From positions 121,089 to 185,088 of the forward strand of contig JAHIRB010000007.1 of the NCBI GenBank assembly GCA_018818885.1: a stretch of 64,000 bases of DNA. The letters run 5' to 3'. Numbering within the stretch: the stretch's first letter is position 1; the number at the start of each line of letters is the position of its first letter. This stretch comes from Patescibacteria group bacterium. Lineage in GTDB: Bacteria > Patescibacteriota > Patescibacteriia > Buchananbacterales > SURF-54. The notes beneath the pieces were generated by a model, which was not told where the DNA came from, did no database searches, and saw nothing but the letters and a program-made list of their open reading frames with translations. Positions 1-64,000 of this stretch are shown here, one piece after another. A program made the translations under genes and the position numbers.

Positions 1-1163
1 ATATCAAAAACCTTAGAACCAGGCAAAGGTACTAGAATAGCAAAATTGGCGAATGTACAATCCAACTCTCTAGCAAATTTAATTGTTTTCATAACTGTTT
101 CTTTAGTTTCCCCTAAATTCCCGATCATAAAACCGCATAAAGATGAAATTTTATATTTTTTTGTAAGTGTAATTACTTCTCTAGCTTTTTCTAATGTTGT
201 TTGTTTGCCTATCGAATCTAAAACTTTTTGATCACCAGATTCTATCCCAAACGCAATCGAATGACACCCAGCTTTTTTCATAATTTTTAATAATTCATCA
301 TCTAAACAATCTACCCTGCTATGACAAACCCAAGAAAGATTAAGCTTCTTTTCTATTAATAAATTGCATACATTGATGACGTGCTTTCGATTGATTGTAA
401 AAGCATCATCAATAAAAGAAATTTCTTTAATATCGTATTTGTCCATTATTAATTCAATTTCTGCCACTATATTTTCGGCACTCCTGTATCTCATGGTTCT
501 ACCAAATACTTTTTTACAACAAAAATTACAGTTAAATGGGCAACCCCTGCTTGTAATGACAGCTCCGGCTTTTCCTTGCACTCTTTTTCGTGTAGCAGAT
601 AAAGTGTATTCACCCATTTCCAATAATTCTCTCGCTGGGAAAGGAAGAATGTCTAAATTTTCGATTAGCTCTCTTTGTCCTGTAAAAACTATTTGATCGT
701 TTTCTTTATAATACAAGCCTTTAATTTCTTTAAATGACTTTTTATTCTTAACGGCTTCGACTAATTCTAAAGCAGTTTGTTCACCTTCTCCTACAACTAC
801 TACGTCAACATTTTCATTTTTTACTGTCTCCTCTGGTAACGTTGTTACATGGTGTCCGCCTATTACTAGTAACATGTTTTTGTTAATTTTTTTTGTTATT
901 TTGGCAATCTGAAAACCCTGATAAATATCAACGGTAGTAGCACTAATTCCCACTATATCAGGATTATAATCTCTAATGTATTCTTCGATTTCCTGAAATT
1001 CTAAGTTCTCTAATAAATTATCCAAAACTTTAACTTGGTAACCTTTTTTCATCAACAAAGCTGCAATATAACTAATCCCTAAAGGGATAGTTAAACCTCC
1101 AGCTTTAGCAAAAAGACTAAAAGCTTTTGTGTTTTTTGGTCTTATTAATAAAATTTTCATAAT
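1..1163 (-). CDS. Cobalamin (B12)-binding radical SAM protein, partial (C-terminal part lies beyond window start)
   Basis: Manual minus-strand translation from ATG at 1163 gives MKILLIRPKNTKAFSLFAKAGGLTIPLGISYIAALL...SRGCPFNCNFCCKK... with no stop down to position 1. N-terminal B12-binding-like Rossmann segment plus CxxxCxxC radical SAM motif; paralog of 1164-2582. Absent from the ORF track because it runs off the edge. Confidence 0.75.
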   Translation of the reverse strand, partial: MMKILLIRPKNTKAFSLFAKAGGLTIPLGISYIAALLMKKGYQVKVLDNLLENLEFQEIEEYIRDYNPDIVGISATTVDIYQGFQIAKITKKINKNMLLVIGGHHVTTLPEETVKNENVDVVVVGEGEQTALELVEAVKNKKSFKEIKGLYYKENDQIVFTGQRELIENLDILPFPARELLEMGEYTLSATRKRVQGKAGAVITSRGCPFNCNFCCKKVFGRTMRYRSAENIVAEIELIMDKYDIKEISFIDDAFTINRKHVINVCNLLIEKKLNLSWVCHSRVDCLDDELLKIMKKAGCHSIAFGIESGDQKVLDSIGKQTTLEKAREVITLTKKYKISSLCGFMIGNLGETKETVMKTIKFARELDCTFANFAILVPLPGSKVFD

Positions 1164-2582
1164 TTATCCAGCGAATTTTTTAGATAACATATTCAATGCA
1201 ATAAAAGTATATTTTTGTAATGTATAGAAATTTCGTACTTTACCAAGCATCCTAAAGATTGATTTTGGTCTAAAGTAGAATTTTCGATAGCCATATTTTA
1301 CATATTTAATTACGTCTGCTGACGAAAGTTCTGTTGTAGAAAGAAGTGGAAATGATTCAAGCTTTTCTCCACTCACCCACTTTTTCCAATAGTCTTTATC
1401 AATATGTCCATGCTCTACAGCCCATTGGAACAAATCCGTGCCTTGGCCATGCAACTGTGTTGGGCTAAACATAACATAATCTGCATCAAGCTCTATCGAA
1501 AAATTAATAGATTCCTTAACAGTTTCTTTTGTCTCTTGAGGAGATCCGATCATAAAGTAAGCAAAAGTTTCAATTTTATATTGTTTGCAGAGTTTAAAAG
1601 CTCTTTTGATTTGCTCTTTGTTGATATTTTTTTTCAAAACTTTTAGAATTTCTTCGTTGCCAGCTTCTACACCAAATCTAATACGATAGCATCCTGCTTT
1701 TTTCATAATCTTAATTAATTCTTCATCAACTAAATCTACCCTAGTTCTACATTCCCAAATGATATTCCAATCTTTTTTTGTAATCTCGTTACACAATTCA
1801 ATTGTTCGTTTTTTATCTACAGTAAAAGTATCATCATAAAAAATAATTTCTTGAATATTATACTTATTATATAAAGTATCTAGCTCATCAATTACACTTT
1901 TTACACTGCGCATTCTATAAGTACGACCAAGACGGCAATCACGTTCACAATAAATACAGTTGTATGGGCAACCGCGAGTAGTTATCATAGAAGCAAATGT
2001 TCGTTTTTTTGCTAGCACATCTTGATATTTACCTAACGACAACAAATGCCAGGCTACTTGCGGACTTTCATCTAGATTTTGAATGAATTGTCGAGGCTGG
2101 GTAACTTTTACTTCATCACCTTGACGATATACAATACCTTCAACATTTTGTGTGTCTGCATTATTTTCAATAGCTTTTGCTAAATCAACAATTGTTAGTT
2201 CACCTTCGTTAATTACTCCATAATCAAAACATTTAAACTTTAAAGTAATTTCTGGAAAAATTACTAAGTGTGGTCCACCTAATACGATTTTAATATTATC
2301 TAACTCTTCCTTAATTTTTTCTGCTGCTTCGCGTGCTTTATGAAAAGTAATTGTTGTGGTAGAAAGACCAATAAGTTCAGGATTAAATTCTTTGGCAGCT
2401 TTAATAACACCTAGAAGATCTAGGTTATCAGTTTCGGCATCAATAATTTTAACTTCATGTCCGGCTATTTCTAATGCAGAAGCTATGTAACCTAAGCCGA
2501 GAGGAGGAACTTTATTTTTTAAAACCCTCGCCAGAGACGAAACTTCTGTTCTGAATGGAGGGTATATTAGGAGTATTTTCAT
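1164..2582 (-). CDS. Cobalamin-binding radical SAM enzyme (class B radical SAM)
   Basis: 472 aa. N-terminal B12-binding-like domain (MKILLIYPPF...GLGYIASALE). Radical SAM cysteine motif TTRGCPYNCIYCE. Confidence 0.85.
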   Translation of the reverse strand: MKILLIYPPFRTEVSSLARVLKNKVPPLGLGYIASALEIAGHEVKIIDAETDNLDLLGVIKAAKEFNPELIGLSTTTITFHKAREAAEKIKEELDNIKIVLGGPHLVIFPEITLKFKCFDYGVINEGELTIVDLAKAIENNADTQNVEGIVYRQGDEVKVTQPRQFIQNLDESPQVAWHLLSLGKYQDVLAKKRTFASMITTRGCPYNCIYCERDCRLGRTYRMRSVKSVIDELDTLYNKYNIQEIIFYDDTFTVDKKRTIELCNEITKKDWNIIWECRTRVDLVDEELIKIMKKAGCYRIRFGVEAGNEEILKVLKKNINKEQIKRAFKLCKQYKIETFAYFMIGSPQETKETVKESINFSIELDADYVMFSPTQLHGQGTDLFQWAVEHGHIDKDYWKKWVSGEKLESFPLLSTTELSSADVIKYVKYGYRKFYFRPKSIFRMLGKVRNFYTLQKYTFIALNMLSKKFAG

Positions 2583-3551
2583 TTAGATGAAATCAATATT
2601 TGATTCTTTCTCAGGATGTTTGATATGATATAACAATTTATTTATTTCGTGATTTTTGCAACAGACCTGGCAGTCGGTATTGACTAACTTACATTTTTTT
2701 ATTTCTTTTCTTTTCTCTCCTGACCAGATATCTAAAAAACTATCCTTATATAAATTACCTAAAATGTATCCTTTTTTTCCTAACTTGTACATGCAGACGT
2801 TGACATCACCATTGTAATCAATAACTGGGCAGAAAAAATGTCCATAACAAACATCATAGCTACGTGGCTGAACACTGTCTGCAAATTTGTATTCAGAAAG
2901 AAAAATTTTAAACTTATCATCTTCTAATTCTTTTAATTTTTCTGGCACTTCGAATTTAGGTTGTTCTTTGTACAATTTTGCCAAGGCAGGTCTGACCTGA
3001 AAATAATCCACCCCTAACTCTTTCGCCTCTTTTGCGTATTTATAAGCGTCGTCGTAGTTTTCTTTTGTGATATTCAAACATATACCAATTGGTGTTTTAG
3101 AATCTACATATTCCTTAAGTAATTTTTTATCAATGCCATCCATGTATTTCTCAGTTAAAGATATTCTTATCCATTCAAAGTATTCAGGATCAACTCTGTT
3201 CTTTTCGTAATCAAGTGCATTTGTAAATAAACCTTGGGAATAACCTAGGCTATTAGCATGTTTAGCAAATTCATTAAAATTTGGATGCAGGGTTGGTTCT
3301 CCCCCGCCAGTCCAAGATATTGCCTTAACTCCAGCAGATGAAAGTTGGGAAAGAGTTTTTAGCATCACTTCTTTATCAATTTTTTCTCCGTTCTTATTAC
3401 CAGCGTAGAAACACCATGGACACTCAGCATTACAATAATTAGTTGGTGCTATTTCAATCAACACAGGCATAGCATCTCCGCTTTTTAGCCAGGCATTAAT
3501 TTTATCCCAATGCCAGAGAAGTTTCATTTGTGGGTTAAAAATAACTTTCAT
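2583..3551 (-). CDS. Radical SAM protein with C-terminal SPASM/twitch-like cysteine cluster
   Basis: CNAECPWC (CxxxCxxC) near N-terminus. C-terminal Cys-rich segment (CMYKL...CKLVNTDCQVCCKNHE). Confidence 0.75.
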   Translation of the reverse strand: MKVIFNPQMKLLWHWDKINAWLKSGDAMPVLIEIAPTNYCNAECPWCFYAGNKNGEKIDKEVMLKTLSQLSSAGVKAISWTGGGEPTLHPNFNEFAKHANSLGYSQGLFTNALDYEKNRVDPEYFEWIRISLTEKYMDGIDKKLLKEYVDSKTPIGICLNITKENYDDAYKYAKEAKELGVDYFQVRPALAKLYKEQPKFEVPEKLKELEDDKFKIFLSEYKFADSVQPRSYDVCYGHFFCPVIDYNGDVNVCMYKLGKKGYILGNLYKDSFLDIWSGEKRKEIKKCKLVNTDCQVCCKNHEINKLLYHIKHPEKESNIDFI

Positions 3552-4329
3552 GTATGTATTCTTTTAATGCTTTTTTATAAGGTCTTAATAATTTGCTTTT
3601 AGAAGAAGAATCGCGGCATCTTGGCGCGATATCTTTATATTTATTATCGATATAAAAATTTGGTTTTTTGCCTACTATCTTAGCAATTTCATTTGCCAGC
3701 TCCCATCTAGTGACTCTTCCTTGGTTAGTAGCCTCATATACACCATATTTCTTTTTTTTGTAGTATTCTATACAGAGTTTTACTAAGTCTTTTGAATAAG
3801 TTGGTGAACTCCACCGATTGTTTGTAACACCAATTTTCTTATTTTTATCTAATACAGACAGTATATATTCTACAAAATTTTCATGTTTTTGTCCAGTCTT
3901 ACCAAATAAAATATCTGTTTTAAAAACATAGTATTTTTTCATATCTAAGCTTTTAGGTATTTCTGAAGAAACTTTTTTTGTAAATGCATAGATGTTAGTG
4001 ATTTCTTGATCGACTGTTGAACCTATATGCATAAACTCAATCTCATGTTCAAGACAAGCCAATGCCATATAATAAGGTGCTAGTATGTTAAGATTGATTG
4101 CTTTTTGCTTATTTGTTTGACAAAAATCAATATTAGATATGCCAGTACAATTTATAACCAAATCGTACTTATTAGTAATAATTTTTGACACATCTGCTTT
4201 TTTCGTAACATCACATTTATTCTTTTTCGGTAACACCAAACTATAACCTAATTTTTTAAATTGACGGACGAATTCTGAACCTAACTTTCCCGTACTTCCA
4301 AATATTAAAATTTTTTTCTTTTTTGTCAT
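3535..4329 (-). CDS. NAD(P)-dependent sugar nucleotide reductase/epimerase, RmlD-like
   Basis: GSTGKLG Rossmann motif; SPTYSKDLV region resembles the dTDP-4-dehydrorhamnose reductase family. Overlaps the upstream gene by 17 bp, so it sits in the operon. Confidence 0.6.
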   Translation of the reverse strand: MTKKKKILIFGSTGKLGSEFVRQFKKLGYSLVLPKKNKCDVTKKADVSKIITNKYDLVINCTGISNIDFCQTNKQKAINLNILAPYYMALACLEHEIEFMHIGSTVDQEITNIYAFTKKVSSEIPKSLDMKKYYVFKTDILFGKTGQKHENFVEYILSVLDKNKKIGVTNNRWSSPTYSKDLVKLCIEYYKKKKYGVYEATNQGRVTRWELANEIAKIVGKKPNFYIDNKYKDIAPRCRDSSSKSKLLRPYKKALKEYIHESYF

Positions 4330-4332
4330 ATT

Positions 4333-5892
4333 TTAAATCTTTGATTCTTTAACGGTTAATACCCTTAATAAAAACTTTATGTTTTGTAATATTTTAATTG
4401 GAGAACCCAATAGATACTGCACCACTCCTAATATTGCTAAGTACCGTTCTTTAAATTTATTCATAAATGATCGCTTGCCTGGATCCCCAATTCTGACTAT
4501 GTGTTGACGAATGAGTACACGACTTAGATAGTGATCTTTATTTTTTAGTGATTCTTTGATTACATGTGGCAAAACTTTTTCGTGCGGAATGTTTTCATAT
4601 ATTGGAATATGAACCGGCGCTGAAAGTAAATAATTTCTGGAATTGTTGTAATTTTTTACCCAAGAAAAATTTAGTTGTCCTTGTTCTTTTGCTACTTGTT
4701 CTAAAGGGCTACCAGGATAAATGCGTAAAGGCGTAAGACCTCCAGCTTGGATTAAATATTTTCTAAGCTTATGATGCTGTTTGATATTTTCTGTCAGGTC
4801 ATCCAAGGTTTCCCCAGGACTTTCTATTAAAACTCCGCCTCGAACAATTATTTTATTATTATGAAGTATTTCTAAAGCCTTCCAAGTTTGTTCTACTGTG
4901 ATTTTTTTGTTCATTAGTTTTAAAGTATGATTGCTGAGATTTTCAATTCCTAATGTGATCATCCTGCCGCCACTTTCGTAAATCAACTTAGCTGTTTCAT
5001 CATCTAAAGCATCAATGCGAGCCAAGCAAGCATACCTGATCTTCTTATCTAAATTCTTTAAGCCATTGGCCAGCTCAAAAAACCATTTTTTATCTGCTAT
5101 CAAATGGTCGTCTTGAAAAACAAAATCATAAATGCCTCTATCGATATAATACTTGACGTGCCTGATGGCGTTTTCAGGACTTATATTTCTTAATGTTCTG
5201 TGCCACATGGCATCTGCGGAACAAAACGTACAATTATACGGACAACCCCTGGCAAAGATCAAATTTGCCATTGGCCTGTTTGAACGTGACTGCTTGACAA
5301 ACTCAATTGTTTCTAAATTATCAAACGCTTTATCTGTTGGTAAATACGACTTATATTGATTTATCTTTGTCATTTCGTAATCTGGCATTGGTAAGTCGTT
5401 TAGATCTTTTATTAGTTCAGCATTTTTATTTATTATGATTTCATTGTTTTGACGATACGTGATACCTTTAATATTTTTAAAAGATGAATTATTTTTTACT
5501 GCTTCTATTATTTCTGCTATTGTTATTTCTCCTTCGTGACGGACTACAATATCGACAAAATCCAGTTCTTTGATAATCTCTTTGTGCACCATGGTAGGAA
5601 AAGGTCCTCCCATAATGACTAAACTCTCTGGTAATGTTTCTTTGGCAATTTTGGCTGTATTAATACCTGCGAGTCGATCTTCTGCATTACTACTTATTCC
5701 GATAATATCTGGCTTAGTTTGCAGTAACCTAGTTTTAAAATCATCCTGAGATGGATCCTCCAAATATGCATCTTGATAAATAACTTCACAACCTTTTTGC
5801 TTGGCAATAGTTGCAATATACAAAGGCCCAATGGGTGGTAAAATATGTTTTTCTCCGTAATATCCAACCGGATTTGTAATAAAAAATTTCAT
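4333..5892 (-). CDS. Cobalamin-binding radical SAM enzyme
   Basis: 519 aa. B12-binding-like N-terminus. ARGCPYNCTFCSAD motif. Confidence 0.85.
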   Translation of the reverse strand: MKFFITNPVGYYGEKHILPPIGPLYIATIAKQKGCEVIYQDAYLEDPSQDDFKTRLLQTKPDIIGISSNAEDRLAGINTAKIAKETLPESLVIMGGPFPTMVHKEIIKELDFVDIVVRHEGEITIAEIIEAVKNNSSFKNIKGITYRQNNEIIINKNAELIKDLNDLPMPDYEMTKINQYKSYLPTDKAFDNLETIEFVKQSRSNRPMANLIFARGCPYNCTFCSADAMWHRTLRNISPENAIRHVKYYIDRGIYDFVFQDDHLIADKKWFFELANGLKNLDKKIRYACLARIDALDDETAKLIYESGGRMITLGIENLSNHTLKLMNKKITVEQTWKALEILHNNKIIVRGGVLIESPGETLDDLTENIKQHHKLRKYLIQAGGLTPLRIYPGSPLEQVAKEQGQLNFSWVKNYNNSRNYLLSAPVHIPIYENIPHEKVLPHVIKESLKNKDHYLSRVLIRQHIVRIGDPGKRSFMNKFKERYLAILGVVQYLLGSPIKILQNIKFLLRVLTVKESKI

Positions 5893-7106
5893 TACTTCTT
5901 GTTTATTAATTCTTGATAAGCATCTTTCATTCTTTGTGCTAATACTCTGTATTCATGATTTTTAATAATGTAATCACGAGAACTTTTGCCATATTCATTA
6001 ATTAGACTTTGGTTGTTTACAAATTTTTCTATAGCTTCTGCAAGTTCATTAACATTGCCATGTTCAACTGGAATACCAAGCTTTTTTTGTTCAAAATCGT
6101 GCGTATCATAATCTTTAGCTAATATTACGGGTTTTGACATTGACATTGCTTCTACATGAGCTTTATACAAGCCAAACTGTCCTAAAGCATCAAGCACAAA
6201 CACATCACAAATTGATAAGTAATCTAACCTTTCATCCCCTACTACTTTTCCAACAAATTCTATTTTTTTATTTTGACTAGCTAATTTTTTAAAATCTTCT
6301 ACTGTAGATTTAGCACCTTCGCCAGCAATAATTAGTTTGACGTTTTGATGTTTCTGGCATAGTTGATTGAATGCTTGAATTAAATAATGAGTTCCTTTTC
6401 TCTTGGAAACCATGCTTAAAAATAAAAAAGTTATTACATTTGGGTTTTTTCTAAATTTTGACTGGTATGTAGGATCAAATTTTTCTGAATCTACTGCCAT
6501 GGGAATTGATACAAACTTTGACTGATATCCTTTTTCTTTAAGATCTGTTTCAATTTTTGTTTCGCGCATTCCATATACATCGACACTACGTGGAAAATTT
6601 TCGTCTTTAATGAAAAGTTGGTAAAAATATTTAGAAAATTTATTAAATATTTTTTCAAAAAAACTGTATGTAGGTTTTATTGAAATTTCTTCCCATTTTT
6701 TTTGACGATCGTAATTTATGTCACCCAGAAAATTTTTATCTTCGTAATCGTACGGAAGGTCCGCAGTAGAAACAAATGGTTTAATTTTAAACTTAGAATA
6801 TGGATGAGGGCCATTTGTTGGTGCCAGATGAATAATATCAATTTTTTTAAAAAAAACTATTGGTAAAGAATAAAAAAATGTTTTAAGCATGTAGGGCTTG
6901 GTAAAATTTGGTTGTTTCTTGCAACCAGGTACAGTATAAATTTTAATATTAGGGTGTAACTTATTTTCTATAATTTCTGTAAAAGTAGAAACAACAAAAA
7001 TTTTCACACCTAATTTTGCAAGAGCATTTGAAAGACCCCAGGTTCCTTGTGATTCTCCCCCAACGTGGGTATCAGAGAAAATATGAGTTAGAAATAGTAT
7101 ATTCAC
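5892..7106 (-). CDS. Glycosyltransferase, GT-B fold (GT4-like)
   Basis: 404 aa. C-terminal GT1/GT4-type region (KVVGDERL...DVFVLDALGQFGL...EAMSMSKPVI). Confidence 0.55.
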   Translation of the reverse strand: MNILFLTHIFSDTHVGGESQGTWGLSNALAKLGVKIFVVSTFTEIIENKLHPNIKIYTVPGCKKQPNFTKPYMLKTFFYSLPIVFFKKIDIIHLAPTNGPHPYSKFKIKPFVSTADLPYDYEDKNFLGDINYDRQKKWEEISIKPTYSFFEKIFNKFSKYFYQLFIKDENFPRSVDVYGMRETKIETDLKEKGYQSKFVSIPMAVDSEKFDPTYQSKFRKNPNVITFLFLSMVSKRKGTHYLIQAFNQLCQKHQNVKLIIAGEGAKSTVEDFKKLASQNKKIEFVGKVVGDERLDYLSICDVFVLDALGQFGLYKAHVEAMSMSKPVILAKDYDTHDFEQKKLGIPVEHGNVNELAEAIEKFVNNQSLINEYGKSSRDYIIKNHEYRVLAQRMKDAYQELINKK

Positions 7107-7138
7107 TTGACAGTTTTAATTAATTATGTTATTATAAT
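7107..7138 (+). promoter_or_regulatory. Candidate sigma70-type promoter for the plus-strand gene
   Basis: TTGACA at 7107-7112, 17-nt spacer, TATTAT at 7130-7135. A GGAGG box at 7185-7189 precedes the ORF. Confidence 0.35.
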
Positions 7139-7182
7139 TAGTCTATTTAGACAATAAATTGATATTTGACAATTAAACGAAA

Positions 7183-7971
7183 TTGGAGGTGATTGAATTG
7201 GCCGAAAAAAAGATTGTAAAAAATTCTGTGGTGATAGTAACAATCACAATGGTACGAGATCAGGAAGAATACAACAGAATGGTGTCAACTCATCGCTCAC
7301 TCTCACAGCTCGCATTAACCAATGACTGGAAAGTGGTAACCGTAAACCGACCAACCAATAGTACTTTCCAAAAAAGATTGGAATATGCATTTGAAGATTT
7401 CAATATTGAAGTCATCAAGTGCACAGAAGGTTCTGTCGGACTTCAGCTGGCCACTGCTTATGTTGAGGGCTCAAAAAGAGCTCAAGATATGGTTTTGTAT
7501 ACTGAAGGTGACAAAACCGATTTTGTTCCATTTATTGGAAAAATACTTGCTCAAGCAGCGGACCACGAACGGATATTCAACACGTCACCTGCAATGTTGG
7601 TGCCAGGCAGAATTAATATGGGTATATATTCTTGTACCCGGAAATCGCCAGAACGGATAACTAACCTCATCCAATCATTTTTGATTGGGACAAAGGGTGA
7701 TTATCAATATGGGCCGAAACTATTTGATCCAAAGATCATCTTGCCACACGAAAAAATAATTATGGATTATGTCAAGAAGCGACCTGGCTGGCAAGTAGCA
7801 ACATGGCTTCCAATTTTTTTAGCCATACGCTATCCTGGTCAAGTAATTCCCTGCCCAATCAACGTACAACCAATGAAAGGCGAAGACAAGAATTTCTTTA
7901 AAGATCTTCGATTTCGTTTCCTTACTCAATTGCGACAAGCAATTGTCGCAATGTGGGATGCGGCGCAATAA
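7183..7971 (+). CDS. Hypothetical protein (GC-richer than its neighbours); true start may be a downstream TTG/GTG
   Basis: 262-aa ORF on the opposite strand to the surrounding operon. Has its own promoter-like boxes and a terminator hairpin. No family recognised. Confidence 0.5.
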   Translation: MEVIELAEKKIVKNSVVIVTITMVRDQEEYNRMVSTHRSLSQLALTNDWKVVTVNRPTNSTFQKRLEYAFEDFNIEVIKCTEGSVGLQLATAYVEGSKRAQDMVLYTEGDKTDFVPFIGKILAQAADHERIFNTSPAMLVPGRINMGIYSCTRKSPERITNLIQSFLIGTKGDYQYGPKLFDPKIILPHEKIIMDYVKKRPGWQVATWLPIFLAIRYPGQVIPCPINVQPMKGEDKNFFKDLRFRFLTQLRQAIVAMWDAAQ

Positions 7972-7976
7972 ACCAC

Positions 7977-8010
7977 GGCTTCAAGTCAGCACGACTTGGA
8001 GCCGTTTTTT
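7977..8010 (+). terminator. Rho-independent terminator
   Basis: GGCTTCAAGTC-agcac-GACTTGGAGCC stem followed by GTTTTTT. Confidence 0.6.
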
Positions 8011-8012
8011 CT

Positions 8013-9341
8013 TTAATGTTCAAGTTTATTTAATTTTTTTCTCAATGCAACAAAATTAACTATCAATGAAAATAACGACCAATATACTATCAAAACTACT
8101 GTGCTTTTGAGTGCTGTTGTATATTGCAGGCTTATGACAAATAGTAAAAGTCCTGTTATTAAATTAGTTATATTGATTGTTATCACTGTTTTCATTTTAT
8201 TCATTGTTCTGTAAAGCGAACTATACCCAACTGCAAAACCAGCAAAAATTGTACCCAAACTCAAGACATAAACTAATTTAATGCTTAGTATAAACTGCTG
8301 ACCGTAAAAAACTTTTATTAGTATTGGTGCAATCATCAAAAATAATATTGTTAAAACTATAAAAGTAAGCCCAGTATACAATGCTGATTTGTAATAATTA
8401 CTCTTTAGATCATTAGCGCTTGCTGCTTTTGCTTTTGGTAATTGTATCTGAAGTAAGCGCGCAATTGGGCCTAAAAATACTTTAGGTAGTGCAAGATATG
8501 CGATGGCAATTTTCAAATTTGCAACTTGTTCTGGACTCGATAACGCTCCTAGAAATATTACAGGCAATAAACTAAAGGAATTTGCAATATTTTTATCCAC
8601 TGCAATCGAAAAACCAAACTTAAAATATTTTGAAATTTTTACATTAGGAAAATTTCTTATGATCTCTGGCAATGAGGATACTAAACTATTACGAGTTGCA
8701 AAATGATAATATATCCATAAAGAACAAAACATAAAGCCAAAAGCTGTTAAGAAATGTCCCCAAACAATACCCCACAACCCAAACCCTAGCAATACAAATG
8801 TGATAGGTGCACCATGCAAGAAAAACTTATTAACATTTTCTATTATCGTTAAATATTTAATCTTTCTAAGTACCTGGAGCATTATCATTAAAAGAGAAAG
8901 AAAGGTTCGCAGTATTGTTGCAAATATTACTAAACGAGCAAAACTTCCAATTTCTGGACGATGATATATAAGGCCGGAAAGCTGTGGTGAAAAAATTATT
9001 GCTAATATTCCTATTACTATAGCAATATACAAATTTGATTTTAAGAAATAAGTTAGAATATTTTTCATTTCATTTCGATCTCCACGTGCATAACTTTCTG
9101 AAAGTAGTGTTAAAGTAGCATATCCAACTCCCCAATCCATAAAAATACCCACTAAACCCGCAAAAGCAAAAATCAGAGCATAATTACCATAAAGCTCCGA
9201 ACCTAGAACTCTGGCATATATTACTGACGCAACTAAAGCCAGCCCAGTTCCTACAAAAGATCCTATTTGTAAAGTGAATACATCTTTTACAAATTTTAAT
9301 TTCCAGAGGTTATTAATTTTTTCTTTGATTATTTTTACCAT
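8013..9341 (-). CDS. Polysaccharide/oligosaccharide flippase, Wzx-like (MOP superfamily)
   Basis: 442 aa with about 12 predicted TM helices. Sits in a glycosyltransferase context. Confidence 0.65.
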   Translation of the reverse strand: MVKIIKEKINNLWKLKFVKDVFTLQIGSFVGTGLALVASVIYARVLGSELYGNYALIFAFAGLVGIFMDWGVGYATLTLLSESYARGDRNEMKNILTYFLKSNLYIAIVIGILAIIFSPQLSGLIYHRPEIGSFARLVIFATILRTFLSLLMIMLQVLRKIKYLTIIENVNKFFLHGAPITFVLLGFGLWGIVWGHFLTAFGFMFCSLWIYYHFATRNSLVSSLPEIIRNFPNVKISKYFKFGFSIAVDKNIANSFSLLPVIFLGALSSPEQVANLKIAIAYLALPKVFLGPIARLLQIQLPKAKAASANDLKSNYYKSALYTGLTFIVLTILFLMIAPILIKVFYGQQFILSIKLVYVLSLGTIFAGFAVGYSSLYRTMNKMKTVITINITNLITGLLLFVISLQYTTALKSTVVLIVYWSLFSLIVNFVALRKKLNKLEH

Positions 9342-9342
9342 A

Positions 9343-10842
9343 TTATCCTTTGAGCCTTTTTATATAGGCAATTAATCTTGTGGGTTTTTGTATAAATAAT
9401 TTTAACATTTTTAAATATTTTTTGGGACTAAATATTCTTTTTGATAGATCGTATCTAGCAACCCGTGATTCCAATTGCTTCGAAAACCCTTTTAGATCTT
9501 GGGGAGAAAATTCTTTGGTCTTGATCAACCCCTTTCCCCTGGCTTGCGTTCCCAAAGCTAAATTCTTTGGGGTAAGCGGTTCCAATAAATAATCATTTTG
9601 TATTACGATATCATGCAACCGTGTCCCGTACAATGGAGTAGCTACCATTAAACTAGGTGTCACATTATATTTCTTATAAAGATTGAAGGCAAAATCTATT
9701 GTATTTTGTATTTTTTCTTTAGTTTCACCAGGAAAACCTATTACGTAAAATGATCTTAGCTTAATACCAATTTTTTTGCACCACTCTGCTACTTGTTTTA
9801 TGGTAGTAAGTTTTAAATTTTTATTGATAATTTTATCTAATGTTTCTTGGTCGCCAGATTCAGTCCCAATGACCAGTTCTTCGCATCCTGTGCCTTTCAT
9901 CTTCTTAAGTAATGTCTCGTTTAAAGTATCTGCTCGCACACCGTTTGGCGTATCCCAAGTAATTTTAATATGATTATTTTGAATGCCGTCAAGAATATTT
10001 TCACAACGTTGGGGATTGAAAGTAAAATTGTCATCTTCGAACGAAATATGCTTTACTTCATATTCTTTTACAACATGATCAATGTGTGAAACCGTGTATT
10101 CAGCAGAATGTTTTCGCCACATCTTTCCCATATGCAGATGTATCGAACAAAATACACAATTAAAGGGGCAACCTCTGCTGGTTATCATTGATATTGACCT
10201 TTCGAACTTTCCAGGCCTGGTAGCAAGACCTTCCTGTAAAAATGAAAAGTACCTTTGCATATCTATCAATTCATAAGCGGGAACTGGCAGATTATCAAGA
10301 TCTTCTATTGTTTTACAATCATTCTGCTTAATTTCTCCATCTCGACGGTAGATCAACCCAGCTATATTCTCAATTGGCTGGTTGTGATTTACTGAATTGA
10401 CAAAATCAAGCATTGCATACTCCCCTTCGCCTACTACTGCATAATCCAAATTTTTGTTTTCTTCTAGATATTTTCTGCCTAAAACTGCAAAATGCGGACC
10501 TCCGGCCATTATCGTTGCTTTTGGTTTTGCCTGCCTGACTAAATTGATTGCTTTAGTTGTATTTTCTATTTGCGCGGTGAATTGCGAAGTTACGCCAACA
10601 ATATCAGGATCATATTTTTTTACCTTGTCTATAAAATAATCTTGCTCTACTCCGTGAAAAGTGTGATCATCTTTTTCCAATATTTTTGTTTTTTCATCAA
10701 TTAAAGTATCGAATATTTCAACGTTAATTCCGTTCTTTTTTAAATTTGCTGCTATGTACATAATGCCTAAGGGCAGACCAAGTCTTACGCCTTTTGAGCC
10801 ACTATAATATGTTCGTGCGGGATTAATCAGTAAAACTTTCAT
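9343..10842 (-). CDS. Cobalamin-binding radical SAM enzyme
   Basis: 499 aa. TSRGCPFNCVFCS motif; B12-binding-like N-terminus. Confidence 0.85.
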   Translation of the reverse strand: MKVLLINPARTYYSGSKGVRLGLPLGIMYIAANLKKNGINVEIFDTLIDEKTKILEKDDHTFHGVEQDYFIDKVKKYDPDIVGVTSQFTAQIENTTKAINLVRQAKPKATIMAGGPHFAVLGRKYLEENKNLDYAVVGEGEYAMLDFVNSVNHNQPIENIAGLIYRRDGEIKQNDCKTIEDLDNLPVPAYELIDMQRYFSFLQEGLATRPGKFERSISMITSRGCPFNCVFCSIHLHMGKMWRKHSAEYTVSHIDHVVKEYEVKHISFEDDNFTFNPQRCENILDGIQNNHIKITWDTPNGVRADTLNETLLKKMKGTGCEELVIGTESGDQETLDKIINKNLKLTTIKQVAEWCKKIGIKLRSFYVIGFPGETKEKIQNTIDFAFNLYKKYNVTPSLMVATPLYGTRLHDIVIQNDYLLEPLTPKNLALGTQARGKGLIKTKEFSPQDLKGFSKQLESRVARYDLSKRIFSPKKYLKMLKLFIQKPTRLIAYIKRLKG

Positions 10843-11920
10843 AGAGCTTTAAATATTTTTTTGATACTTCCTGCCAATCATTACTTTTAGCTAGCTCATA
10901 ACCATTTTGCCCTAGTTTTATAGCAAGTGCTTTATCAGACAAAATTTCATCAATAGCATCTGCTGTAGCATTAACGTCGTCTGGGGGCACTACAAGGCCA
11001 TTTTGGCTATCTTTTACTACATCTATTACACCACCAGCAGCAGAGGCTACGATAGGTATCTTGCACGCACCTGCTTCTAAATAAACAAGTCCAAACCCTT
11101 CAAACTTATTTTCTTTGATAACCTTAGGGGTTAACACAAAGATATCGGCTTCACTGTATAACTTTAATAATTCTTGATCAGATACTTTCTCAATAAATCT
11201 GACATTATCTTTAAGATCTGACTTTTCAACTATATTTCTTAAATGATAATAATAATTTTTATCTGATTGATTGCCAACTATTGTATATGACAAATCAGGA
11301 TACTTCGACTTTAACTTCGCGATTGCTTTGATGGAAATATCAAAACCTTTTCTATTTTTTAATGCCCCTACGCTTAAGATATTTTTTTTATGATCAGAAG
11401 TATTTTCTTCTTTTATATTTTTGTTGAATTTTTCAAAATCTACTCCATTATTTATTACTACTGTATTATCTAATTTAATTCTTTTTAAAATTTCGCTTTG
11501 TGTAAAACTACTTACACAAATAATCTTTTTTGCTTTTTTGTAAAATCCTCTAACTAAATATTTATAAAATTTGTGATCTAAAGATGAAACAGCATAGGTG
11601 CCGTGAGCTGTTAAAAAATATGGTTTTGTTTTTATGGTTGAAAAAATTAAAAACCTTGGTAGGTCTGTGCAAAAATGCACTACATCACAATTCTTTGCGT
11701 GACTTCTTACAATTTTACGAAACTCCAAAAATGACCTTAAGTCTTTTTTTAGATTTAAATTAGGTGCATTGATAAAGGTGACGTTACTTAATGCTTCATT
11801 ATGATCTGGCGAAATAATTGTAACATTATGATTTTGGGAATACTCATTAATCAATCCTAAACAATACCTTCCCTGTCCATCTTTTTCTGAAAGTGTTTTT
11901 GTAATTAATAATATCTTCAT
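10823..11920 (-). CDS. Glycosyltransferase family 4 (GT-B)
   Basis: EGFGLVYLEAGACKIPIVASAAGG motif typical of GT4. Confidence 0.7.
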   Translation of the reverse strand: MKILLITKTLSEKDGQGRYCLGLINEYSQNHNVTIISPDHNEALSNVTFINAPNLNLKKDLRSFLEFRKIVRSHAKNCDVVHFCTDLPRFLIFSTIKTKPYFLTAHGTYAVSSLDHKFYKYLVRGFYKKAKKIICVSSFTQSEILKRIKLDNTVVINNGVDFEKFNKNIKEENTSDHKKNILSVGALKNRKGFDISIKAIAKLKSKYPDLSYTIVGNQSDKNYYYHLRNIVEKSDLKDNVRFIEKVSDQELLKLYSEADIFVLTPKVIKENKFEGFGLVYLEAGACKIPIVASAAGGVIDVVKDSQNGLVVPPDDVNATADAIDEILSDKALAIKLGQNGYELAKSNDWQEVSKKYLKLYESFTD

Positions 11921-13269
11921 TTTTTCTTAACTAAATGAATCAAAAATTTTGGATTTAAAAAATATGCTTTTCCATACTTTTTTTTATACTTATAATGCCT
12001 AAGTACCATAAGCGCTCTTTTGGGACTATATCTAACTCCAATCCTGCCTGCATATTTTTCGATATTCTCCCAGCTAAATTTCTTATCTGGATTTAGTTCT
12101 TTTAGTTTTTGATAAAGCTTTGTACCAGGGTACGGAATAGCTGGATTGAAATTTTTGACCTTTAGATCGTGGTCTAATATAAAATTAACTGTTTCTTGAA
12201 TCGTTTCTTTGTCTTCTCCAGGACAATTGATTAAAACGTAATAACCCACATCAATCTTGTTTTCTCTTAATATATATATTGCTTGTTTAAGATCTTTTTG
12301 TGTAGTTTTTTTATTGATGTTTTCTAAAATTTGATCTGATGCTGATTCTAGACCAATATTAATTTTAAAGCATCCAGCTTTTTTTATTTTTTCAATTATA
12401 TCTTGATTTCTGACGATATCTGTGGCTCTGGCATTACAACCCCAACTAATCTTGATTTCGTTATTAATTAATAAATCGCTAATTTTTTCCACCCGAGGTA
12501 TGTCAACTAAATATTCCCAATCTTGAAAATAAATTGATTTAATACCAAAATTTATTATCAGATACTCAATTTCAATGAGTACTCGTTCTGGACTTTGGCT
12601 GATATAATTACCTTCTGACATTGCTTTAAGGCAAAACGTACATGAATAAGGGCAACCTCGTGAAGTCATCATAATAGAAAAAGGATCTTTAAAGCCTGAC
12701 GCATGATATTTTTCCATTGGCAATAATTCGTATGCTGGTAAAGGCAATGCATCTAAATCGTTTATTCTTCCTGCTTGAGAGTTGTGAATTATTTTTTTAT
12801 CTTGTTTAAAGGATATACCTTTGACATCAACTAACTGACCTTTTGCAGATAAATTGTCGACAGTTTCCTCCACAATTTTTTCTGGCTCACCCTTAACCAC
12901 AATATCAGCTTTAGACTTATTGAAAATCCAGTCAGGATCCACTGTGCCATGGCTCCCTGTGATTATCTTGTGCTTAGCTTTTGTAGCATCTAAAATTTTA
13001 AAAATATTATTAATATGAGAATTAGGACACTCCCACCTATCTATTGGCGTAGTTGTTAAAATTAAAACTTCTGACTCAAATTCATTAATAGAATCAATAG
13101 TTTTTTGTACAGTATAATTTAAAACATTAGCATCTAAAAATCTGATCTCGTGACCCTTATCCTGCAGAATTGCTGCAATCGTAGCTAAAGAAAGAGGCTG
13201 ACGTGCGCGTACGTTCATGACTGACCTTCTTTCTATGTTAAAATTTGGATTTAAGATAAATATCTTCAT
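11917..13269 (-). CDS. Cobalamin-binding radical SAM enzyme
   Basis: 450 aa. TSRGCPYSCTFCLK motif. Confidence 0.85.
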   Translation of the reverse strand: MKIFILNPNFNIERRSVMNVRARQPLSLATIAAILQDKGHEIRFLDANVLNYTVQKTIDSINEFESEVLILTTTPIDRWECPNSHINNIFKILDATKAKHKIITGSHGTVDPDWIFNKSKADIVVKGEPEKIVEETVDNLSAKGQLVDVKGISFKQDKKIIHNSQAGRINDLDALPLPAYELLPMEKYHASGFKDPFSIMMTSRGCPYSCTFCLKAMSEGNYISQSPERVLIEIEYLIINFGIKSIYFQDWEYLVDIPRVEKISDLLINNEIKISWGCNARATDIVRNQDIIEKIKKAGCFKINIGLESASDQILENINKKTTQKDLKQAIYILRENKIDVGYYVLINCPGEDKETIQETVNFILDHDLKVKNFNPAIPYPGTKLYQKLKELNPDKKFSWENIEKYAGRIGVRYSPKRALMVLRHYKYKKKYGKAYFLNPKFLIHLVKKK

Positions 13270-13850
13270 TTTTCTAAATATATTACAAAACCTGATGTTT
13301 GGTTTTTTGATTTAAAAATACTATCGATTATTCGTGCTAGGGGAGAAAATACCTTCCGATAAATTTTAATCGGTATTAAATTTACCAGTGTTTCAAATAA
13401 ACCTCTGATATTTTTGATTTCAATGGCAGAAAACTTCTTAAACATATGTTTCGCGCCCTCTTTGGTAAATCGATAATAATCGCCATAATATCCTTTTTCT
13501 GCATGATAAGGATATAAAAAAGGCAAAGAAACTAGACATTTTCCATTTGGCTTTAGAACACGATAAATTTCTGAAACTGCCTTGAATGGATCGTCAATAT
13601 GTTCCAAAACTGCACGACAGATTACTGCGTCAACTGAACTATCATCCAACGGAATATTTTTTATATCACCAACAATATCTGGCTTGTATTCGGAAACAGT
13701 ATCTAATGTTTTATAATCTTTTCCTTGAAATATTTCCTCATACTCCTTCATCCCCTTTTGAAAACGATTGCCTCCTCCTACATCCAATATTGAGTTTGAA
13801 TCTTTGGCAATTAATTTTATTTTTTCATCCCAAAATTTTATCCACATCAT
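13266..13850 (-). CDS. Class I SAM-dependent methyltransferase
   Basis: ILDVGGGNR motif I; acidic post-I residue; 194 aa. Confidence 0.7.
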   Translation of the reverse strand: MMWIKFWDEKIKLIAKDSNSILDVGGGNRFQKGMKEYEEIFQGKDYKTLDTVSEYKPDIVGDIKNIPLDDSSVDAVICRAVLEHIDDPFKAVSEIYRVLKPNGKCLVSLPFLYPYHAEKGYYGDYYRFTKEGAKHMFKKFSAIEIKNIRGLFETLVNLIPIKIYRKVFSPLARIIDSIFKSKNQTSGFVIYLEK

Positions 13851-13940
13851 ACCCGGTAGTGAAAATTTGATTTATTAATCATATATTATTTTTATTACCC
13901 GTTGTGATTTGATATCTTATCAAATTTTCACTACCGGGCA
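13851..13940. repeat. Palindromic leader element, copy 1 (arms CCCGGTAGTGAAAATTTGAT / ATCAAATTTTCACTACCGGG)
   Basis: 20-21-bp inverted arms at 13852-13871 and 13919-13938 flank about 47 bp and abut the start codon at 13850. The same arms recur at 58701-58791. Confidence 0.5.
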
Positions 13941-13942
13941 TA

Positions 13943-15100
13943 TTATTTTATAAAAATTAAAATATTTTTTGCACGTTTTTGCCAAGTGTATTCTTTAACA
14001 TCTAGATATGCATGGCTGACTATACTATTAACCAAATTCTTATCATTTAATAATTTTTTTATACCATCAGAGAGCGCTTTTGGATCATCTGACTTAACCA
14101 AAACTGAATTATCAGTATCTAAGATTTCTCTTATTGATTGCAAGTCTGAAGCTACAACTGGTTTTTTGGCTGCCATATATTCAAATAGTTTCATCGGCGA
14201 GGTATACTTAACCGATATTTGTTTTTCTTTAGAGTTAGGTAATACAACAACGTCAGCTGCCCTTAGAAATATCGGAATCATTGTTGGGCTTTGATGCCTA
14301 ATACTCTTAACGTTTGATAATCCATTTTTATCTATATAATTATTTAAACGTGCTCTATCATGTTCCATACCACCAACAAAAACAATTAATTCTTTATTGG
14401 ATAAATATTTTGCACTTTCAGCTAATGTAAAAACTCCTTTCCATCTAAATAGATGTCCAGTATATAATATAATATTTTTTTCTTGCGAAAAATAATCATA
14501 ATATTTTTCTAAATATTGACGGCATTCTTTCTTTGACTTATCAATATCAAACTGATAAATGCTAACACCGTCAGGGGCTACCATTATCTTACTATCATCT
14601 ATTTCTAATTGATCCACTAGAAGTTTCTTTAATGACTTAGTAATTACTACGATCCTTTTGCACCTCTTAAACAGCATTTTGTATAAAGTAAACTTACTTT
14701 GAGGAAAAGTGTGTAGTTCGAACACAATATTTTTTTTAAATAATGAAAGAAAAAAACTTGAAAACTCATCTCGTGAGTAGATAATATCGGGCTTTTTATT
14801 AGCGAGATATCTCAATGCCGACAATGCAAAGCTTGTGTTTTGAATAGGAACACTCAAACCTTTAAACGATCTACCCATAGCGACAATATCTAAAAGCCAA
14901 AGTTTTTTTATTTCGAACTCATTTTTTATTCCGTAATATTGAAAAGGCTTAATATGTTCAAGTTGATTATCTTTTCTGTTTGCTACTACTAACTCAACAT
15001 CAACACCTTGATTTTTAAAAGCTTCACACATCTTCATAATCTGCAACCCATGTGCTTTTTCTGTCGGGATTCTCGCGTTGGCTAAATATATAATTTTCAT
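13943..15100 (-). CDS. Glycosyltransferase family 4
   Basis: 385-aa GT-B. C-terminal nucleotide-sugar-binding region (LPNSKEKQISVKYTSPMKLFEYMAAKKPVVAS). Confidence 0.65.
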   Translation of the reverse strand: MKIIYLANARIPTEKAHGLQIMKMCEAFKNQGVDVELVVANRKDNQLEHIKPFQYYGIKNEFEIKKLWLLDIVAMGRSFKGLSVPIQNTSFALSALRYLANKKPDIIYSRDEFSSFFLSLFKKNIVFELHTFPQSKFTLYKMLFKRCKRIVVITKSLKKLLVDQLEIDDSKIMVAPDGVSIYQFDIDKSKKECRQYLEKYYDYFSQEKNIILYTGHLFRWKGVFTLAESAKYLSNKELIVFVGGMEHDRARLNNYIDKNGLSNVKSIRHQSPTMIPIFLRAADVVVLPNSKEKQISVKYTSPMKLFEYMAAKKPVVASDLQSIREILDTDNSVLVKSDDPKALSDGIKKLLNDKNLVNSIVSHAYLDVKEYTWQKRAKNILIFIK

Positions 15101-15105
15101 AAATA

Positions 15106-16149
15106 CTATATGGTTTGTTTTATTATGTTGACTAGTTCCTGACCTAATATTTTTGGCTGAAATCTTTGCTGATATAATTCATGACCACTAGCAGCGATTT
15201 TATTTCTAAGGTCAGGGTTATCTTTTAATTTCATGACTTTATCCGCTAAATCTTGAGGGTCTGCAGTTTTACAGAATAAGACGTTCTCTGCATTTTCTAA
15301 AATTTCCTTAGTAGCAGTTGATTCTGAAGTTATCAAAGGTTTTTTGCATGCCAAGCTTTCAAAAATTTTATTCGGTATAACTAAATCTTTTTTAGGTGTG
15401 TTTCCAAACACTCCTAAGCAAATATCAGCATTATTGATTAATGTATTCAATTCTTCTTGAGAAACCTCGTTATGAAAAACTACATTTTGTAATCCTTGGC
15501 TTTCTACTTTTTGTTTAATCTTTTCATATCTGCTAGTAAAGCGTGTGACAATTTGCCATTTGATATATTCATTTTTCAAAATATTTGCTGCCTCAATAAC
15601 ATACTCTATTCCGTGAAAAGGTACTAAATAACCATGAAAATGAACAATAAACTTGCTATCCTTTTTTTCTTTTGGATAAAAATACTTATTATCTGCGCCT
15701 GCATAAATCTTTTTGAATTTATCTTTTGGTAAATTGAAAGTTTTTACAAAATAATCAATGTGCGCTTGTGTATCTAACAAAACTACATCAGCTAGCTGGC
15801 ACGAAATTTTATCTCTAAAATAATCAAACTTTGCTTTTAAACTGCTCTGGCTATATCGTTTGCGATCAAAAACATTTGTGTTGTACAAAGAAACAAAAGC
15901 ATCAAATATTATTTTCTTTTTGCAAATTAACTTTGCCCAAGGCATTATTCCTTGACCCAAAAATCCTACAACAACTACATCATGTTCTTTTATCTTTTTA
16001 TATTTAGAATATAACTCCCAATATTTTTTAAAACCTTTAGCTCTGGAATTGCATTCAATTACTTCCACGCCATTAGCTTCTAAGCCCTGTATCAATATAT
16101 TATTTCTTGGATACCTCTTACTGTATATTCCAAAATAACAAACCTTCAT
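15106..16149 (-). CDS. Glycosyltransferase (GT-B, GT4-like)
   Basis: 347-aa GT-B-like (ESLACKKPLITSE...). Confidence 0.55.
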   Translation of the reverse strand: MKVCYFGIYSKRYPRNNILIQGLEANGVEVIECNSRAKGFKKYWELYSKYKKIKEHDVVVVGFLGQGIMPWAKLICKKKIIFDAFVSLYNTNVFDRKRYSQSSLKAKFDYFRDKISCQLADVVLLDTQAHIDYFVKTFNLPKDKFKKIYAGADNKYFYPKEKKDSKFIVHFHGYLVPFHGIEYVIEAANILKNEYIKWQIVTRFTSRYEKIKQKVESQGLQNVVFHNEVSQEELNTLINNADICLGVFGNTPKKDLVIPNKIFESLACKKPLITSESTATKEILENAENVLFCKTADPQDLADKVMKLKDNPDLRNKIAASGHELYQQRFQPKILGQELVNIIKQTI

Positions 16150-16155
16150 AGTTAC

Positions 16156-16235
16156 AAATTACGAATTAATACGAATATACGAATAGTATAAATCTCGCAT
16201 TTGTAGATTTGTATGGATTCGTAATTCGTAATTTA
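16156..16235. repeat. TACGAAT / ATTCGTA inverted-repeat cluster, copy 1
   Basis: GTTACAAATTACGAATTAATACGAATATACGAAT ... GGATTCGTAATTCGTAATT. The same organisation recurs at 33384-33455, including the GTTACAAAT core. Confidence 0.45.
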
Positions 16236-16961
16236 TCATATTTTTTTTATATTCTTTAACTTTCTTAATAAGTGTACTATCTTAGCAAACACTGCCCCAT
16301 ACTTATAATCAATATAATAAACTTCTGACCCTGTTTTTAAATTATATTTTCCGCTTGCAGTGTTATGAATAAGTTCAGCTACCTTCTTAGGATCAACCCC
16401 GTCTTGCGGTCCCATTTTAGTCTTGGTTCCAGGTGGCGCCACTAAATAGACTTTTCTGTCCGACAATTCTTTGGCTAAAGCCTTGGTAAAAGCACGCAGA
16501 CCAAATTTTGTTACACAATATGTGGTAAATTTTCTTTGAGCGAAAAGTCCAAGAATACTTCCAATATTAATTATGGTTTCTTTGATGTTTGGCAGTAATA
16601 ATTTTGTCAGCTTGATTGTGCCTAGCAGATTTGTTTGAATTTGTTTTTCAATATCTTCGATACTTGTATCTGCAAAGTTACTAATGACTATATTAGCGGC
16701 ATTATTTATTAAAATGTCAGTTTGATTAATCTTATGTGAAAAATTTTCTATACTTTGATGATTTGTTAAATCAAGATGATGCAATTCTACTTTCTTTGCT
16801 CCTAGCTCTAAACATTTTGCTTTGACCGCTTGGCCTTCTTGCTCGTTTTCGTAATAAGTCAATATCAAATTAGCCCCATCTTTTGCCATTAGATAGCCAG
16901 TTTGTTCTCCGATTCCAGAGTTAGCTCCAGTGATGATGATTGTTTTATTTTGCAGTGACAT
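16236..16961 (-). CDS. Short-chain dehydrogenase/reductase (SDR)
   Basis: TGANSGIGEQ glycine-rich NAD(P)-binding motif; 241 aa. Confidence 0.75.
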   Translation of the reverse strand: MSLQNKTIIITGANSGIGEQTGYLMAKDGANLILTYYENEQEGQAVKAKCLELGAKKVELHHLDLTNHQSIENFSHKINQTDILINNAANIVISNFADTSIEDIEKQIQTNLLGTIKLTKLLLPNIKETIINIGSILGLFAQRKFTTYCVTKFGLRAFTKALAKELSDRKVYLVAPPGTKTKMGPQDGVDPKKVAELIHNTASGKYNLKTGSEVYYIDYKYGAVFAKIVHLLRKLKNIKKI

Positions 16962-18207
16962 TATTTATTATTTTTAATAATTTATTTACTACAACATTAT
17001 AAGTATAGTTTTGTTCTACCCGACTTCTAGCGGTTTGACCTAGCTTGTCTGCTAGCTCTGGATTATTTAATATTGTAATAATAGCTTCTGCTAATTTTTG
17101 TGAATTCTTGGTAGGTACAATTATGCCAGTTTGGCCATCGATATTAATTGACGGACTTGCACCAGCGTCTGACGTAACTACAGGTACTCCGCAAGCCATT
17201 GCTTCTATTGTAACCTGCCCAAATGTTTCCATCCAAATTGATGGTATTACCATAACATCGCAAGCGTTAATATATTCTGCAAGTTTTTCAAATGGCTGTT
17301 TACCTGCAAGCTGTACTTGATCTTTGATATTTAGCTTATCTATCATTGTACTCATTCTTTCACTTTCTCCTCCTCCACCAACTATCACTAAACTGACATT
17401 ATTGATTTGCGAAATTACTTTAGGCATTGCTTCTAATAAAACTCCAATGCCTTTTTCTGCGAAATTAATTCTGCCAATAAACAAAATTACTTTATCACTC
17501 TTAATATTAAAATTTGACCTTAACTCTTGTTTTTTATCTAATGGACGAAATATGTCAGTTTCGATTGATACTGGTAAAATTTCAACCTTATTTGGGCTTA
17601 GGCCCATCTGTATTGCCTCGTCTGCTGCTATTTGACTTACAAAGGCAACTTTATCACATTTTTTATAAATTTCGTCTGCAAATTTCTTGTGATTTTTCTT
17701 GTCTAGTAAAACTTCAAATAATTGTTTTAGACCAACGGATTTGAATATCTTATATATTACTTTTTCTCCGAATACTTCATCAGCTGATCTTTCAAAATGC
17801 CATTTCCACGTTGTTATTTGTCTAAATATTACTGGTGCTGATAGTTTTTCTTTGATTTGACTTACTGCATAACCAGTTTCACGTGCTTGCCAAATCATTA
17901 TTGCGTCAACATCTTTTTGCTGCAAAACTTTTTTTTGCGTTGCTTTGATATATAATAAACGAATAATTCGATTTAAAGGGAATAACCACAGCTTGTTCAC
18001 CATCGGCGGGTAATATCGAACAACCTTGATTCCATCAACATTAGTGCTTCCTTTTTTAAACGGTGTTAACCAAGGTGCTATTACTTTTACTTCGTGACCT
18101 TGCTTGACTAACTTTCTTAAAATCTCAATAAAATAATGATAGGTTCCTAAATGCTTACCAATTTCTTCCTCTGTGCCAAATTTGTATGCAACTACACAAA
18201 GCTTCAT
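16945..18207 (-). CDS. Glycosyltransferase family 4
   Basis: ETFGQVTIEAMACGVPVVTSDAG motif. Confidence 0.7.
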   Translation of the reverse strand: MKLCVVAYKFGTEEEIGKHLGTYHYFIEILRKLVKQGHEVKVIAPWLTPFKKGSTNVDGIKVVRYYPPMVNKLWLFPLNRIIRLLYIKATQKKVLQQKDVDAIMIWQARETGYAVSQIKEKLSAPVIFRQITTWKWHFERSADEVFGEKVIYKIFKSVGLKQLFEVLLDKKNHKKFADEIYKKCDKVAFVSQIAADEAIQMGLSPNKVEILPVSIETDIFRPLDKKQELRSNFNIKSDKVILFIGRINFAEKGIGVLLEAMPKVISQINNVSLVIVGGGGESERMSTMIDKLNIKDQVQLAGKQPFEKLAEYINACDVMVIPSIWMETFGQVTIEAMACGVPVVTSDAGASPSINIDGQTGIIVPTKNSQKLAEAIITILNNPELADKLGQTARSRVEQNYTYNVVVNKLLKIINNVTAK

Positions 18208-18320
18208 ATGATAAAAATATATCTAAATTTAGTTATTTTATAGATTAAATTAACATTTTTTATTTGACAGCACCTGATTAATAAGCTATATTTCTATTTA
18301 GATGCTATCATTCATAGTAT

Positions 18321-18362
18321 CTTATAAAAACAAGCGTCGCCCGTTGTGGGCCATGGCTTGTT
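18321..18362 (-). terminator. Rho-independent terminator downstream of the DUF3800 gene
   Basis: Minus strand: ACAAGCC-ATGGCCCACAACGGGCGAC-GCTTGT followed by TTTTTAT. Confidence 0.5.
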
Positions 18363-18364
18363 TT

Positions 18365-29345: not shown

Positions 29346-29405
29346 TATAATTAAATTATTTTATTAACTTAATAGATATTAACATACATTTTAAATAAAA
29401 ACAAT

Positions 29406-29430
29406 TCAGCCCCGCCAAGGCGGGGCTGAA
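29406..29430 (-). terminator. Rho-independent terminator downstream of the large surface-protein gene
   Basis: CAGCCCCGCC-AA-GGCGGGGCTG hairpin; on the minus strand it is followed by TTGTTTTTATTT. Confidence 0.6.
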
Positions 29431-29461
29431 TTTATTTCAACGAGTCTAACGAATTCAAGAA

Positions 29462-32400
29462 TTATGAGGTGATTGCAGCACTAGAAGTTGCTTGTAATTT
29501 ACCACCGTTTTTCTTAGGCAACAAGTATCCATTGGTCCATTGAAGGGTTCTGGATGCTGTTGTAGATGATAAATTTTGTGTGACTGTTAGGTCACCCCAG
29601 ATAAAGTCTGCTTCACCTGTGCTAGCCTCTAAACCAGCAGTGGCATCATCAAGCTGTAGCATTGCTGCTGAATTTGGAATAACATCTGCAGCAGCTCCGT
29701 CACCAAGTAATGACACGCTAATAGATCCGTCGCCAGCTGAACAACTCTTATTGTCGTCGTTAGAGCTTGAACAATCTACTGTAGCTCTAAGAGTAAATGT
29801 TGTTTCAGTACCAGCAGCAACTCTATAAGGGACTACATCGTCTCTATTTGAATCAGGAGCTGTTCCGTCATCAGTAAAGAGGAATGATGCTATACCTTGA
29901 CCGCTTAAGTCACTAGCACCTGAATTTGGATATAAATCCCAAGTGGTAGTAGCAGCTACTGTTTCAGTTCCATCATAGAGATAAGGAGAAGAAACTGTAG
30001 AAACGGATGTTGCGAACAAGAAGCTTAACTTGTACAAGGCAATGTCACCTGCACTATCAGCTCTTACTGTTAATTTGTACAAATCGGTAACAGCTTGTCC
30101 AGAAGGCATACTTCCAGCAATTCCTGTGGTTTGTTCGTCTTCTGGTGTGATTGTAGGCACACTCTTGTAGACATAGTAGGAATTGAATGTTGGTACTTGT
30201 CCAAGAGTTACATCAGTACCTGATTCAGCACCTTTTGCATTTACATCTCCAACAGCATTAATCTTTAGCTGGAATCCTTGGCCAGAACTTCCCTTTGATC
30301 CGTTCTTTGCATCAACGTTAGATGTGTCTACTTTAAAGGTGTAGTCAGTACTTACGCTGTGTGGAACTACCAATGGATTACTAGTCATTTCTAGTAATTG
30401 AGTTACATTGGTTCCATCAGTAGCAGATGGCGTTCTTTGTTTAACTAATGTACTTCCATCATACAAGTATAACGAATCAATTTGATCCCAACCGCCAGAA
30501 TTAACTGCAGCGGCAGTAACATAGATAGATTCTATGTTAATGTCTTCGTACATTGCATCTGCTGTCATAACACCTACAGTAATACCATCAGTATTTCTTG
30601 GTAGTAATCCTGATTTAGGATTTGCAGCAGCTTTAACTAGTTCTAAGGTTCCAACTGCTACAATTGTTTGTGCAGTACCATGGCTCTGGATATAAGTTGG
30701 AGTAACGGTATTTCCAGTTGATGCGCCAGTAGCACTAACTGCGCCGTCTGCAATACCCATTTGGAATATGTCATCAGCTGCAGCGGAAGAATCAACATTT
30801 GCCTTACCTGTTAAGGTAACTTGTGTTCCTTTTGTAACAACTAATGTTTCCGACAAAGTATGAGTGGAAGTTGCAGGATTGGCATTACCTGCTAAGCCAG
30901 AAGTAGCGTCACTAGTAATTTCTAACAAATCATCACCATTGTAAAGTTCAATGTTTGATAACAAGTTAGTAAAACCAGTTGTTGAATCTACACGAACACC
31001 AATTTGTGAGACTCTAATATCTTCTGAAGATGCAGAAGCATCTAAGACGATATTAACAAAAGTATGTCCCAAAGTTCCGGCTACAATGGTTTGAACAATT
31101 GGATCTGGTGTAATGCTTACAGTTAAAGTGCCTGCTTTTACAGTATTGATAACTGATGACTGAACAGTAGCAGGTGTAGCAGTAACGGAATCTCCACTGA
31201 CTTCACCAGTTGCTGTAATCTGAGCAGGTACAACTTGCACTTGTATAGTGTCATTAAGATCAATATCAGTATTTACATCACCTTTAACAGTGTAAATGTT
31301 TTCTCCTACTGGAACTGTAATAGTATCAGTAGTGGTAGCACTTGCGTGATATACAGTTGTTGATTCAACAGTTTCGGTAGTACCTAGATCTTGTGGTCCA
31401 GCTACAACATTACCATCTGGATCGTAAATAGTTAGATTGGTAATATCTGTAGTACTTGAACCACTACCAGCAGTAGCTTGGGTTAATTTCACAATCCAAC
31501 CAATTGCTGTGATTTCTATTGGTTCACCTTTGGCAGTAAGCTTAAATGAACCTAATGTTTCTTGAGTTGAACCTTCACCAATATTTATTGTGCCAGTAGC
31601 ACTTGGAGCAACTTTTAATGTTCCTTGGCCAATGGTGTGTGCAGTACCATTAATTACAGGAGATGCTGCATTAGCACCACTGCCTGCAGTTAATGTAACG
31701 TAAACTGAATGATCTGCATCCCAAACTAAAATATCAGTAAAGTTTTTGATGTGTAAGTCTATGGTTCGAGTTGTTCCACCTGCAGCATCACCTCTGGCCA
31801 TATAAGATCTATTTTGTCCAGAAGTAATTGTTGGTTCAGATCCTTCAGCAAATGAATGGAAAACCTCTTTATTATCCATAGCAGATGTTTGCAACACTGC
31901 ACCATTTTGATCAACTAAGTCTATATTTTCTACATCAGAATCACCTGCAGAACCGTTTTGTGTCCATTTAATCTGTTTAACCTTTAACCCTGATGGGTTT
32001 GTGCTACTAGAACTGGAATTAGTAATCTTAACTTCTGTGAAATTAACATTTTCTTTTCCAATTTCTGGTGCACTGTCAGTTGATGGATTAGATGGGCCAG
32101 TACCTAAAGTACCAGCAGCAATAGTAACAGTTGCATTTAAGTTCTGGTAGTTACCAGTAATTGGCAAGGTACCAATTAACGAAGCACCAGCTTTTAAGGT
32201 CATGGATGCTAATGTTAGTGATGGAACTTCTCCAGCATAGCTAGCCATAAGTGCAAGTGTTGTCATGTTACCTGTTAAAGCCAATCTTTTAGTAGAACCA
32301 GCAGTAACTGTTACATCATCGTTCAAGGTTGATTGATGAGTAGCATTCAAACTTTTGTTAAGTCCAATTTGCTGGTTTGTTGTTCTGTCGATAACAGCGA

Positions 32401-33166
32401 TAGATGCGAAAGCACCGTCTTGTGCAACAGCACCGGTTCTTTCTATTACCATTGAATCAATGGTGATATCGCCATCGCTGGAAGCAGTACAATCAACATA
32501 AGTGAATGGGAATCTAGCTGCACCTGCTAAGGCAAGGCCACTAGCTGGTGTGTCTGCAGCTAAAGAACATGTTAATGATGTTCCAGAGCCTGACATAGAT
32601 AAATTCTTATCATCATTTATGCTGGTAGCGGCTGCTTTTACAGCATCGACGTCAAAGGCTGAAGCAGCTCCAATATTATCACCTGTGCCATAGTTTCCAA
32701 CATTAGAAACTACTACAGGTATGATCATACTTTCCCAATTAGCACCATATAGTGCTTCTGCTATTTCGGCAGAACCAATTTTACGTAGATTTCCACCGGC
32801 ATCAACAGCGTAAACTGCTGAACTAAATACTACCCATGGTACGTCGTTTGTTACTGTTTGAACCAATTTAACACCTGGTTTTGCAGTAACGTTTCCACCG
32901 ATTGGATAACTGTCAATTTCAGCATCACTCAAGGTCATGACTGAATCAAAGTTATCATACCAAGTAAAAAATTCTCGGTCAGCTGGGAAAGTGTACAATT
33001 TACCATCAGCGCCTAAGTAGAATACAGCAGATAAACCTGCTTTCTTAACCACATCGCCTGATTCTGCAGCAACTACGCTGAGAGGCATTGCGAATAGGCC
33101 AATTGACCATATAATTGTGGTCAATACAACGCTAACAGTAAAGGCTTTCTTAATAAATTTCGACAT
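29462..33166 (-). CDS. Large secreted Thr/Ser/Gly/Ala-rich cell-surface protein (S-layer/adhesin-like), 1234 aa
   Basis: N-terminal signal peptide (MSKFIKKAFTVSVVLTTIIWSIGLFAMPLSVVAAES). Low-complexity beta-rich repeats and many N-x-S/T sequons. GC-richer codon usage, which follows from Ala/Gly/Thr content. Confidence 0.7.
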   Translation of the reverse strand: MSKFIKKAFTVSVVLTTIIWSIGLFAMPLSVVAAESGDVVKKAGLSAVFYLGADGKLYTFPADREFFTWYDNFDSVMTLSDAEIDSYPIGGNVTAKPGVKLVQTVTNDVPWVVFSSAVYAVDAGGNLRKIGSAEIAEALYGANWESMIIPVVVSNVGNYGTGDNIGAASAFDVDAVKAAATSINDDKNLSMSGSGTSLTCSLAADTPASGLALAGAARFPFTYVDCTASSDGDITIDSMVIERTGAVAQDGAFASIAVIDRTTNQQIGLNKSLNATHQSTLNDDVTVTAGSTKRLALTGNMTTLALMASYAGEVPSLTLASMTLKAGASLIGTLPITGNYQNLNATVTIAAGTLGTGPSNPSTDSAPEIGKENVNFTEVKITNSSSSSTNPSGLKVKQIKWTQNGSAGDSDVENIDLVDQNGAVLQTSAMDNKEVFHSFAEGSEPTITSGQNRSYMARGDAAGGTTRTIDLHIKNFTDILVWDADHSVYVTLTAGSGANAASPVINGTAHTIGQGTLKVAPSATGTINIGEGSTQETLGSFKLTAKGEPIEITAIGWIVKLTQATAGSGSSTTDITNLTIYDPDGNVVAGPQDLGTTETVESTTVYHASATTTDTITVPVGENIYTVKGDVNTDIDLNDTIQVQVVPAQITATGEVSGDSVTATPATVQSSVINTVKAGTLTVSITPDPIVQTIVAGTLGHTFVNIVLDASASSEDIRVSQIGVRVDSTTGFTNLLSNIELYNGDDLLEITSDATSGLAGNANPATSTHTLSETLVVTKGTQVTLTGKANVDSSAAADDIFQMGIADGAVSATGASTGNTVTPTYIQSHGTAQTIVAVGTLELVKAAANPKSGLLPRNTDGITVGVMTADAMYEDINIESIYVTAAAVNSGGWDQIDSLYLYDGSTLVKQRTPSATDGTNVTQLLEMTSNPLVVPHSVSTDYTFKVDTSNVDAKNGSKGSSGQGFQLKINAVGDVNAKGAESGTDVTLGQVPTFNSYYVYKSVPTITPEDEQTTGIAGSMPSGQAVTDLYKLTVRADSAGDIALYKLSFLFATSVSTVSSPYLYDGTETVAATTTWDLYPNSGASDLSGQGIASFLFTDDGTAPDSNRDDVVPYRVAAGTETTFTLRATVDCSSSNDDNKSCSAGDGSISVSLLGDGAAADVIPNSAAMLQLDDATAGLEASTGEADFIWGDLTVTQNLSSTTASRTLQWTNGYLLPKKNGGKLQATSSAAITS

Positions 33167-33383
33167 TTATTTTTGTTCCTTTCTATAACTCACCTAAGGT
33201 TTTTGGATTAGTTAGTTATTAATTGTTCATTAAGTAACTAAGTCCAAATCGTGGACAATCCAAGTTAATAATTCCTAATAGCGATTAGATCCCATATAAA
33301 TGGTTCGACCTTTTAACTAAAGCTTGTTAGGTAACTTAAACTCTAATTTACCCAAAAAGTTTTTTAGACGAGTGTTAATTAGC

Positions 33384-33455
33384 TTACGAATTACGAATCC
33401 GTTACAAATATTACAGTAATGATTCATAATATTCGTAATTAATTCGTAATTAATG
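33384..33455. repeat. TACGAAT / ATTCGTA inverted-repeat cluster, copy 2, in the 464-bp leader of the surface-protein gene
   Basis: CTTACGAATTACGAATCCGTTACAAATATTACAG ... ATTCGTAATTAATTCGTAATT. Confidence 0.45.
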
Positions 33456-33574
33456 TTTTGTAAATTAAAAAGCAATCACTCTTAATTCAAGAATTTCTAC
33501 AATAATTCGTTTAGTTGATAGACTCGTTTTGAGCTAAAATGCAAATTTTAGCTTTGTTTTTATTTTAAACAACA

Positions 33575-33607
33575 CTGATTTTGTGGTCAACCCTCATCTT
33601 CCACAAA
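33575..33607 (-). terminator. Terminator-like hairpin downstream of the anti-sigma gene
   Basis: TTTTGTGG-tcaaccctcatctt-CCACAAAA stem. Confidence 0.4.
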
Positions 33608-33630
33608 AGATAGGGCCAATGTGGATAAAA

Positions 33631-34779
33631 CTATTCAATAATATCCTCTGTTGTTTCTAGTAATGTTTCTTGCGTTGCATTAATTGTGCTGGTATTTGAT
33701 TGAATAGAAACTTGTTCAACTTTGTTTTCTACATTAAAATCTGAAACTTCCTCACTTTCTTCTGTGTTAGTATCATCATTTTCTTCTAAGTTTACATCTT
33801 CTTGATTTGATGTAGCTTCTTCTTCATCAATTGCTTGGTTTTGTTCTGTTATCAATTGCTCAACTAAAGTCTGGCCTTGAGCAATTTGCACTGCTGTTAA
33901 ATCAAATTCTCCATTGGCTAGTGAATTTTTAGCATCATCTAGTGCTTTTTGAGCTGCTTCTAGAATCTCGCCATCCTCTAATTCTTTTATTTTTTGTTCT
34001 AAATTATTAATTTTACTTTGTATTAATTCAATTACTTCTTCTTCCTCTTGAGTTTCACCCTGTGAATAATTATTTAAAGCAATCCTAAAAGCTGATTCTG
34101 ATGTATTTTCTGCTGTATTTACTGCATCATCCATGGCTTTTTCTACCTCTTTTTTAACATTATCGGGTAATTTATCCTTATTTTTATTTAATGTTTTAGC
34201 AAATTCTGTTGCTTGAGAATCTATTGCTCTAGCTAAAGAAAATACTGATTTCTTTTGTTGGTCTAGATTATTAATATGATCGTTTAAAGATTCTACGTCT
34301 GATTTGAATCTTTTTGTAATTTCTGAAATTGTATCTTTTTGTAAGTCTTCTGGTCTTAAAATTGCCATTTTATCTAGTTCGTCTACTCTGTTTTTAGCAA
34401 ATTCCATTCTTAGTTCTGCTTTTTTCTCGTTATCTCTTATAATTGAAACCTGGGTTTTTTCCATAGCAATTTTAAGGTCGTAAAGATTATCTCCAGGCAA
34501 ACTATAAAAGGCAGCATTAACTACTAAACTGGATCCTACAAATAAACCTAAAACCAACAATATTGCTACTGTTGGTTGAAAAACATGAAATTTAGCAGCT
34601 TGAGCAGTTGCAGAAAAGAACCCAAAAAATGAGGTTGCTGGCTGGTATGCACGCTGATCTTGAGAAATCTCAGATATTAAAATATCCCGGAAAGAATCCT
34701 TCCACTCCTTGCGGGGCTGTATTTGGTTCAATAATTTAATTTTATTGACCATTTTTTGATTGTGAGTTTTTTGACTCAT
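33631..34779 (-). CDS. Putative membrane-anchored anti-sigma factor (single TM, acidic coiled-coil ectodomain)
   Basis: Overlaps the ECF sigma gene by 38 bp. Cytoplasmic N-terminus, TM helix (VAILLVLGLFVGSSLVV), acidic coiled-coil C-terminus. Confidence 0.45.
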   Translation of the reverse strand: MSQKTHNQKMVNKIKLLNQIQPRKEWKDSFRDILISEISQDQRAYQPATSFFGFFSATAQAAKFHVFQPTVAILLVLGLFVGSSLVVNAAFYSLPGDNLYDLKIAMEKTQVSIIRDNEKKAELRMEFAKNRVDELDKMAILRPEDLQKDTISEITKRFKSDVESLNDHINNLDQQKKSVFSLARAIDSQATEFAKTLNKNKDKLPDNVKKEVEKAMDDAVNTAENTSESAFRIALNNYSQGETQEEEEVIELIQSKINNLEQKIKELEDGEILEAAQKALDDAKNSLANGEFDLTAVQIAQGQTLVEQLITEQNQAIDEEEATSNQEDVNLEENDDTNTEESEEVSDFNVENKVEQVSIQSNTSTINATQETLLETTEDIIE

Positions 34780-35371
34780 CGATAGTATCTTTTAGTACTT
34801 TTAGTGCTCTGTGAATTAGAACTCTGGTAGCACCATTAGATTTATCTAGTATTTTAGATATTTCTTTATTTGATAGTTCATCAACGAATTTCAGAATTAA
34901 TACTTCGCGAAATTCATCTTTTAATTTACGTAAATGTGCTTCAATGTTTTCAATTTCACTACTAATTGCCACTTTTTCTAGAAAACTTTGCTGTCTTGAA
35001 TCTTCTACTAATTTTAATGATTCTGTATCTGCTAAAATCTCTCTTTGACTGGTTCTGTAGTAATCTATCACTATATTTCGTGCTGATTGGTATAATAAGG
35101 CGTTGAGATTGGAAACTTCGCGTTTATCTGGCTCGTTCATGTATTGCCAGGTTTTCAAGAATACTTCTGCACATAGATCCTCAGCTGTTTCGTGGTTAGA
35201 AACCTTAAAAAAAATAAAGCGATATATTTTATCTACGTACAAATCGTAAATTTCCCCAAAGGCTTCGGAATCGCCGTTTTGAGCCCTTACAAGAAGTAAC
35301 TTTTGCTTAAATATAGATGCATTCATTGTATTAGACGAAGTATCGTTAATTTTGTTACAGAATAGGTTCAA
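34742..35371 (-). CDS. RNA polymerase sigma-70 family ECF sigma factor
   Basis: Region 2 (DLYVDKIYRFIFFKV...AEDLCAEVFLKTW) and region 4 HTH (LSNKEISKILDKSNGATRVLIHRALKVLK). Confidence 0.8.
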   Translation of the reverse strand: MNLFCNKINDTSSNTMNASIFKQKLLLVRAQNGDSEAFGEIYDLYVDKIYRFIFFKVSNHETAEDLCAEVFLKTWQYMNEPDKREVSNLNALLYQSARNIVIDYYRTSQREILADTESLKLVEDSRQQSFLEKVAISSEIENIEAHLRKLKDEFREVLILKFVDELSNKEISKILDKSNGATRVLIHRALKVLKDTIDESKNSQSKNGQ

Positions 35372-35623
35372 CTATAACAACTTTTTTAATTATTGTCAAT
35401 TTAATGGATAGTTTTGGATATTTTGAGTGTGATATTTCTTTTTTGAAGTTTCCCACTATTGATTGCTGTATTTTATTGAGTTATAATGAAGTTAGAACTT
35501 TTGTCTACGCTAGAGTGGACAAAAGTGAATATTTCGATAATTAACTGCGATACAGCGATAAGAGCGATAGAGTTATTATTCTATATTGCTTTATAACTAT
35601 ATCGCTTTATCGCCTCACTGACT

Positions 35624-35899
35624 ATGCCTAATAACAAAACAATTAGACTTTCTGTTACTGAAGCGGCTAGAATATTTGGTGTTGACCAAAAGACTATCAG
35701 AAGAGCAATAAAAAACCAAGATTTGCGCTATATTGTTGTTATGGGTAGATATAAGATTAATTTTGAAAGCTTACTAAAATGGTCACAGAAAAAACCTCAA
35801 ACAAAAAATAAGCTTGAAAATGATGGAATTGGTAAATATGTGGATAAATGGAAGATTAGAAGTACTCATTATAGCCCTAATCCTCCCAAAAAAGACTAA
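35624..35899 (+). CDS. Small helix-turn-helix DNA-binding protein (excisionase/MerR-like HTH_17)
   Basis: LSVTEAARIFGVDQKTIRRAIKNQDLRY HTH; 91 aa. Immediately upstream of the ncRNA-like region and the RT. Confidence 0.6.
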   Translation: MPNNKTIRLSVTEAARIFGVDQKTIRRAIKNQDLRYIVVMGRYKINFESLLKWSQKKPQTKNKLENDGIGKYVDKWKIRSTHYSPNPPKKD

Positions 35900-36284
35900 T
35901 CGCCGAAGGCTCTCCTCGCTCGACGCCAGCCTCGACGTCTAGCCGGGAAAGTTAAAGCGGGCGTCATCGCCGAGGCAGGCTAAATAACTAAATAAACTAA
36001 AATGACATCTTGTATGTTGTTTTTTGTTTGACTAAATGAATGTGAAGTTTTAAACTAATAATAAGCTGCTTTTATTGTCTTGCTTGATCTGCTTGTCTTA
36101 CAGGCAAGACCGGTCATCTGTGAACGGATGGCTGAATAAACGTAGGCGCTTGAGATGGCCTCGTATGTTTCCAGTTGATTGAAACCACTTAGTAAGCGCG
36201 TTAAACAACGAACGCACTCACAGAGCAGCCCGGGGGGAAACACATTCCCCCCATTTTTTTTGACCTTTAACAAGGAGGCAATCA
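35900..36284 (+). ncRNA. Candidate retron non-coding RNA (msr/msd) region
   Basis: 385 bp with no ORF on the plus strand, GC-richer than the genome, several stem-loops (CGACGCC/GGCGTC; GTCTT-acaggc-AAGAC; GGGGGGAA-acaca-TTCCCCCC plus T-run). Sits directly 5' of a retron-type RT on the same strand. Boundaries and a1/a2 repeats not resolved. Confidence 0.35.
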
Positions 36285-37316
36285 ATGCAGAAAAGCCGAA
36301 AGGATGCAGTGGAAATTCTAGCAAATCTTATGAGATTGCAATCAGATTTTATTTTTGATGCATTGAAAAATAGAAACTATCAACAAATTTTGATTCCTAA
36401 AAGATCTGGCGATGTAAGAAAATTGCACGCACCCGGTGAAGAGTTAAAACTTGTACAGGAAGTAATCCTACAATTTCTTTACCGATGGAAAGTCGATGCA
36501 CGTCAGTTTGGTTTCGTGTTAGGCGGTTCACCAATCAGGAATGCAAAATATCACATTAGAAATGAATTTTACGTTCCGCACTGGGTTCTAAAGCTTGATT
36601 TGGAAAACGCGTTTCCATCAGTTACTTCAACTGTTCTTAGGAAGGAGTACACCCGAGTATTTAACCCAGAAACATTCAAGGAGCTATCAGGAATAGACGA
36701 AAAACAATTTACTGCATTCATCCAACTGATGCTTGATTTAACAACTTACCGAGAGCGACTACCTCAAGGGTCGCCTTGTTCTCCCTACTTGTTGAATTTG
36801 GTATTAGTCTGGACAGGTGTAACAAAAGGTGTTTTGGAGTATTGTGAAAAAAAAGGACTACGTGCTTCCTTGTATGGTGATGATTTCACTATATCTGCCA
36901 AAACAAGTAACATGTGGTTTTCTAAGACATTCTTTAGAAAAATCAATTCAGCGGTTTCACGTAGTGGGTGTCTCAGACTAAATCACGACAAGACTCATCT
37001 AATATGCAGCAGAAACTCCGCGCCAATAATTACTGGCGTAAAAATTACCGAAAGCCACGACAATGGAGCAAAATTAACTCTCACCCAGAGCACACTAAAT
37101 CATTGGAGAGGAGTGATTCATCGAGTTACAGAAATTCTCTACTGGAATAATCGCCTACCAAGGCTGGAACAAGACGGCGTAACATTCAACCAAGCACTCG
37201 GTTATGTCAATTGGATTGAAGATGTCTATAGAGAAAGTGAGGTTCCGCTATCGGTTAGAAAACCAATTAAAAGTTTTAAAGTGCAATCATCAAGATTCGA
37301 TCGTAGGAGAGGTTAG
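36285..37316 (+). CDS. Retron-type reverse transcriptase
   Basis: RT motifs ILIPKRSGDVRKLHAP (1), LDLENAF (2), LPQGSPCSPYLLNLVL (QGxxxSP), LYGDDFTI (YxDD), LNHDKTHL. Retron hallmarks FGFVLGGSPIRNAKYH (NAxxH) and IITGVKI (xTG). AAGGAGG RBS at 36271-36277. No maturase or endonuclease domain. Confidence 0.8.
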   Translation: MQKSRKDAVEILANLMRLQSDFIFDALKNRNYQQILIPKRSGDVRKLHAPGEELKLVQEVILQFLYRWKVDARQFGFVLGGSPIRNAKYHIRNEFYVPHWVLKLDLENAFPSVTSTVLRKEYTRVFNPETFKELSGIDEKQFTAFIQLMLDLTTYRERLPQGSPCSPYLLNLVLVWTGVTKGVLEYCEKKGLRASLYGDDFTISAKTSNMWFSKTFFRKINSAVSRSGCLRLNHDKTHLICSRNSAPIITGVKITESHDNGAKLTLTQSTLNHWRGVIHRVTEILYWNNRLPRLEQDGVTFNQALGYVNWIEDVYRESEVPLSVRKPIKSFKVQSSRFDRRRG

Positions 37317-37398
37317 GATAAAAAAATCCAAAGCCTCTCCTTTTTCATATAAAAAACAGGGGCGGAAAATCCGTTTGGACTCCGTCCCTTTTTTTATA

Positions 37399-37932
37399 CT
37401 ACGCTGCCAACAACTTGACTGAGGGCATTTCACTTATCACGCTGAGTGTTTTTTGCACCTCCTCAGACTCAAGGGGTACTTCTACCCCAAAGCGTAATAT
37501 GTGTCTTCTTTTTCTCTGTGAATGAACGATTACTAAATTGACTTCTTGATCTTTGAATATATTGGCGATATCAGCCAATATTCCCGGCTTGTCTTCCACA
37601 ATCTCTACTGCGATTGAACACTCGGCTGAAAGATCGACCATGAGCTCGTTGAGGTTTTCGCAAAGCTCGAAGGCTTCAACAACCTGTTTGTGCCCCAGGT
37701 ATTCAACTCCGAAATTGAAGTACTCAATAAACTCGCTTTGATCCCCTGTTTTGATCATTCGCTCGATGATCTCTTTAAATCGCTGAGCTTCCTCTATGAG
37801 AATTTCGAGCATTTTGATACTGCCAGGATTTGCTGTTTGGATATCTGCGTAGAGCAAAGCGTCCTGGGCGGAAATCCTCCCGGTTGCAACATTCATTAGC
37901 CGATATATTGGATTTGAAAGCTTGTCGGCCAA
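37399..37932 (-). CDS. ACT-domain-containing protein (start uncertain)
   Basis: C-terminal ACT-like segment (AVEIVEDKPGILADIANIFKDQEVNLVIVHS). Overlaps the 3' end of the next minus-strand ORF, so one of the two start/stop calls is wrong. Confidence 0.45.
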   Translation of the reverse strand: MADKLSNPIYRLMNVATGRISAQDALLYADIQTANPGSIKMLEILIEEAQRFKEIIERMIKTGDQSEFIEYFNFGVEYLGHKQVVEAFELCENLNELMVDLSAECSIAVEIVEDKPGILADIANIFKDQEVNLVIVHSQRKRRHILRFGVEVPLESEEVQKTLSVISEMPSVKLLAA

Positions 37933-38233
37933 ACCAGGATCCCAACCATACTATCAGAATTATGGAAAAGCATATTATTGAAAATATGCCTACAAGTGAT
38001 GGTAGGTTGCTTGCCATACCAATGGATAGAAACAATATCCAAAGAAACACACACATGGCTGTTATGGCCGTTGCACCGAACCAGTAACTGTTCCAGTTAT
38101 CATCCAGCCTGTCTGAGGTATACCTGGAAAGTGGAATTTCTTCTTGCGCTGATTTCTTCGAATTACTTTTTTGCTTTCTCATCTCTATTGCTCCTTGTTT
38201 TTGAATTAGCGTTAAATCAATTACAGCTTTCAA
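37775..38233 (-). CDS. Hypothetical small membrane protein (2 TM); boundaries uncertain
   Basis: TM segments (ITAMCVFLWILFLSI, IFSIICFSIILIVWL). C-terminal third overlaps the ACT ORF in another frame. Confidence 0.3.
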   Translation of the reverse strand: MKAVIDLTLIQKQGAIEMRKQKSNSKKSAQEEIPLSRYTSDRLDDNWNSYWFGATAITAMCVFLWILFLSIGMASNLPSLVGIFSIICFSIILIVWLGSWFGRQAFKSNISANECCNREDFRPGRFALRRYPNSKSWQYQNARNSHRGSSAI

Positions 38234-38239
38234 TAACCA

Positions 38240-38713
38240 CTATTCCAGACCCAAAATAAAGCTGATGATCTTTCCTATTACAGCAAGTATTGGCCAGAGT
38301 ATGTGTATCCAAATCCACGGAACAATTACAAATATTAACCATGCAAGCAAGGCAAGGAATATATAGCCAAAAATAAAGATTGGCCAAAATATTACAGACA
38401 ATGCTTTTCCCGCTTTATATTCCCAATCTTTTATATCTTCTTTTTCATATCTTACGATATTACTGTCTTTTTCATTTAGTAGAAATGCTAAGTCGTCTGG
38501 GAAAGGAGAAATTTTATCTAATATATTTAAACAAAATATATGTGGCTTCAGGATAAGCCAATCGTTTACGTCACCCATGGTTAATAATCTTCCAATCGCA
38601 ATGTAAATTATAATTGCGAGAAGTAAATTACATTTTGTGATCAGAGGTTTTAGTTTTAACATTTCAATTTTGATTTTCATATCCATTTCCTTTTTAATGA
38701 CGCGCTGACACAA
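38240..38713 (-). CDS. Hypothetical membrane protein
   Basis: 157 aa with 3-4 predicted TM helices; AT-rich like the host genome. Confidence 0.45.
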   Translation of the reverse strand: MCQRVIKKEMDMKIKIEMLKLKPLITKCNLLLAIIIYIAIGRLLTMGDVNDWLILKPHIFCLNILDKISPFPDDLAFLLNEKDSNIVRYEKEDIKDWEYKAGKALSVIFWPIFIFGYIFLALLAWLIFVIVPWIWIHILWPILAVIGKIISFILGLE

Positions 38714-38733
38714 GACCTAGTTTTAACGAACAA

Positions 38734-38876
38734 TTGTCAAAAAATTATTCTTGACTTAGTATTATACTATACGTTACAAAACTTGTCAATGATTTTGACA
38801 TAATAATTCAGTAATTATGCTTAAATTAGAGCAAAATAATTACATACTAAAAAAATGTTGTCAAAATACTTGACAA
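38734..38876 (+). promoter_or_regulatory. trmB promoter region with three TTGTCAA-N5/10-TTGACA(A) palindromic operator-like sites
   Basis: Sites at 38734-38756, 38783-38800 and 38858-38876 (the last is a perfect TTGTCAA-aatac-TTGACAA). The last TTGACA also serves as the -35 box: 17-nt spacer, TATAAT at about 38892-38897, ATG at 38907, so the mRNA is near-leaderless. Confidence 0.4.
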
Positions 38877-38906
38877 AATTTCTCAGATGATATATAATAA
38901 ATATGT

Positions 38907-39638
38907 ATGGATATAGAAACAACACTACAACAATTTGGCCTTGATAATAAGGGGGTAAAGGTCTATTTAGCCCTATTGCAACTAGGCAAAGCCTCTGTTT
39001 TAAATATCGCAGCAAAAGCTGGAATAAAACGTCCTACTGCATATTTGATTTTAGATAATTTGATAGAAAAAGGCTTAGCTTCTAAAATACCTAGAAAAGG
39101 AAAAACCACCTTTTATGCGGAAGACCCAAAAAAATTAGTACAAATTTTAGAAAAAAGACAAAAACAAGTCGAAAAAATAATCCCCGACTTATTATCTATC
39201 TATAATATAAAAGCTGATAAACCAAAGGTTTTACTTTATGAAGGTAAGGAAGGTGTTGAACAAGTATATACAACAATAATGAACTCAAAAGAAATTTGGT
39301 GGTTTGGTAGCTTGTTAACTGTTTACGAAAATTTTAAAAATATGTTTGACTTATTTGAAGAAAGAATTAACAGTAATAAAATTAAAATGGCCAAGGATTT
39401 TATTGGTAATAGCCAATGGGAAATAAACTATGCAAAAAATAACCAGAGAGCTAATCACGAAATACGTATTAGTCCTCTACCAGTTGAGATCGATTTTTCT
39501 TTATTTGAAGATAAAGTAGCAATATTATCTCACCAAGATAATTTATATGCTGTTGTGATACAAGATAAAAAAATAGTTGAAAGTTTTAAAAGTTTATATG
39601 AATTAGCATGGTCAAGCGTTGAAAAGGTAAAAAAATAA
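38907..39638 (+). CDS. trmB: TrmB-family transcriptional regulator
   Basis: N-terminal winged HTH (KVYLALLQLGKASVLNIAAKAGIKRPTAYLILDNLIEKGLA) and TrmB-like C-terminal domain. Confidence 0.7.
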   Translation: MDIETTLQQFGLDNKGVKVYLALLQLGKASVLNIAAKAGIKRPTAYLILDNLIEKGLASKIPRKGKTTFYAEDPKKLVQILEKRQKQVEKIIPDLLSIYNIKADKPKVLLYEGKEGVEQVYTTIMNSKEIWWFGSLLTVYENFKNMFDLFEERINSNKIKMAKDFIGNSQWEINYAKNNQRANHEIRISPLPVEIDFSLFEDKVAILSHQDNLYAVVIQDKKIVESFKSLYELAWSSVEKVKK

Positions 39639-39644
39639 ATTAAC

Positions 39645-39688
39645 AAAACAAAAATACCTCTTAATTGTATGAGGTATTTTTGTTTTTA
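39645..39688. terminator. Bidirectional rho-independent terminator between convergent genes
   Basis: AAAAATACCTC-ttaattgtat-GAGGTATTTTT, with T/A runs on both sides. Confidence 0.65.
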
Positions 39689-39696
39689 TATAAATT

Positions 39697-40839
39697 CTAT
39701 TTTGCTTCGCCCAAAAACGCTTCTACTACTCTTTCTTGTTCCTCTCTTATCACCACAAGCTCAATATCATCCCCTATTCTGTATTCTTGTATAAGTTGAG
39801 TTAATGTATTCTTGTTATCTACTGGCACTCCATCAACAGAAATAATAATATCATCAATTTTGAGTTCTGCTTGATATGCTGGAGAAGTACGAGATGGATC
39901 TTGATAAATTAATGCTCCGTTTTTTTGTTGTGTTGTATTAGTATCTGATAGATCTATATACTTTAGCCCTAATCCAGGCCTTTGGATTTCTCCTTGTCTT
40001 AAAACACCCAAGATAACACTAAAAAAATAATTAGTTGGTATTACTTTTTGCAATTCCCCTATTTTGGTTTTTTCTAAAACACCAATTACTTCTCCGCCTA
40101 AATTAACCACTGCGGAACCTAAATAAGCATTGGCTAGCTCATCTTTAAGTAAAATATATTTATAAAAAATTTCTGTAGACCTAATAGCAGTTTTGCCATC
40201 GTCTTTAAAGTTTAGATTTTCTATGTTGGTTATTGTACTTTGTCCAACAGAGTTCATCACAACAACTGTTTGGCCAATAGTTGATTCTTTCCAATCACCC
40301 AAAACTACTGGGGTTAAATTATGTGCATTAATTTTTATAAACGATACATTGGTTAAAGTGTCAGAGACTATTTCATCGATATCATGAGTAGTTTTGTCTA
40401 AAAGCACTGTTAATTGTTTTGAACCATAATTTTTTATTGTTGAGCTTTGGCAGGTTAACCAGCCATCACTAGTTAAAACAAAACAATTGGCTAATAGATC
40501 GTCTTCCAAATAAATATTTTTAGCGATATCACTAGTTTGAGATTTTTTTAAATATAATCCTGCCAAACTTAACCCAATTTTTTGAGACAGATTTTCTACT
40601 ACTATATCTTGTTGTGTACCAGAAAAACTTCTTATTCTGCGAAGTTCAGGAATATCAGCAACATTGGTGTTTATGTTGTAAGCATAGGTGTATGGTTCTA
40701 AGTATGGATCAATATAAACATGGCTGACCATTTGTCCTACAACACCTGCGGAAAATCCAAAAATTGTAGCAATAATTACAATTCTCACTATCATTGCATC
40801 GCTACTTGGTTTAAATATTTTTGGTATTTTTAAATCCAT
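39697..40839 (-). CDS. HtrA/DegP-like trypsin-fold serine protease with C-terminal PDZ domain, membrane-anchored
   Basis: N-terminal TM. Protease-like core with GSAVVNLGGEVIGV (GNSGGPL-like). PDZ-like C-terminus (GALIYQ...DDIIISVDGVPV). Confidence 0.5.
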   Translation of the reverse strand: MDLKIPKIFKPSSDAMIVRIVIIATIFGFSAGVVGQMVSHVYIDPYLEPYTYAYNINTNVADIPELRRIRSFSGTQQDIVVENLSQKIGLSLAGLYLKKSQTSDIAKNIYLEDDLLANCFVLTSDGWLTCQSSTIKNYGSKQLTVLLDKTTHDIDEIVSDTLTNVSFIKINAHNLTPVVLGDWKESTIGQTVVVMNSVGQSTITNIENLNFKDDGKTAIRSTEIFYKYILLKDELANAYLGSAVVNLGGEVIGVLEKTKIGELQKVIPTNYFFSVILGVLRQGEIQRPGLGLKYIDLSDTNTTQQKNGALIYQDPSRTSPAYQAELKIDDIIISVDGVPVDNKNTLTQLIQEYRIGDDIELVVIREEQERVVEAFLGEAK

Positions 40840-41594
40840 TTTGCGCTTAGTAAAGTTATTAAAATTATTATTATTAAAACTGTAGTATACCTTTTAATTA
40901 CGCTTTTGTCTAGTATGCCAAGCAATTGGTTTAGTGTAAGGCCAACAACGACGTAGTAGATGGATGCCAGTAAAATAGCGTTAACATAAATACTAGTTGG
41001 TAAAAATGCGATGACCCAGAACCCTTGTACTATAAGCAAAGTGGTGACTAAAATATATAACCAGCTTTGTTCGAAATTAATTTTAGCAATCCACATGGTA
41101 TGATAGGTTGCAAGCATAGAAAAAATGCCTGCTAAAATTAACACTATCCAAACTGAAATTTGTAAAAAAATTATGTACCCAAATAAACTTGTATAGATAA
41201 AAAACAGTGCAATCAAATTAAAATAACTAGAAAAATTCTGCATCCCGTAAGTTTGATATTTTTCTGGTTTGTAATTGAATGAATATAAATTTTCTAAATA
41301 TAGTCCTAGCAATATAGAAATAACTATTATAAATCCGATTTTTAACCATCGCATCTCTAGAAAAATAATAAAATTAAGCGAACCTAATACATACAAAAAC
41401 GGACTAATAAAAAAATACCATAATTTTTTGTTTTTAAAATGTAGGCCTGTCAAGAAAAAAATTGCTAATACAATTACAATTAATAACGAGGGGCTTAACC
41501 AAAAAAAGGTTTTTGGCCTATTTATAATTTCATATAAAATCGAAAAGGACAACAAGGCAGTAAGCGCAGGAACAATTCTTACAAAATTTCTCAT
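40830..41594 (-). CDS. Hypothetical polytopic membrane protein
   Basis: 254 aa, at least 7 TM helices. Confidence 0.4.
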   Translation of the reverse strand: MRNFVRIVPALTALLSFSILYEIINRPKTFFWLSPSLLIVIVLAIFFLTGLHFKNKKLWYFFISPFLYVLGSLNFIIFLEMRWLKIGFIIVISILLGLYLENLYSFNYKPEKYQTYGMQNFSSYFNLIALFFIYTSLFGYIIFLQISVWIVLILAGIFSMLATYHTMWIAKINFEQSWLYILVTTLLIVQGFWVIAFLPTSIYVNAILLASIYYVVVGLTLNQLLGILDKSVIKRYTTVLIIIILITLLSAKWI

Positions 41595-42332
41595 TTATTT
41601 TAATTGTGCATTAATATTTAATTTTGTTTCTTCTAAGGCAATACTAGTGATATTGCCAAATTCTGTGATGGTTTTGTTATACTCTTCTATTTGAGACCTT
41701 AAAACATTATCTATAATGAAATTTGCTAAGATGGTTGGAATTGGCATATTGCCAAGTGCAATATTTGTAACATCAAAATCAAATAATCCATCTTTTGCTA
41801 TTGGTACTACCCCTAAAGTTAAATATGCGTCTACTGGTTCATTAAGGTGACCAAAAATTTCAATGTTTTTTGTAGTGATAACTGCTTGCAATTGATCAAT
41901 GCTTGAATCATCGTTTGCGGCTATTGGCTCATTTAGCATAGTTGTTAATTGGCCTTCGGTCAAAACAAAATTTAGTTCTTTTGATGGCGTTAACCCAGCA
42001 AAATTTTGAGTAATGATATTCTCGATAGTATCAGAATCTGTTGGCACTACCACTCTAGTAGGTTGGGGTTGCTGATAAAAATATTTAGTAAATACTGGTA
42101 TTTCAAACAGCCCTGTTTTTGCAAACATGGCAAGTGTTAATATGGCTAATACAATTGCGATAATCATATAGCCAAAACAACAAGTACTAATTCTATTTCT
42201 TTTCCATTTTCTTTCCCTTCTTTCAAAATCCTTTGGTGTCTGTAGTTTTTCTTTTTTGTTCTTAATTTTCTGTAATCTCTTAAATTCTGGTGTGTCTTGC
42301 ACTCTGGTTGGTTTTGAATCTACTCTTACCAT
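41595..42332 (-). CDS. Hypothetical membrane-anchored protein
   Basis: Basic N-terminus, single TM (MIIAIVLAILTLAMFA), extracytoplasmic domain. Confidence 0.4.
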   Translation of the reverse strand: MVRVDSKPTRVQDTPEFKRLQKIKNKKEKLQTPKDFERRERKWKRNRISTCCFGYMIIAIVLAILTLAMFAKTGLFEIPVFTKYFYQQPQPTRVVVPTDSDTIENIITQNFAGLTPSKELNFVLTEGQLTTMLNEPIAANDDSSIDQLQAVITTKNIEIFGHLNEPVDAYLTLGVVPIAKDGLFDFDVTNIALGNMPIPTILANFIIDNVLRSQIEEYNKTITEFGNITSIALEETKLNINAQLK

Positions 42333-42336
42333 ATAA

Positions 42337-42735
42337 TCAATTGTTAAGCCAAGGGTATTGTGTTACCATTTGGTTAATTTTTGCTATCCCTTCTTCAATT
42401 TTTCCCTGGTCGATTTCTTTTTGTCCGTCTTGAATTAAATCAAAAGCAATAACTAAATTTAAGTGTAATAATTGATAATCAGAAGGAACAGTTAATTCCA
42501 ACAGGTCGTCGATTACGTTATCAAAATTTTGCTTTTGAAAATAAGGTTTGAGTACATCTTCTACATTCTTTTCGTATTCTTTGATTAATTTAGTATTGGT
42601 GACTTGTTGTTGATTTGGTTGAATTAAATCTGTAACCTTATTTTTAACATTTGGGGAAACAAAATAAATAGTTATCAAGATAACTATCAATGCCAAACTT
42701 CCTATCAAAATAATTGATATGTTTTTTTTACACAT
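42337..42735 (-). CDS. Hypothetical membrane-anchored protein
   Basis: N-terminal TM; 132 aa. Confidence 0.4.
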   Translation of the reverse strand: MCKKNISIILIGSLALIVILITIYFVSPNVKNKVTDLIQPNQQQVTNTKLIKEYEKNVEDVLKPYFQKQNFDNVIDDLLELTVPSDYQLLHLNLVIAFDLIQDGQKEIDQGKIEEGIAKINQMVTQYPWLNN

Positions 42736-42750
42736 TTTTGCTAGATGTTA

Positions 42751-43494
42751 TTACTTCTTTTTAAAACCTTCAAATGCACGCAAAACTTCCAAAGGAATCG
42801 CAAAAATAACTGTATTGGATTGATCTGAAGACAAATCGTTAAGAGACTGTAAAGTTCTTAAATGTAAGGCTCCTGCTGATTGGGCTAATATATCTGCAGC
42901 TTTTCCCATATTAGTTGCTGCAATAACCTCTCCTTCGGCTTTGATAATGACTGCACGCTTTTCTCTTTCTGCTTCTGCTTGTTTAGCAATTGTACGCTTC
43001 ATTTCTTCTGGCAGCTCAATATGCTTTAGATCTACTGACACAACTTTAATTCCCCAAGGATCTGTTGCTTTGTCTACTAATTGTTGAATTCTATCTGAAA
43101 CCATATCACGTTTTGCAAGTAAATCGTCAAGATCTACTTCGCCAACAACATCTCTCATAGTTGTTTGTGCTAATTGTGAAGTTGCATAAGTAAATTGTTC
43201 AACTTCGATAATTGCTGTTTTGGCATCTGCAACCTTGTAATATAATACTGCATTGACGTTAACTGAAACGTTGTCTTTAGTAATTGCATCTTGATCTGGC
43301 ACATCAATTGCCCTGACACGCATATCAACCTTCATTGAACTCTGAATCACAGGAAATACCAAGCGCCACCCTGGTTTCATAACTGATTGAAATTTACCTA
43401 GCATGAATTTTATTCCACGCTCGTATTCATTAATTTGTCGTATACTAATTACAATAACTAGTAATACTAGACCAATGGCCCATAAAATTCCCAT
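42751..43494 (-). CDS. SPFH/band-7 (stomatin/prohibitin-like) protein
   Basis: N-terminal TM plus SPFH core (VDMRVRAIDVPDQDAITKDNVSVNVNAVLYYKV...) and coiled-coil tail. Confidence 0.8.
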   Translation of the reverse strand: MGILWAIGLVLLVIVISIRQINEYERGIKFMLGKFQSVMKPGWRLVFPVIQSSMKVDMRVRAIDVPDQDAITKDNVSVNVNAVLYYKVADAKTAIIEVEQFTYATSQLAQTTMRDVVGEVDLDDLLAKRDMVSDRIQQLVDKATDPWGIKVVSVDLKHIELPEEMKRTIAKQAEAEREKRAVIIKAEGEVIAATNMGKAADILAQSAGALHLRTLQSLNDLSSDQSNTVIFAIPLEVLRAFEGFKKK

Positions 43495-43520
43495 AAATTT
43501 AAATATTAATATTTAGACTA

Positions 43521-43865
43521 TTAGAAATTGATAATTACAAGAAAAACTAAAACTGCCGCAAAAAATAATGTACTGAGAGAAATACCTAAAACTTGCATTG
43601 CTTCTTTATATTTTTTTTCATGCCATAAATATGCTGGACCACCCAAGACCATCAAAGCTGATACAGTAGCAGAGAAAATAAAAATTAGTAAAAACAAAAC
43701 TGGCATTAAAATGGTAAAATCACTATCTTGTGTTTGAAAAAATCTTCCAATATTATTCATAATAAAAACTACACCTAAGATGTAGCAAAACTGAGCAAGT
43801 CCGGCTAAGATGCCATAATTAGCTAATGCTCTTGAATCAATTTTTTTTCTTTTTAGAATGGACAT
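43521..43865 (-). CDS. Small membrane protein (possible stomatin-operon partner)
   Basis: 114 aa, 3 TM helices. Confidence 0.4.
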   Translation of the reverse strand: MSILKRKKIDSRALANYGILAGLAQFCYILGVVFIMNNIGRFFQTQDSDFTILMPVLFLLIFIFSATVSALMVLGGPAYLWHEKKYKEAMQVLGISLSTLFFAAVLVFLVIINF

Positions 43866-43984
43866 ATATTTTTTAAGTTAATAAAGTTATAAAGCGACGG
43901 AGAGATGAAGTTTTTAAATATCTATACTTTATCGCTATATAACTCTATCGCTTTATCGCTTCCTAAATAAATTATGTAATACTA

Positions 43985-44323
43985 CTACAACTCAAAACCT
44001 CCACGTTCCATTTCCATCTCGATCCAACTCTCTGAATCTTCATTGTACTGATAAGCTTTAAACTTGTGTACTTTTTCCGTATCAGAATAAATATATTCTA
44101 CCTGCGTATCCGAACCAATCCTACGCGAACCAATTGTTTTTTTATCAATCACTAATGGTTGGGTAGTTCTTTCAAGGCGCATCTTGCCAAGCGGACCAGT
44201 AAATTCGATAATTTCGACTTCGCCCTTTCCTCTTTCTTCTGGCAATATTTCTATACGCTCGTCTAATAATTCAAAATTGTCTTGTATTTTTGCTTTGATA
44301 TCAAGCCATTTTTCGTCGGTCAT
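43985..44323 (-). CDS. Hypothetical protein
   Basis: 112-aa acidic soluble protein. Confidence 0.4.
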   Translation of the reverse strand: MTDEKWLDIKAKIQDNFELLDERIEILPEERGKGEVEIIEFTGPLGKMRLERTTQPLVIDKKTIGSRRIGSDTQVEYIYSDTEKVHKFKAYQYNEDSESWIEMEMERGGFEL

Positions 44324-44437
44324 ATGCGTGAAGTTAAGTGGTGTTAATGAAGTTAGTAAGTTATGGAGTTAATGAAGATATGAAATTAATGTAGAACTTT
44401 CATTAATTGCATTAACTTCGTGACTCCACCACTTCTA

Positions 44438-44899
44438 TTATAACAAAAACTCGTCTTTCTTCAAAAGGTATTGATGGGTTTTCTTAAGTAAGTCCTGTTG
44501 CTCTTGATAGTAACCACGCTTTAGAGATGTCTCGTAGTCGAACCAGCCCCAATCAAGATGTTCTTTAGAAATACTAATTTTTTCTTTTTCAGTTTGTGCT
44601 AGATAGTAGACAGAAACATTATAAATTTTTTTCTTTATACCATCTTCAATTTCTACATCAAAATCATATTCAATTTCTTCTCTAAAATCACGTATAAAAA
44701 AAATGTCATTTTTCTTCAATCCAGTCTCTTCTTCTAATTCCCTTAAAGCTGTTAGCATTTCATCTCCTTCTTCGCCCGGATCAACTCGTCCAGATGGCGA
44801 TTTCCAATAAACACCTTCTTGATGCCGGAGTAAAAGATATTTTATATTTCTACCTTTTTTTCTAAATATAATTATTCCTACGTCTTTTTGTTTGATCAT
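44438..44899 (-). CDS. NUDIX hydrolase
   Basis: Nudix box GRVDPGEEGDEMLTALRELEEETGL. Confidence 0.8.
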   Translation of the reverse strand: MIKQKDVGIIIFRKKGRNIKYLLLRHQEGVYWKSPSGRVDPGEEGDEMLTALRELEEETGLKKNDIFFIRDFREEIEYDFDVEIEDGIKKKIYNVSVYYLAQTEKEKISISKEHLDWGWFDYETSLKRGYYQEQQDLLKKTHQYLLKKDEFLL

Positions 44900-44930
44900 A
44901 CAACTATCATTTTAGCTTATTTTGTAGAAT

Positions 44931-44959
44931 TTGACAAAGGCTAATTTTAATTCTAATAT
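44931..44959 (+). promoter_or_regulatory. Candidate sigma70-type promoter facing a GC-rich structured region
   Basis: TTGACA 44931-44936, 17-nt spacer, TAATAT 44954-44959. Confidence 0.4.
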
Positions 44960-44984
44960 AATTAAATTAGAACCTTGATATCAC

Positions 44985-45245
44985 CGATAAATTCTCGAGG
45001 CTAATCTTATATTGGTTATGAGATGATGGGGCAGGTTTAAGTCGCGCGGGAGACTTGCCTGTCCTGCCTCGAGAAAATTTTTTGACCGCCGGTTGCAGGG
45101 TCGTATCTGCATCAATGTATGCAGCATCGATTCTATTTACCACCACCTTCTGGCGGTCTTTTTTTACATTAAAACAAGAGCCGAGGCATCTTGCCTCGGC
45201 TCTTGTAATATTTGGTGAGGCAAGATGCCTCACTATGATGCATGA
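44985..45245 (+). ncRNA. Candidate small structured RNA / attenuator-like element (GC-rich island)
   Basis: GC-rich in an AT-rich genome. Competing pairings: TCTCGAGGC (44993-45001) with GCCTCGAGA (45066-45074), versus GGCAGG (45030-45035) with CCTGCC (45063-45068) plus a T-run. Second stem GACCGCC/GGCGGTC plus T7. Two perfect palindromic hairpins at 45176-45206 and 45222-45240. No convincing ORF. Confidence 0.3.
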
Positions 45246-45250
45246 TTGAT

Positions 45251-46108
45251 TTATTTAAATTCTTCTAGAAATTCTGAAATATCACCTGACGTTACACCTT
45301 GTTCTACAAGTGACTTATCTTTTATTTGAGGTAATTGTGATTCATAACTTGATTGATCTCCTACATACAATACGCCGATAGGAATTTTTTCTCCCCACTC
45401 ACCTGCTTTAATTAACGCAGCATCTTTATCTTTTGTATTCCAATTTTCATCTTCTAATTTGTATATACGTTCTTTGTACCATTGAAAAGTATTTACTTTA
45501 TTCCAAGTAATGCATGGCTGTAACACATCAACTAAAGAAAATCCTTTGTGTTCTATTGCTTGCTTAAATATTTCTTTACAATGTTTGATATCACCGGCAA
45601 AAGTTCTGGCAACAAAACTAGCACCTTGAGGGATAGCTACTTGTAATGGATGGAATGGCTGTTCAAGCTGGCCTGAAGGCGTAGTTTTTGTTTCCATACC
45701 TGTATCTGTTGTTGGTGATGCTTGGCCAGTTGTTAAGCCGTATATCTGATTATTATGTATAAGCAAAGTGATATCAAAATTCATTCTACAACCATGCAAA
45801 AAATGGTTACCACCTTCACCATAACCTCCGCCATCACCAGAAGCTGCAATTACTTTTAAATTGTGATTTGCCATTTTAATAGCCTCTGCAACAGGAACAG
45901 TTCTACCATGCAAGCTATGAAAACCATATAAATTATGCCAGTTAACTCCATTACCACAACAACCAATATCAAAAACCATTGCTATTTGGTGTGGTTCTAA
46001 ACCTAGTTCTGAAAGTGATTCCTTAAAACCTTGCCACAAACCAAAATTACCACAACCAGGACACCAGGTTGGAGTTACGTGAGTATTGAAGTCTTGTGGT
46101 TTAGCCAT
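45251..46108 (-). CDS. porB: 2-oxoacid:ferredoxin oxidoreductase beta subunit (TPP-binding; pyruvate/2-ketoisovalerate type)
   Basis: WCPGCGNFG N-terminal motif and TPP-binding GDGG region. Confidence 0.85.
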   Translation of the reverse strand: MAKPQDFNTHVTPTWCPGCGNFGLWQGFKESLSELGLEPHQIAMVFDIGCCGNGVNWHNLYGFHSLHGRTVPVAEAIKMANHNLKVIAASGDGGGYGEGGNHFLHGCRMNFDITLLIHNNQIYGLTTGQASPTTDTGMETKTTPSGQLEQPFHPLQVAIPQGASFVARTFAGDIKHCKEIFKQAIEHKGFSLVDVLQPCITWNKVNTFQWYKERIYKLEDENWNTKDKDAALIKAGEWGEKIPIGVLYVGDQSSYESQLPQIKDKSLVEQGVTSGDISEFLEEFK

Positions 46109-46109
46109 A

Positions 46110-47885
46110 TTATTTTAATTTTTCTATTAACTCTTCTGGGAAAAACGGGATACCGGTGTATTTTAGTATTTTGTTATCAAATTCAATATTTAAATTCTCT
46201 TTAAGCAAATCTCCGAATTGACCTGTTTTGTTTGATTCAATCAACCACAATTTCTTACTACCTTTGATTAGTTTTTTAACTTCTTCTGCATCAATTGGCG
46301 CAACTGCTGTAAAGTGAATAAAATTAAACTTATCTGCTGGTAGCGCTTTCATAGCTTCTAAAACTGCTCCCTTGACTGATCCCCAGCCGATTAGAGTGGT
46401 TTTTGCACTCTTTGAGCCATAGAATCTTGGCTTGGGTAATTCCTTAATAATGCTTGGAAGCTTCTTATATCGTCTATCTTGTTGCTTAATTCTCATTTCT
46501 GCATCAAAGGCTTCTATAGTAAAACCGTGTTCGTCGTGTTCATCTGAATTAGCAATATGCACTCCTCCTTTCATGCCAGGAAAAGCACGTGAAGATATTC
46601 CATCTGCAGTTAGCTCGTATCTTTTATAATCTTTTATTTTGTCTAGTTGTTCTTGTGTTAAAATTTTGCCTCGATCAATTTTGACATTTGTTGTGACTAA
46701 CTCATCAACTGATTCATGTCCTTCGGAAATAAACTTATCTAGCAAGATTACTACTGGCACTTGATATTTTTCTGCTAAGTTAAATGCCCATGGTGTTAAA
46801 AACATTGCTTCTTTAGCATCACCAGGAGCTAATACGATTCGGATGAAATCTCCATGACCAACATTAGCAATAAATCTTAAATCTTCTTGTCCACCCCATG
46901 TTGGTAACCCTGTTGCTGGGCCTGGTCTTTGAGATTCAGCGATAACAACAGGAGTTTCTGTCAAAGCTGCCAAAGCCACACCTTCTGCCATCAAAGCAAA
47001 ACCTCCACCAGATGTACAGGTCATAGACCTTACCCCTGCATAACCTGCTCCTATTGCCATGTGAATAGCAGAAATTTCGTCTTCTGGTTGTTTTACTATC
47101 ATACCAGACCGCTCTGCCCACTTAGCTGCGTAATGTAAAATTGACGACGCAGGTGTCATTGGATAAGCTGACATGAACTTACAGCCAGCTGCAATGCTGC
47201 CCAAAACTACTGCTTCGTTGGCAGTGATAACTACTTTATCTTTTCCGCCAGAGGCGGGTCCGCCTTTGGCGGATTTCTCTGGCTTGGTTTTTAAATCGTA
47301 TTTAAATTCTTTGGGATTACTATTTTGTGTCGCGTAATCAAAACCCGTTTTGATTGCTTTAATATTCATATCTATTACTTCTTTACCTTTACTGGCAAAA
47401 ATATCTCGCATCATACTGTTTAGTAGCTCTATGTTAAAATCAAGCATTGCCGCTACTGCGCCAATTGCAATTGAATTGGTAGTAATTGGTTTTAAGGTAG
47501 CTTCTTTGACAATTGTTGCTAAAGGCAATGGATATAGTTTGATATTTTTATCTTTTGGCAGTTCGCTTTGCTCTATTTTGAATTTATCAGAATCATAAAA
47601 AACCACTGCACCAGAAACAAGTTCATTTTTGCAGTGATCAAAAGAAAGCTTTGAAAGACATATCATTAAATTAACGTCGTAGTAGGCAGCATAAACAGGT
47701 TCTGGCCCAACGCTAATTTGATAGGTAACAAGCCCGCCTCTAATTCGAGATGGGTATTCTGAATAATCATAAGTATAAAGACCTCCGCGCGCGCAAGCCT
47801 TAGCAAAGGTTAAACCAGCAACTTGTTGGCCTTGTCCTGCTTCGCCTCCGATCTTTAACGTAAATATGTTGGAATTTTTCGGCAT
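46110..47885 (-). CDS. porA: 2-oxoacid:ferredoxin oxidoreductase alpha subunit with N-terminal gamma-like domain
   Basis: 591 aa. Gamma-domain-like N-terminus (IGGEAGQGQQVAGLTFAKA) fused to the alpha domain. Adjacent to the beta subunit. Confidence 0.85.
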   Translation of the reverse strand: MPKNSNIFTLKIGGEAGQGQQVAGLTFAKACARGGLYTYDYSEYPSRIRGGLVTYQISVGPEPVYAAYYDVNLMICLSKLSFDHCKNELVSGAVVFYDSDKFKIEQSELPKDKNIKLYPLPLATIVKEATLKPITTNSIAIGAVAAMLDFNIELLNSMMRDIFASKGKEVIDMNIKAIKTGFDYATQNSNPKEFKYDLKTKPEKSAKGGPASGGKDKVVITANEAVVLGSIAAGCKFMSAYPMTPASSILHYAAKWAERSGMIVKQPEDEISAIHMAIGAGYAGVRSMTCTSGGGFALMAEGVALAALTETPVVIAESQRPGPATGLPTWGGQEDLRFIANVGHGDFIRIVLAPGDAKEAMFLTPWAFNLAEKYQVPVVILLDKFISEGHESVDELVTTNVKIDRGKILTQEQLDKIKDYKRYELTADGISSRAFPGMKGGVHIANSDEHDEHGFTIEAFDAEMRIKQQDRRYKKLPSIIKELPKPRFYGSKSAKTTLIGWGSVKGAVLEAMKALPADKFNFIHFTAVAPIDAEEVKKLIKGSKKLWLIESNKTGQFGDLLKENLNIEFDNKILKYTGIPFFPEELIEKLK

Positions 47886-47943
47886 AAAATTAAAACTTGG
47901 TGATCTTTGTGATCATGGTGTTATTTTAGCTAAAACAACTAAA

Positions 47944-48117
47944 TTATAGGTCTTGTGGTTTAACTGTAGTACGCCTGTTGCTCTTGCAACGATAAGTTGC
48001 AACTTCAAGGAGTTGTACTACTTTTTCGTTTAAAGCCCCCAAAGTATCACTAGAAGTGTGACAGCCTTTTGATTTAATATAAGCCTTAACTTTTGAGCCC
48101 ACTACCATTGTATCCAT
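47944..48117 (-). CDS. Histone-fold (HMf-like / DUF1931-type) small DNA-binding protein, 57 aa, missed by the ORF track
   Basis: Manual translation: MDTMVVGSKVKAYIKSKGCHTSSDTLGALNEKVVQLLEVATYRCKSNRRTTVKPQDL. Aligns to archaeal HMfB-type histone-fold landmarks (...SDDA...L...LEE...A...A...GRKTIKAEDI). Confidence 0.55.
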   Translation of the reverse strand: MDTMVVGSKVKAYIKSKGCHTSSDTLGALNEKVVQLLEVATYRCKSNRRTTVKPQDL

Positions 48118-48160
48118 ACGTTTGGTAGTTAATTGTTAGCTCAATCTTATTATAACAAAA

Positions 48161-49570
48161 TCATCGATTTTGGGCAAAAAATTTGTTTATATATGATATT
48201 AACAATAGTACTGCAATTGGAATAATTTGCATATTTGCTCTTATCATTGCGTTGAGGCTTTGCGATTTATCAGTAAACATAAATACAAAATTGTATAGTG
48301 CAAAAAGCAATAAAAAAGCAAAAGTCATTTTTTGTAAAGATTGACTATGATAAATATCTTTAATCTTTAATATCATTATTATAAACAAAGCTATCAATAA
48401 AAAACTAAAATGACTTCTAAAAAGTAATAGCGAAAACCATCGAGTGAATTCACTAACCTGAAATATCATATTAAAACTACTTGAATCCCCGCTTAAAACA
48501 TCAAGATCATATAACCAACGAAACAATAACCATGGAGATACAATAAACAGTGATGTTAATAAATATTTAATTGACGTCTTAAATCTTAGTTGCTTACTAA
48601 TTACTAAAAAGATCATAAATATTATTAGTGACGGCAACACCAAGGCAAAGCCTTCATTCTTTGTCCAAATGCTAAATGCCAAACCAAATGCAGAGATATA
48701 TAAATATGGTTTATCTCTTGTTTGCAGATACATAAATAAAGCGCTGTAGGCCAAGAATATGAATGAAGTGATTTCTAAATCAGCATAGGCAATTCGAGAA
48801 TGGAGAACAAGAAACGGCAAACTAGCTAACAAGTATGTACTAATCAATTTTATTGTGCGAGAAAATATCTTTGGCAATGATTGATAGAACAAAAATATCA
48901 AAGCAATATAAAAAACTAAGGAATATAAATTAATTACATTTTCGTTCCATTTTGTAAGTAGTGACGCTTGCCATACTTTAAGTAGAGGATCATTTAAAGG
49001 ATAACTCTTTATTCCTCCACCCAAAAAAAATTCGTTTGGCTTGTTCATTGGCAACTGATGTTGTGTGTAAATAACTTTCGGACGAAGATTCCAATTATTC
49101 CAGGCATCAAAATCGTAGGTTGGATTATGAATAATTTGATAAGCACCTAAAACTGACTGGGATAGAACATAAATGACAAGCAAAGTAAGTAATATTAAAT
49201 TTAATTTTTTCCACTTTATTATTTCTTTTATTTTCTTAACCTCTTTATAACATTTCTTAAAACTAAATTCACTTTTAAATTTAAAATGAATAATTTCTAG
49301 CAAAATTATTGGCGTAATCATCATTGGTAACAAAGTTCTACCAACTAAATTTCCGCCAGTCCACGTATATATAAAAATTATTGTTGTCATCAATCCAATA
49401 CCGATCAGAAATGATACGGCAAGCTTGTACAAGTATGCCAAATTGTCATGTTTATCTAATAACGAAACAACTACCCAGCCCAAATACCAAGGGACTAAAT
49501 AACTAATTGTAATTATTAGTATATCAATCATATTCTTTAAAAATAAATGATGTTGAGTTAAATGATGCAA
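48161..49570 (-). CDS. Polytopic integral membrane protein (possible GT-C-like glycosyltransferase)
   Basis: 469 aa, at least 10 TM helices; no confident family assignment. Confidence 0.4.
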   Translation of the reverse strand: MHHLTQHHLFLKNMIDILIITISYLVPWYLGWVVVSLLDKHDNLAYLYKLAVSFLIGIGLMTTIIFIYTWTGGNLVGRTLLPMMITPIILLEIIHFKFKSEFSFKKCYKEVKKIKEIIKWKKLNLILLTLLVIYVLSQSVLGAYQIIHNPTYDFDAWNNWNLRPKVIYTQHQLPMNKPNEFFLGGGIKSYPLNDPLLKVWQASLLTKWNENVINLYSLVFYIALIFLFYQSLPKIFSRTIKLISTYLLASLPFLVLHSRIAYADLEITSFIFLAYSALFMYLQTRDKPYLYISAFGLAFSIWTKNEGFALVLPSLIIFMIFLVISKQLRFKTSIKYLLTSLFIVSPWLLFRWLYDLDVLSGDSSSFNMIFQVSEFTRWFSLLLFRSHFSFLLIALFIIMILKIKDIYHSQSLQKMTFAFLLLFALYNFVFMFTDKSQSLNAMIRANMQIIPIAVLLLISYINKFFAQNR

Positions 49571-50630
49571 TTACTTCGCCAGCATCTGACAAAACTTCGT
49601 CCCCTGAATAAAGCTTATTATCGTCTGCATTATATTTAATACTTGCATTTTTGTAGACAACATAGTATTTAGAATTTAACGAGTCGCGTCTGACTAAAAT
49701 CGGGTAGAGATAATATTGTAGTTTTCTATTGGTGTCGTCGTAAGTACCAATTGCAGAATAATAATTTATCATTTCGACTTTATCAGGTAAATTGTTATTT
49801 ACAAAATCAATAAACTGGTATAAATCTCTATCGTTTCGAAAAACTTTTTCCTCGTACTTTGGTTTTATCCAGTTTTGATAATCATCTTTAGCGTAAGATA
49901 TGAATTCACCGCTAACTCGTAGATCGATTACAATCCACATTATCAATAATATTACGATGGCTGTTTTTTTATACTTCTTCGAATACAATAAAAATAATAT
50001 TGCCAAAATAATAATTGGCAACAAATATGCAATTGTTGGGCGTCCAAAAATTTGCGGAATGGCAAAAAAGTTTGGGGTATAAGGTGAATAGCTGTCAGTT
50101 ACAAAAAAATCTTTAAGCGCTACTCCTACCTGTTTTATACTATTATTTTTAGTTAGTTTAATTTCTTTGATTGTAATTGTGTTTAATTGCTGATTGACTG
50201 CAATAATTGCAATGTTTTCGATATCTTTTTTAAAGTAAGGCCTACTTAAGGAAAAATTGTATGTTTGCAGTTCATCACTCTTTTTTATTTGATATCGCAT
50301 ATCATAAGTACTTTCTGCTGTTTTTTGTACATCAGCAACAGTTCTTAGCTCAAAATCTGAATCTGATTTTAAAGTTATTTCAAGATTATTATAGTCCTTA
50401 AACTCAAATTCGCCTTTTGGCACAACAATATATGATTTCCCCTGTCCTTTAACTGTTAATGTATTATCTTGAGCGTTGGCTGATACATCTTGAAAATAAA
50501 AAAACTCTAAACCAAAATCATTAATACTACCATCTTGGTTTAGATCAAACTGCCACAAAATCTGCTGATTTTGAGCAAAAACAAAACTTGGTAATAACAA
50601 AAGAAAAAAAAATATTAACCAAGTCTTCAT
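49524..50630 (-). CDS. Hypothetical secreted/membrane-anchored protein
   Basis: Signal peptide (MKTWLIFFFLLLLPSFVFA) and a TM near the C-terminal third. Confidence 0.45.
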   Translation of the reverse strand: MKTWLIFFFLLLLPSFVFAQNQQILWQFDLNQDGSINDFGLEFFYFQDVSANAQDNTLTVKGQGKSYIVVPKGEFEFKDYNNLEITLKSDSDFELRTVADVQKTAESTYDMRYQIKKSDELQTYNFSLSRPYFKKDIENIAIIAVNQQLNTITIKEIKLTKNNSIKQVGVALKDFFVTDSYSPYTPNFFAIPQIFGRPTIAYLLPIIILAILFLLYSKKYKKTAIVILLIMWIVIDLRVSGEFISYAKDDYQNWIKPKYEEKVFRNDRDLYQFIDFVNNNLPDKVEMINYYSAIGTYDDTNRKLQYYLYPILVRRDSLNSKYYVVYKNASIKYNADDNKLYSGDEVLSDAGEVIASFNSTSFIFKEYD

Positions 50631-50640
50631 ATAAGTTTAA

Positions 50641-51069
50641 TTATGGGTATTGCTGACGGCAAGTATCTTCACACTCAAATGCTTTTTGACCATCTGCTTC
50701 TTGCTCGCATTTTTCTACACAAGACTTACAACCCATAAACATATGGCTTTCTGCAAACTCGCATTCTGAACCAACTATTTCGCATTGAGCAAATTGACGG
50801 CAGAAATCCCCTAATTTATAAACTGCCGTACAAGCATCTGGTGGGTTTGGACCACATACTATATCTAAACCATGACAATTTTCTATGGCGCAGTTTGGTG
50901 GTGGCGCAGATGGTACTCCGTGTTTTACCCAATTGCCGTTGATATTAAGCCAAGTATCTTCTTCACCTCTCACAAACATCATAATCAACACAAGGCCAAC
51001 AAGAGCGATAGCGATAATGCCGATTGTGACAGCGATTTTTTTCACTTGTGGTGCGTTTGTCGAACTCAT
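50641..51069 (-). CDS. Cysteine-rich membrane-anchored small protein
   Basis: N-terminal TM plus a 16-Cys extracytoplasmic domain (CAIENCHGLDIVCGPNPPDACTAVYKLGDFCRQFAQCEIVGSECEF...). Confidence 0.5.
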   Translation of the reverse strand: MSSTNAPQVKKIAVTIGIIAIALVGLVLIMMFVRGEEDTWLNINGNWVKHGVPSAPPPNCAIENCHGLDIVCGPNPPDACTAVYKLGDFCRQFAQCEIVGSECEFAESHMFMGCKSCVEKCEQEADGQKAFECEDTCRQQYP

Positions 51070-51073
51070 AGAT

Positions 51074-52033
51074 TTATACTACTTCTTTTCTATCATATTC
51101 ATCGATAATTTCTTCACCAATAATTTCTTCTATTACGTCTTCAATGGTAATGATTCCCAACACATCTTCTTTGGTATTTTTGACTACGAAAAGATGATGC
51201 CTGGTGTGCCTAAAAGCATTTAAAACTTCGTCTAATTTTTTATTTTCCGTTACATAATGAACGTGTCTTCTCATTACATCAACAATGAGTTTGTTTTCAC
51301 TAACATGTATGAGGTCTTTTACATATAAAATCCCGACAATATTATTTTTATTTTTTTTATAAACTGGAATACGAGAGTGACCATAAGTCTGGATTTTTTG
51401 TATCATTGCTCTATCTAGCGCTGCGTCTGCAGAAATAAAAAAAACTTTGCTTGCATTTGTCATGGCAACTTTTACTTTTTTGTCTGAATACGAGAGCGCG
51501 CCCTTAATTATTTTTTCTTCGTCTTCATCAATTAGGCTTCGAGAAGAATCTTCGTGATCTTCTACCATTTTTATGATTTCTTTTTTTGAATATATTGTTA
51601 AACGCTCATCACCTAGCAACCAGTCGAGTAACCACGAAAGAGGCCAGCAAACTGGATAGAAAATAAAAATAAAAAATTTAACTAACCAAGCAAATTTGTA
51701 TCCTACAAAAATTGCATATCGGCTAAATGTTGCTTGAGGTAAAATTTCTCCAAAAATTACAATTAAAATTGTTGCTACTACTACGGCAAAGATGCTTGTC
51801 GTGATTGTGCCTAAATAAACTGAAAGTGTGGTGTTAACTAAAACATTTCCAATCAATAGTGTACACAAAAGTAAATTACTTTTTTGTCTAACCTTATATA
51901 TTGCTTGAGCTTTTTTATCTCCTAGTTCTGATTTTCTTTTTAGCTCGTCTTTATTAAGACTAAAATAGGCTAAAGTTAAACCAGAAAAAATTCCAGAAAA
52001 TCCTACGAGTATAATTATAATAAATATGTACAT
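51074..52033 (-). CDS. CNNM/HlyC/CorC-family protein (DUF21 membrane domain plus CBS pair)
   Basis: DUF21-type N-terminus (IIIILVGFSGIFSGLTLAYFSLNKDEL) and tandem CBS domains. Confidence 0.8.
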   Translation of the reverse strand: MYIFIIIILVGFSGIFSGLTLAYFSLNKDELKRKSELGDKKAQAIYKVRQKSNLLLCTLLIGNVLVNTTLSVYLGTITTSIFAVVVATILIVIFGEILPQATFSRYAIFVGYKFAWLVKFFIFIFYPVCWPLSWLLDWLLGDERLTIYSKKEIIKMVEDHEDSSRSLIDEDEEKIIKGALSYSDKKVKVAMTNASKVFFISADAALDRAMIQKIQTYGHSRIPVYKKNKNNIVGILYVKDLIHVSENKLIVDVMRRHVHYVTENKKLDEVLNAFRHTRHHLFVVKNTKEDVLGIITIEDVIEEIIGEEIIDEYDRKEVV

Positions 52034-52036
52034 AAA

Positions 52037-52372
52037 TTATTTTAAGGTTTGGTTTAATGCGTAAGTTATAATTGATAAAATTACACTAAACAGCAATGCC
52101 CACCAAAATGTTTTGACATCAAAACCTGGAACAATCCAAGCAACTAGCATAATCAATAACGCATTAATAACAAACGTAAATAAACCTAATGTTAAAATAT
52201 TGATAGGAAGAGTCAAAATTATTAGTAGTGGCTTAATAAACGCATTAATCAAACCTAAAACTAAAGCTGCAACTAATGCAGCCCATACTCCAGCGACCAT
52301 AACACCAGAAAGCAAGTAGCCGGTAATTATTATTGCCAAGGTTGATATCAACCATTTTATAACAAAAGTCAT
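52037..52372 (-). CDS. DUF360 / phage-holin-4-2-like small membrane protein
   Basis: 111 aa, 4 TM helices, glycine-rich. Confidence 0.45.
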   Translation of the reverse strand: MTFVIKWLISTLAIIITGYLLSGVMVAGVWAALVAALVLGLINAFIKPLLIILTLPINILTLGLFTFVINALLIMLVAWIVPGFDVKTFWWALLFSVILSIITYALNQTLK

Positions 52373-52420
52373 ATTAAAAAATTATGATTTATATAATAAG
52401 TATATCAAGATTTGCTAAAT

Positions 52421-52446
52421 AAAAAAACCTCCAAATCGCTTTGGAG
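52421..52446 (-). terminator. Rho-independent terminator of hup
   Basis: Minus strand: CTCCAAA-GCGA-TTTGGAG followed by GTTTTTTT. Confidence 0.7.
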
Positions 52447-52471
52447 ATTTTTTTATTTGAACTACTAATCT

Positions 52472-52753
52472 TTACAAAAGTGAGTCTTTAGCAGCTTTAG
52501 CAACTCTGAATTTTACAACAGTTTTTGCAGGAATAGAAATTTCTTCGCCAGTAGCTGGGTTTCTTCCCATTCTTGCTTTTCGGTTTACTTTTACAAGTTT
52601 ACCAACACCTGGAATGACAAATTCGCCATTACCTTTTACTTCACTAAAAGCAAGTTCTACGAACTTGTCTAGAAAGCTTTCTACGTCTTTTTTGCTCATT
52701 TCAGTTGCTTCAGCCATAGCTGTAAGCATCTGAGATTTGGTCATTTTAGCCAT
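52472..52753 (-). CDS. hup: HU-family DNA-binding protein
   Basis: GRNPATGEEISIPAKTVVKFR arm motif; 93 aa. Confidence 0.85.
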   Translation of the reverse strand: MAKMTKSQMLTAMAEATEMSKKDVESFLDKFVELAFSEVKGNGEFVIPGVGKLVKVNRKARMGRNPATGEEISIPAKTVVKFRVAKAAKDSLL

Positions 52754-52835
52754 AATTTTTATAAATTATTTATTTTAGTTATTCACAATGCTTTGATAAG
52801 TATACATCAAATCATAAAAAAAGCCAATATATATA

Positions 52836-53249
52836 CTATTTTTTATTAAATTTTCGATATTCTAAAATCATAGTTACATCACGTACTACTACAGCTATAC
52901 CAATAGCTTTGTTATTTTTTTCTATGAGTGACGTGCTAAGTTCAATAATTCTTTTATTGCCTTCTTTGGTCTTTGCTTCTACGCGATACCTATCTGCTGA
53001 ATAACCTTTGGCTGCATGCGTGAAGGAAGCGATAATTTTTTTTAAACTCTTCAGCGGAAAAATCTTTACCAGCTTCATGGCATTTTTGCCTTCTAAATCT
53101 GATCTTTTATAATGCCCGATTTCTAAAAGTGTTCTGTTTACTTTTAATATTTTGCCGCTTAGATTTATGATAATCACTCCTTCGTTGAGGTTTTCGATTA
53201 CTAAATCTAGATTTTCTAGTATGTTGTTTGATGGTGTTTTGTTTGGCAT
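52836..53249 (-). CDS. PAS-domain protein
   Basis: PAS-like fold signature (LEGKNAMKLV...AVVVRDVT). Confidence 0.55.
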   Translation of the reverse strand: MPNKTPSNNILENLDLVIENLNEGVIIINLSGKILKVNRTLLEIGHYKRSDLEGKNAMKLVKIFPLKSLKKIIASFTHAAKGYSADRYRVEAKTKEGNKRIIELSTSLIEKNNKAIGIAVVVRDVTMILEYRKFNKK

Positions 53250-53308
53250 ATCTTGTTTATTATAACATTTTTGCCTTAAATAGAAAAACGTGGGTAAACC
53301 ACGTTTTA

Positions 53309-53343
53309 AGTAGTAAGTTATAAGTTGTAAGTTATAAGTTTGC
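53309..53343. repeat. AGTAAGTTATAAGTT-type repeat, left arm flanking the four-helix-bundle gene
   Basis: AGTAGTAAGTTATAAGTTGTAAGTTATAAGTTTGC. Reverse complement of 53706-53732 (TAAAACTTATAACTTATTGCTTACTGC). Related copy at 57922-57962. Confidence 0.45.
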
Positions 53344-53694
53344 TTAATTCATACTATTAGATAGTCCAGTGAGCATTCTGCCGATTTCTCTTGCTTTTTC
53401 TGTTAGATCTTCTCCAATATCCTTTTCTATATAACCAAGTTCATAACTTAATAGAAAATAGTATTTTAGTTCCTCTAAAGAAGTCTGTGCAATAACTAAA
53501 AAATGCCGGCGATCTTTCACGGTTTTTCTCTTACTGCCTTCTGCGATATTAGCAGGGATAGAAATTGCTGACCTTCTCATTTGACTCGTAAGTGCAAACA
53601 TCTCTGATTTTGGAAACTCATCAGTTACTTGATAGACATATTTAACTAATTGATGCGCCTTCAGCCACACTTTTAATTTCTTAAAGTTTTCCAT
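53344..53694 (-). CDS. Four-helix-bundle protein (23S rRNA intervening-sequence protein family)
   Basis: LKVWLKAHQLVKYVY...ALTSQMRRSAISIPANIAEG signature of the IVS four-helix-bundle family. Confidence 0.75.
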   Translation of the reverse strand: MENFKKLKVWLKAHQLVKYVYQVTDEFPKSEMFALTSQMRRSAISIPANIAEGSKRKTVKDRRHFLVIAQTSLEELKYYFLLSYELGYIEKDIGEDLTEKAREIGRMLTGLSNSMN

Positions 53695-53705
53695 ATTTGT
53701 ATACT

Positions 53706-53732
53706 TAAAACTTATAACTTATTGCTTACTGC
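53706..53732. repeat. AACTTATAACTTATTGCTTACT repeat, right arm
   Basis: See 53309-53343. Confidence 0.45.
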
Positions 53733-53745
53733 TCAACAACACAAA

Positions 53746-53762
53746 AAGCGCCTTAAGGCGCT
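53746..53762 (-). terminator. Rho-independent terminator
   Basis: Minus strand: GCGCC-TTAA-GGCGC followed by TTTTTGTGTTG. Confidence 0.6.
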
Positions 53763-53789
53763 CGCGTTGATTTGTTTAATTTATTTATT

Positions 53790-53972
53790 CTAAGCCTTTG
53801 AAATATCCCCTTCTTTTGCTTTATAATTCTCTGTACATTCCTTACAACATTGTAGTTGATTTAGTTTTTGAACATTATGGGTAACCTCAAAAAGCTCGTG
53901 GGATTCTTTGCCACAACATTGGCAATATCTTGGTTCGCCAGTTATAAATTTGTCTTTTTTGTCTTTTTTCAT
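53790..53972 (-). CDS. Small zinc-ribbon-like protein
   Basis: CQCC...CCKEC cysteine pairs; 60 aa. Confidence 0.4.
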   Translation of the reverse strand: MKKDKKDKFITGEPRYCQCCGKESHELFEVTHNVQKLNQLQCCKECTENYKAKEGDISKA

Positions 53973-53976
53973 ATTA

Positions 53977-55329
53977 TTATCTTTTACTATTTTTATGATG
54001 ACCTCTAGATGATCGTTTATTATCTTTTTTATAATAATGCTTTCTAGGCCCTTGCTGGCTAAACTGATTTTGTTTTTGGGTACGGTTTTGATTTAAGTGA
54101 GGTAATCTTTCTTGTTCTGCTACAAGCTCAGGCAGAGATAATACTGGTAGTGATTTACGAATTAGTAATTCAATTTTTCTAATATCAGCTTTTTCAGAAG
54201 GCGTAACAAATGATATAGCTTTTCCAAATTTGCCGGCACGTCCGGTTCTACCGATACGGTGGACATAATCTTCTGAGTTATCTGGTAGATCAAAATTAAT
54301 CACGATTGAAATATCTTTTACATCAATACCGCGAGAAGCAATGTCAGTTGCAACCATTACGCGAAATTTTCCACTGATAAATCCTTCTAGTGCTAGTTTT
54401 CTTTGAGCTTGGGAACGGTTGGAATGAATTTCTGTTGCTGTATGATACATATTACGAATATCACGAGCGATACGTTTTGCTCCGTGCTTGGTTCGTGAAA
54501 AAATCAAAATCTTTTCTGTGCTATATTGTTTCAGTAAAGTATCAAGTAATCGTGTCTTATTATTTTTTGTGATAACAAATACTTCTTGTTCTACGTTTTC
54601 TGCTGCGGTTCCTTGCGGTGCAATTTCAATTCGAAGCGGTAGCTTCATAAATGAACTAGCCAATTGTGAAATGGAATTTGGCATTGTTGCAGAAAACAAC
54701 ATTGTTTGGCGCTGTTTTGGCGCAGTTTGTAAAATACGTTTTATTTCTGGTAAAAAACCAATGTCGAGCATGCGGTCTGCTTCGTCTAGAGTAATAATAC
54801 TTACCTTATTAAGCCTGTAGACTCCTTGGTTCATTAAATCAGCTAAACGTCCTGGAGTGGCAATAACAATATGAGGATTATTTTTTAGAGCCTGTACTTG
54901 TGTGTGCTGAGAAACTCCTCCAATAACTACAACGGAACGTAATCCTAGCGGAGCGCCAACAACTTGTAATGCTTGTTCAACCTGAAGTGCAAGTTCGCGT
55001 GTTGGTACAAGAATCAATCCTTGCCCCTTATAAGTTCCGATGCGTTGAATCATCGGGATACCAAAAGCTAGTGTTTTTCCGGTTCCGGTTTGAGCAATAC
55101 CAACAACGTCTTTCCCTTGCAGAGCACCAGGAATAACTTGACGTTGAATAGGTGTAGGAATTTTAAATCCCTTGCTGGTAATAATTTCAAGAAACTTTTC
55201 TTCTATTCCAAAGTCGTTAAAACGACCAATAAATTGTTTTAATTGTGTCATAAAATAATGTGTGACCCAAGGTCCTTTCAGGGTCACGCTGACACAAAAA
55301 GATTCGAGTCGCTTGAAAAATTTATCCAA
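53977..55329 (-). CDS. DEAD-box ATP-dependent RNA helicase
   Basis: AQTGTGKT (motif I), DEAD, SAT, HRIGRTGRAG motifs; basic C-terminal tail. Confidence 0.85.
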   Translation of the reverse strand: MDKFFKRLESFCVSVTLKGPWVTHYFMTQLKQFIGRFNDFGIEEKFLEIITSKGFKIPTPIQRQVIPGALQGKDVVGIAQTGTGKTLAFGIPMIQRIGTYKGQGLILVPTRELALQVEQALQVVGAPLGLRSVVVIGGVSQHTQVQALKNNPHIVIATPGRLADLMNQGVYRLNKVSIITLDEADRMLDIGFLPEIKRILQTAPKQRQTMLFSATMPNSISQLASSFMKLPLRIEIAPQGTAAENVEQEVFVITKNNKTRLLDTLLKQYSTEKILIFSRTKHGAKRIARDIRNMYHTATEIHSNRSQAQRKLALEGFISGKFRVMVATDIASRGIDVKDISIVINFDLPDNSEDYVHRIGRTGRAGKFGKAISFVTPSEKADIRKIELLIRKSLPVLSLPELVAEQERLPHLNQNRTQKQNQFSQQGPRKHYYKKDNKRSSRGHHKNSKR

Positions 55330-55490
55330 GCATTCATTAATAATATACTATATCAAAAATAATATGTTTTGTCAAGCTTTTTTAAAATTATACGAATATA
55401 TATCTAAAAACCGTCAAATTTCATATATAAATTAAATATACCAAAAAAAACCGCCTTTCAACTCACAAGACGGTTTTTTAAGTTAATATT

Positions 55491-64000: not shown

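Follow-up and report, generated by a model that had tools for sequence, protein, structure and literature searches.

What might an uncultivated, ultra-small bacterium of the Patescibacteria (CPR) do with a whole set of class-B radical SAM enzymes inside a glycan-assembly operon? The window (the entire stretch of DNA analysed, 64 kb) holds five intact class-B genes within positions 1-13269, all on the minus strand. Genes for a SPASM radical SAM enzyme, an RmlD-like reductase, GT4 enzymes, a Wzx flippase and a SAM methyltransferase alternate with them. The first-pass annotation had proposed this composition, paralogues and glycan neighbours alike, and Pfam bears it out. Its count of five is right for the window and too low overall: an HpnJ-like sixth paralogue, rsF, lies just past window position 1 on the source contig, giving six class-B enzymes and one SPASM radical SAM enzyme. 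The single strand also holds; the unbroken run of overlapping or abutting genes does not, as a 906-nt gap (7107-8012) carries a plus-strand ORF (7183-7971) with promoter-like and terminator-like sites of its own.

The five window proteins have the class-B architecture: each scores above the Pfam gathering score for both the B12-binding domain (PF02310) and the Radical_SAM domain (PF04055). In that order, the bit scores are 91.5 and 90.2 for rsA, 85.6 and 88.1 for rsB (1164..2582, 472 aa), 59.0 and 70.7 for rsC (4333..5892, 519 aa), 75.2 and 74.5 for rsD (9343..10842, 499 aa) and 39.7 and 92.2 for rsE (11917..13269, 450 aa), whose B12-domain signature is weaker. The window edge cuts the 3' end of rsA (1..1160; its start had been placed at 1163), and the complete gene on the source contig (L001 11423-12844) encodes 473 aa. 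One CX3CX2C motif is present in each paralogue, within RGCP[FY]xCx[FY]C (RGCPFNCNFC in rsA); the narrower RGCP(Y/F)xCxFC described earlier is correct in its general form and fails in rsB, which has RGCPYNCIYC. The three cobalamin motifs (GxS/TxX, GG and GE, as defined in the Bridwell-Rabb review, PMC9204698) are all kept in rsA-rsD, for example as GISAT/GG/GEGE in rsA, GISSN/GG/HEGE in rsC and GVTSQ/GG/GEGE in rsD; they are partial in rsE (ILTTT/TG/GEPE), and rsF also lacks parts of them. Among 22 relatives of rsB, E126-G127-E128 and G102-G103 are invariant. Pairwise identities of 25-38% (E-values 1e-37 to 1e-95) mark the five, by their sequences, as anciently diverged. The proteins do not group with non-B12 radical SAM families, either of which outcomes (this or pseudogenes) would have told against the first-pass annotation; nor is any copy a pseudogene, all ORFs being unbroken, with rsB and rsD aligning to orthologues across 99-100% of their length and rsC and rsE almost end to end with 521- and 457-aa proteins of a Parcubacteria contig, L091.

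Which reaction these enzymes catalyse is a separate matter. No paralogue reaches the curated cut-off of a characterised family (NCBIfam equivalogs), and therefore no single reaction type is assigned. For four paralogues the best-scoring families are the non-methylases BchE and HpnJ: rsB scores 250 and 234 bits on these, both under cut-off, and rsF is clearly HpnJ-like (362 bits vs 112 for the next family). The top score of rsD is 227 bits for Sden_1168 (cut-off 575), and rsE gives 142 bits with TIGR04295 (cut-off 400). From end to end, the AF2 model of rsB (pLDDT 90.5) matches the folds of TsrM, AprD4, MgmA, OxsB, CysS and TokK. The heavily C-methylated glycan first envisaged thus becomes one option among several; by analogy, the enzymes might C-methylate as GenK and MoeK5 do, contract a ring in the manner of HpnJ or dehydrate like AprD4.

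AprD4 deserves particular attention, as its fold is like that of rsB, yet it is a cobalamin-independent sugar dehydratase. Some or all of the paralogues might be dehydratases or dehydrogenases of this kind, acting with the RmlD-like and short-chain reductases to yield deoxy or epimerised, not methylated, sugars. Among solved sequences, none is closer to rsB than AprD4 (phmmer, E 8e-27), which is also one of its best fold matches (TM 0.76 on target); the cluster has two NAD(P) reductases, one tightly coupled to a radical SAM gene; the cobalamin motifs of rsE and rsF are incomplete; and the 64 kb showed neither a cobalamin riboswitch nor a gene for cobalamin transport or salvage. Members of the CPR are generally regarded as lacking cobalamin synthesis. 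However, the paralogues score no more than 40-124 bits with the AprD4 family model, whose cut-off is 500, and the phmmer match is confined to the radical SAM core (196-396), whereas matches to TokK and OxsB reach into the B12 domain. Together with the motifs retained in rsA-rsD and the residues invariant among rsB relatives, this makes cobalamin independence improbable.

The coupled reductase belongs to a conserved pair. A SPASM-domain enzyme of 322 aa (2583..3551, minus; PF04055 37.8 and PF13186 36.4 bits) abuts rsB and overlaps by 17 nt the gene of the RmlD-like NAD(P)-dependent reductase (3535..4329, minus, 264 aa; PF04321, RmlD_sub_bind, 116 bits; 120 bits on the rmlD model TIGR01214 vs cut-off 224); the same overlap is found in loci L090 and L091, and the two genes are a conserved, translationally coupled pair. 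Eight Cys of the SPASM enzyme are invariant among 26 homologues; no NCBIfam equivalog was found for it. Radical oxidation or dehydration by the SPASM enzyme might be followed by NAD(P)H reduction by its partner, with net epimerisation or deoxygenation. Could it, like the class-B enzymes, instead mature a peptide in RiPP fashion, or a surface protein, with the glycosyltransferases acting separately? Best folds for the SPASM model include the RiPP maturases SuiB and SkfB, besides PqqE and anSME; the sugar enzymes DesII, BtrN and BlsE are also among the matches. Moderate hits to ApyD and RiPP C-methyltransferase models (up to 168 bits) and a secreted protein of 1234 aa nearby (29462-33166) would likewise favour a peptide or protein target, but those scores all lie far under cut-off, the genes coupled to the radical SAM genes are those for GT4, GT2, Wzx and reductases, and no precursor-peptide-like, RiPP recognition, leader-protease or transporter gene was found among the genes scanned. 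We give peptide substrates very little credence.

The glycan context extends to about 28.6 kb. Pfam identifies ten GT4 genes in it, together with one GT2 of polyprenyl-phosphate type, one PMT_2 GT-C and one sugar dehydrogenase. All the genes that follow are on the minus strand unless noted. A GT4 at 5892..7106 (PF00534, PF13692) overlaps rsC by 1 nt; another at 10823..11920 (PF00534 145 bits, PF13439) shares 20 nt with rsD and 4 nt with rsE. Between them is a Wzx-type (MOP family) flippase for lipid-linked oligosaccharide (8013..9341; PF01943, Polysacc_synt, and PF13440; about nine hydrophobic segments). A class-I SAM methyltransferase of 194 aa (13266..13850; PF08241 and related families) overlaps rsE by 4 nt. 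Farther upstream come two GT4s (13943-15100 and 15106-16149; PF00534, PF13692), a short-chain dehydrogenase (16236-16961; PF00106 126 bits), a GT4 (16945-18207; PF00534 160 bits) and two more within 19150..21320. An ArnT-like PMT_2 protein (21322..23016; PF13231 93.5 bits; eight hydrophobic segments), of a GT-C class that uses polyprenyl-phosphate sugar donors, overlaps by 1 nt a GT2 resembling polyprenyl-phosphate sugar synthases (23016..23699; PF00535 132.6 bits; AglJ 133, PpgS 73, Dol-P hexose transferase 70 and ArnC 65 bits in NCBIfam, all under cut-off). Two GT4s (23696-24826 and 24823-25941), a UDP-glucose/GDP-mannose dehydrogenase family enzyme (25948-27210) and, at the upstream edge, a divergent plus-strand GT4 (27461..28588) complete the series. 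Neither an initiating phosphoglycosyl transferase nor a Wzy polymerase was found within the window. On the other side, outside it, the source contig reads rsF, two methyltransferases, a GT2, a flippase-like protein and PMT_2; a neighbouring methyltransferase there weakly matches cyclopropane fatty-acyl synthase. In the best explanation, this region makes up the downstream half of an island for glycan assembly that spans 45 kb or more.

The company kept by the rsA/rsB family elsewhere suggests what the substrate may be. A census covered 80 genome loci with relatives of this family, 70 of them long enough to count GT2 adjacency. The counts are approximate, because the HMMs were built from window proteins and run with stop-to-stop ORFs: a same-strand GT2 is the immediate upstream neighbour in 30 of 70 loci (43%), and 45 of 70 have a GT2 no more than 4 kb away; a flippase-like LPG_synthase_TM protein is within 5 kb in 18 of 66, by an insensitive search; and PMT_2 is the commonest Pfam family among large membrane proteins (15/71). 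All 25 GT2s scanned match the polyprenyl-phosphate sugar synthases ArnC, AglJ and PpgS, and most of them terminate in two hydrophobic helices. Typically, then, an ArnC/GtrB-type synthase comes before the class-B gene, a flippase-like protein often after it, and a GT-C near. Locus L088 has a PgfS/ArnC-like GT2, a class-B enzyme and a YfhO GT-C in this order; L091 also encodes a formyltransferase resembling ArnA and a member of the polysaccharide deacetylase family, which includes ArnD. In the window itself no GtrB-type GT2 precedes rsB, the nearest lying 20 kb away on the upstream side, and the flippase-like gene falls beyond the window edge.

From this neighbourhood we infer that the class-B and SPASM enzymes tailor polyprenyl-phosphate-linked sugars at the cytoplasmic face before export, a reading with about an even chance of being right. 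It would have two modes. In an Arn-like route, for the rsA/rsB family and rsF, the GT2 would make a polyprenyl-phosphate monosaccharide; the radical enzyme would alter an unactivated carbon of it; the flippase-like protein would carry the modified lipid-sugar outward; and the GT-C would transfer the sugar to a surface acceptor. In the second mode rsC, rsD and rsE, each coupled in translation to a GT4, would modify the residue that this partner adds to a growing lipid-linked oligosaccharide, before flipping by Wzx. Low-potential electrons could come from a pyruvate:ferredoxin oxidoreductase (45251-47885).

One competing proposal places the chemistry earlier, on soluble cytoplasmic nucleotide sugars (NDP-hexose C-methylation, for example), the GT4s then incorporating the product. 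Many GT4s, which use nucleotide-sugar donors, do alternate with radical SAM genes; the UDP-glucose-family dehydrogenase and the RmlD-like reductase are typical nucleotide-sugar enzymes; and no transmembrane segment is predicted in any radical SAM protein of the cluster. Yet the immediate partner conserved beside the rsA/rsB family is no nucleotidyltransferase or dehydratase but a polyprenyl-phosphate sugar synthase, with a flippase-like protein coming next, and the Pfam scan found no RmlA/B/C-type genes in the window. The C-terminal tails of all six paralogues are, moreover, strongly cationic and amphipathic (net charge +6 to +14 in the last 45 residues), and each contains one of its protein's three highest hydrophobic-moment windows; as soft evidence, these tails would fit peripheral membrane binding. 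The established sugar-acting class-B enzymes (GenK, MoeK5 and HpnJ) are not known to use NDP-sugars. A nucleotide-sugar substrate, as first suggested, fits the neighbourhood less well than a polyprenyl-phosphate-linked one, and is unlikely.

The same tails would suit enzymes acting on the lipid itself, where they would methylate or cyclise the alkyl or isoprenoid chains found in membrane lipids or in the polyprenyl carrier, as do HpnP/HpnR, the GDGT methylases and ring synthases. Lipid-modifying radical SAM enzymes include many class-B members; rsB reaches 189 bits with TIGR04072, a model for ladderane lipids; and the cyclopropane-synthase match of the neighbouring methyltransferase would agree. 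But the genes are set among glycosyltransferases and flippases, with no lipid-synthesis genes among the window genes scanned; the ladderane score, like that for HpnR (the sole hopanoid methylase model matched), is far under cut-off; and the conserved partner is a sugar-transferring GT2. Lipid targets are accordingly very unlikely.

Conservation of gene order is a further argument for the island and for selection on its layout. The literature search found no paper describing such a multi-class-B glycan operon. The layout is not unique to this genome and is shared by many uncultured anaerobes: arrays of three to five class-B enzymes recur in glycan clusters of other uncultured lineages, and such clusters contain relatives in DPANN archaea, Omnitrophota and anammox bacteria as well as in CPR bacteria and others. 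The gene order of L091 runs parallel to that of the window (GT4, methyltransferase, rsE, GT4, Wzx, GT4, rsC, RmlD-like, SPASM), a collinear arrangement at 36-74% identity; the orthologues of rsC (62%) and its GT4 partner (68%) hold the same positions, that of Wzx is 69% identical, and that of the methyltransferase (70%) lies directly upstream of the rsE orthologue, a conserved pair. Paralogues are closer to outside orthologues than to one another: rsB 68%, rsC 62%, rsD 62% (51-61% in glycan clusters L087, L088 and L090) and rsE 56% (L027; 55% in L088, 47% in L091). In L002 an rsF orthologue (55% identity) and a SAM methyltransferase are joined in one 749-aa protein, mirroring the adjoining rsF and methyltransferase genes of the source contig.

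The layout probably yields surface sugars with unusual modifications at the carbon level, and tailoring of lipid-linked sugars would have precedents. MoeK5, GenK and Fms7 are class-B enzymes linked to sugar-containing antibiotics; the substrates of the HpnI/HpnK/HpnJ series and of calditol synthase are lipid-linked hexoses. Systems of three components, GtrB, flippase and GT-C, are also described (PMC11127046).

The first genes of the window form a tightly packed array that encodes, in order of position, the class-B radical SAM enzymes rsA (<1-1160) and rsB (1164-2582), a Radical_SAM plus SPASM protein (2583-3551), an RmlD-like reductase (3535-4329), rsC (4333-5892), a GT4 enzyme (5892-7106), a Wzx-type flippase (8013-9341), rsD (9343-10842), another GT4 enzyme (10823-11920), rsE (11917-13269) and a SAM methyltransferase (13266-13850). 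The first-pass annotation had placed all of these on one strand, which is right; it is the minus strand, and rsA starts at 1160. The ORFs had also been described as overlapping or abutting, and most junctions are of this kind, neighbours sharing 1-20 nt or standing 0-3 nt apart; the sole exception is a 906-nt interruption at 7107-8012. The partners listed there, that is, the SPASM enzyme, the reductase, the GT4 enzymes, the flippase and the methyltransferase, were each recovered by Pfam. Pseudogenisation, a concern raised at the same time, can be dismissed along with a chance origin of the array: the ORFs are unbroken, orthologues align with them along their whole length, and gene order has been conserved.

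The interruption contains a plus-strand ORF of 262 aa (7183-7971), a gene in the source annotation, which breaks up the operon. It is preceded by the strongest sigma-70-like promoter site of the first 19.5 kb (7107-7135; 11/12, with an extended -10 TG), and the top terminator-like hairpin of the same stretch follows it at 7975-8005 (13-bp stem). Searches of Pfam gave no match for the product and those of the PDB no meaningful sequence match; the ORF is missing in the otherwise collinear Parcubacteria contig L091.

The array continues past the window edge. The window matches a 200-kb ENA metagenome contig (the source contig, locus L001), which contains window 1-12582, reverse-complemented, without a single difference. 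Downstream of rsA, this contig has a sixth class-B gene, rsF (472 aa), then a pair of SAM methyltransferases, a GT2, the flippase-like LPG_synthase_TM protein, a membrane protein of PMT_2 type and a GT4. The stretch from rsF through the methyltransferases and the GT2 to the flippase-like gene occupies L001 12885-17883; the trio of rsF, GT2 and LPG_synthase_TM recalls HpnJ, HpnI and HpnL. In the other direction, the glycan island reaches its upstream limit at ~28.6 kb of the window, which holds ten GT4 genes altogether. This upstream part includes further GT4 genes, an SDR, a UDP-glucose-family dehydrogenase and a DUF3800 gene, and a GT2 (23016-23699) that overlaps a PMT_2 GT-C gene (21322-23016) by 1 nt. 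The DUF3800 gene (18365-19147, minus strand) lies amid a run of GT4 genes and has no obvious part in glycan synthesis. The island as a whole spans at least 45 kb and bears six class-B radical SAM enzymes and one SPASM enzyme. The glycan biosynthesis setting given in the first-pass annotation is right.

The class-B architecture proposed for the five window genes is borne out. An N-terminal, Rossmann-type B12-binding domain (PF02310, 39.7-91.5 bits against a cut-off of 32.1, the lowest being rsE) and, after it, a radical SAM core (PF04055, 70.7-92.2 bits) are above the gathering score in all five, and the predicted cluster of RGCP(Y/F)xCxFC type occurs once per protein, as a single CX3CX2C [4Fe-4S] motif within RGCP[FY]xCx[FY]C (in rsB, RGCPYNCIYC). 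Pairwise identity among the five is 25-38%.

One way to learn what such enzymes do is to assign them to curated families, but the classification by HMM that had been suggested brought none of the paralogues, nor the SPASM enzyme, up to an NCBIfam equivalog score limit. BchE (TIGR02026, cut-off 481.35 bits) is the best-scoring NCBIfam family for rsA, rsB, rsC and rsE (165-250 bits; 140-250 across rsA-rsE), and the array has no photosynthesis context. HpnJ (TIGR03471, cut-off 577.6 bits) is second best for rsA, rsB and rsE, with 202, 234, 120, 176 and 164 bits for rsA to rsE in turn; rsF is distinctly HpnJ-like, matching this model from end to end with 362 bits (112 for its next family), and it too stays below 577.6. 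No hopanoid genes were seen among the window genes scanned. The model of the Sden_1168 P-methyltransferase (NF038361, cut-off 575) is the best match of rsD, at 227 bits (the others, 115-149). The AprD4 diol dehydratase (NF033070, cut-off 500) gives 40-124 bits, and TIGR04295, B12_rSAM_oligo (cut-off 400), gives 142 for rsE and 65-118 for the others. By these cut-offs, rsA-rsF are not members of the HpnJ, BchE, Sden_1168, AprD4 or TIGR04295 families.

Structure is no more decisive. Among solved structures, AprD4 comes nearest to rsB in sequence, the match being confined to the radical SAM core, and TsrM, TokK, MgmA, OxsB and CysS follow; the AlphaFold model of rsB (pLDDT 90.5) matches the same six across both domains. 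In the Foldseek ranking, the methylases TsrM, MgmA, CysS and TokK, the ring-contracting OxsB and the cobalamin-free AprD4 stand together; therefore, the fold does not discriminate chemistry, and, as AprD4 has it, the fold alone is insufficient to infer cobalamin use. Three motifs contact cobalamin: a downstream GxS/TxX, GG on beta-4 and GE at alpha-5 (Bridwell-Rabb/Drennan review, PMC9204698). These read GISAT/GG/GEGE in rsA, GLSTT/GG/NEGE in rsB, GISSN/GG/HEGE in rsC and GVTSQ/GG/GEGE in rsD; in rsE they are partial (ILTTT/TG/GEPE), and in rsF likewise. It is quite improbable that the class-B enzymes are cobalamin-independent dehydratases like AprD4, a proposal that can point to the sequence and fold likeness of rsB and to the partial motifs of rsE and rsF, and that has to face the motifs retained in rsA-rsD. 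The ‘heavily C-methylated’ glycan of the first-pass annotation goes further than these data, since neither sequence nor fold decides methylation.

The SPASM enzyme has PF13186 at 36.4 bits (cut-off 21.5). All 26 homologues compared keep C235, C253, C294, C297 and C298, which would serve one or two auxiliary Fe-S clusters, as well as C40, C44 and C47. The model of the enzyme (pLDDT 91.2) matches SuiB, SkfB, PqqE and anSME, and also the sugar-acting DesII, BtrN and BlsE. The 17-nt overlap that joins it to the RmlD-like gene is identical in the window and in two compared loci, L090 and L091. The two may act in sequence, a radical oxidation or dehydration coming first and a reduction second. The matches of the SPASM model to SuiB and SkfB might bring to mind action of the radical SAM enzymes on a peptide or protein; with the sugar-acting matches alongside and the operon full of glycosyltransferases, we find this scarcely credible. 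By architecture, motifs and predicted structure, rsA-rsF are probably true class-B enzymes and the SPASM protein is a true SPASM enzyme, all from radical SAM subfamilies that have yet to be characterised.

A second approach looks at the company these genes keep. Relatives are abundant: more than 3,300 for rsB at E <= 1e-20 and more than 4,100 for rsD at E <= 1e-30. A scan of one genome per species provided 80 loci with genes of the rsA/rsB family (31-41% identity), which were searched with HMMs built from the window's own proteins. The loci come from CPR bacteria, Omnitrophota, DPANN archaea, Methanosarcinales bins, Brocadia, Scalindua, Dehalococcoidia, FCPU426, Muiribacteria and the isolate Desulfatibacillum alkenivorans. 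GT2 or GT4 genes are present in 62 of the 80. Where enough sequence was available (70 loci), a same-strand GT2 lies directly upstream of the rsA/rsB-family gene in 30, and a GT2 lies within 4 kb of it in 45. All 25 of the upstream GT2s that were scanned match the polyprenyl-phosphate sugar synthases ArnC, AglJ and PpgS, and most have two hydrophobic helices at the C-terminal end. A flippase-like protein within 5 kb was found in 18 of 66 loci by an insensitive search, its query being made from one or two sequences. A PMT_2 query made in the same way matched L001 only and was replaced by a Pfam scan of large membrane ORFs, in which PMT_2 (GT-C) is the commonest family (15 of 71 large multi-pass ORFs).

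The cultured isolate stands somewhat apart. D. alkenivorans DSM 16219 (NZ_FQZU01000012.1, 82101-103399) has three consecutive class-B genes of this broad family, with neither GT2 nor GT4 seen nearby in the census; the strain may offer a relative that is open to experiment, or the context may be a different one.

The layout had been put forward as one not described before; its uniqueness does not stand up to comparison. Among the 45 census loci that span 15 kb or more, 20 carry at least two class-B copies, 8 carry at least three and one, from Portnoybacteria (L024), carries five. Five more lie within 17.5 kb in locus L088, with a run of PgfS/ArnC-like GT2, class-B enzyme and YfhO GT-C. The Parcubacteria contig L091 follows the window's own order, with identities of 59% (GT4), 70% (methyltransferase), 47% (rsE), 36% (GT4), 69% (Wzx), 68% (GT4), 62% (rsC), 50% (RmlD-like) and 74% (SPASM); after the SPASM gene come a polyprenyl-phosphate-type GT2 and an rsB-like gene, and farther on a polysaccharide-deacetylase-family gene and an ArnA-like formyltransferase. 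In locus L002, an rsF orthologue (55% identity) is fused to a SAM methyltransferase domain in a 749-aa protein, which mirrors the adjacent rsF and methyltransferase genes of the source contig. Every paralogue has orthologues elsewhere that are far closer than the paralogues in its own cluster; the array is therefore old and maintained, and not the result of recent amplification.

L088 has a feature of its own: at 10520-13168, a methyltransferase domain fused to a transketolase N-terminal domain is followed by a transketolase C-terminal subunit, which might point to a TPP-dependent step that adds a two-carbon branch to a sugar in a similar pathway.

From these couplings and conserved neighborhoods, we propose that the class-B enzymes act on sugars after these have been joined to a lipid. 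In the case of the rsA/rsB family and rsF, the route would be Arn-like or three-component-like with a radical SAM step inserted: a GT2 would make a polyprenyl-phosphate sugar; the radical enzyme would alter an unactivated carbon of the lipid-linked sugar; a flippase-like protein would export the modified sugar; finally, a GT-C enzyme would transfer it. As rsC, rsD and rsE are each coupled to a GT4 and flank Wzx, they may instead work on the assembly line, changing a residue newly added to a lipid-linked oligosaccharide. Ring contraction of a lipid-linked hexose has precedents in HpnJ and calditol synthase, dehydration has one in AprD4, and GenK, Fms7 and MoeK5 exemplify class-B enzymes in pathways to sugar-containing antibiotics.

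The lipid-linked model has weak points: in the window, no GtrB-type GT2 is directly beside rsB, direct GT2 adjacency is seen in under half of the related loci, and the scans of the 64 kb gave neither a cobalamin riboswitch nor genes for cobalamin uptake. Action on soluble nucleotide sugars, the substrate suggested in the first-pass annotation, fits the polyprenyl-phosphate type of the partner GT2s less well, and we consider it rather unlikely. The lipid-linked sugar is the better supported substrate. The proteins' own ends may also bear on location. The C-terminal tails of rsA-rsF are cationic and amphipathic (net +6 to +14 over the last 45 residues), each containing one of its protein's three top hydrophobic-moment windows, which fits peripheral membrane binding, as far as sequence can indicate. 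Binding of that kind would suit modification of lipid tails as well, a role that we regard as highly improbable in an island rich in glycosyltransferases; tailoring of the lipid-linked sugar is the reading retained here.

At the Rfam gathering threshold, the whole 64-kb window has no cobalamin riboswitch, intron RNA or other RNA, and it has no tRNA genes; the genes scanned at 27-64 kb include none recognised as serving cobalamin uptake or salvage. Two subunits of a pyruvate/2-oxoacid:ferredoxin oxidoreductase (45251-47885, minus strand) could be a low-potential electron source for the radical SAM enzymes. Nearby, and distant from the main island, is a second PMT_2-type GT-C gene (48161-49570, minus strand). 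Adjoining the island, a 1234-aa protein (29462-33166, minus strand) begins with a hydrophobic segment and matches no Pfam domain; it is a candidate for the cell surface or an S-layer and might itself be glycosylated. Around it are a TPR gene (28644-29345) and a DUF5667 gene with an ECF sigma factor (33631-35371). A reverse transcriptase (RVT_1, 343 aa; 36285-37316, plus strand) lies in a patch with a GC content of 0.405, against ~0.32.

A wider reading, which we offer tentatively and as possible more than probable, joins these strands. In a widespread, undescribed branch of envelope biosynthesis, cobalamin-dependent radical SAM enzymes would remodel polyprenyl-phosphate-linked sugars, by C-methylation and/or by ring contraction to carbasugar or cyclitol units; the remodeled sugars would be flipped and then transferred by GT-C enzymes; the hosts would be anaerobic and mostly ultra-small prokaryotes (CPR, DPANN, Omnitrophota, anammox bacteria and others); and the window, with six class-B enzymes and the SPASM-reductase pair, would be the most elaborate example known. 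Full-text searches, in a corpus that excludes most subscription journals, brought up no description of arrays of class-B radical SAM enzymes in clusters for surface glycans, nor of radical SAM steps in GtrB/GT-C systems.

If so, the surface glycan would carry several C-branched, carbocyclic or deoxygenated residues, and a genome-reduced symbiont would need scavenged cobalamin for its cell surface; an episymbiont's exterior would be tied to externally supplied cobalamin and low-potential reductants. To our knowledge, the majority of class-B radical SAM enzymes have no known function, and we know of almost nothing on CPR and DPANN envelopes. The conserved gene neighborhood yields a testable substrate hypothesis, polyprenyl-phosphate-linked sugars, for a large subfamily with thousands of metagenomic relatives. 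If correct, it would add radical C-H functionalisation to the tailoring of bacterial and archaeal surface glycans, predict that CPR and DPANN surfaces bear sugars of new structure, with C-methyl, carbocyclic or deoxy units, and make the enzymes useful for glycoengineering.

Several known systems resemble parts of this scheme. The sugar C-methyltransferases GenK, GenD1, Fms7 and MoeK5, compared here by architecture, as no NCBIfam model for them is among the matches, have the same two domains and are linked to the making of sugar-containing antibiotics; the product of the MoeK5 pathway, moenomycin, is itself a lipid-linked oligosaccharide. They occur singly or in pairs in actinomycete secondary-metabolite clusters, whereas here there are six copies in a CPR surface-glycan operon. 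AprD4/AprD3, a radical SAM diol dehydratase with its reductase, is approached by rsB in sequence and as a top fold match of AprD4, and NAD(P) reductases are present in the cluster; in contrast, the reductase is coupled here to the SPASM enzyme and not to a class-B enzyme, and rsA-rsD keep their cobalamin motifs. TIGR04295 is a curated B12-domain radical SAM family and the third-best match of rsE; its short name, ‘B12_rSAM_oligo’, suggests an oligosaccharide context, and a full-text literature search found no publication on it. Wzx/Wzy-dependent assembly would call for a Wzx flippase, a Wzy polymerase and an initiating phosphoglycosyl transferase; the window has Wzx, while Wzy_C, Bac_transf and WecA-type matches are absent among the window genes scanned, and the related loci L002, L004 and L090 do carry Bac_transf and/or Wzy_C.

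Closer parallels come from lipid-linked chemistry. In the hopanoid pathway, a hexosamine is attached to the lipid by a GT2 and, once there, is rearranged by HpnJ, a radical SAM enzyme with a B12 domain. The HpnI/HpnK/HpnJ route to the bacteriohopanetetrol cyclitol ether, with HpnL, which we take to be a member of the LPG_synthase_TM family, is matched by the GT2 and LPG_synthase_TM flippase-like protein that adjoin rsF; it differs in that this GT2 scores only 40 bits on HpnI, no hopanoid genes are among the window genes scanned, and the many GT4s of the window cluster, with its Wzx and its GT-C enzymes, speak for a polymer or glycoconjugate as the product and not for one hopanoid head group. 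ArnD and, in mycobacteria, DprE1/E2 likewise modify sugars already on the lipid. The partner GT2s here match ArnC, AglJ, PpgS and PgfS, with PMT_2 and YfhO GT-C genes nearby, and L091 has its ArnA-like formyltransferase and deacetylase-family protein; the GT2 at 23016-23699 gives 65-133 bits on AglJ, PpgS, Dol-P hexose transferase and ArnC, below every cut-off. Three-component systems consist of a polyprenyl-phosphate sugar synthase (GtrB-type GT2), a flippase and a GT-C transferase (PMC11127046). The present loci depart from both in using a class-B radical SAM enzyme for tailoring and, in place of GtrA or ArnE/F, a flippase-like partner of LPG_synthase_TM type; there is no small flippase like GtrA, and the LPG_synthase_TM gene lies only outside the window. 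In its working, the pathway would come closest to the HpnI/J/K(L) module, the Arn route and the three-component systems, in a combination that we have not found described.

What the first reader, a model, noticed from the sequence alone, without database searches (positions are those of the whole stretch)
13851..13940. Conserved about 90-bp palindromic leader element abutting start codons (copies at 13851-13940 and 58701-58791; variant at 27211-27330)
Two copies share near-identical 20-21-bp inverted arms (CCCGGTAGTGAAAATTTGAT / ATCAAATTTTCACTACCGGG and ACCCTGTAGTAAAAATTTGAT / ATCAAATTTTCACTACAGGG). The total length is the same but the central 47 bp are unrelated. Each begins one nucleotide after the start codon of a minus-strand gene (13850 and 58700), so on the mRNA the element ends exactly at the ATG. 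A third, more divergent palindrome (ATCCGGTAGTAGTCCCGTAAAT...ATTACGGGATCACTACC) abuts the start codon at 27210 in the same way and shares TTATTAATCATA with copy 1. This looks like a regulatory or translation-initiation leader structure, or a MITE-like element that targets start codons.
Basis: seen in the sequence. Interest (0 to 1): 0.55.

Follow-up and report, generated by a model that had tools for sequence, protein, structure and literature searches.

The report
Start-codon-hugging miniature transposon in Patescibacteria
The 90-bp palindromes are copies of a small, non-coding mobile DNA element (a MITE) found in many Candidate Phyla Radiation bacteria. It nearly always lands on the sequence TATG at the very start of a gene, duplicating the start codon, and I found no published description of it.

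Summary
The window holds three related palindromic elements: 13852-13938, 58702-58790 and the variant 27212-27330. Each ends 1 nt upstream of the ATG of a minus-strand gene.

- **Other genomes:** the same 20-bp arms occur in diverse Patescibacteria metagenome-assembled genomes and metagenome contigs. I catalogued 44 elements of 59-222 bp in several sub-families.
- **Duplications:** 26 of the 44 have exact 4-bp flanking repeats (chance 0.7% per element).
- **Start codons:** 22 of 23 TATG-flanked elements abut an ATG-led ORF, 21 of them of at least 67 aa.
- **Empty sites:** syntenic loci in relatives lack the insertion, both for two window copies and for two ribosomal-operon copies.
- **Other signs of mobility:** nested insertions, and one family-A element, seen in three related contigs, that carries a tRNA-Gly gene.

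Verdict: a non-autonomous transposable element (MITE) superfamily, with its transposase not found. All families keep the terminus CCCNGTAG and a tandem A·C/G·U mismatch in mid-stem, which hints at a folded-strand function. How essential genes are translated behind a -33 to -37 kcal/mol hairpin in this Shine-Dalgarno-poor (SD-poor) genome is open. It is a new variant of a known kind, of moderate to high interest.

The parts
13852..13938 (.). Element copy 1 (family A), 87 bp. Arms 13852-13871 CCCGGTAGTGAAAATTTGAT and 13919-13938 ATCAAATTTTCACTACCGGG, with a 47-nt AT-rich centre.
   Evidence: The RNA fold on the mRNA strand is -36.8 kcal/mol, z -7.7.
13848..13851 (.). Target-site duplication of copy 1 (CATA), repeated at 13939-13942. 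The left copy contains the ATG (13848-13850 on the minus strand) of the methyltransferase gene.
   Evidence: The empty orthologous site in L071/L072 reads TAAaaaatATG with no element.
13939..13942 (.). Second copy of the CATA duplication. On the mRNA it is an upstream AUG that opens a 20-codon short ORF, MPGSENLIRYQITTGNKNNI*, ending inside the element.
13266..13850 (-). Downstream gene of copy 1, a class I SAM-dependent methyltransferase of 194 aa.
13943..15100 (-). Upstream gene of copy 1, a GT4 glycosyltransferase. Its stop codon lies 4 nt from the element, counted on the mRNA.
58702..58790 (.). Element copy 2 (family A), 89 bp. Arms 58702-58721 CCCTGTAGTAAAAATTTGAT and 58771-58790 ATCAAATTTTCACTACAGGG, with a 49-nt centre.
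   Evidence: The RNA fold is -33.2 kcal/mol, z -6.8.
58697..58701 (.). 5-bp target-site duplication of copy 2 (TCATA), repeated at 58791-58795. It contains the ATG of the 67-aa membrane-protein gene 58497..58700.
58791..58795 (.). Second copy of the TCATA duplication.
58497..58700 (-). Downstream gene of copy 2, encoding a small hydrophobic protein of 67 aa.
27212..27330 (.). Variant element (family C), 119 bp. Left arm TCCGGTAGTAGTCCCGTAAA and right arm ATTACGGGATCACTACCTTA, with one terminus decayed. The same inner-arm family occurs at L022:5218-5321.
27208..27211 (.). Target-site duplication of the variant (CATA), repeated at 27331-27334. It contains the ATG of the nucleotide-sugar dehydrogenase gene 25948..27210.
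   Evidence: The syntenic loci L077 and L078 lack the element at this ATG.
27331..27334 (.). Second copy of the variant's CATA duplication.

Best explanation
The palindromes are copies of a non-autonomous transposable element: a MITE or, where it carries cargo, a mobile insertion cassette. The superfamily is spread through Patescibacteria (Candidate Phyla Radiation, CPR).

**Anatomy (shown).** Each copy has 20-bp terminal inverted repeats.
- The outer 8 nt, CCCNGTAG, are shared by all families.
- The inner 9 nt are specific to each family.
- The centre is variable and non-coding, 19-102 nt in simple copies.

**Insertion (shown in its outcome, inferred in its enzyme).** Insertion makes a staggered 4-5 bp cut that is repaired into a target-site duplication. 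The preferred target is TATG, or TATGA where a stop codon and a start codon overlap. The duplication therefore regenerates the start codon next to the gene and leaves a second ATG upstream of the element. The enzyme is inferred to be a trans-acting DDE-type transposase. It was not found. The CC termini and 4-5 bp duplication recall the IS1380 family, but that comparison comes from memory only.

**Tolerance at start codons (inferred).** In this Shine-Dalgarno-poor (SD-poor) genome, with tightly packed or leaderless-type genes, the upstream ATG copy keeps the native initiation context. It opens a short ORF that starts MP(G/R)S(E/R)NLI. In 11 of the 15 start-codon cases examined this ORF stops inside the element or overlaps the true ATG. 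Translating it would melt the hairpin, or RNase III would cut the 20-bp stem, which would free the true AUG.

**Shown:** anatomy, duplications, empty sites, nesting, distribution and the association with start codons.
**Inferred:** the type of enzyme, and all consequences at the RNA level.
For: 1. **Inverted repeats and direct-repeat flanks** are present at all three window copies.
2. **The same arms occur in unrelated Patescibacteria.** They are in a Doudnabacteria genome, a Jorgensenbacteria genome and an unclassified Patescibacteria genome, all metagenome-assembled. They are also in 56 metagenome stretches, about 37 of them clearly element-bearing; the rest are solo arms, many probably chance.
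3. **Duplications:** 26 of 44 catalogued elements have exact 4-bp flanking direct repeats, against a null of 0.0074 per element (binomial about 4e-44). Five more have 5-bp repeats (listings).
4. **Empty orthologous sites:**
   - The rpsM-rpsK and rpsK-rpsD junctions of three relatives, in four contigs, lack the two elements seen in L022.
   - The glycosyltransferase-methyltransferase junction in L071/L072 (methyltransferase 84% identical) lacks window copy 1.
   - The dehydrogenase start in L077 and L078 lacks the window variant.
5. **Nested insertions** of one element inside another.
6. **Cargo:** a tRNA-Gly(CCC) gene between the arms, with duplication CTTG.
7. **No coding capacity, no Rfam family**.
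8. **Start-codon association:** 22 of 23 TATG-flanked elements sit exactly 1 nt from the ATG of an ORF. 21 of these ORFs are at least 67 aa and one is 38 aa. They include rpsK, rpsD, rplO, parA, gpmI and aminoacyl-tRNA synthetase genes. Only about 25% of non-coding TATG/CATA sites are predicted start codons.
Against: - **No transposase or autonomous element was found.**
   - No arm pairs 0.3-6 kb apart flank an ORF.
   - No transposase lies beside solo arms.
   - No transposase domain appears in 30 ORFs scanned with Pfam.
- **The arms are more conserved than a decaying selfish element predicts.**
   - The orthologous ParA-site copies in L063 and L065 keep 19/20 arm identity, with a compensatory change at position 4.
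   - Their centres have diverged and ParA itself is only 70% identical.
- **Every family keeps a tandem A·C/G·U mismatch at arm positions 10-11**. A plain double-stranded inverted-repeat model does not predict this.
- **The start-codon bias is stronger than TATG preference plus removal of in-gene insertions would give**.
- **An unrelated palindrome family in the window (16151-16235) has the same TATGA flanks**. The target may therefore reflect selection rather than enzyme specificity.
- **Ascertainment bias:** public copies were found by exact match to one arm.
Confidence: 0.85

Rival explanations
1. The element is an exapted functional RNA or single-strand hairpin module. It is mobile in origin, but the host now maintains the 20-bp stem with its central tandem A·C/G·U wobble. 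Possible roles are an RNase III processing site, a 5' or intercistronic mRNA stabiliser, or a device coupling translation of the gene to the upstream short ORF. This adds to the MITE explanation and does not replace it.
For: - The arms are 92% paired across families, and 14 of 20 pairs show compensatory changes.
- The mismatch is kept: pair 10 is unpaired in 22 of 25 sequences, mostly A·C, and pair 11 is G·U in 20 of 25.
- In L060 the mismatch is shifted by one position but still present.
- Orthologous ParA-site copies keep their arms with a compensatory change at position 4, while the centres diverge.
- The hairpins are very stable and sequester the region just upstream of AUG, yet they sit in front of essential genes.
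- The genome is SD-poor, with 5 of 56 genes showing an SD-like motif.
- The short ORF from the duplicated ATG reads through the 5' arm in its only stop-free frame.
Against: - Terminal inverted repeats covary under a pure transposase-binding model too, so covariation does not discriminate.
- The two arm types occur in either order relative to the gene, with roughly a 10:3 bias that is not significant.
- Relatives do well without the element at the same junctions.
- Gene conversion between copies, or repeated independent insertion at the same TATG, could also keep the arms intact.
- No transcript data are available.
Confidence: 0.3
2. The element is a fixed cis-regulatory leader, such as a riboswitch-like element, an attenuator, a protein-binding operator or a translation-initiation structure. 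On this view it evolved in place upstream of particular genes and is not mobile.
For: It abuts start codons and forms a strong hairpin.
Against: - It has target-site duplications.
- The same junctions are empty in relatives.
- It lies in front of functionally unrelated genes.
- Copies are nested and one family-A element carries a tRNA.
- The centres are unrelated.
- It matches no Rfam family.
Confidence: 0.03
3. The element is of the REP/REPIN type, mobilised by a RAYT (HUH Y1) transposase, with the conserved GTAG acting as the REP 'head'.
For: GTAG is invariant in all arms. The inverted doublet with a less conserved spacer, and a total size of about 60-140 bp, resemble REPINs (comparison from memory).
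Against: - The flanking duplications are not expected for HUH single-strand transposition.
- Individual arms are not self-complementary hairpins; only AAATTT is palindromic.
- GTAG lies inside the long stem, not at the foot of a hairpin of its own.
- No Y1 transposase was seen in 20 window ORFs.
Confidence: 0.05
4. The element is a promoter or terminator cassette: an intergenic hairpin acting as an intrinsic terminator for the upstream gene, an outward promoter for the downstream gene, or both.
For: It lies between genes, and its stem base is GC-rich.
Against: - No terminator-like site was found, and promoter-like hits are at the shuffle level.
- The 12 nt before the ATG (CTACTACNGGGT) match a -10 box poorly (my reading).
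- No U-tract follows the stem in the direction of the gene.
Confidence: 0.03

Closest known systems
Bacterial MITEs in general, and mobile insertion cassettes that carry cargo (comparison from memory)
   Same: - Size of 59-222 bp.
- Terminal inverted repeats.
- Short target-site duplication.
- No transposase gene.
- Many dispersed copies.
- Presence or absence at orthologous sites.
- Nesting.
- Occasional passenger gene (a tRNA-Gly).
   Different: - The host clade is Patescibacteria (CPR); two literature searches found no description.
- The 4-5 bp duplication strongly prefers TATG(A), and insertion is almost always on a start codon.
- A tandem A·C/G·U asymmetry in the arms is conserved.
- No parent insertion sequence (IS) is known.
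Correia elements (CREE/NEMIS) of Neisseria (from memory)
   Same: - MITEs of about 100-150 bp with long inverted repeats.
- They sit next to genes and are co-transcribed with them.
- Their hairpins are RNase III substrates that affect mRNA fate.
- The transposase was long unknown.

This is the best model for how the present elements might work at the RNA level.
   Different: - Correia elements duplicate TA and have 26-bp repeats of unrelated sequence.
- They carry promoter and IHF sites.
- They are not tied to start codons.
- RNase III cleavage is untested for the present elements.
IS1380 family insertion sequences and their eukaryotic relatives, piggyBac (from memory)
   Same: Termini beginning CC(C) and a 4-5 bp target-site duplication. 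PiggyBac has CCC...GGG ends and a 4-bp duplication.
   Different: - No IS1380-type transposase or autonomous copy with these termini was found.
- The target here is TATG, TTGA or CTTG, not TTAA.
- The link is a lead, not a tested membership.
REP/REPIN elements with RAYT transposases (from memory)
   Same: Conserved GTAG, an inverted doublet forming a long hairpin, an intergenic location and high copy number.
   Different: The present elements have target-site duplications, the arms are not themselves palindromic, and no RAYT gene was seen.

Membership tests
MITE (miniature inverted-repeat transposable element) | Small (under about 500 bp), non-coding | tested here: met
   Elements are 59-222 bp. 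They contain only short ORFs of accidental kind.
MITE | Terminal inverted repeats | tested here: met
   20-bp arms that are 92% paired across 25 distinct arm pairs.
MITE | Target-site duplication of fixed length | tested here: met
   26 of 44 elements have exact 4-bp direct repeats and 5 more have 5-bp repeats. The null is 0.0074 per element.
MITE | Multiple dispersed copies within and between genomes | tested here: met
   3 copies in the 64-kb window. 4 contigs of one metagenome-assembled genome carry it, as do other Patescibacteria genomes. The arm pattern matches 56 metagenome stretches, about 37 of them clearly element-bearing.
MITE | Insertion polymorphism (empty orthologous sites) | tested here: met
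   rpsK and rpsD junctions; window copy 1; window variant.
MITE | A related autonomous IS with the same termini that encodes the transposase | tested here: inconclusive
   None was found in about 400 kb of fetched loci or in the window. The public-collection scans were limited to one arm pattern each.
IS1380-derived element | CC termini and a 4-5 bp duplication (family hallmarks recalled from memory) | tested here: met
   Termini are CCCN...NGGG and duplications are 4-5 bp. The family definition itself was not verified; one search gave no such data.
IS1380-derived element | An IS1380-type DDE transposase recognising these ends | tested here: inconclusive
   No transposase was found.
REP/REPIN-RAYT | Each unit is a GTAG head followed by its own imperfect palindrome, with no target duplication | tested here: not met
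   The arms are not self-complementary (sequence), and duplications are present.
REP/REPIN-RAYT | An associated RAYT (Y1 HUH) gene | tested here: inconclusive
   None among 20 window ORFs scanned with Pfam. The rest of the genome was not available.
Correia/CREE | TA duplication, the characteristic 26-bp repeats, and a Neisseria host | tested here: not met
   Duplications are TATG, TTGA or CTTG, the arms are different, and the host is Patescibacteria.
Integron attC site | R''/R' core sites RYYYAAC...GTTRRRY and an integron cassette context | tested here: not met
   The termini are CCCNGTAG...CTACNGGG. The contexts are ribosomal, aminoacyl-tRNA synthetase and polysaccharide operons.
Intrinsic terminator or sigma-70 promoter | A short GC-rich stem followed by a U-tract, or -35/-10 boxes placed to drive the gene | tested here: not met
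   0 terminator-like sites were found, and promoter-like hits are at the shuffle level.
Any curated RNA family (Rfam 15) | A score at or above the family's gathering threshold | tested here: not met
   Searches find nothing except the tRNA and tmRNA genes. Searches give only generic miRNA-type hairpin hits, at most 30 bits against thresholds of 45-211.

The most novel reading that the evidence does not exclude
The superfamily is not just selfish DNA. On this reading it is a mobile RNA-processing or translation-coupling module that is characteristic of SD-poor Patescibacteria.

- It is directed to gene boundaries: T|ATG start codons, TTGAC -35 boxes, the position just upstream of an SD (one tRNA-carrying element), and the CCA end of tmRNA (one insertion).
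- Its 20-bp helix, with the conserved tandem A·C/G·U, is recognised in a folded strand.
- Recognition would be by RNase III, which would leave near-leaderless mRNAs, or by a structure-specific transposase.
- As a result, essential genes stay expressed, and operons become punctuated by processing sites.
Probability: 0.2. Interest if true: 0.8.

Novelty: new variant of a known kind. Interest (0 to 1): 0.6.

Why it matters
**Mobile elements in CPR.** Patescibacteria (CPR) genomes are small. From memory, they are regarded as poor in mobile elements. A widespread MITE superfamily that sits 1 nt from the start codons of ribosomal-protein, parA and aminoacyl-tRNA synthetase genes shows two things: these genomes do carry active repeats, and translation initiation there tolerates a very stable hairpin directly upstream of AUG, or exploits it.

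**Annotation.**
- The elements duplicate start codons and create spurious upstream ATGs and short ORFs.
- They could lead gene callers to place starts wrongly.
- They are convenient markers for strain-level insertion polymorphism in metagenomes.

**Tools and mechanism.** If start codons are actively targeted, the unknown transposase would be a rare case of a tool specific to gene boundaries. If the hairpin is processed, it offers a way into RNA processing and SD-independent initiation in an uncultured phylum.

Tried and rejected
- **Outward promoter or terminator in the arms.** The consensus scans are at shuffle level and find no terminators. The last 12 nt before the ATG do not resemble a -10 box.
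- **Known RNA family.** Rfam at gathering thresholds, and permissive scans, find nothing specific.
- **Hunt for the parent element.**
   - ORFs next to solo arms include no recognisable transposase.
   - Arm pairs 0.3-6 kb apart are only noise.
   - Pfam finds no transposase in 20 window ORFs and 10 ORFs of the element-rich genome JAHJUH01.
   - A scan of viral contigs gave one solitary arm, probably chance.
- **Literature.**
   - Searches on MITEs in Patescibacteria or CPR found nothing relevant.
   - Searches on IS1380 gave no data on ends or duplications.
   - The IS1380 lead therefore rests on memory.
- **Similarity between the centres of the window copies.** It is not above shuffled controls.
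- **Different families at the same orthologous gene start.** I checked whether elements of different families in L027 and L005 sit at the same orthologous gene start, which would be evidence for repeated targeting. The two genes are unrelated.
- **Hits outside Patescibacteria.** The genome-collection hits L006 (Parachlamydiaceae) and L008 are single arms inside apparent coding sequence with no partner arm. I treated them as chance.

Full report
**1. The observation**

- At 13852-13938, two perfectly complementary 20-nt arms, CCCGGTAGTGAAAATTTGAT and ATCAAATTTTCACTACCGGG, enclose 47 nt.
- At 58702-58790, arms complementary at 19 of 20 positions enclose 49 nt.
- The ORFs 13266..13850 and 58497..58700 (minus strand) begin 1 nt from the elements. 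The upstream genes 13943..15100 and 58799..59164 end 4 and 8 nt beyond them.
- The variant at 27212-27330 has arms TCCGGTAGTAGTCCCGTAAA and ATTACGGGATCACTACCTTA and abuts the ATG of 25948..27210.

A scan for this architecture looked for GTAG...CTAC with at least 15 of 20 complementary arm positions, 30-300 nt apart. It finds exactly these three sites in 64 kb, against 0.17 in shuffles. The two centres are no more similar than shuffled sequence, and the shared 12-mer TTATTAATCATA is within the null.

- CATA at 13848-51 and 13939-42.
- TCATA at 58697-701 and 58791-95.
- CATA at 27208-11 and 27331-34.

**2. Context**

The window is part of a 200-kb metagenome contig (ENA ERZ27247128) from a bacterium that NCBI labels 'Patescibacteria group bacterium'. 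It has 32% G+C.

Copy 1 and the variant lie in a long minus-strand operon of glycosyltransferases, radical-SAM enzymes and methyltransferases. Only 5 of 56 genes have a Shine-Dalgarno-like (SD-like) motif, and most intergenic spacers are a few AT-rich bases. Pfam finds no transposase among 20 ORFs scanned. Rfam finds nothing in the window.

**3. The element elsewhere**

An exact scan for the arm in one genome per species hit Patescibacteria of different lineages and G+C content:
- four contigs of one unclassified metagenome-assembled genome;
- a Doudnabacteria genome;
- a Jorgensenbacteria genome.

It also gave two solitary arms in apparent coding sequence, which I treat as chance. A metagenome scan gave 56 stretches. 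About 37 of them are clearly element-bearing. The rest are solo arms, many probably chance.

After pairing arms I catalogued 34 family-A elements of 59-142 bp and 10 elements of sister families. All families share the outer CCCNGTAG...CTACNGGG. Their inner 9 bp differ but remain complementary, for example AAATTTGAT, AATTTTGAA, TCCCGTAAA, TCCCTCACT and AACTTGGAC. The window variant belongs to the TCCCGTAA family, which also occurs at L022:5218-5321.

**4. Evidence that it is mobile**

1. *Target-site duplications.* 26 of 44 elements have identical 4-bp flanks, where chance gives 0.74% per element (binomial about 4e-44). Five more have 5-bp repeats, TATGA or CGCAG.
2. *Empty sites.*
   - In L022, two elements precede rpsK and rpsD. 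Three relatives with S4 70-73% identical have 7-21-nt AT-rich spacers at both junctions. Deleting the element and one repeat from L022 recreates that arrangement.
   - For window copy 1, the syntenic glycosyltransferase-methyltransferase junction in L071/L072 (methyltransferase 84% identical) reads ...TAAaaaatATG... with nearly identical flanks and no element.
   - For the variant, the syntenic loci L077 and L078 keep the upstream TTGACG-N17-TATAAT promoter but have no element at the ATG.
   - The same strain in another sample (L076) is occupied.
3. *Nesting.* Family A occurs inside family B, with duplication TTCA, and one element lies inside another in L027.
4. *Cargo.* In L050, L055 and L051 the arms enclose a 72-nt tRNA-Gly(CCC) gene. 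Where both flanks are visible (L050, L055) the duplication is CTTG.

These results meet every structural criterion for a MITE except a known parent.

**5. Where it lands**

The duplications fall into a few classes:

| Duplication | Count | Note |
|---|---|---|
| TATG/CATA | 16 exact | plus TATGA and degraded versions |
| TTGA/TCAA | 4 | right flanks read TTGACA, TTGACT or TTGATT, like a -35 box |
| CTTG/CAAG | 3 | one directly precedes GGAGG |
| TGAA/TTCA | 2 | nested inside family-B elements |
| TGGA | 1 | exactly after the CCA end of a tmRNA gene |

Of 23 TATG-type elements, 22 sit exactly 1 nt from an ATG that opens an ORF. 21 of these ORFs are at least 67 aa. One is 38 aa, at L060:4701-4844. 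The ORFs include rpsK, rpsD, rplO, parA, gpmI, tatD-like, aminoacyl-tRNA synthetase and thioredoxin-reductase-like genes.

In 209 kb of the same loci, crude ORF calls classify the TATG/CATA sites as 69% coding, 8% predicted start codons and 23% other non-coding. Even if every in-gene insertion is removed by selection, only about 25% of the remaining sites are start codons.

The bias is therefore real, but my data cannot separate enzymatic targeting from selection. An unrelated 85-bp palindrome in the window (16151-16235, ATTACGAAT repeats) is also flanked by TATGA...TATGA at a stop/start overlap. That favours a shared filter or a shared integration route.

**6. Sequence context of the target genes**

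The genes hit are of two kinds:
- Genes tightly coupled to an upstream gene, whose stop lies 0-13 nt away or overlaps as ATGA.
- Genes with a -10 box 5-6 nt from the ATG. TATAAT-N6-ATG is perfect at three loci and 5 of 6 at five more. This suggests leaderless transcription, which is my inference.

In both kinds initiation does not depend on an upstream SD.

After insertion, the upstream copy of ATG keeps that context. It reads through the 5' arm in the arm's only stop-free frame, ATG CCC NGT AGT RRA AAT TTG AT..., encoding MP(G/R)S(E/R)NLI. In 11 of the 15 start-codon cases examined this short ORF stops 28-108 nt before the true ATG, or overlaps it in L013.

**7. Structure**

On the mRNA strand the window copies fold at -36.8 kcal/mol (z -7.7) and -33.2 kcal/mol (z -6.8). 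The variant folds at -28.2 kcal/mol (z -2.7). In the minimum-free-energy fold of copy 1 the stem also draws in part of the duplicated TATG.

Across 25 distinct arm pairs, 92% of cells pair and 14 of 20 pairs show changes on both sides. Position 4 alternates between G-C, C-G and U-A.

Position 10 is unpaired in 22 of 25, mostly A·C, and position 11 is G·U in 20 of 25. This arises because one arm reads ...GTAGTAG... and the other ...GTAGTGA.... Family B has AGA versus AAG. One element, L060:4701-4844, has the A·C moved to the other side of the G·U.

Covariation alone is expected for transposon ends. A tandem transition-type mismatch kept in every family is not an obvious prediction of double-stranded repeat recognition, and it hints that a folded strand (RNA or single-stranded DNA) matters.

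The ParA-site copies in L063 and L065 point the same way. ParA is 70% identical and the coding DNA about 70% identical. The arms are 19/20 identical with the compensatory position-4 change. The centres have diverged apart from a few arm-adjacent bases. Independent insertion at the same TATG, or gene conversion between copies, are alternatives.

**8. What I rejected**

- No terminator-like site was found, and promoter-like matches are at shuffle level.
- No Rfam family matches; only generic hairpin hits far below threshold appear.
- attC cores are absent.
- The arms are not self-palindromic REP units, and the duplications argue against HUH-type insertion.
- No autonomous element or transposase was found.
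- Literature searches found no description of such an element in Patescibacteria.

**9. Most likely mechanism**

Shown:
- A non-autonomous element with conserved 20-bp termini.
- Insertion with a 4-5 bp duplication, overwhelmingly at TATG(A) on start codons.
- Absence from the same sites in relatives.

Inferred:
- A trans-acting DDE-type transposase makes a 4-5 bp staggered cut. The CC termini and duplication length recall IS1380 (and piggyBac), from memory only.
- Insertions persist at start codons because the duplication regenerates the ATG, and for TATGA also the upstream stop codon.
- The retained upstream ATG lets ribosomes enter and melt the hairpin, or RNase III cuts the two-turn stem, as is known for Neisseria Correia elements (from memory).

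The RNA-level steps are untested.

**10. Verdict**

The finding is real. To my knowledge, and by the searches I could run, the family is undescribed.

It is a new variant of a known kind: a MITE superfamily in CPR bacteria with unusual specificity for gene boundaries and a conserved stem irregularity.

Caveats:
- Public copies were ascertained by exact match to one arm.
- Gene starts are ORF-based.
- All the data are metagenomic.
- The transposase is missing.

Noticed in passing
window 16151-16235 (flanks 16146-16150 and 16236-16240); also 33389-33451: A different imperfect palindrome of about 85 bp, built of ATTACGAAT/ATTCGTAAT repeats, fills the gap between genes 16236..16961 and 15106..16149. 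It is flanked by TATGA...TATGA, the same start/stop-overlap target as the GTAG elements, but its termini are unrelated. A similar palindrome lies at 33389-33451.
   Followed up: partly
window 36285-37316 (+), with 37400-38713 and 29462-33166: A reverse-transcriptase ORF (PF00078) with a strong AAGGAGG SD sits in an otherwise SD-poor genome. Next to it are a 40% G+C stretch of overlapping TTG-start ORFs and a 1234-aa ORF with no Pfam hit. This may be a diversity-generating retroelement.
   Followed up: no
whole window: Only 5 of 56 genes have an SD-like motif within 18 nt of the start. Most spacers within operons are a few AT-rich bases or overlaps, which suggests largely SD-independent initiation.
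   Followed up: partly
L050:1263-1387, L055:2386-2510, L051:2-98: Family-A arms enclose a complete tRNA-Gly(CCC) gene. In L050 and L055 the unit is flanked by CTTG...CTTG and sits directly upstream of a GGAGG SD. This is a tRNA-carrying mobile cassette.
   Followed up: partly
L009:351-428 and L029:3896-3973: An element is inserted exactly after the CCA 3' end of the tmRNA gene. The duplication TGGA is the reverse complement of the terminal TCCA.
   Followed up: partly
P0010, P0017, P0024, P0034, P0051, P0106 (S4 homologues): Several Patescibacteria S4 proteins are called with N-terminal extensions of 11-20 aa, such as MVAGRKNQDEF..., ahead of the conserved MAK/MGK start. These may be mis-called starts inside other inserts at the rpsD start codon.
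   Followed up: no
L063:1510-1570, L065:1099-1160, L027 (rc) upstream of 2033: A perfect TATAAT lies exactly 6 nt upstream of the pre-insertion ATG, and a TTGNNN box lies 17 nt further up at L065 and L027. This suggests leaderless transcription of parA and other genes in these lineages.
   Followed up: partly
L027:2454-3181: Repeated units of GATCGTAGATTTACT..., in both orientations and of unknown nature.
   Followed up: no
L033, L035, L044, L048 (arm at L033:737-756): A 31-nt collapsed derivative, CCTGGTAGTAAAAATTTGAT-TCAAACTACCA, lies directly upstream of a GGAG SD. It appears to be an internally deleted element that is conserved in four contigs.
   Followed up: no

Follow-up and report, generated by a model that had tools for sequence, protein, structure and literature searches.

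Retrons are currently defined as tripartite toxin-antitoxin-like defence systems, and canonical retrons require an effector. There are, however, orphan retrons, which are found in the Retron-Eco5 (Ec107) branch of reverse transcriptase (RT) clade 2 and in the Actinobacteria-restricted clade 11, and the question of what effector-less retrons do was posed in the 2020 classification (Mestre et al. 2020, PMC7736814). The locus described here lies in a stretch of 64,000 nucleotides of a Patescibacteria group bacterium, hereafter the window. Like the orphan retrons it has the order (ncRNA)-RT without a specific protein gene, it has the NAxxH and VTG motifs, and its ncRNA is closed by inverted repeats. 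Unlike them it belongs to a Patescibacteria host, its RT is equally weak on all the type models (5e-29 with RT_Ec107-like), and in its family the ncRNA ends in a terminator of its own ahead of the RT, with some members carrying a tandem duplication of the ncRNA. For Ec107 the msDNA is known, whereas here an msDNA is predicted.

Three other groups of systems bear comparison. Type VI retrons have the order ncRNA-SP-HTH(Cro/C1)-RT with a clade 3 RT (doi 10.1101/2025.10.22.683967; PMC7736814). In Retron-Vpa2 (doi 10.1101/2025.10.22.683967) and Retron-Sen3 (doi 10.64898/2026.04.27.721009) the Cro/C1 HTH gene overlaps the RT and the toxic SP lies inside a hybrid RNA, and SP is present in only about 27% of the HTH-bearing type VI loci (doi 10.64898/2026.04.27.721009). 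The original prediction, which saw in our locus the gene order of this HTH-associated class, held that no member had been characterised, and this is outdated because Retron-Vpa2 (2025) and Retron-Sen3 (2026) have been studied. The window shares with these two a retron-type RT, an upstream a1/a2-like structured RNA and a nearby small HTH gene, but its HTH gene, an HTH_17 core gene that is independent of the RT, precedes the ncRNA, and an SP is lacking. The best full-length sequence and structure matches of the window RT are the RTs of Retron-Eco1 (Ec86), Retron-Eco2 (Ec67) and Retron-Eco7 (Ec78) (PDB 7v9x, 9i2f and 9kjx), with TM-scores of 0.6-0.74 at an identity of only 17-23%; the effectors with which those RTs pair (NDT, Toprim or PtuAB) are missing from the window locus. 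DRT2, a UG2 RT with an ncRNA that carries out neo gene synthesis, is alike in being a single RT with a structured ncRNA and no other protein, but the window RT is of another family than UG2 and there is no never-ending ORF. Neither the type VI retron nor DRT2 describes this locus, because the HTH gene lies outside the system and no neighbour is common to 32 loci. We consider it probable that the locus is a stand-alone ('orphan', effector-less) retron-like RT-ncRNA cassette, of which cDNA synthesis and a role are predicted.

The locus, its HTH gene and its neighbours

The two genes and the gap between them were found where the original prediction had placed them (Table 1), and all the RT peptides that it quoted (FGFVLGGSPIRNAKYH, IITGVKI, IPKRSG, QGSPCSP and YGDD) are in the translation. 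The hairpin GGGGGGAA-acaca-TTCCCCCC is likewise present at 36232-36252 and is followed by T8, and AAGGAGG precedes the RT at 36272-36278. There was no credible ORF in 35900-36284, the candidates on the + strand being a 35-aa TTG ORF and overlaps of the flanking genes. The whole gap folds better than shuffled sequence (z=-3.4), and in this respect its description as a structured non-coding region of 385 bp holds, but when it was compared with relatives only the 3' 198 nt were conserved, and it is to this part that the conserved ncRNA has to be confined. The gap begins (35900-36027) with a GC-rich hairpin, of which no second copy was found in the window or in related loci, and an AT-rich spacer; both are missing in the closest relative, L170, where an ordinary terminator ends the HTH gene in place of the GC-rich hairpin.

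Table 1. Coordinates in the window of the genes and sequence elements of the RT locus
Feature	Position	Strand	Remarks
HTH_17/excisionase-family DNA-binding gene	35624-35899	+	91 aa; adjoining conserved core gene, outside the RT system
Gap between HTH gene and RT	35900-36284		385 bp, ORF-free
Unique GC-rich hairpin after HTH stop codon	35900-35985	+	Inverted repeat I21 and fold
Sigma70-like promoter TTGACT-N17-TAAACT	36028-36056	+	Predicted start site; 7 nt upstream of ncRNA
Conserved structured ncRNA, candidate msr-msd	36064-36261	+	About 198 nt; z=-5.0 against shuffles
a1 GCUGCUUU, 5' strand of closing stem P1	36065-36072	+	Pairs with 36222-36229
P2 hairpin	36077-36110	+	Length varies among relatives
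P3, 10-bp hairpin CGGUCAUCUG-UGAA-CGGAUGGCUG	36111-36134	+	Candidate RT recognition element
Variable hairpins and P5	36140-36221	+	Candidate msd-like template; conserved G (36223) before a2
a2 AGAGCAGC, 3' strand of P1	36222-36229	+	Covariation, complementarity to a1
Intrinsic-terminator-like hairpin GGGGGGAA/UUCCCCCC and U8	36232-36261	+	24 nt before RT start codon
CTTTAACAA motif and AAGGAGG ribosome-binding site of RT	36265-36278	+	Sequence; motif kept in relatives
Retron-type reverse transcriptase	36285-37316	+	343 aa, catalytic YGDD
Two terminator-like hairpins past RT stop codon	37305-37397		Read off the sequence

When the HTH protein was examined it matched Pfam HTH_17 (E=4.7e-9) and TIGR01764 (5.9e-7), and it matched neither HTH_3, which is on the Cro/C1 side, nor any PADLOC retron accessory model. 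It has 713 homologues at 60-90% identity in Patescibacteria, and in L168 and L169 the same sigma-DUF5667-HTH synteny is found with purA in the place of the RT. When the 13 other core-family RT loci were examined by tblastn, 12 had no copy of the HTH gene next to the RT, and in one close relative (L170/L171) the HTH-ncRNA-RT cassette is found at the identical site. Between the window and L170 the flanks are about 80% identical and the RT region 63%, which indicates that the cassette evolves independently of the HTH gene. The HTH gene is a conserved Patescibacteria core gene and is no part of the RT system.

This bears directly on the type VI reading, in which the HTH protein would be an antitoxin or regulator acting with the RT and the ncRNA as in Retron-Vpa2 and Retron-Sen3. 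That the HTH gene is the next gene upstream and has the same orientation, that L170/L171 have the identical gene order and that PADLOC RT_VI is among the matches of the RT (1.7e-32) all speak for it. Against these stand the family of the HTH protein (HTH_17/excisionase and not Cro/C1), its core-gene distribution, the synteny that is kept where purA replaces the RT, its absence from every other RT locus examined save that of one close relative, and the separate evolution of the cassette. In addition, there is no SP ORF in 35900-36284, the order differs from ncRNA-SP-HTH-RT, and where type VI has a Cro/C1 HTH gene (cluster cl2_1) adjoining or overlapping the RT, here the ncRNA separates the HTH gene from the RT. 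RT_VI is not the best model of the RT, all the type models are equally weak, and by HMM score its 110.8 bits are far below what members reach. The type VI reading is thus largely refuted, and we give it hardly any credence.

The original prediction also stated that no classical retron effector is adjacent, and none was found. Among the 32 family loci compared, no cluster of non-RT genes is common to the core family beyond the synteny of near-identical genomes, and neither an effector gene in the related loci nor an effector domain fused to the 343-aa RT was found. Three local ORFs (37399-37932, 37775-38233 and 38240-38713) were considered as effectors and rejected, as they occur beside no relative and have no defence-related domains.

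Class and divergence of the reverse transcriptase

The RT matched Pfam RVT_1 with E=1.5e-16, and among the NCBIfam models it scored 119 bits with retron_St85_RT, 57 bits with the group II model and 16 bits with Drt2. Its PADLOC matches were to retron RT models only, with 124.4 bits for II-A, 121.5 bits for III-A and 110.8 bits for RT_VI. Its sequence matches in the PDB were Ec86, Ec83, Ec78 and Ec67, and when its AF2 model (pLDDT 95.7) was compared with the PDB by Foldseek the best 16 matches were all retron RTs, the weaker matches including the RTs of DRT2 and DRT9, with a significance of 3e-10 for DRT2 against 2e-18 for retrons. Neither Pfam nor the AF2 model gave any extra domain in the 343 aa. 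The window RT carries RNAKYH in the NAxxH region and IITGV in the VTG region, the two retron motifs being as defined in doi 10.64898/2026.05.14.725207. Over 42 members of its family there is no change at H90 (NAxxH), G251 (VTG) or the YxDD aspartates and hardly any at A87 and T250. By HMM, PDB-sequence and Foldseek comparison, retron RTs are the class to which it is closest.

The assignment of the RT to the retron type by the original prediction is therefore upheld by the HMM scores, the Foldseek comparison and the kept NAxxH and VTG motifs, and the other classes can be set aside. For a group II intron the 57 bits compare with a cutoff of 300 and Rfam gave no intron. For a diversity-generating retroelement (DGR) the RT motif is QGSPCSP and not IGxxxSQ, and a search across 35500-37450 and the fetched loci gave no TR/VR-like repeat of the ncRNA region. 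The DRT2 architecture, which the original prediction had left as an alternative, did not fare better. In an RT-only system of the DRT2 or DRT9 kind the cDNA itself, for example as a concatemeric gene or a homopolymer, would be the effector, and neither a protein partner nor a branched msDNA would be involved. A stand-alone RT with a structured ncRNA and no conserved neighbour would be expected of such a system, the stem that joins the ends of the putative template has the geometry of DRT2 template jumping, and the RTs of DRT2 and DRT9 are among the weaker structural matches. However, these matches are far behind those to retrons, the RT retains NAxxH and VTG, which are specific to retrons, the Drt2 HMM gave 15.9 bits (E=0.0054) against a cutoff of 390, and the RT falls outside UG/DRT. 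When a never-ending ORF was looked for with the whole P1-closed loop as the only repeat unit, a stop-free frame over the concatenated loop was found in 2 of 13 loci, which is what chance would give. A DRT2- or DRT9-like system is, in our view, an unlikely explanation.

Although HMMs, motifs and the predicted fold all make the RT retron-type, it is divergent. Its family was found by an exhaustive HMMER search, whereas a word-indexed protein search (E<=1e-10) gave the query alone, and it forms a divergent clade, mostly of Patescibacteria, with a sparse and patchy distribution. In IMG/VR there was no member of the RT family at an identity of at least 33%, and a phage origin was rejected. Because the family scores 100-140 bits on retron RT models and canonical retron RTs score 240-390 bits, it may be a sister group of the retrons with a different chemistry.

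Conservation of the upstream RNA

The prediction of a structured ncRNA just upstream of the RT and on the same strand held up well, and an a1/a2-type stem with covariation was found. When MAFFT and RNAalifold were applied to the raw ncRNA sequences only P3 and the terminator were recovered, because the variable hairpins misalign a1. Hence, MFE folds of each sequence, an alignment by modules and a test of cognate against non-cognate a1/a2 combinations were used. MFE folding gave the arrangement P1(a1/a2)-P2-P3-variable-P5-terminator in every one of the 12 + 3 homologous upstream regions. In the stems 92.6% of the cells were paired, where shuffles reached 75.6% and slid controls 33-48%, and 17 pairs showed double changes, a number that 0 of 500 shuffles reached. 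The a1 segments in this covariation test were partly placed by complementarity, which is offset by the independent folds and by the cognate test, where a1 and a2 were complementary in 13 of 15 cognate copies and in 5.8% of the non-cognate combinations. A compensatory change in a1/a2 also distinguishes the window from L170 (AACUGCU/AGCAGUU). The upstream ncRNA on the same strand with its a1/a2 inverted repeats is what is generally found in retrons.

P3 is upstream of every core-family RT and has no other copy within the window; 100% of its cells are paired, four of its pairs show compensatory changes, and its strand is fixed by conserved G-U pairs. A type VI retron of Ca. Levybacteria that had been tested in the retron census was rejected as a member of the family, its ncRNA being without P3. 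In IMG/VR the P3 pattern had 22 matches without terminator and with no RT nearby, which by a rough estimate is about the number expected by chance. Retrons have a conserved priming (branching) G where a1 ends on its 3' side. In this family the nucleotide after a1 is G in 8 of the first 12 aligned copies and U in the window, L087 and L170, and the G just 5' of a2 is invariant in all 12 aligned copies (column 45). The variable region is about 85 to 240 nt long among the relatives, and a template role may be suggested for it at 36140-36221. The fold of the ncRNA has no single long msd-type hairpin. In 13 of the 15 homologous copies a promoter ends 3-12 nt before the 5' end of the ncRNA, and in all 15 a GGGAGG...CCUCCC terminator-like hairpin is followed by a U-rich tract; the CTTTAACAA motif is found also in the distant loci L011 and L012. 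The gap had no Rfam match, ceN80 and AaHKsRNA41 having been rejected as chance-level hits far below the gathering score that sit on RT terminators.

The position of the terminator-like hairpin, 24 nt before the RT start codon and with no space for another promoter, could mean that the conserved RNA is a cis-acting leader or transcription attenuator that sets the expression of the RT and is not a template, and the conserved GGGAGG/CCUCCC arms and the CTTTAACAA motif do suggest regulation. A conserved alternative (antiterminator) pairing was, however, not seen, the a1/a2-closed multi-hairpin layout resembles the template RNAs of RTs, and an RT requires a template, for which there is no other candidate nearby. 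Moreover, in L084 and L164 a single RT is preceded by complete ncRNA genes in tandem, and each copy has a promoter and a terminator, which argues for a discrete RNA product. We regard an attenuator as quite improbable.

It could also be argued that an element acquired by horizontal transfer is decaying here and no longer has a function. The GC content is 0.38-0.48 across 35.9-38.25 kb, in which the cassette lies, compared to about 0.30 in the flanks, a truncated PDH_C/ACT ORF adjoins the cassette, in the closest relative, L170, the RT is broken into two ORFs, and the RT family is sparse and patchy. No att-like direct repeats longer than 10 nt were found around the GC-rich block. A remnant is difficult to reconcile with a window RT that is full length with all the catalytic motifs and a confident predicted fold, with ncRNA stems that are maintained by compensatory changes, also between the window and L170, and with a promoter, terminator and ribosome-binding site that are intact in sequence, and we find it more improbable still than an attenuator.

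A proposed mode of action and its meaning

A stand-alone retron-like cassette could work as follows. The cassette would have been inserted at a variable spot of the Patescibacteria chromosome, beside the unrelated conserved HTH gene. The ncRNA would be made in excess as a transcript of its own, and the RT would be translated only from read-through of the terminator, as a promoter of its own would not fit into the space available. The RT would then bind the ncRNA, probably through P3, and by analogy with retrons priming may take place at the inner end of the a1/a2 stem, so that the variable region 5' of a2 would be copied into an msDNA-like product. This product may act through a partner encoded in trans, or the RT-RNA-cDNA complex may itself be functional, and by analogy a role in defence or conflict is most likely. 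We know of no described retron in which a terminator lies between the ncRNA and the RT. The weak scores of the RT, the U after a1, the lack of a long msd-type hairpin and the failure to find an effector count against a retron.

What makes the cassette useful for comparison is its compactness (about 1.3 kb), its origin in ultra-small bacteria that depend on a host, the clear limits of its promoter, ncRNA, terminator and RT, and the covariation that backs its RNA helices. P3 and the a1/a2 rules together provide a search handle for an ncRNA family that is missing from Rfam, and the tempting mis-annotation of an HTH gene and an RT as a type VI retron is corrected. Should the RT prove active, its small size (343 aa), its short ncRNA and its origin in a distant lineage could make it of interest for editing. 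A bolder proposal, which we put forward only tentatively, is that the family is a Patescibacteria-centred sister lineage of the retrons without a protein effector, in which RT and ncRNA are sufficient by themselves, the cDNA or the RNP is the functional output, and the ncRNA is capped by a terminator, transcribed separately and sometimes there in two different copies. If this is true, such an effector-less lineage would represent either retron immunity adapted to a reduced genome or a use of msDNA outside defence.

The reverse transcriptase and its family

The open reading frames, coordinates and motifs of the original prediction for the HTH gene, the gap and the RT gene were present and the quoted peptides were all found in the translation, and an ORF scan of the 385-bp HTH-RT interval detected no credible ORF. 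The RT matched Pfam RVT_1 at 1.5e-16, and the best 25 of its 38 PADLOC matches were to retron RT models only, among them II-A (1.3e-36), III-A (8e-36), VI (1.7e-32) and XIII (3e-30). On NCBIfam it scored 119 bits for retron_St85_RT, 57 bits for group II RT/maturase and 16 bits for Drt2, each under the curated cutoff, and its top PDB sequence matches were Ec86, Ec83, Ec78 and Ec67. When the AlphaFold model made with 42 relatives as input (pLDDT 95.7, pTM 0.91) was compared with the PDB by Foldseek, ranks 1-16 were all retron RTs (E 2e-18 to 2e-13), and lower down came the group II RT GsI-IIC (4e-13), DRT2 (3e-10) and a DGR RT (1e-8). Both sequence and predicted structure place the window RT with retron RTs, which bears out the claim of a retron-type RT. 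The alternative of a DRT2 system, which a stand-alone RT with an ncRNA also resembles, was rejected because the RT family, with its low Drt2 score, and a failed never-ending ORF test, made with the whole P1-closed loop as repeat unit, both speak against it.

The window RT is identical to the NCBI entry 'reverse transcriptase family protein [Patescibacteria group bacterium]', the sole match in a word-indexed protein search at E<=1e-10. An exhaustive HMMER search at E<=1e-30 gave 46 cluster representatives of 340-430 aa with 28-42 % identity; no relative of the RT exceeds 52 % identity, or 42 % over the full length. H90 of NAxxH, G251 of VTG, the YxDD aspartates and a conserved region at the C-terminus are kept among the relatives, whose hosts, where named, are mostly Patescibacteria MAGs, e.g. 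Portnoybacteria and Buchananbacteria. All 42 tested members matched every retron type model about equally (best E ~1e-41), whereas ordinary retron RTs from the HMMER search scored 240-390 bits on these models. Because the scores are similarly weak across types, the family reads as divergent, retron-like yet clearly outside the type-level models.

Features of the window around the RT gene
Feature	Position	Strand	Remarks
Nested 14-nt inverted repeats	35547-35613		GCGATACAGCGATA/TATCGCTTTATCGC and AGCGATAGAGTTAT/ATAACTATATCGCT; between divergent ECF-sigma gene and HTH gene
HTH ORF	35624-35899	+	91 aa
GC-rich hairpin	35900-35985		>60 % GC (genome ~30 %); directly after HTH stop codon
Promoter-like site of ncRNA	36028-36056
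ncRNA	36064-36261		z=-5.0
Hairpin GGGGGGAA-acaca-TTCCCCCC	36232-36252		followed by T8; scored intrinsic-terminator-like
CTTTAACAA-like motif	36265-36273		between terminator and RT ribosome-binding site
RT ribosome-binding site	36272-36278		AAGGAGG
RT ORF	36285-37316	+	343 aa
PDH_C/ACT ORF	37399-37932	-	GC 0.43
Small ORF	37775-38233	-	152 aa; two hydrophobic stretches; overlaps preceding ORF

The upstream RNA

A structured ncRNA had been proposed across the whole 385 bp. The gap does fold better than dinucleotide shuffles (z=-3.4) and holds a conserved structured RNA, but the conservation is limited to its 3' half, and nhmmer matched window ~36066-36280 to DNA upstream of the RTs in the related loci L007 and L005. 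Nothing in the gap was matched in Rfam 15. In the DNA upstream of 12 core-family RTs, a GGGAGG-loop-CCUCCC hairpin with a U-rich tract was found in 12/12 loci, and 3' of the U-tract there is always a CTTTAACAA-like motif, then an AAGGAG ribosome-binding site and the start codon. The position of this motif is shared by all core loci and by L011 and L012, and the motif is conserved even in distant subfamilies despite their otherwise different upstream RNA. Upstream of the terminator hairpin lies P3, a nearly invariant hairpin, GGUCRUCUG-N3-4-CRGAYGGCU.

Independent MFE folding of the 12 RNAs, trimmed to begin just past the promoter-like site and to end at the U-tract, gave one layout in 12/12 cases, in which a closing stem P1, formed by the first nucleotides (a1) and those just before the terminator (a2), surrounds P2, P3, one to three variable hairpins and P5. 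Three copies identified later, one in L170 and the 5' copy of the tandem pairs in L084 and L164, have the same fold, and a promoter TTGACT-N16-18-TAnnnT ends 3-12 nt 5' of the RNA start in 13/15 copies. Two tandem ncRNA genes precede a single RT in L084 (600-776 and 834-1019; also in L085) and in L164 (2442-2714 and 2746-2975), each complete with a promoter, a terminator and an a1/a2 pair of its own, the a1/a2 sequences being different; in the two L084 copies P3 and the next hairpin are nearly identical.

In the module alignment 92.6 % of cells were paired; shuffles gave 75.6 % and slid controls 33-48 %. Of 28 pairs, 17 had changes on both sides, a level met by 0/500 shuffles. In P3 pairing reached 100 % and four pairs covaried, and its conserved G-U pairs indicate that the RNA strand is plus. 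Since the a1 segments had been located partly by complementarity, a swap control was added that searched 20 nt at the 5' end of the RNA: 13/15 cognate pairs had the full 6-bp a1/a2 match, compared to 5.8 % of non-cognate combinations. In L170, the closest relative, a1/a2 is AACUGCU/AGCAGUU compared to (A)GCUGCU/AGCAGC(C) in the window, where the nucleotide after a1 is U and not the G expected for priming. These pairing statistics support the ncRNA helices; the expected closing stem and the covariation among homologous loci were both recovered.

The HTH gene and the variable site

With the HTH gene adjoining, the locus had been likened to the HTH-associated (type VI) retrons. Type VI retrons are defined by a Cro/C1-type HTH (PMC7736814); their order is ncRNA-SP-HTH-RT. 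The window HTH protein is of the HTH_17/excisionase family, the gene order differs and there is no SP, and type VI was rejected on these grounds. The accompanying statement that no such retron had been characterised experimentally no longer holds, as Retron-Vpa2 (doi 10.1101/2025.10.22.683967) and Retron-Sen3 (doi 10.64898/2026.04.27.721009) have been studied. The type VI retron of Ca. Levybacteria in the retron census has, unlike the window, a tested ncRNA without P3. The Parcubacteria locus L025 encodes a distant RT whose N-terminal part is 32 % identical. Upstream of this RT, on the opposite strand, is an HTH_3 gene of the true Cro/C1 type (3418-3624, minus strand); in contrast to the window, L025 may have a real type VI-like gene order.

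The HTH protein has 713 homologues across Patescibacteria, many at 60-90 % identity, and tblastn against the other RT loci found none adjoining. In the related loci L168 and L169 the neighbourhood is kept (large surface protein, DUF5667, ECF sigma, HTH, purA, then PDZ protease, DUF5656 ... Band_7), with purA (6490-7782 and 4962-6263, respectively) after the HTH gene instead of the RT. At this site the window has the ncRNA-RT cassette, an ACT fragment, small ORFs and a TrmB-family regulator, in a variable region bounded by the conserved HTH and PDZ-protease genes. L170 and L171 carry the cassette at the same place with flanks ~80 % identical to the window, whereas their RT region has only 63 % DNA identity. 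The L170 RT (2735-3773) is in two ORFs of 184 aa and 170 aa, owing either to a frameshift or to faulty assembly, and its ncRNA is intact. The GC content of the cassette and the next 1 kb is 0.38-0.48 compared to ~0.30 around it. Because the HTH gene occurs without the RT, the RT without the HTH gene, and the cassette diverges separately, their adjacency is positional; on these comparisons the HTH gene is a bystander and the cassette occupies a variable chromosomal spot.

The repeats at 35547-35613 look like an operator. The GC-rich hairpin after the HTH gene is the sole copy in the window and is absent from L170. ARAGORN found no tRNA gene over window 1-64000. The minus strand carries nearly all large ORFs of the window, with the HTH-RT pair among the few plus-strand units.

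Partner genes and a possible mechanism

An all-against-all ORF comparison (~3 kb, 32 related loci) found no shared cluster besides the RT, except for local synteny of near-identical genomes; neighbours include dnaK-, gyrB- and purD-like genes. The ORFs downstream of the window RT, one a PDH_C/ACT fragment and the other two small and hydrophobic, are beside no relative's RT and are without defence-related domains, in agreement with the effector absence noted originally. These comparisons showed that a conserved partner gene is lacking. The ORF at 37399-37932 has only the C-terminal PDH_C and ACT of prephenate dehydrogenase and is probably a gene fragment; gene calls for 37399-38233 disagree between L003 and L004, the two assemblies with this locus.

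In a distant Patescibacteria RT subfamily (28-30 % identity), L014, L089, L094 and L142 are syntenic with a pheS-like gene adjoining, and L014 and L015 have a common upstream RNA of another type, CAACCGGGCTAGA...GGCGGTTGGCAGAA; this synteny and common RNA suggest that the subfamily is vertically inherited. As a concept, the window cassette comes closest to the orphan retrons, which are described in RT clades 2 and 11 as 'stand-alone (msr-msd)-RT cassettes' (PMC7736814). No account of a Patescibacteria retron came up in full-text literature searches.

The anatomy shown by sequence analysis is a promoter-like site, a conserved structured RNA, a terminator-like hairpin, a ribosome-binding site and a retron-type RT. 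With this arrangement the ncRNA would be produced in excess and the RT would be expressed from terminator read-through; P3 would probably be recognised by the RT, and priming at the inner a1/a2 end would lead to the variable region being copied into an msDNA-like product. By analogy, a role in conflict or defence is favoured, which could act via a trans partner or the RNP itself. The HTH-associated label is a mis-reading, and we take the locus to be a real RT-ncRNA cassette of retron-like type with clear limits, from a divergent lineage found mainly in Patescibacteria.

What the first reader, a model, noticed from the sequence alone, without database searches (positions are those of the whole stretch)
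35890..38240. GC-richer island boundaries coincide with the RT module
From the end of the HTH gene to about 38240 the sequence is visibly GC-richer than the flanking AT-rich genome (GC-rich codons in the RT and ACT genes; GC-rich intergenic hairpins). Directly outside, the genes revert to the host AT-rich style (38240-38713 membrane protein; 35372-35623 leader). This argues for horizontal acquisition of the retron module as a unit. An imperfect direct repeat ATCGCCGA(A)GGC occurs at 35900-35911 and 35967-35977 near the left border.
Basis: seen in the sequence. Interest (0 to 1): 0.5.

Follow-up and report, generated by a model that had tools for sequence, protein, structure and literature searches.

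The report
Composite GC-rich insert with retron
The GC-rich stretch is real and lies inside a 3.8-kb insertion that related genomes lack, but it is a patchwork rather than one transferred unit, and its core is a retron-type reverse transcriptase with its own conserved RNA, from a family seen so far almost only in Patescibacteria and with no partner toxin gene.

Summary
Observation confirmed. Window 35890-38240 is 41.0% GC against 33.0% overall, in the top 0.24% of same-size windows, with a sharp left edge at the HTH stop codon.

Interpretation partly supported. Syntenic contigs from related Patescibacteria show a variable slot between a conserved host HTH gene and a PDZ-protease gene:
- Empty in distant relatives.
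- Filled by purA in two closer ones.
- Filled by a same-family ncRNA and RT in the closest relatives.

In the window the insert runs 35900-39700, further than the GC-rich part, and it is a mosaic:
- A unique ~83-nt GC-rich segment.
- A retron-type ncRNA and RT unit (36028-37346).
- A truncated tyrA-like PDH_C/ACT ORF overlapped by a 2-TM ORF. This is the most foreign part (GC3 0.49).
- AT-rich membrane-protein and TrmB genes.

The HTH gene is a host gene, not a retron partner. The reported direct repeat is not att-like.

The RT belongs to a family of about 46 clusters. Each of the nine loci inspected has a promoter, an a1/a2 closing stem with compensatory changes, a family-specific hairpin, a variable template region and a terminator-like hairpin before the RT. 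No effector gene is conserved across nine independent contexts. That point is the interesting residue.

The parts
35624..35899 (+). Host HTH_17 (excisionase-type) DNA-binding gene. It marks the left border of the variable slot and is not part of the retron.
   Evidence: Pfam HTH_17 4.7e-9. GC3 0.23. 84-90% aa identity in L090, L091, L092, L093 and L178, and 62-70% in L179-L181, whether or not an RT follows.
35900..35982 (.). Unique GC-rich (~56%) segment of ~83 nt inserted directly after the HTH stop codon.
   Evidence: Absent from L090, L091 and L178 at this position. No second copy in the window or in 182 loci. Its fold is not better than shuffles, z -0.97.
35983..36027 (+). HTH 3' UTR and weak terminator hairpin with T-run, homologous to the same region in relatives.
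   Evidence: Conserved blocks CTAAATAAC and CTTGTTTTTTTGTTG in alignment A6. Hairpin in the fold.
36028..36056 (+). Promoter-like site of the ncRNA (TTGACT-17-TAAACT).
   Evidence: Promoter scan. An equivalent TTGAC(T/A)-17-TAnnnT precedes the ncRNA in L086, L088, L089, L091 and L182.
36062..36261 (+). Retron-type ncRNA. Its elements are a1 (36064-36069), hairpin 1 (36076-36109), family-specific hairpin 2 (36110-36133), a variable msd-like region with three short hairpins (36134-36223), a2 (36224-36229), and a terminator-like hairpin (36232-36252) followed by T8.
   Evidence: Fold z -2.97. The same architecture appears in the minimum-energy folds of 12 family ncRNAs. Pair counts: 94.4% paired against 75.5% in shuffles, and all 8 a1/a2 pairs have compensatory changes. 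The hairpin-2 motif occurs only upstream of family RTs in 1.68 Mb. Terminator scan. No Rfam match.
36285..37316 (+). Retron-type reverse transcriptase, 343 aa, with RBS AAGGAGG at 36272-36278.
   Evidence: RVT_1 1.5e-16. PADLOC RT_II-A 1.3e-36, III-A 8e-36, VI 1.7e-32. NCBIfam retron_St85_RT 119.5 bits, below the cutoff of 235. NAKYH (86-90), ITG (249-251) and YGDD (197-200) fall on invariant or near-invariant family columns.
37306..37396 (.). RT terminator hairpin (37306-37345, about 90% conserved with L091), then a bidirectional terminator (37360-37396) shared with the convergent ACT ORF.
   Evidence: Read from the sequence.
37399..37932 (-). Truncated tyrA-like ORF: the last two thirds of the PDH_C dimerisation domain plus an ACT domain, with no NAD-binding domain. 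It is the most compositionally foreign piece.
   Evidence: PDH_C 2.7e-7 covering profile positions 37-101 of 102, ACT 4e-6. NCBIfam PRK08818 positions 208-349 of 373. Residues 5-81 align to H. influenzae TyrA 204-276, PDB 2pv7. GC3 0.49. No PADLOC hit.
37775..38233 (-). ORF with two predicted TM helices. It overlaps the start of the ACT ORF by 120-157 nt in another frame, which suggests a frameshifted fusion or a decaying gene.
   Evidence: Three-frame translation. TM prediction. No family hit. A conceptual fusion gains no further domain.
38240..38713 (-). AT-rich membrane protein gene (about 4 TM). It lies inside the insert but has host-like composition.
   Evidence: GC 0.32. Tetranucleotide r 0.96 for 38240-39696. 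Absent from the syntenic slot of L090, L179 and L180.
38907..39638 (+). TrmB-family regulator gene, divergent from mem157 with two perfect TTGACA-17-TATAAT promoters (38761-38898). It lies inside the insert.
   Evidence: Pfam TrmB 9e-14. Promoters. 38% identical to a TrmB gene 1.2 kb downstream of the family RT in L182.
39697..40839 (-). Host PDZ-protease-like gene. It marks the right border of the variable slot.
   Evidence: 54% aa identity in L090, and 42% and 34% in L179 and L180, where it directly follows the HTH gene.

Best explanation
The GC-rich block is the compositionally deviant part of a 3.8-kb lineage-specific insert (35900-39700). The insert sits in a variable slot between two conserved host genes, HTH_17 and a PDZ protease, of a Patescibacteria genome. 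It was assembled in more than one step.

Core unit. The core is a two-part retron-type unit (36028-37346). A promoter drives a ~200-nt ncRNA whose ends pair (a1/a2) around two 5' hairpins and a variable template region. A terminator-like hairpin with a T-run separates the ncRNA from a 343-aa retron-type RT.

Inferred mechanism, by analogy with characterised retrons:
- The terminator keeps the ncRNA abundant and lets only read-through transcripts encode the RT.
- The RT recognises the conserved hairpin 2.
- The RT primes from a 2'-OH of a G next to the a1/a2 duplex.
- The RT copies the variable region into msDNA.

Age of the unit. The same unit sits at the same junction in the closest relatives, so it predates the window's lineage.

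Other parts. The adjacent tyrA-like ACT fragment and the overlapping 2-TM ORF are a separate piece, apparently decaying, from a GC-richer source. They contribute most of the third-position GC anomaly.

Sources of the GC excess: (a) GC-rich RNA stems, (b) an RT gene that stays moderately GC-enriched in this family, and (c) a foreign gene remnant.

No effector gene accompanies this RT family. What the msDNA/RT complex does is therefore not shown. My best guess is phage defence with an effector encoded elsewhere, or a cDNA-based output.
For: Composition.

Slot variability:
- L179 and L180: HTH directly followed by PDZ.
- L090 and L178: purA in the slot.
- L091 and L092: ncRNA and RT in the slot.
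- Homology breakpoints at 35899 and about 39710.

Shared junctions between window and L091: the promoter abuts the HTH terminator in both, and the RT terminator is about 90% conserved. Sequence diverges after it.

Retron identity:
- PADLOC, NCBIfam and PDB hits are to retron RTs at 1e-28 to 1e-36, against 1e-20 for group II RTs.
- The NAxxH, (I/V)TG and YxDD motifs are present. Motif definitions are from Mestre et al. 2020, PMC7736814.
- 12 ncRNAs fold to the same architecture.
- Pairing statistics: 94.4% paired, 0 of 500 shuffles as high, slid registers 23-50%.
- The hairpin-2 motif is exclusive to family loci.

ACT ORF as a tyrA remnant.

No conserved neighbour of the RT.
Against: - The L091 contig ends 200 bp after the RT, so absence of ACT further downstream is not shown.
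- RT identity between window and L091 is only 52% against 87-90% for sigma and HTH. Allele replacement at a hot spot, rather than vertical descent, is possible.
- The a1/a2 register and the excised core alignment were chosen by eye, which favours the structure.
- The msd region has three short hairpins, not the single long stem typical of retrons.
- No msDNA, transcript or branch-point evidence exists.
- TrmB genes lie near the RT in 3 of 9 independent contexts, and one member (L182) has a co-oriented SMC-like ATPase upstream. 'No effector' may therefore be too strong.
Confidence: 0.65

Rival explanations
1. One horizontally acquired retron island (ncRNA, RT and an ACT effector) arrived as a single GC-rich unit bounded at 35890 and 38240, with the short repeat as an integration scar.
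For: The sharp GC step at 35900 and the return to host GC near 38240. The region is absent from L090, L178, L179 and L180.
Against: - The same-site RT in L091/L092 has a different downstream sequence.
- The indel extends to about 39700.
- The ACT ORF is a truncated tyrA-like fragment, has no PADLOC hit, and is not next to the RT in any of the other eight contexts.
- The repeat copies are both at the left border.
- There is no integrase or tRNA.
Confidence: 0.08
2. The whole 3.8-kb insert (RT unit, membrane proteins and TrmB regulator) is one functional supermodule. The membrane proteins would act as retron effectors, as in type IV retrons, with TrmB as regulator.
For: - mem157 and TrmB are inside the indel.
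- A TrmB gene lies within 5 kb of the family RT in window, L086 and L182. Window and L182 TrmB proteins are 38% identical, similar to the 37% identity of their RTs.
- Small membrane ORFs lie between the RT and TrmB in L182.
Against: - No TrmB or comparable membrane gene was called in the stretches recovered around the RT (up to 5-6 kb each side, less where the contig is short) in L082, L088, L089, L174, L175 and L176.
- The membrane proteins share no detectable similarity.
- mem157 and TrmB have host-like composition, unlike the RT.
- The orientations differ between loci.
Confidence: 0.15
3. The GC excess of the ncRNA and RT part is intrinsic: structural RNA stems and RT amino-acid composition maintained by selection. 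It says nothing about recent transfer. Only the ACT/2-TM piece is foreign.
For: - The RT exceeds the host mean at GC1 (0.465) and GC2 (0.375), not only at GC3.
- The L091 RT has GC3 0.34-0.39 against 0.22-0.26 for its flanks, despite 48% aa divergence.
- RT GC exceeds locus GC by at least 0.02 in 7 of 11 family loci.
- Upstream ncRNA regions are GC-richer than their loci in 6 of the 7 compared.
Against: - The RT is absent from the slot in L090, L178, L179 and L180, so it was gained at some point.
- In L085, L088 and L089 the RT is not GC-richer than its locus.
Confidence: 0.3
4. Assembly chimera: the GC-rich block was joined to this contig by misassembly of a metagenome.
For: The source is a metagenome-assembled contig.
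Against: - The left junction (HTH terminator to ncRNA promoter to RT) recurs in independent JGI contigs L091 and L092.
- The RT is carried by two contigs in different assemblies.
- The genes are intact, with matching terminators.
Confidence: 0.02

Closest known systems
Retrons (msr/msd ncRNA plus RT), with RTs closest to Ec86 and St85/Sen2 (type II-A), type III-A and type VI
   Same: - The RT has the NAxxH, (I/V)TG and YxDD motifs.
- The best database hits are retron RTs (PADLOC 1e-32 to 1e-36; PDB Ec86, Ec67, Kva2 and Ec78 at 1e-28 to 1e-34).
- An upstream same-strand ncRNA is closed by terminal inverted repeats, with 5' hairpins and a variable 3' region.
   Different: - The RT scores below the curated cutoff of the only near model (119.5 against 235 bits) and is equidistant from several types.
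- No conserved effector gene or fused domain is present.
- The msd region has several short hairpins instead of one long stem.
- An intrinsic-terminator-like hairpin with a T-run lies between the ncRNA and the RT in all members.
- The family was recovered so far only from metagenomic contigs. The source-named members are Patescibacteria, where DGRs are the dominant RT class (PMC8632793).
- The ncRNA is not in Rfam.
Type VI retrons (RT plus a small Cro/C1 HTH protein plus a small accessory protein; Mestre et al. 2020)
   Same: A 91-aa HTH protein lies directly upstream on the same strand. PADLOC RT_VI is among the top hits (1.7e-32).
   Different: - The HTH is of the HTH_17 (excisionase) type, not Cro/C1.
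- It is conserved at 62-90% in relatives that lack the RT.
- It is absent next to the other family RTs.
- No 75-79-aa accessory gene is present.
RT plus ncRNA-only defence systems (DRT2, DRT9 and similar)
   Same: The gene content is just an RT and an upstream structured ncRNA, with no separate effector.
   Different: The RT is retron-type, not of the UG/Abi class (NCBIfam Drt2 15.9 bits against a cutoff of 390). The ncRNA has retron-like a1/a2 closure.
Genomic or defence islands at integration hot spots
   Same: The slot is variable between conserved flanking genes, its content differs among relatives (empty, purA, retron), and its composition is deviant.
   Different: It has no integrase, no att repeats and no tRNA at this site. 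Part of the content is stably inherited at the same site in diverged relatives (window and L091; L088 and L089).

Membership tests
Retron | RT with the NAXXH motif between RT2 and RT3 (H most conserved) | tested here: met
   N86-A-K-Y-H90. H90 is invariant and A87 is at least 90% conserved in the 33-sequence family alignment A1. Motif definition from PMC7736814.
Retron | VTG triplet in RT7 / region Y (G most conserved) | tested here: met
   I249-T250-G251. G251 is invariant and T250 is at least 90% conserved. The family consensus is ITG.
Retron | Catalytic YxDD | tested here: met
   Y197-G-D199-D200. Both aspartates are invariant.
Retron | Adjacent same-strand ncRNA whose terminal inverted repeats (a1/a2) pair | tested here: met
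   The closing stem appears in all 12 minimum-energy folds. 64 of 66 cells are paired in register, against 14-31 when shifted. All 8 pairs show both-side changes, and 0 of 500 shuffles reach the observed values. Caveat: the register was chosen by eye.
Retron | msr region with 1-3 hairpins | tested here: met
   Hairpin 1 is variable. Hairpin 2 is conserved (10 bp, two covarying pairs).
Retron | msd region with one long stable stem-loop (10-50 bp) | tested here: not met
   Window 36134-36223 folds into three short hairpins of 5-9 bp. Other members also show several short hairpins.
Retron | Conserved branching G next to a1 | tested here: inconclusive
   An unpaired G follows a1 directly in 7 of 11 ncRNAs. 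In the window and L091 the nearest unpaired G is 5-7 nt away.
Retron | Production of msDNA | not testable with these tools
   Needs expression and nucleic-acid analysis.
Retron | Cognate effector gene or fused effector domain (tripartite system) | tested here: not met
   There is no shared neighbour in nine independent contexts: window/L091, L082, L085, L086, L088/L089, L174, L175, L176 and L182. The RT is 343 aa and has no extra domain. L182 alone has a co-oriented AAA_23/SMC_N ATPase.
Retron St85 family (NCBIfam NF038233) | Score above the curated cutoff | tested here: not met
   119.5 bits against a cutoff of 235.
Type VI retron | Cro/C1-type HTH partner specifically linked to the RT | tested here: not met
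   The HTH is HTH_17. It is present without the RT in L090 and L178-L181.
Integrative genomic island | Absent from the same site in related genomes | tested here: met
   L179 and L180 have an empty site. L090 and L178 have purA.
Integrative genomic island | Flanking direct repeats (att), an integrase, or a tRNA target | tested here: not met
   No border repeats. No integrase domain. No tRNA in the 64-kb window.
Diversity-generating retroelement | Template and variable repeat pair near the RT | tested here: not met
   No repeat of the RT-flanking non-coding DNA elsewhere in the window beyond chance. The RT's best hits are retron models.

The most novel reading that the evidence does not exclude
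This is a retron lineage, found so far almost only in Patescibacteria, that is genuinely two-component: ncRNA plus RT, no effector gene. It carries a built-in terminator between ncRNA and RT, and it is maintained at fixed chromosomal sites through long divergence (window and L091; L088 and L089). That would imply an output different from the tripartite toxin-sequestering retrons. The output could be a cDNA-based mechanism analogous to the RT-and-ncRNA-only DRT systems, or a non-defence role in these reduced genomes.
Probability: 0.3. Interest if true: 0.65.

Novelty: new variant of a known kind. Interest (0 to 1): 0.42.

Why it matters
As an island call, the finding is ordinary and partly wrong in its details. 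Its value lies in what the comparison exposed.

First, compositional edges do not define the inserted unit here. One GC-rich block combines an older resident retroelement, a foreign gene remnant and structured RNA. The true indel also contains host-like AT-rich genes.

Second, the RT belongs to a retron-type family that I did not find described. It has its own conserved ncRNA, which is absent from Rfam, and it occurs in Patescibacteria, a group in which retrons are rare and DGRs dominate (PMC8632793). No linked effector is apparent.

If the lack of an effector holds, the family offers a compact RT and ncRNA pair whose biological output is unknown. It could be tested directly by expression, both for function and as a compact msDNA producer.

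Tried and rejected
Searches that found nothing useful:
- Word-indexed protein search with the RT returned only the RT itself plus hits at 30% identity or less. The profile version missed most family members.
- The genome-contig scan used a generic retron motif and returned only distant retrons of 35% identity or less.
- A C-terminal family alignment was too variable to search with.
- A narrower motif (AHKITGVV) found nothing in JGI metagenomes.
- IMG/VR holds no close family member, best about 35%.
- The insert has no DNA match in phage or plasmid collections.
- Rfam gave no match at permissive thresholds.

Analyses that failed:
- MAFFT on full-length ncRNAs aligned hairpin 2 but not a1/a2. 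I therefore counted pairs on an excised core alignment.
- The per-sequence shuffle test of a1/a2 was individually weak. Only the summed score was significant.

Ideas considered and rejected:
- att repeats at the borders.
- The GC-rich ~83-nt segment as a repeated element or as a stable structure.
- A DGR.
- DRT2 membership.
- ACT as a defence effector.
- An N-terminal PDH remnant in the 2-TM ORF region.
- Fused effector domains in longer family hits. P0045 carries a second RVT_1 stretch. P0086 is a distant kinase fusion.
- ECF sigma adjacency as synteny. L086 sigma is only 31% identical to the window's.


Full report
**Source and observation.** The window is part of a 200-kb metagenomic contig. 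The RT and the neighbouring sigma factor are named by NCBI as coming from a 'Patescibacteria group bacterium'. The window is 33.0% GC overall. The reported interval 35890-38240 is 41.0% GC, a value reached by only 0.24% of same-length windows.

The left edge is abrupt: GC is 0.30 in 35800-35899 and 0.56 in 35900-35999. The right edge lies near 38200-38300.

Third-position GC separates the parts:
- ORFs of the window: mean 0.26, sd 0.05.
- HTH gene: 0.23.
- RT: 0.33.
- 2-TM ORF: 0.38.
- ACT ORF: 0.49.

The only other GC-rich stretch, the 1234-aa gene at 29462-33166, is GC-rich at codon positions 1 and 2 only. It has a 62%-identical orthologue in a relative, so it is native.

Tetranucleotide usage of the island is atypical: r is 0.836, in the lowest 4.9% of windows, and all lower windows lie in that native gene. 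The GC-normalised dinucleotide signature is ordinary.

**The direct repeat.** The repeat exists one base off from the stated coordinates, at 35899-35910 and 35966-35976. Both copies lie inside one ~83-nt GC-rich segment at the left border. No counterpart occurs near 38240 or 39700. It is not an att pair.

**Synteny.** I found relatives through the flanking sigma factor and the HTH protein.

| Locus | Identity to window | Slot content after HTH |
|---|---|---|
| L179, L180 | HTH 70% and 66% | PDZ-protease gene directly: the empty site |
| L181 | HTH 62% | Different arrangement (NusG, L11, L1) |
| L090 | sigma 82%, HTH 87% | purA |
| L178 | HTH 84% | purA |
| L091, L092 | sigma 87%, HTH 90% | Same-family ncRNA and RT |

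DNA homology between the window and these relatives ends exactly at 35899 and resumes at about 39710. The insert is therefore 35900-39700. It also contains the AT-rich mem157 and TrmB genes, whose composition is host-like (tetranucleotide r 0.96).

The HTH gene is conserved with or without the RT. It is a host gene, not a retron component.

The HTH 3' UTR and terminator (35983-36027) are conserved in L090, L091 and L178. The window has a unique ~83-nt GC-rich insertion directly after the stop codon. That segment has no other copy and no significant fold.

**Not one unit.** Window and L091 share both junctions of the ncRNA and RT unit. The ncRNA promoter abuts the T-run of the HTH terminator in both, and the RT terminator hairpin is about 90% conserved. 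Directly after that hairpin the sequences differ. The 200 bp available in L091 do not encode the ACT C-terminus.

The RT proteins are only 52% identical, and the L091 copy is frameshifted. Other proteins in these genomes diverge as much: the PDZ protein and three neighbouring genes are 47-58% identical between window and L090. Vertical descent is therefore plausible, although allele replacement is not excluded.

The L091 RT is as GC-enriched over its flanks (GC3 0.34-0.39 against 0.22-0.26) as the window's RT. That part of the signal is therefore persistent rather than a fresh transfer mark.

A second pair of diverged relatives, L088 and L089, also keep the RT at one site, between tRNA-Leu and an LTD-domain gene. 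Their RTs are 47% identical.

**The ACT gene.** The ORF at 37399-37932 matches only the last two thirds of the prephenate-dehydrogenase dimerisation domain plus an ACT domain. It matches NCBIfam PRK08818 over positions 208-349 of 373. Residues 5-81 align to H. influenzae TyrA residues 204-276.

The NAD-binding half is missing. Upstream, in another frame and overlapping by 120-157 nt, is an ORF with two TM helices. Neither ORF hits PADLOC, and neither recurs beside other family RTs. I read this as a truncated tyrA remnant, possibly fused or frameshifted, from a GC-richer source. That reading is an inference.

**The RT and its family.** The RT hits retron models best:
- PADLOC RT_II-A 1.3e-36, III-A 8e-36, VI 1.7e-32.
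- NCBIfam retron_St85 at 119.5 bits, below its cutoff of 235.
- Solved Ec86, Ec67, Kva2 and Ec78 RTs at 1e-28 to 1e-34, against 1e-20 for group II RTs.

It carries the retron signatures NAxxH, (I/V)TG and YxDD on invariant family columns. The definitions of the first two come from PMC7736814.

An exhaustive HMMER search found 46 clusters with E below 1e-30, at roughly 30-42% identity for the full-length members and about 340-430 aa. The only source-named members are Patescibacteria and Candidatus Buchananbacteria. No close member was found in IMG/VR or among the retron loci returned from GTDB representatives.

**The ncRNA.** Upstream of the RT, every locus inspected has a non-coding gap of about 325-735 bp where the upstream neighbour is on the contig. 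Twelve ncRNA copies from ten loci (nine independent contexts plus the same-site pairs; L176 has two copies in tandem) each fold on their own into the same architecture:
- A closing a1/a2 stem.
- A variable hairpin 1.
- A conserved hairpin 2, GGTYRTCTG-loop-YRGAYGGC.
- A variable region with several short hairpins.
- Directly after a2, a G-rich hairpin followed by a T-run, 20-40 nt before the RT ribosome-binding site.

In the window these features are:
- Promoter, 36028-36056, and terminator, 36232-36252 plus T8.
- a1, 36064-36069.
- Hairpin 2, 36110-36133.
- a2, 36224-36229.

In register, 64 of 66 a1/a2 cells pair, against 14-31 in shifted registers.

I also counted pairs on an excised core alignment, A5:
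- 94.4% of cells pair, against 75.5% in shuffles (0 of 500 as high).
- All eight a1/a2 pairs and two hairpin-2 pairs change on both sides.
- Slid registers give 23-50%.

Caveat: I chose the anchors by eye, which favours the structure.

The hairpin-2 motif occurs nowhere else in 1.68 Mb of fetched loci, which include about 160 other retron-type loci. Rfam has no match.

Two features depart from the textbook retron. The msd region lacks a single long stem, and the branching G cannot be fixed from sequence.

**No conserved effector.** The neighbours of the RT across nine independent contexts are:

| Locus | Neighbouring genes |
|---|---|
| window, L091 | ECF sigma and HTH |
| L082 | DnaK |
| L085 | ClpP |
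| L086 | ECF sigma and an ArsR-type HTH |
| L088, L089 | tRNA-Leu and LTD-domain proteins |
| L174 | MCP and HD |
| L175 | MGMT-like and ThiI |
| L176 | MscS-like and YfbR |
| L182 | An AAA_23/SMC_N ATPase plus a 172-aa ORF |

None is shared across contexts.

The RT has no extra domain. The profile aligns to Ec86 over almost its whole length. Longer hits are an RT-RT fusion or a distant kinase fusion.

Two weak recurrences deserve a statistical test:
- A TrmB-family gene lies within 5 kb of the RT in window, L086 and L182. The window and L182 TrmB proteins are 38% identical.
- An ECF sigma gene is divergent from the RT in window and L086.

**Mechanism.** Shown from sequence and comparison:
- A promoter.
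- A conserved, covarying ncRNA.
- A terminator-like element.
- An intact retron-type RT with catalytic residues.

Inferred from established retron biology (PMC7736814):
- The RT binds the conserved msr hairpin.
- It primes on a 2'-OH of a G next to the a1/a2 duplex.
- It copies the variable region into msDNA.

My own inferences:
- The terminator sets a high ratio of ncRNA to RT mRNA.
- The downstream function is probably defence, with a trans-encoded or absent effector.

**Verdict.** The GC island is real and marks inserted DNA. It is a mosaic whose compositional edges do not coincide with the insertion, and the proposed module (HTH, RT, ACT) is not a module.

The finding as stated is of modest interest. 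The by-product, a retron-type family with its own ncRNA, recovered so far almost only from Patescibacteria and with no evident effector, is a new variant of a known kind and worth a direct test.

Noticed in passing
L176 4450-5000 (also L177): Two tandem ncRNA copies precede one family RT. Each has its own promoter-like AT-rich leader, a different a1/a2 sequence, a different distal msd, the same hairpin 2 and its own terminator.
   Followed up: partly
window 38907-39638; L086 870-1610; L182 7480-8229: A TrmB-family regulator lies within 5 kb of the family RT in 3 of 9 independent contexts. The window and L182 TrmB proteins are 38% identical, about the same as their RTs. This may be a functional link or may be chance.
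   Followed up: partly
L182 1571-4474: One family member (Candidatus Buchananbacteria) has a co-oriented 788-aa AAA_23/SMC_N ATPase and a 172-aa ORF directly upstream of the ncRNA and RT. This is reminiscent of type I retron or Septu-like effectors.
   Followed up: no
window 34742-35371; L086 5072-5656: An ECF sigma factor gene is divergent from the ncRNA and RT in two unrelated contexts. The two sigma proteins are only 31% identical, so this is not simple synteny.
   Followed up: partly
window 37775-37932: The 2-TM ORF and the tyrA-like ACT ORF overlap by 120-157 nt in different frames. A single frameshift near 37930-37950 would give a membrane-anchored PDH_C/ACT protein of about 260 aa.
   Followed up: partly
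window 35900-35982; L091 about 75-105: A unique GC-rich segment sits after the HTH stop in the window. L091 has a perfect GC-rich palindrome (GTAGGCGAGACGTCGACGTCTCGCCTAC) downstream of its RT that shares TCGACGTCT with the window segment. These may be small GC-rich palindromic elements flanking the retron units.
   Followed up: no
L090 6862-8154; L178 2205-2855: In two relatives the same slot holds purA, with GC 0.43 and GC3 0.36, above the 0.36 GC of the L090 contig. The two purA copies are only 54% identical. The slot seems to collect foreign or metabolic genes repeatedly.
   Followed up: partly
L091 736-779: The same-site RT of the closest relative is split by a 1-nt frameshift just before the LPQGAPSSPYLLN motif. 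This is either a pseudogene or an assembly error.
   Followed up: partly
L088 60-135; L089 1-135: A tRNA-Leu gene on the opposite strand lies directly upstream of the ncRNA and RT unit in two related loci. L089 also has a partial duplicate of the tRNA 5' part and a GC-rich palindrome.
   Followed up: no
window 29462-33166: A 1234-aa Ala/Gly/Thr-rich surface-type protein gene is the strongest compositional outlier of the window (tetranucleotide r about 0.5). It is nevertheless native: GC3 is 0.22, and orthologues are 62% identical in L090 and 40% in L179.
   Followed up: partly
window 38760-38899: Two perfect consensus promoters (TTGACA-17-TATAAT) face away from each other between mem157 and TrmB. 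They lie inside a 41-nt imperfect inverted repeat, which may be a TrmB operator.
   Followed up: no
window 7183-7971 (+), 50641-51069 (-), 61149-61520 (-): Three further ORFs have raised GC (0.41-0.43; GC3 0.31-0.40) and no Pfam hit. The first is the lone plus-strand ORF in a long run of minus-strand genes.
   Followed up: partly

Follow-up and report, generated by a model that had tools for sequence, protein, structure and literature searches.

A Candidate Structured Noncoding RNA Gene between a NUDIX Hydrolase Gene and the porAB Operon of an Uncultured Patescibacteria Bacterium

The DNA analyzed here (the window, 64 kb in length) belongs to an uncultured Patescibacteria (CPR) bacterium and has a GC content of 0.33. 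Between a NUDIX hydrolase gene and porB, the last gene of a 2-oxoacid:ferredoxin oxidoreductase pair (porAB operon), there is a gap of 351 nt with a structured region whose GC content rises to 0.46 (positions 44990 to 45166), compared to values of mostly 0.16 to 0.35 in the other intergenic regions of the window. What is this region? The initial annotation had called it unusually GC rich and strongly structured, which our measurements bear out, and had proposed either a stand-alone small RNA (sRNA) or attenuator or an elaborate terminator block for the por operon. We have examined its transcription signals, its predicted fold and its relatives to decide which of these readings, or which other one, fits best.

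Transcription signals around the structured region

The features that flank the region, or are predicted to drive transcription into it, are as follows.

44438-44899, minus strand: NUDIX hydrolase gene, with its ATG at 44899
44909-44937, minus strand: divergent NUDIX promoter (-35 TTGTCA 44937-32, 17 nt, -10 TAAAAT 44914-09)
44931-44959, plus strand: promoter of the candidate RNA, sigma-70 type (-35 TTGACA 44931-36, 17-nt spacer, -10 TAATAT 44954-59)
45167-45206, minus strand: terminator of the porAB operon (perfect 15-bp hairpin 45206-45174, then TTTTAAT)
45215-45233, no strand assigned: 8-bp hairpin GTGAGGCA-AGA-TGCCTCAC, adjoining the porB stop codon
45251-46108, minus strand: porB

The TTGACA-17-TAATAT promoter at 44931-44959 was found exactly as first described, and from the position of its -10 box the candidate RNA is predicted to start at about 44966 (an A). 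The strict pattern TTGACA-N16-18-TANNNT occurs 11 times in the window against 3.8 expected, a number that no shuffle reaches, and at least five of the 11 copies are located directly upstream of genes (7107, 35399, 38789, 38870, and 55375). It is therefore the promoter type that this organism uses, and the predicted promoter of the candidate RNA has the same sequence pattern. A loose version of the consensus showed no enrichment (8 found and 5.8 expected). Intrinsic terminators are also enriched in the window (23 versus 10.4 expected). On the opposite strand, the NUDIX promoter ends 10 nt before the ATG, which leaves a very short leader, and its -35 box overlaps that of the plus-strand promoter at five of six positions, so that the RNA unit and the NUDIX gene would be physically coupled through overlapping divergent promoters and would probably compete for polymerase.

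Some other features of transcription and translation in the window emerged from the same analysis. Perfect or near-perfect TTGACA-17-TATAAT promoters end 9 to 18 nt before start codons (for example, 38761-38898 and 55347-55375), and only 6 of the 66 open reading frames (ORFs) carry a Shine-Dalgarno (SD)-like motif, so that leaderless or SD-less initiation seems to be the prevailing route to translation in this organism. One further strict promoter (TTGACA-17-TATATT, 18264-18292, plus strand) lies in a 157-nt AT-rich gap and points away from both flanking minus-strand genes; it could belong to a second orphan transcription unit.

Downstream from the structured region, the window holds no plus-strand gene, in agreement with the initial annotation; the next gene, porB, is convergent and ends at 45251 on the minus strand. 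Since por has its own terminator and NUDIX its own promoter, the structured block is neither the por terminator nor the NUDIX leader. Read on the plus strand, the por terminator palindrome has only a poor T-tail, and the U7 end of the candidate RNA (see below) stands back-to-back with it. The small hairpin beside the porB stop codon contains 15 nt (45217-45231) that are exactly reverse complementary to the tip of the por terminator hairpin (45183-45197), and the GAGGC/GCCTC core recurs in helix P1 of the candidate RNA. This small hairpin looks like a local inverted duplication with no clear function, and the pattern hints at an origin of the local hairpins by duplication.

Predicted fold of the candidate RNA

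To find the most stable folds, 3192 sliding windows of 170 nt, covering both strands of the 64 kb, were folded. The top four all fall within 45041-45250, and the best reaches -74.3 kcal/mol, compared to a mean of -27.9 (standard deviation of 8.3). For the plus strand from 44965 to 45170, the fold energy is -73.2 kcal/mol (z = -4.85, with dinucleotide shuffles as the reference), and domains 1 and 2 alone give z = -7.0. About three-quarters of the bases are predicted to be paired. No second copy of the region was found elsewhere in the window, and three other contigs of the same organism are identical over it, leaving no variation to compare. The predicted parts, all on the plus strand, are the following.

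44966-44991: 5' tail, A/U rich, 25 nt (unpaired in the minimum-energy fold and by unpaired probabilities)
44992-45075: domain 1, Y-shaped three-way junction of 84 nt (predicted fold, z = -6.9)
44992-45001 with 45066-45075: P1, the 10-bp closing helix of domain 1 (TTCTCGAGGC/GCCTCGAGAA; pair probabilities of 0.7 to 1.0)
45004-11 with 45017-24: hairpin a of domain 1 (predicted fold)
45028-36 with 45057-65, plus 45039-43 with 45052-56: hairpin b of domain 1 (predicted fold)
45076-45083: linker of AA and U6 (read from the sequence; T6 at 45078-83)
45084-45165: domain 2, three-helix hairpin (75 nt, 45084-45158; predicted fold) and U7 (45159-65)
45084-92 with 45150-58: outer helix of domain 2 (includes GACCGCC 45084-90 and GGCGGTC 45152-58)
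45097-103 with 45128-34: middle helix of domain 2 (predicted fold)
45107-12 with 45119-24: inner helix of domain 2 (predicted fold)

The pairing of TCTCGAGGC (44993-45001) with GCCTCGAGA (45066-45074) that had been proposed at the outset is indeed predicted, as part of a helix that is really 10 bp long (P1). It had also been proposed that this pairing and a GGCAGG...CCTGCC hairpin were mutually exclusive, and this did not hold: P1 encloses the GGGGCAGG hairpin within the three-way junction, so that P1 and hairpin b are nested and not in competition. The GGCAGG/CCTGCC register (45030-35 with 45063-68) has a probability of about zero, and forcing it costs +9.8 kcal/mol. The second stem, GACCGCC with GGCGGTC followed by T7, lies where it had first been placed. 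In domain 2, a strand of 15 nt on the 3' side, AUUUACCACCACCUU, is predicted to be unpaired.

Domain 2 has the makeup of an intrinsic terminator on the plus strand, with the outer helix GACCGCCGG/CUGGCGGUC followed by U7, and is the predicted terminator of a full-length RNA of about 200 nt. Domain 1 with its AAU6 resembles an intrinsic terminator only in part, with two A residues between the helix and the U-run; this linker may be a first, weak terminator giving a short form of about 118 nt. Regarding the strand, the fold energy of domain 1 is -43.1 kcal/mol for the plus strand versus -29.3 for the minus strand, and G-U pairs make up 7 of the 56; read from the opposite strand, these turn into A-C mismatches. 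Both U-runs are plus-strand features as well, the minus-strand sequence after the two domains being AAAAAATTTTC and TTTATCGG. The G-U pairs and the U-runs thus favor the plus strand. The proposed terminator block for the por operon is not supported, as the U-runs of the domains exist on the plus strand only and por is served by the 15-bp hairpin at 45206-45174.

Database searches and related loci

A scan against Rfam 15, as suggested in the initial annotation, gave zero gathering-level matches over the whole window. At E <= 10, only subthreshold matches appeared in the region (the best with 34 bits, where the gathering score is 60), and these fall on the por terminator palindromes or, in two cases, extend partly into domain 2. 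ARAGORN detected neither a tRNA nor a transfer-messenger RNA (tmRNA), no paralogue turned up in the window with covariance models built from the single sequences of the two domains, and two exact-match scans of viral contigs gave no match to the region. Nor did we find a credible ORF, as had been stated before. Neither the 88-aa ORF (44967-45233, minus strand) nor the 64-aa ORF (45055-45249, plus strand) matches an NCBIfam family; among 1.84 billion representatives the former has a single marginal match (E = 2.3e-4), to a repetitive protein of 1588 aa that is matched in eight stretches.

Targets were sought by pairing the 5' tail, internal loop and linker with 66 start regions in this 64 kb of the genome; in duplex energy, none surpassed shuffled seeds. 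The CCACCACCUUCU loop was considered as an anti-Shine-Dalgarno mimic and discarded, given the scarcity of SD-like motifs and duplexes no better than those of shuffles.

Two further structured stretches of the window deserve mention in their own right. One is another GC-rich intergenic island (57259-57490), in which 170-nt folds reach around -61 kcal/mol; it contains runs rich in C as well as the hairpin GTCCTCCCCCTTCGTAAGGGGGAGGGAC, and Rfam gave no match there. The other (35900-37316) includes a 343-aa reverse transcriptase (36285-37316, plus strand) recognized by retron-type models (PADLOC RT_II-A at 1.3e-36 and RT_Ec107-like at 5e-29). Upstream from it there are about 360 nt of structured, ORF-poor sequence with a GC content of 0.45 and no Rfam match, which end in GGGGGGAAACACATTCCCCCC and T8; the ribosome-binding site AAGGAGG comes next. 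Gene and upstream stretch together are probably a retron and its msr/msd RNA.

To look for relatives, PorB-anchored scans of genomes and metagenomes were used to collect 160 loci, among which neither blastn nor nhmmer found a homologue of the region. The closest PorB relatives, L086, L166, L167, and L168 (79, 78, 77, and 73% identity), have other content after porB, with no homologue by blastn, nhmmer or covariance model. Among the NUDIX relatives, L169 and L174/L175 are without the unit, and L172 probably is too. A gene of the MgsA type lies directly upstream of NUDIX in L168, L169, and L174/L175, and no remnant of MgsA or of the other genes that occupy the interval in relatives was found in the region. 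In L168 (8610-9037), three genes lie between porB and NUDIX: one for a protein of 292 aa, one for an MgsA-type AAA protein and, on the opposite strand, a tRNA gene recognized by eye. They mark the interval as a rearrangement hot spot in this clade.

A single relative lineage has a comparable unit. It is represented by locus L170, whose NUDIX protein is 73% identical to that of the window, and by L171, an identical copy. At the same position and in the same orientation relative to NUDIX, L170 has a structured stretch of about 320 nt, with a GC content of 0.52 versus 0.42 for its contig, whose fold reaches -128.6 kcal/mol (z = -3.7) and for which Rfam gave no match. The block that begins at the NUDIX start codon and extends through TTTGACAAA (TTGACAAA) is about 85% identical between the window and L170. 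The promoter is TTGACA-17-TAGTAT in L170 and TAATAT replaces TAGTAT in the window, the hexamers and the 17-nt spacing being kept and the spacer diverged.

Neither nhmmer nor blastn found significant similarity between the two RNAs themselves, and the L170 RNA as a query found nothing in all 1.1 Mb of loci. A semiglobal alignment of the two gave z = 3.85, a score matched by 1 of 500 dinucleotide shuffles and higher than that of the reverse-complement control, with collinear matches that include TGATGGG(A)GCA, TTTAAG(T/C)CG, TTTT(G/C)ACCGCCGG, ATGTA(C)TGCAG, and CC(T)C(T/C)GGCGG(T)CTTTTTTT. Over the 3' 190 nt, RNAalifold recovered the closing helix of the multibranch domain (P1) in both, with 9 of 9 pairs kept and 4 changed on both sides, a covariation that comes from only two sequences and from a structure predicted from the same two. 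RNAalifold also recovered the outer helix of the terminal hairpin; in L170 this helix and its U-run (TTTTCACCGCCGGG...CCCGGCGGCTTTTTTT) resemble those of domain 2. The covariance model of domain 2 scored 15.3 bits in L170 on the outer helix and U-run only, a terminator-level score comparable to that of its match on an unrelated terminator of the window (59233-59280), and that of domain 1 gave no significant match there. A tblastx comparison with the L170 region found no common peptide. The L170 unit has about 170 extra nt at its 5' end. The linker after its multibranch domain, AUUCAAUUUU, is A/U rich and not terminator-like, which suggests the full-length two-domain RNA, and not the short form, as the conserved product.

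About 110 nt after the U7 of L170, on the same strand, there is a gene for a 142-aa protein that corresponds to the C-terminal domain of RapZ (RapZ_C, PF22740), the part of RapZ that binds sRNAs such as GlmZ. The protein had no database homologues besides itself. A link between the RNA and this gene was considered and rejected, as no RapZ_C gene was found in the window and as the identical RapZ_C gene of L179 follows unrelated upstream sequence. Since L170 also has a promoter-like site between U7 and the RapZ_C gene, the adjacency there looks incidental. Stand-alone proteins of about 145 aa made up of this domain alone are encoded near porB or NUDIX in L170 (1718-2146) and L167 (3730-4167 and 4846-5289).

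Likely nature of the region and its alternatives

As a whole, the evidence points to an independent plus-strand gene for a structured noncoding RNA of about 200 nt, of an undescribed family and with its own promoter and terminator, a reading to which we give a little more than an even chance. Of the readings considered in the initial annotation, the stand-alone sRNA thus fares best, the unit being structured, free of ORFs and driven by a predicted promoter. We infer the production of this RNA, its exact ends and its function from the DNA. RNA polymerase would start at about 44966 from TTGACA-17-TAATAT, and the transcript would fold into a free 5' tail of 25 nt, the 84-nt three-way junction, the A/U linker and the 75-nt three-helix hairpin. 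The U7 after domain 2 would stop transcription just before the oppositely oriented por terminator, although some transcripts may end earlier, at the U6 linker. We have a weak preference for a protein-binding or scaffold-type stable RNA over a classical base-pairing sRNA, because of the high proportion of paired bases, the few SD sites of the organism and the lack of a target in our search. A more specific proposal, which we regard as unlikely, is a Patescibacteria-specific class of structured RNA tied functionally to the divergent NUDIX hydrolase through the overlapping bidirectional promoter; the RNA might be a substrate, regulator or partner of a 5'-end-modifying or decapping NUDIX enzyme, or its transcription might set NUDIX expression by promoter competition.

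The main rival, improbable on balance, is that the RNA itself serves no function. In that case, the plus-strand promoter would be a by-product or regulatory partner of the NUDIX promoter, with which its -35 box overlaps, and the region would act as an insulator, its tandem terminators stopping antisense transcription into por. Two hairpin and U-run units in series, abutting the por terminator, are what such an arrangement would look like; most relatives do without the element, and by covariance model the similarity to L170 is limited to the terminator-like outer helix. Yet a simple terminator needs about 30 nt and not 170 nt with an 84-nt three-way junction, and the unit of L170 is even longer (about 320 nt). 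The closing helix of the junction is kept there by compensatory changes, and strand-biased G-U pairing runs through the interior helices. We find it harder to accept that the region lacks a present function and is a scar of genome rearrangement, or a remnant of foreign DNA of higher GC content, at a recombination hot spot. The interval between porB and NUDIX does differ in every relative examined (two genes and a tRNA in L168, MgsA beside NUDIX in L169 and L174, and other genes in L166 and L167), and the hairpin at 45215-33, which inverts part of the por terminator, and the recurrence of GAGGC/GCCTC suggest local duplications. Against a scar, the region has no similarity to neighboring genes of the relatives, to the rest of the window or to viral contigs, its fold is extreme and strand specific, and promoter and unit are kept in L170.

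A cis-regulatory leader, that is, a riboswitch or attenuator switching between terminator and antiterminator folds, had been part of the initial proposal and now appears very unlikely. A promoter followed by structured RNA with U-runs would suit it, as would the same-strand RapZ_C gene some 110 nt after the U7 of L170, but the window offers no downstream plus-strand gene to regulate, the pairings are nested and the alternative one has practically zero probability at its cost of +9.8 kcal/mol. Besides, there is no Rfam aptamer or riboswitch match even at E <= 10, the linker of L170 is no terminator, and the RapZ_C gene has unrelated upstream sequence in L179 and a promoter-like site before it in L170. 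Least credible of all is a small protein encoded by the 88-aa minus-strand or the 64-aa plus-strand ORF. Both frames exist, but both cross the 15-bp hairpin of the por terminator, they have no NCBIfam match (the marginal match of the 88-aa ORF being to a repetitive protein), no peptide is conserved with L170, and the 88-aa ORF lacks a ribosome-binding site in front of its GTG.

Compared to known systems, the candidate RNA gene shares with stand-alone bacterial sRNA genes (e.g., the Hfq-independent ones of low-GC bacteria) a sigma-70 promoter, an intrinsic terminator formed by a 3' hairpin and U-run, a length of approximately 100 to 200 nt, the absence of an ORF and an intergenic position between unrelated genes. 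It differs from them in belonging to no Rfam 15 family and in its host, a member of the Patescibacteria with few Shine-Dalgarno sites, and from typical base-pairing sRNAs in being far more base paired, with no seed-target complementarity found within the window. Riboswitch and attenuator leaders have a similar promoter, multihelix fold and hairpin with U-run, but here the regulated downstream gene, the competing folds and a known aptamer are missing. GlmZ-type sRNAs, which act with the adaptor RapZ, are alike in their size (about 200 nt), several stem-loops and single-stranded A/U linker, as well as in the RapZ C-terminal domain neighbor of L170; with no sequence or Rfam match to GlmZ/GlmY, no RapZ_C in the window and the adjacency broken in L179, this likeness is a lead only. 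In AT-rich genomes, long intergenic regions of high GC content are recognized to be enriched for structured noncoding RNAs (PMC8723152, PMC6429828, PMC8632094), and the candidate resembles the GC-IGR/DIMPL candidates (PMC6429828, PMC8632094, PMC8723152, PMC11109978) in being a GC-rich, long, structured intergenic region of an AT-rich genome, precisely what such pipelines are designed to pick out. However, those motifs rest on covariation across many representatives, whereas the candidate RNA is found in two lineages only and a motif is not yet definable.

A limited literature search found no papers on noncoding RNAs of Patescibacteria/CPR bacteria. A bacterial sRNA gene is a well-known kind of element, but the family of this candidate is new and its host group is almost unexplored for RNAs. 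If the region were only a terminator or an insulator, it would be ordinary. The genomes of Patescibacteria/CPR bacteria are tiny, and the organisms cannot be cultured by themselves. The candidate RNA gene stands out clearly, and with its positional relative and its conserved overlapping promoter it offers metatranscriptome mining something definite to look for. With more genomes at hand, it could grow into a new RNA family.

What the first reader, a model, noticed from the sequence alone, without database searches (positions are those of the whole stretch)
47944..48117. Unannotated 57-aa histone-fold (HMf-like) protein gene in a bacterial-type genome that also encodes HU
The minus-strand ORF MDTMVVGSKVKAYIKSKGCHTSSDTLGALNEKVVQLLEVATYRCKSNRRTTVKPQDL falls under the 60-aa cutoff of the ORF track. 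It aligns position-for-position with the histone-fold consensus of archaeal HMfB-type histones: basic helix-1 region, S-D-D/T-A loop, LEE helix, and a C-terminal basic R-K/R-T-[IV]-K-x-[ED]D motif. It also matches, as far as I recall them, the recently characterised single-fold bacterial histones (DUF1931 type). It lies 43 bp downstream of a large membrane-protein gene and upstream of porA. An HU gene is also present at 52472-52753.
Basis: partly seen in the sequence, partly recalled or inferred. Interest (0 to 1): 0.7.

Follow-up and report, generated by a model that had tools for sequence, protein, structure and literature searches.

The report
Bacterial histone gene in a Patescibacterium
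The 57-codon ORF is a real, strongly conserved gene for a bacterial histone of the "face-to-face" type. It is 58% identical to Leptospira HLp, whose tetramer wraps about 60 bp of DNA, and it sits in a Patescibacteria (CPR) genome that also encodes HU, so it is a good catch but a new member of a family described in 2023-2025.

Summary
ORF 47944-48117(-) encodes the quoted 57-aa protein, 43 bp after a PMT_2 membrane glycosyltransferase gene and 58 bp before a porA/porB-like pair. HU lies at 52472-52753.

It is a real gene. There are 129 close homologues and 435 loci among GTDB species genomes, pN is far below pS in every pair tested, and four independent assemblies call the same gene.

It is a histone-fold protein of the alpha3-truncated, face-to-face (FtF) type:
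- Sequence match to HLp of Leptospira perolatii (PDB 9QT0) gives E=4e-15, or 7e-28 with a profile.
- The AlphaFold model shows alpha1, a long alpha2 and a one-turn alpha3. The only strong fold matches are HLp, HBb and HTkC (TM 0.75-0.81).
- All five FtF signature residues are present (R43, N47, R49, T51, D56) and are invariant or nearly so in the family.
- All 120 homologues end at the same C-terminal position.

It is not HMf-type and not a DUF1931 member. Tetramer formation and DNA wrapping are inferred, not shown.

GenBank already lists the gene as a hypothetical protein. One Patescibacteria histone of this type is in a 2023 supplementary table. What appears new is a CPR clade that keeps the order histone-porA-porB across nine lineages.

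The parts
47944..48117 (-). Coding sequence of a 57-aa, 6.3-kDa, pI 9.6 alpha3-truncated (face-to-face type) bacterial histone. Predicted alpha1 is residues 7-16, L1 17-24, alpha2 25-46, L2 47-53 and a one-turn alpha3 54-56. The protein ends at L57.
   Evidence: ORF; HLp E=4e-15 single sequence, 7e-28 profile; AF2 model, pLDDT 78; Foldseek TM 0.78-0.81 to HLp; invariant S8 K9 K15 R43 N47 T51 V52 D56; 18 of 24 HLp functional residues identical; pN far below pS.
48149..48177 (-). Sigma-70-type promoter-like element, TTGCCC-17 nt-TATAAT with a TG extended -10. It lies 31 nt upstream of the ATG and overlaps the last codons of the upstream gene. No Shine-Dalgarno motif follows, which is normal for this genome.
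   Evidence: 10 of 12 match, the best site in the region, though the site count is not above shuffles; the blocks ATTTTTGC and TTTGTTATAAT are identical and in register in the closest relative L087, whose upstream gene is different and on the other strand; 49 of 55 long ORFs lack an SD core. Function is inferred, not shown.
46110..47885 (-). porA/korA-like alpha subunit (POR + POR_N) of a two-subunit 2-oxoacid:ferredoxin oxidoreductase. It starts 58 bp downstream on the same strand with no terminator-like site between. It is a conserved neighbour of the histone gene. A functional link is not shown.
   Evidence: Pfam; no terminator; same order in nine lineages.
45251..46108 (-). porB/korB-like beta subunit (TPP_enzyme_C + PFO_beta_C), the third gene of the conserved order histone-porA-porB.
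52472..52753 (-). HU gene (93 aa), a second nucleoid-associated protein encoded 4.4 kb away. This is context, not part of the histone gene.
   Evidence: PF00216, E=5e-25; every relative that carries an informative organism name is from a Patescibacteria lineage.

Best explanation
The ORF encodes a small basic nucleoid protein of the histone fold, in the face-to-face (FtF) subgroup of alpha3-truncated histones.

Proposed mechanism, by homology with HLp (Leptospira perolatii) and HTkC (Thermococcus kodakarensis):
- Two chains form a head-to-tail dimer by antiparallel crossing of the alpha2 helices. The core residues are V10, I14, L29, V33 and L36.
- Two dimers close into a ring-shaped tetramer through both dimer-dimer interfaces. 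R43 contacts the free C-terminal carboxylate (L57) of the opposite dimer, and N47 and S46 bond to R49.
- The R49-D56 'RD clamp' fixes loop L2.
- DNA is bound without sequence specificity through backbone contacts from S8-K9 (paired ends of helices), K11 and K15 (alpha1), T21 (L1) and T50-T51 (L2 beta-bridge). About 60 bp wraps around the tetramer.

In this Patescibacterium the protein would act as a chromatin protein alongside HU. It is probably transcribed from its own extended -10 promoter and possibly read through into porAB.

Shown here: the gene is real and under purifying selection, it has the alpha3-truncated histone fold, it carries the FtF signature residues, and it is closest to HLp. 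Inferred: tetramer formation, DNA binding and wrapping, abundance, and expression.
For: Sequence and fold:
- HLp (9QT0-2) matches at E=4e-15 over residues 2-56 with 58% ungapped identity.
- With a 51-sequence profile: HLp 7e-28, HBb 9e-12, HTkC 8e-9, then H2B 0.02 and NF-YB about 0.7.
- The AF2 model has pLDDT 78 with H7-16, H25-46 and a one-turn helix at 54-56.
- In Foldseek against the PDB, HLp ranks first (TM 0.78-0.81), followed by HBb and HTkC (TM 0.75-0.77). Nothing else exceeds probability 0.66.

Signature residues:
- The FtF positions of the published HMM logo (R48, N52, R54, T56, D61; PMC11390915) correspond to R43, N47, R49, T51 and D56. These are invariant in 119-120 of 120 homologues.
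- 18 of 24 residues that the HLp crystal structures assign to dimer, tetramer, RD clamp or DNA contact are identical.
- HTkC R45, whose R45A change turns the tetramer into a dimer, aligns with R43. Its partner is the C-terminal carboxylate, and all 120 homologues end exactly at position 57.
- HBb, the dimeric type, has S and D at the R43 and N47 positions.

Organism and gene:
- The protein has pI 9.57.
- The window is bacterial and Patescibacterial: HU relatives with informative names are all CPR lineages, there is an ECF sigma factor and a PG-binding protein, and NCBI labels it so.
- Purifying selection is shown, and the promoter-like element is conserved in L087.
Against: - No experiment or expression data exist for this protein or for any CPR homologue.
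- The oligomeric state could not be modelled, because the predictor accepts only single chains.
- Foldseek rmsd values are high (6-7 A), as expected when a monomer is modelled outside its dimer.
- Some HLp contact residues differ: A13->G7, G29->S23, T61->Q55, L47->T41, M26->H20, L39->V33.
- The protein has no basic N-terminal tail, whereas most bacterial FtF histones do.
- HLp acts in a genome without HU. Here HU is present, so the histone may be a minor or conditional nucleoid protein.
- No family library names the protein: Pfam is below threshold, and NCBIfam and PHROGs give nothing.
Confidence: 0.8

Rival explanations
1. It is a histone of the 'bacterial dimer' type, like HBb of Bdellovibrio. 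It would stay a dimer and bend DNA rather than wrap it.
For: HBb is a significant relative (E=4e-4 with a single sequence, 9e-12 with the profile, TM about 0.76). Like HBb, this protein coexists with HU. The oligomeric state was not tested here.
Against: Bacterial dimer histones are defined by the lack of R48 and N52. This protein has both (R43, N47), invariant in its family, whereas HBb has S and D there. HLp scores 16 orders of magnitude better than HBb in the profile search. The L2 motif is R-T-T, not R-K-T.
Confidence: 0.1
2. It is a histone-fold protein that does not organise the nucleoid. It could be a local regulator or partner of the adjacent porAB genes, or a non-DNA-binding fold like the DUF1931 pseudodimers.
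For: The gene order histone-porA-porB is kept in nine lineages with porA identity 44-78% and GC 0.32-0.61. No terminator separates the genes in the window. HU is available as the general nucleoid protein. There is a weak sub-threshold DUF1931 hit. The published survey cautions that not every prokaryotic histone-fold protein is a global organiser.
Against: The DNA-contact residues of HLp are conserved and invariant (S8, K9, K11, K15, T21, T51), unlike DUF1931 proteins, which lack them. Homologues in Planctomycetota and other CPR (L086, L090, L091, L093) lack the porAB neighbour. Intergenic gaps reach 669 bp, so the linkage is not a tight operon.
Confidence: 0.07
3. The ORF is not native to this genome: a chance ORF, an assembly chimera, contamination from Planctomycetota or archaea, or phage or mobile-element cargo.
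For: The ORF is short. The family is patchy in bacteria and commonest in Planctomycetota. The Falkowbacteria copy lies between a GIY-YIG gene and a transposase gene.
Against: The same gene with the same neighbours is found in four independent assemblies, including a 200-kb contig. pN is far below pS. Gene GC (0.385) is close to the window GC (0.33). Synteny is shared with other CPR genomes. There are no relatives on 2.9 million viral contigs and no PHROG hit. The flanking genes are ordinary chromosomal genes.
Confidence: 0.02

Closest known systems
HLp, the face-to-face (FtF) alpha3 histone of Leptospira perolatii (PDB 9QT0/9QT1/9QT2; Hu et al. 2025, PMC12701072)
   Same: 58% identical over 55 ungapped residues. 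It has the same helix layout with a short alpha2 and a one-turn alpha3. It shares the tetramer residues (R49/S52/N53/R55 = R43/S46/N47/R49), the RD clamp (R55-D62 = R49-D56), the DNA contacts (S14, K15, K17, K21, T27, T56, T57 = S8, K9, K11, K15, T21, T50, T51) and a hydrophobic C-terminal residue.
   Different: There is no N-terminal tail (about 6 residues fewer). Six contact or core residues differ (G7, H20, S23, V33, T41, Q55). Cysteines occur at positions 19 and 44. The host encodes HU, whereas Leptospira does not. The gene neighbours are porAB rather than SMC/MAP/DUF350. Nothing has been tested experimentally.
HTkC, the archaeal FtF histone of Thermococcus kodakarensis (PDB 9F2C)
   Same: Tailless, with a truncated alpha3. 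The tetramer arginine R45 aligns with R43. Foldseek TM is 0.75 and the profile E-value is 8e-9.
   Different: Only about 32% identical. It has E rather than N at position 47, and R-K-T rather than R-T-T in L2. It coexists with nucleosomal histones, not with HU.
HBb (Bd0055), the bacterial dimer histone of Bdellovibrio bacteriovorus (PDB 8FVX, 8CMP, 9EZZ)
   Same: A single alpha3-truncated histone fold with the S-K motif at the start of alpha1 and an RD clamp. It coexists with HU. Identity is 37-38% and TM about 0.76.
   Different: HBb lacks the tetramer residues (S and D at positions 43 and 47), stays dimeric and bends DNA. It also has one extra residue in L1.
Nucleosomal archaeal histones (HMfB type, Pfam CBFD_NFYB_HMF)
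   Same: Histone fold, an R-x-T-x(4)-D loop L2 motif, and an S-D-D-like L1.
   Different: alpha2 is 4 residues shorter and alpha3 is one turn instead of about 10 residues. There is no Pfam hit, and hhalign probability is only 36%. The FtF ring closes both interfaces, so no hypernucleosome can form.
Patescibacteria group bacterium UBA6539 singlet histone, listed in Supplementary Table 1 of Hocher et al. 2023 (PMC10627809)
   Same: 59% identical, with the same two cysteine positions and the same C-terminal motif. This shows that CPR histones of this type are already catalogued.
   Different: It appears only as a table row. No text discusses CPR histones, their clade-level persistence or their gene context.

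Membership tests
alpha3-truncated histones (Schwab et al. 2024) | Histone fold: alpha1-L1-alpha2-L2-alpha3 | tested here: met
   The AF2 model has H7-16, H25-46 and H54-56. In Foldseek the only strong hits are HLp, HBb and HTkC, at TM 0.75-0.81.
alpha3-truncated histones (Schwab et al. 2024) | alpha3 of only 3-4 residues, and alpha2 4-5 residues shorter than in nucleosomal histones | tested here: met
   alpha3 is residues 54-56 and the chain ends at 57. There is a 4-residue gap in alpha2 against an HMf-type histone.
alpha3-truncated histones (Schwab et al. 2024) | R-x-T-x(4)-D motif (RD clamp plus L2 threonine) | tested here: met
   R49, T51 and D56 are present. They are invariant in 119, 120 and 120 of 120 homologues respectively.
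Face-to-face (FtF) histones | Dimer-dimer residues R48 and N52 of the FtF HMM (HLp R49/N53; HTkC R45) | tested here: met
   R43 and N47 are present at the right spacing and invariant in 120 of 120 homologues.
Face-to-face (FtF) histones | Free C-terminal carboxylate directly after the one-turn alpha3, the partner of the tetramer arginine | tested here: met
   The protein ends at L57, one residue after D56. No C-terminal extension occurs in any of the 120 homologues. The mechanism is from HTkC.
Face-to-face (FtF) histones | Conserved alpha1 lysine (HMM K16) and further surface lysines | tested here: met
   K11 is K in 116 of 120 homologues and R in the other 4. K9 and K15 are invariant.
Face-to-face (FtF) histones | Forms a closed ring tetramer. 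This quaternary structure is what defines the category. | not testable with these tools
   The structure predictor takes one chain only, and concatenated chains are not accepted. The tetramer is inferred from signature residues only.
Face-to-face (FtF) histones | Binds DNA without sequence specificity and wraps about 60 bp | not testable with these tools
   Seven of the nine HLp DNA-contact residues are identical.
Bacterial dimer histones (HBb type) | Lack of R48 and N52; R-K-T-x(3)-D motif; clusters with HBb | tested here: not met
   The protein has R43 and N47, and its L2 reads R-T-T. HLp scores 7e-28 against 9e-12 for HBb.
Nucleosomal/HMf-type histones (Pfam PF00808 CBFD_NFYB_HMF) | Match to the family model; alpha3 of about 10 residues | tested here: not met
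   No PF00808 hit even at E<=10. hhalign probability is 36% with gaps. alpha3 is one turn.
DUF1931 pseudodimeric histones (Pfam PF09123) | Score above the gathering threshold; two histone folds in one chain; DNA-binding residues absent | tested here: not met
   The score is 13.8 bits against a cut-off of 21.8, over 30 residues only. The protein is a single 57-aa fold, and its DNA-contact residues are present.
Phage histones (alpha3 subgroup) | Encoded on phage genomes | tested here: not met
   No PHROG hit. No relative on IMG/VR contigs. The neighbours are chromosomal genes.

The most novel reading that the evidence does not exclude
A clade of Patescibacteria has kept an FtF histone gene directly upstream of its 2-oxoacid:ferredoxin oxidoreductase genes through deep divergence (porA down to 44% identity, GC 0.32 to 0.61). 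This clade's histones are tailless and carry cysteines at positions 19 and 44, which in a histone-fold dimer would lie near the L1-L2 junction of opposite chains. The most novel reading not excluded is a functional coupling: the histone is co-transcribed with porAB, or its assembly or DNA binding responds to redox state through these cysteines. That would link chromatin compaction to central redox metabolism in ultra-small bacteria.
Probability: 0.07. Interest if true: 0.65.

Novelty: new member of a known kind. Interest (0 to 1): 0.4.

Why it matters
Histones occur in under 2% of bacterial genomes, and only two bacterial histones, HBb and HLp, have been characterised structurally and functionally. 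The published surveys name Spirochaetota, Planctomycetota, Bdellovibrionota and Myxococcota as the main bacterial FtF hosts. They do not discuss the Candidate Phyla Radiation, and a single CPR entry sits in a supplementary table.

This window shows a CPR genome that encodes an HLp-like histone together with HU. The related loci show the gene persisting across a CPR clade with a conserved neighbour. That gives a concrete, easily synthesised 57-aa candidate for asking how episymbiotic bacteria with very small genomes package DNA, and how a wrapping histone and HU share that task.

It does not change the picture of what bacterial histones are.

Tried and rejected
- Pfam, NCBIfam and PHROGs do not name the protein. 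The only result is a sub-threshold DUF1931 hit. The identification rests on PDB sequence and fold searches.
- A terminator scan found none between the histone gene and porA in the window. L087 has a weak hairpin there, so co-transcription remains open.
- Promoter-like site counts are not above shuffles. Only the conservation of the element in L087 gives it weight.
- A neighbour-joining tree on 53 positions places the CPR/tailless sequences in one region next to Planctomycetota sequences, but bootstrap support for CPR monophyly is 0-1%. Only the high-GC subgroup is supported, at 97%. The first tree script timed out. Single versus multiple acquisition cannot be decided.
- A tetramer could not be modelled with the single-chain predictor.
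- I looked for a second histone copy in the window by tblastn and by a six-frame HMM search and found none.
- I tested whether the reverse transcriptase at 36285-37316 belongs to a diversity-generating retroelement. No template/variable repeat of 40 bp or more lies within 29-39 kb.
- There are no rRNA, tRNA or Rfam matches in the window to place the organism. Taxonomy rests on the NCBI label and on HU relatives.
- The window's PMT_2 and 368-aa genes are shared only with L083, so the upstream neighbourhood is not generally conserved.

Full report
**Observation.** It starts 43 bp after the stop of a 469-aa membrane protein with a PMT_2 glycosyltransferase domain. It ends 58 bp before a 591-aa POR/POR_N protein, which is followed by a 285-aa TPP-binding beta subunit. 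Together these form a two-subunit 2-oxoacid:ferredoxin oxidoreductase. The ORF at 52472-52753 is HU (PF00216, E=5e-25). The window has 33% GC, no RNA genes, and genes almost all on the minus strand.

**Is it a gene?** A 57-codon ORF is not remarkable in AT-rich DNA, but several lines show this one is real.
- The identical protein is in GenBank as 'hypothetical protein KKA15_01285 [Patescibacteria group bacterium]'. So it is unnamed rather than unannotated.
- The gene is called with the same neighbours on four independently assembled contigs, the longest 200 kb.
- There are 129 homologues at E<=1e-3 in the 90%-clustered database and 435 confirmed loci among GTDB species representatives. A full HMM scan of 1.84 billion representatives finds 1,975 clusters at E<=1e-3 and 391 at E<=1e-10.
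- Orthologue pairs show much less nonsynonymous than synonymous change: pN/pS is 0.138/0.74 (window vs L087), 0/0.198 (L033 vs L037) and 0.052/0.755 (L030 vs L033).

**What is it?** The family libraries are silent. Pfam gives only a sub-threshold DUF1931 hit (13.8 bits against a cut-off of 21.8), and NCBIfam and PHROGs give nothing. The PDB sequence search is decisive.
- 9QT0/9QT1/9QT2 match at E=4e-15 over residues 2-56 without a gap, at 58% identity. The Bdellovibrio histone HBb (8FVX, 8CMP) matches at about 4e-4.
- 9QT0 is HLp of Leptospira perolatii. It is a face-to-face (FtF) alpha3 histone that forms a stable tetramer and wraps about 60 bp of DNA (PMC12701072).
- With a profile of 51 homologues the ranking is HLp 7e-28, HBb 9e-12, the archaeal FtF histone HTkC 8e-9, then eukaryotic H2B at 0.02 and NF-YB near 0.7.
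- An AlphaFold2 model built on that alignment (mean pLDDT 78) has alpha1 at 7-16, a long alpha2 at 25-46 and a single helical turn at 54-56. Foldseek against the PDB returns HLp (TM 0.78-0.81), HBb (0.75-0.77) and HTkC (0.75) as the only strong matches, followed by weak hits to eukaryotic histones.

**Subfamily.** Schwab et al. 2024 define alpha3 histones by a 3-4-residue alpha3 and an alpha2 that is 4-5 residues shorter than in nucleosomal histones. They define FtF histones by a ring tetramer whose conserved positions are R48, N52, R54, T56 and D61 of their HMM. Here the same spacing gives R43, N47, R49, T51 and D56.
- Across 120 homologues S8, K9, K15, R43, N47, T51, V52 and D56 are invariant, and R49 is present in 119.
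- Mapping the residues the HLp structures assign to function gives 18 of 24 identical. These include all four listed tetramer residues on one side of the interface, the RD clamp, and seven of the nine DNA contacts.
- HTkC R45, whose R45A mutation converts the tetramer into a dimer by losing a salt bridge to the C-terminal carboxylate of the opposite dimer, aligns with R43.
- Consistent with that mechanism, none of the 120 homologues extends beyond position 57.
- The dimeric HBb has S and D at positions 43 and 47, as the survey says of 'bacterial dimer' histones.
- Against an HMf-type archaeal histone, taken from the Hocher et al. supplement, hhalign gives only E=3.8e-4 and 36% probability. It needs a 1-residue and a 4-residue gap and covers no alpha3 helix.

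The protein is therefore an HLp-type FtF histone by every feature that sequence and monomer fold can test. It is not HMf-type, not HBb-type and not a DUF1931 pseudodimer. Its defining quaternary structure and its DNA binding remain inferred.

**Organism.** Every HU relative that carries an informative organism name is from a Patescibacteria lineage: Doudna-, Buchanan-, Falkow-, Uhr- or Parcubacteria. The window also holds an ECF sigma factor and a peptidoglycan-binding protein. This is a CPR bacterium, not a DPANN archaeon or a mis-binned planctomycete. Shine-Dalgarno motifs are absent from 49 of 55 long ORFs, so their absence before this ATG is normal.

**Expression signals.** The best promoter-like site in the region is TTGCCC-17-TATAAT with a TG extended -10, ending 31 nt before the ATG. 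Site counts are not above shuffles. However, the blocks ATTTTTGC and TTTGTTATAAT are identical and in register in the closest relative L087 (histone 81% identical), where the upstream gene is different and on the other strand. No terminator-like site lies between the histone gene and porA in the window.

**Context in relatives.** Most of the 80 best GTDB loci are Planctomycetota, and their proteins have lysine-rich N-terminal tails.
- The window belongs to a tailless subgroup that mostly carries cysteines at positions 19 and 44 (25 of 120).
- In nine distinct lineages of this subgroup the order histone-porA-porB is kept on one strand. These are the window, L087, L083, L092, L001, L002, L030, L033 and L037. 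Their porA identity to the window's porA is 44-78%, GC runs from 0.32 to 0.61, and gaps are 58-669 bp.
- Three of these are labelled Patescibacteria or Parcubacteria. Two are labelled Gammaproteobacteria and are probably mislabelled bins.
- Other members lack the linkage: L086, L090, L091, and the Falkowbacteria copy L093, which sits between a GIY-YIG gene and a transposase gene.
- A distance tree on 53 positions groups the tailless/CPR sequences near Planctomycetota sequences but without bootstrap support.
- No relatives occur on viral contigs, and there is no second copy in the window.

**Comparison with the literature.** The surveys list Spirochaetota, Planctomycetota, Bdellovibrionota and Myxococcota as the main bacterial FtF hosts and never mention Patescibacteria in the text. 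The supplementary files of Schwab et al. that are held here contain no CPR name. No paper in the searched library combines 'histone fold' with Patescibacteria, or 'bacterial histone' with Candidate Phyla Radiation. Hocher et al. 2023 do list one 'Patescibacteria group bacterium UBA6539' singlet in Supplementary Table 1. It is 59% identical to this protein and has the same cysteine positions.

Differences from HLp are the missing tail, six changed contact or core residues, coexistence with HU (Leptospira has none; Bdellovibrio has both), and the porAB rather than SMC/MAP neighbourhood.

**Verdict.** The family label should be 'face-to-face alpha3 bacterial histone (HLp-like)'. It is a new member of a known kind. 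The modestly new elements are clade-level persistence in CPR bacteria, coexistence with HU, and the conserved histone-porAB order. Confidence is about 0.97 that it is an expressed-type, selected histone-fold gene, and about 0.8 that it works as a DNA-wrapping FtF tetramer.

Noticed in passing
window 45251-48117; loci L001, L002, L030, L033, L037, L083, L087, L092: The gene order histone-porA-porB (two-subunit 2-oxoacid:ferredoxin oxidoreductase) is kept on one strand in nine divergent lineages. Their porA is 44-78% identical to the window's, GC runs from 0.32 to 0.61, and gaps are 58-669 bp. The order is absent from L086, L090, L091 and L093.
   Followed up: partly
window 47944-48117, residues C19 and C44; family alignment: The tailless CPR subgroup carries cysteines at positions 19 and 44 (25 of 120 homologues). 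The high-GC subgroup (L030, L033, L037) has L19, C44 and C55. Elsewhere these positions are M/L/F and T/A, so they may be simple packing positions. The distance between the two cysteines in the dimer could not be measured.
   Followed up: partly
window 35624-37316 (+): A 343-aa reverse transcriptase (RVT_1, E=1.5e-16) lies just downstream of a 91-aa HTH_17 protein, on the opposite strand to most genes. No template/variable repeat pair of 40 bp or more lies within 29-39 kb, so it is not an obvious diversity-generating retroelement. It may be a retron- or defence-type RT.
   Followed up: partly
window 29462-33166 (-): A 1234-aa ORF has no Pfam match at all. It sits next to a DUF5667 protein and an ECF sigma factor (33631-35371).
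   Followed up: no
window 1164-27210: A large glycosylation cluster. It contains four paralogous B12-binding radical SAM enzymes (1164-2582, 4333-5892, 9343-10842, 11917-13269), many GT4 glycosyltransferases, a second PMT_2 protein, a flippase-like Polysacc_synt protein and a UDP-glucose dehydrogenase.
   Followed up: no
window-wide; L083 about 3980-4000; L092 about 2240-2261: Shine-Dalgarno core motifs are missing upstream of 49 of 55 long ORFs in the window. The relatives L083 and L092 have a clear GGAGG before their histone ATG. SD usage therefore differs within this CPR clade.
   Followed up: partly
proteins P0121-P0124, P0126, P0131, P0140 (representative library): Many of the best-scoring relatives are 118-150-aa proteins with two tandem copies of this short histone fold, each copy with an R-x3-N-G-R-K-T motif. 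These are fused doublets distinct from DUF1931. Their hosts and contexts were not examined.
   Followed up: no
L093/L094 (Candidatus Falkowbacteria), about 4634-5702: The Falkowbacteria histone gene is flanked by a GIY-YIG nuclease gene and an rve_3 transposase fragment, which hints that this copy sits in a mobile context.
   Followed up: no
L001, L002, L043, L049 (GTDB records labelled Gammaproteobacteria): These MAG contigs carry the CPR-type tailless histone. L001 and L002 also carry the porAB synteny, and L049 (the same contig as L090) has the DUF6938 upstream gene also seen in L083. The taxonomic labels are probably wrong.
   Followed up: no
window 53344-53694 (-): A 116-aa protein matches the '23S rRNA-intervening sequence protein' / bAvd-like four-helix-bundle family. 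It lies about 16 kb from the reverse transcriptase, and no link between them was established.
   Followed up: no
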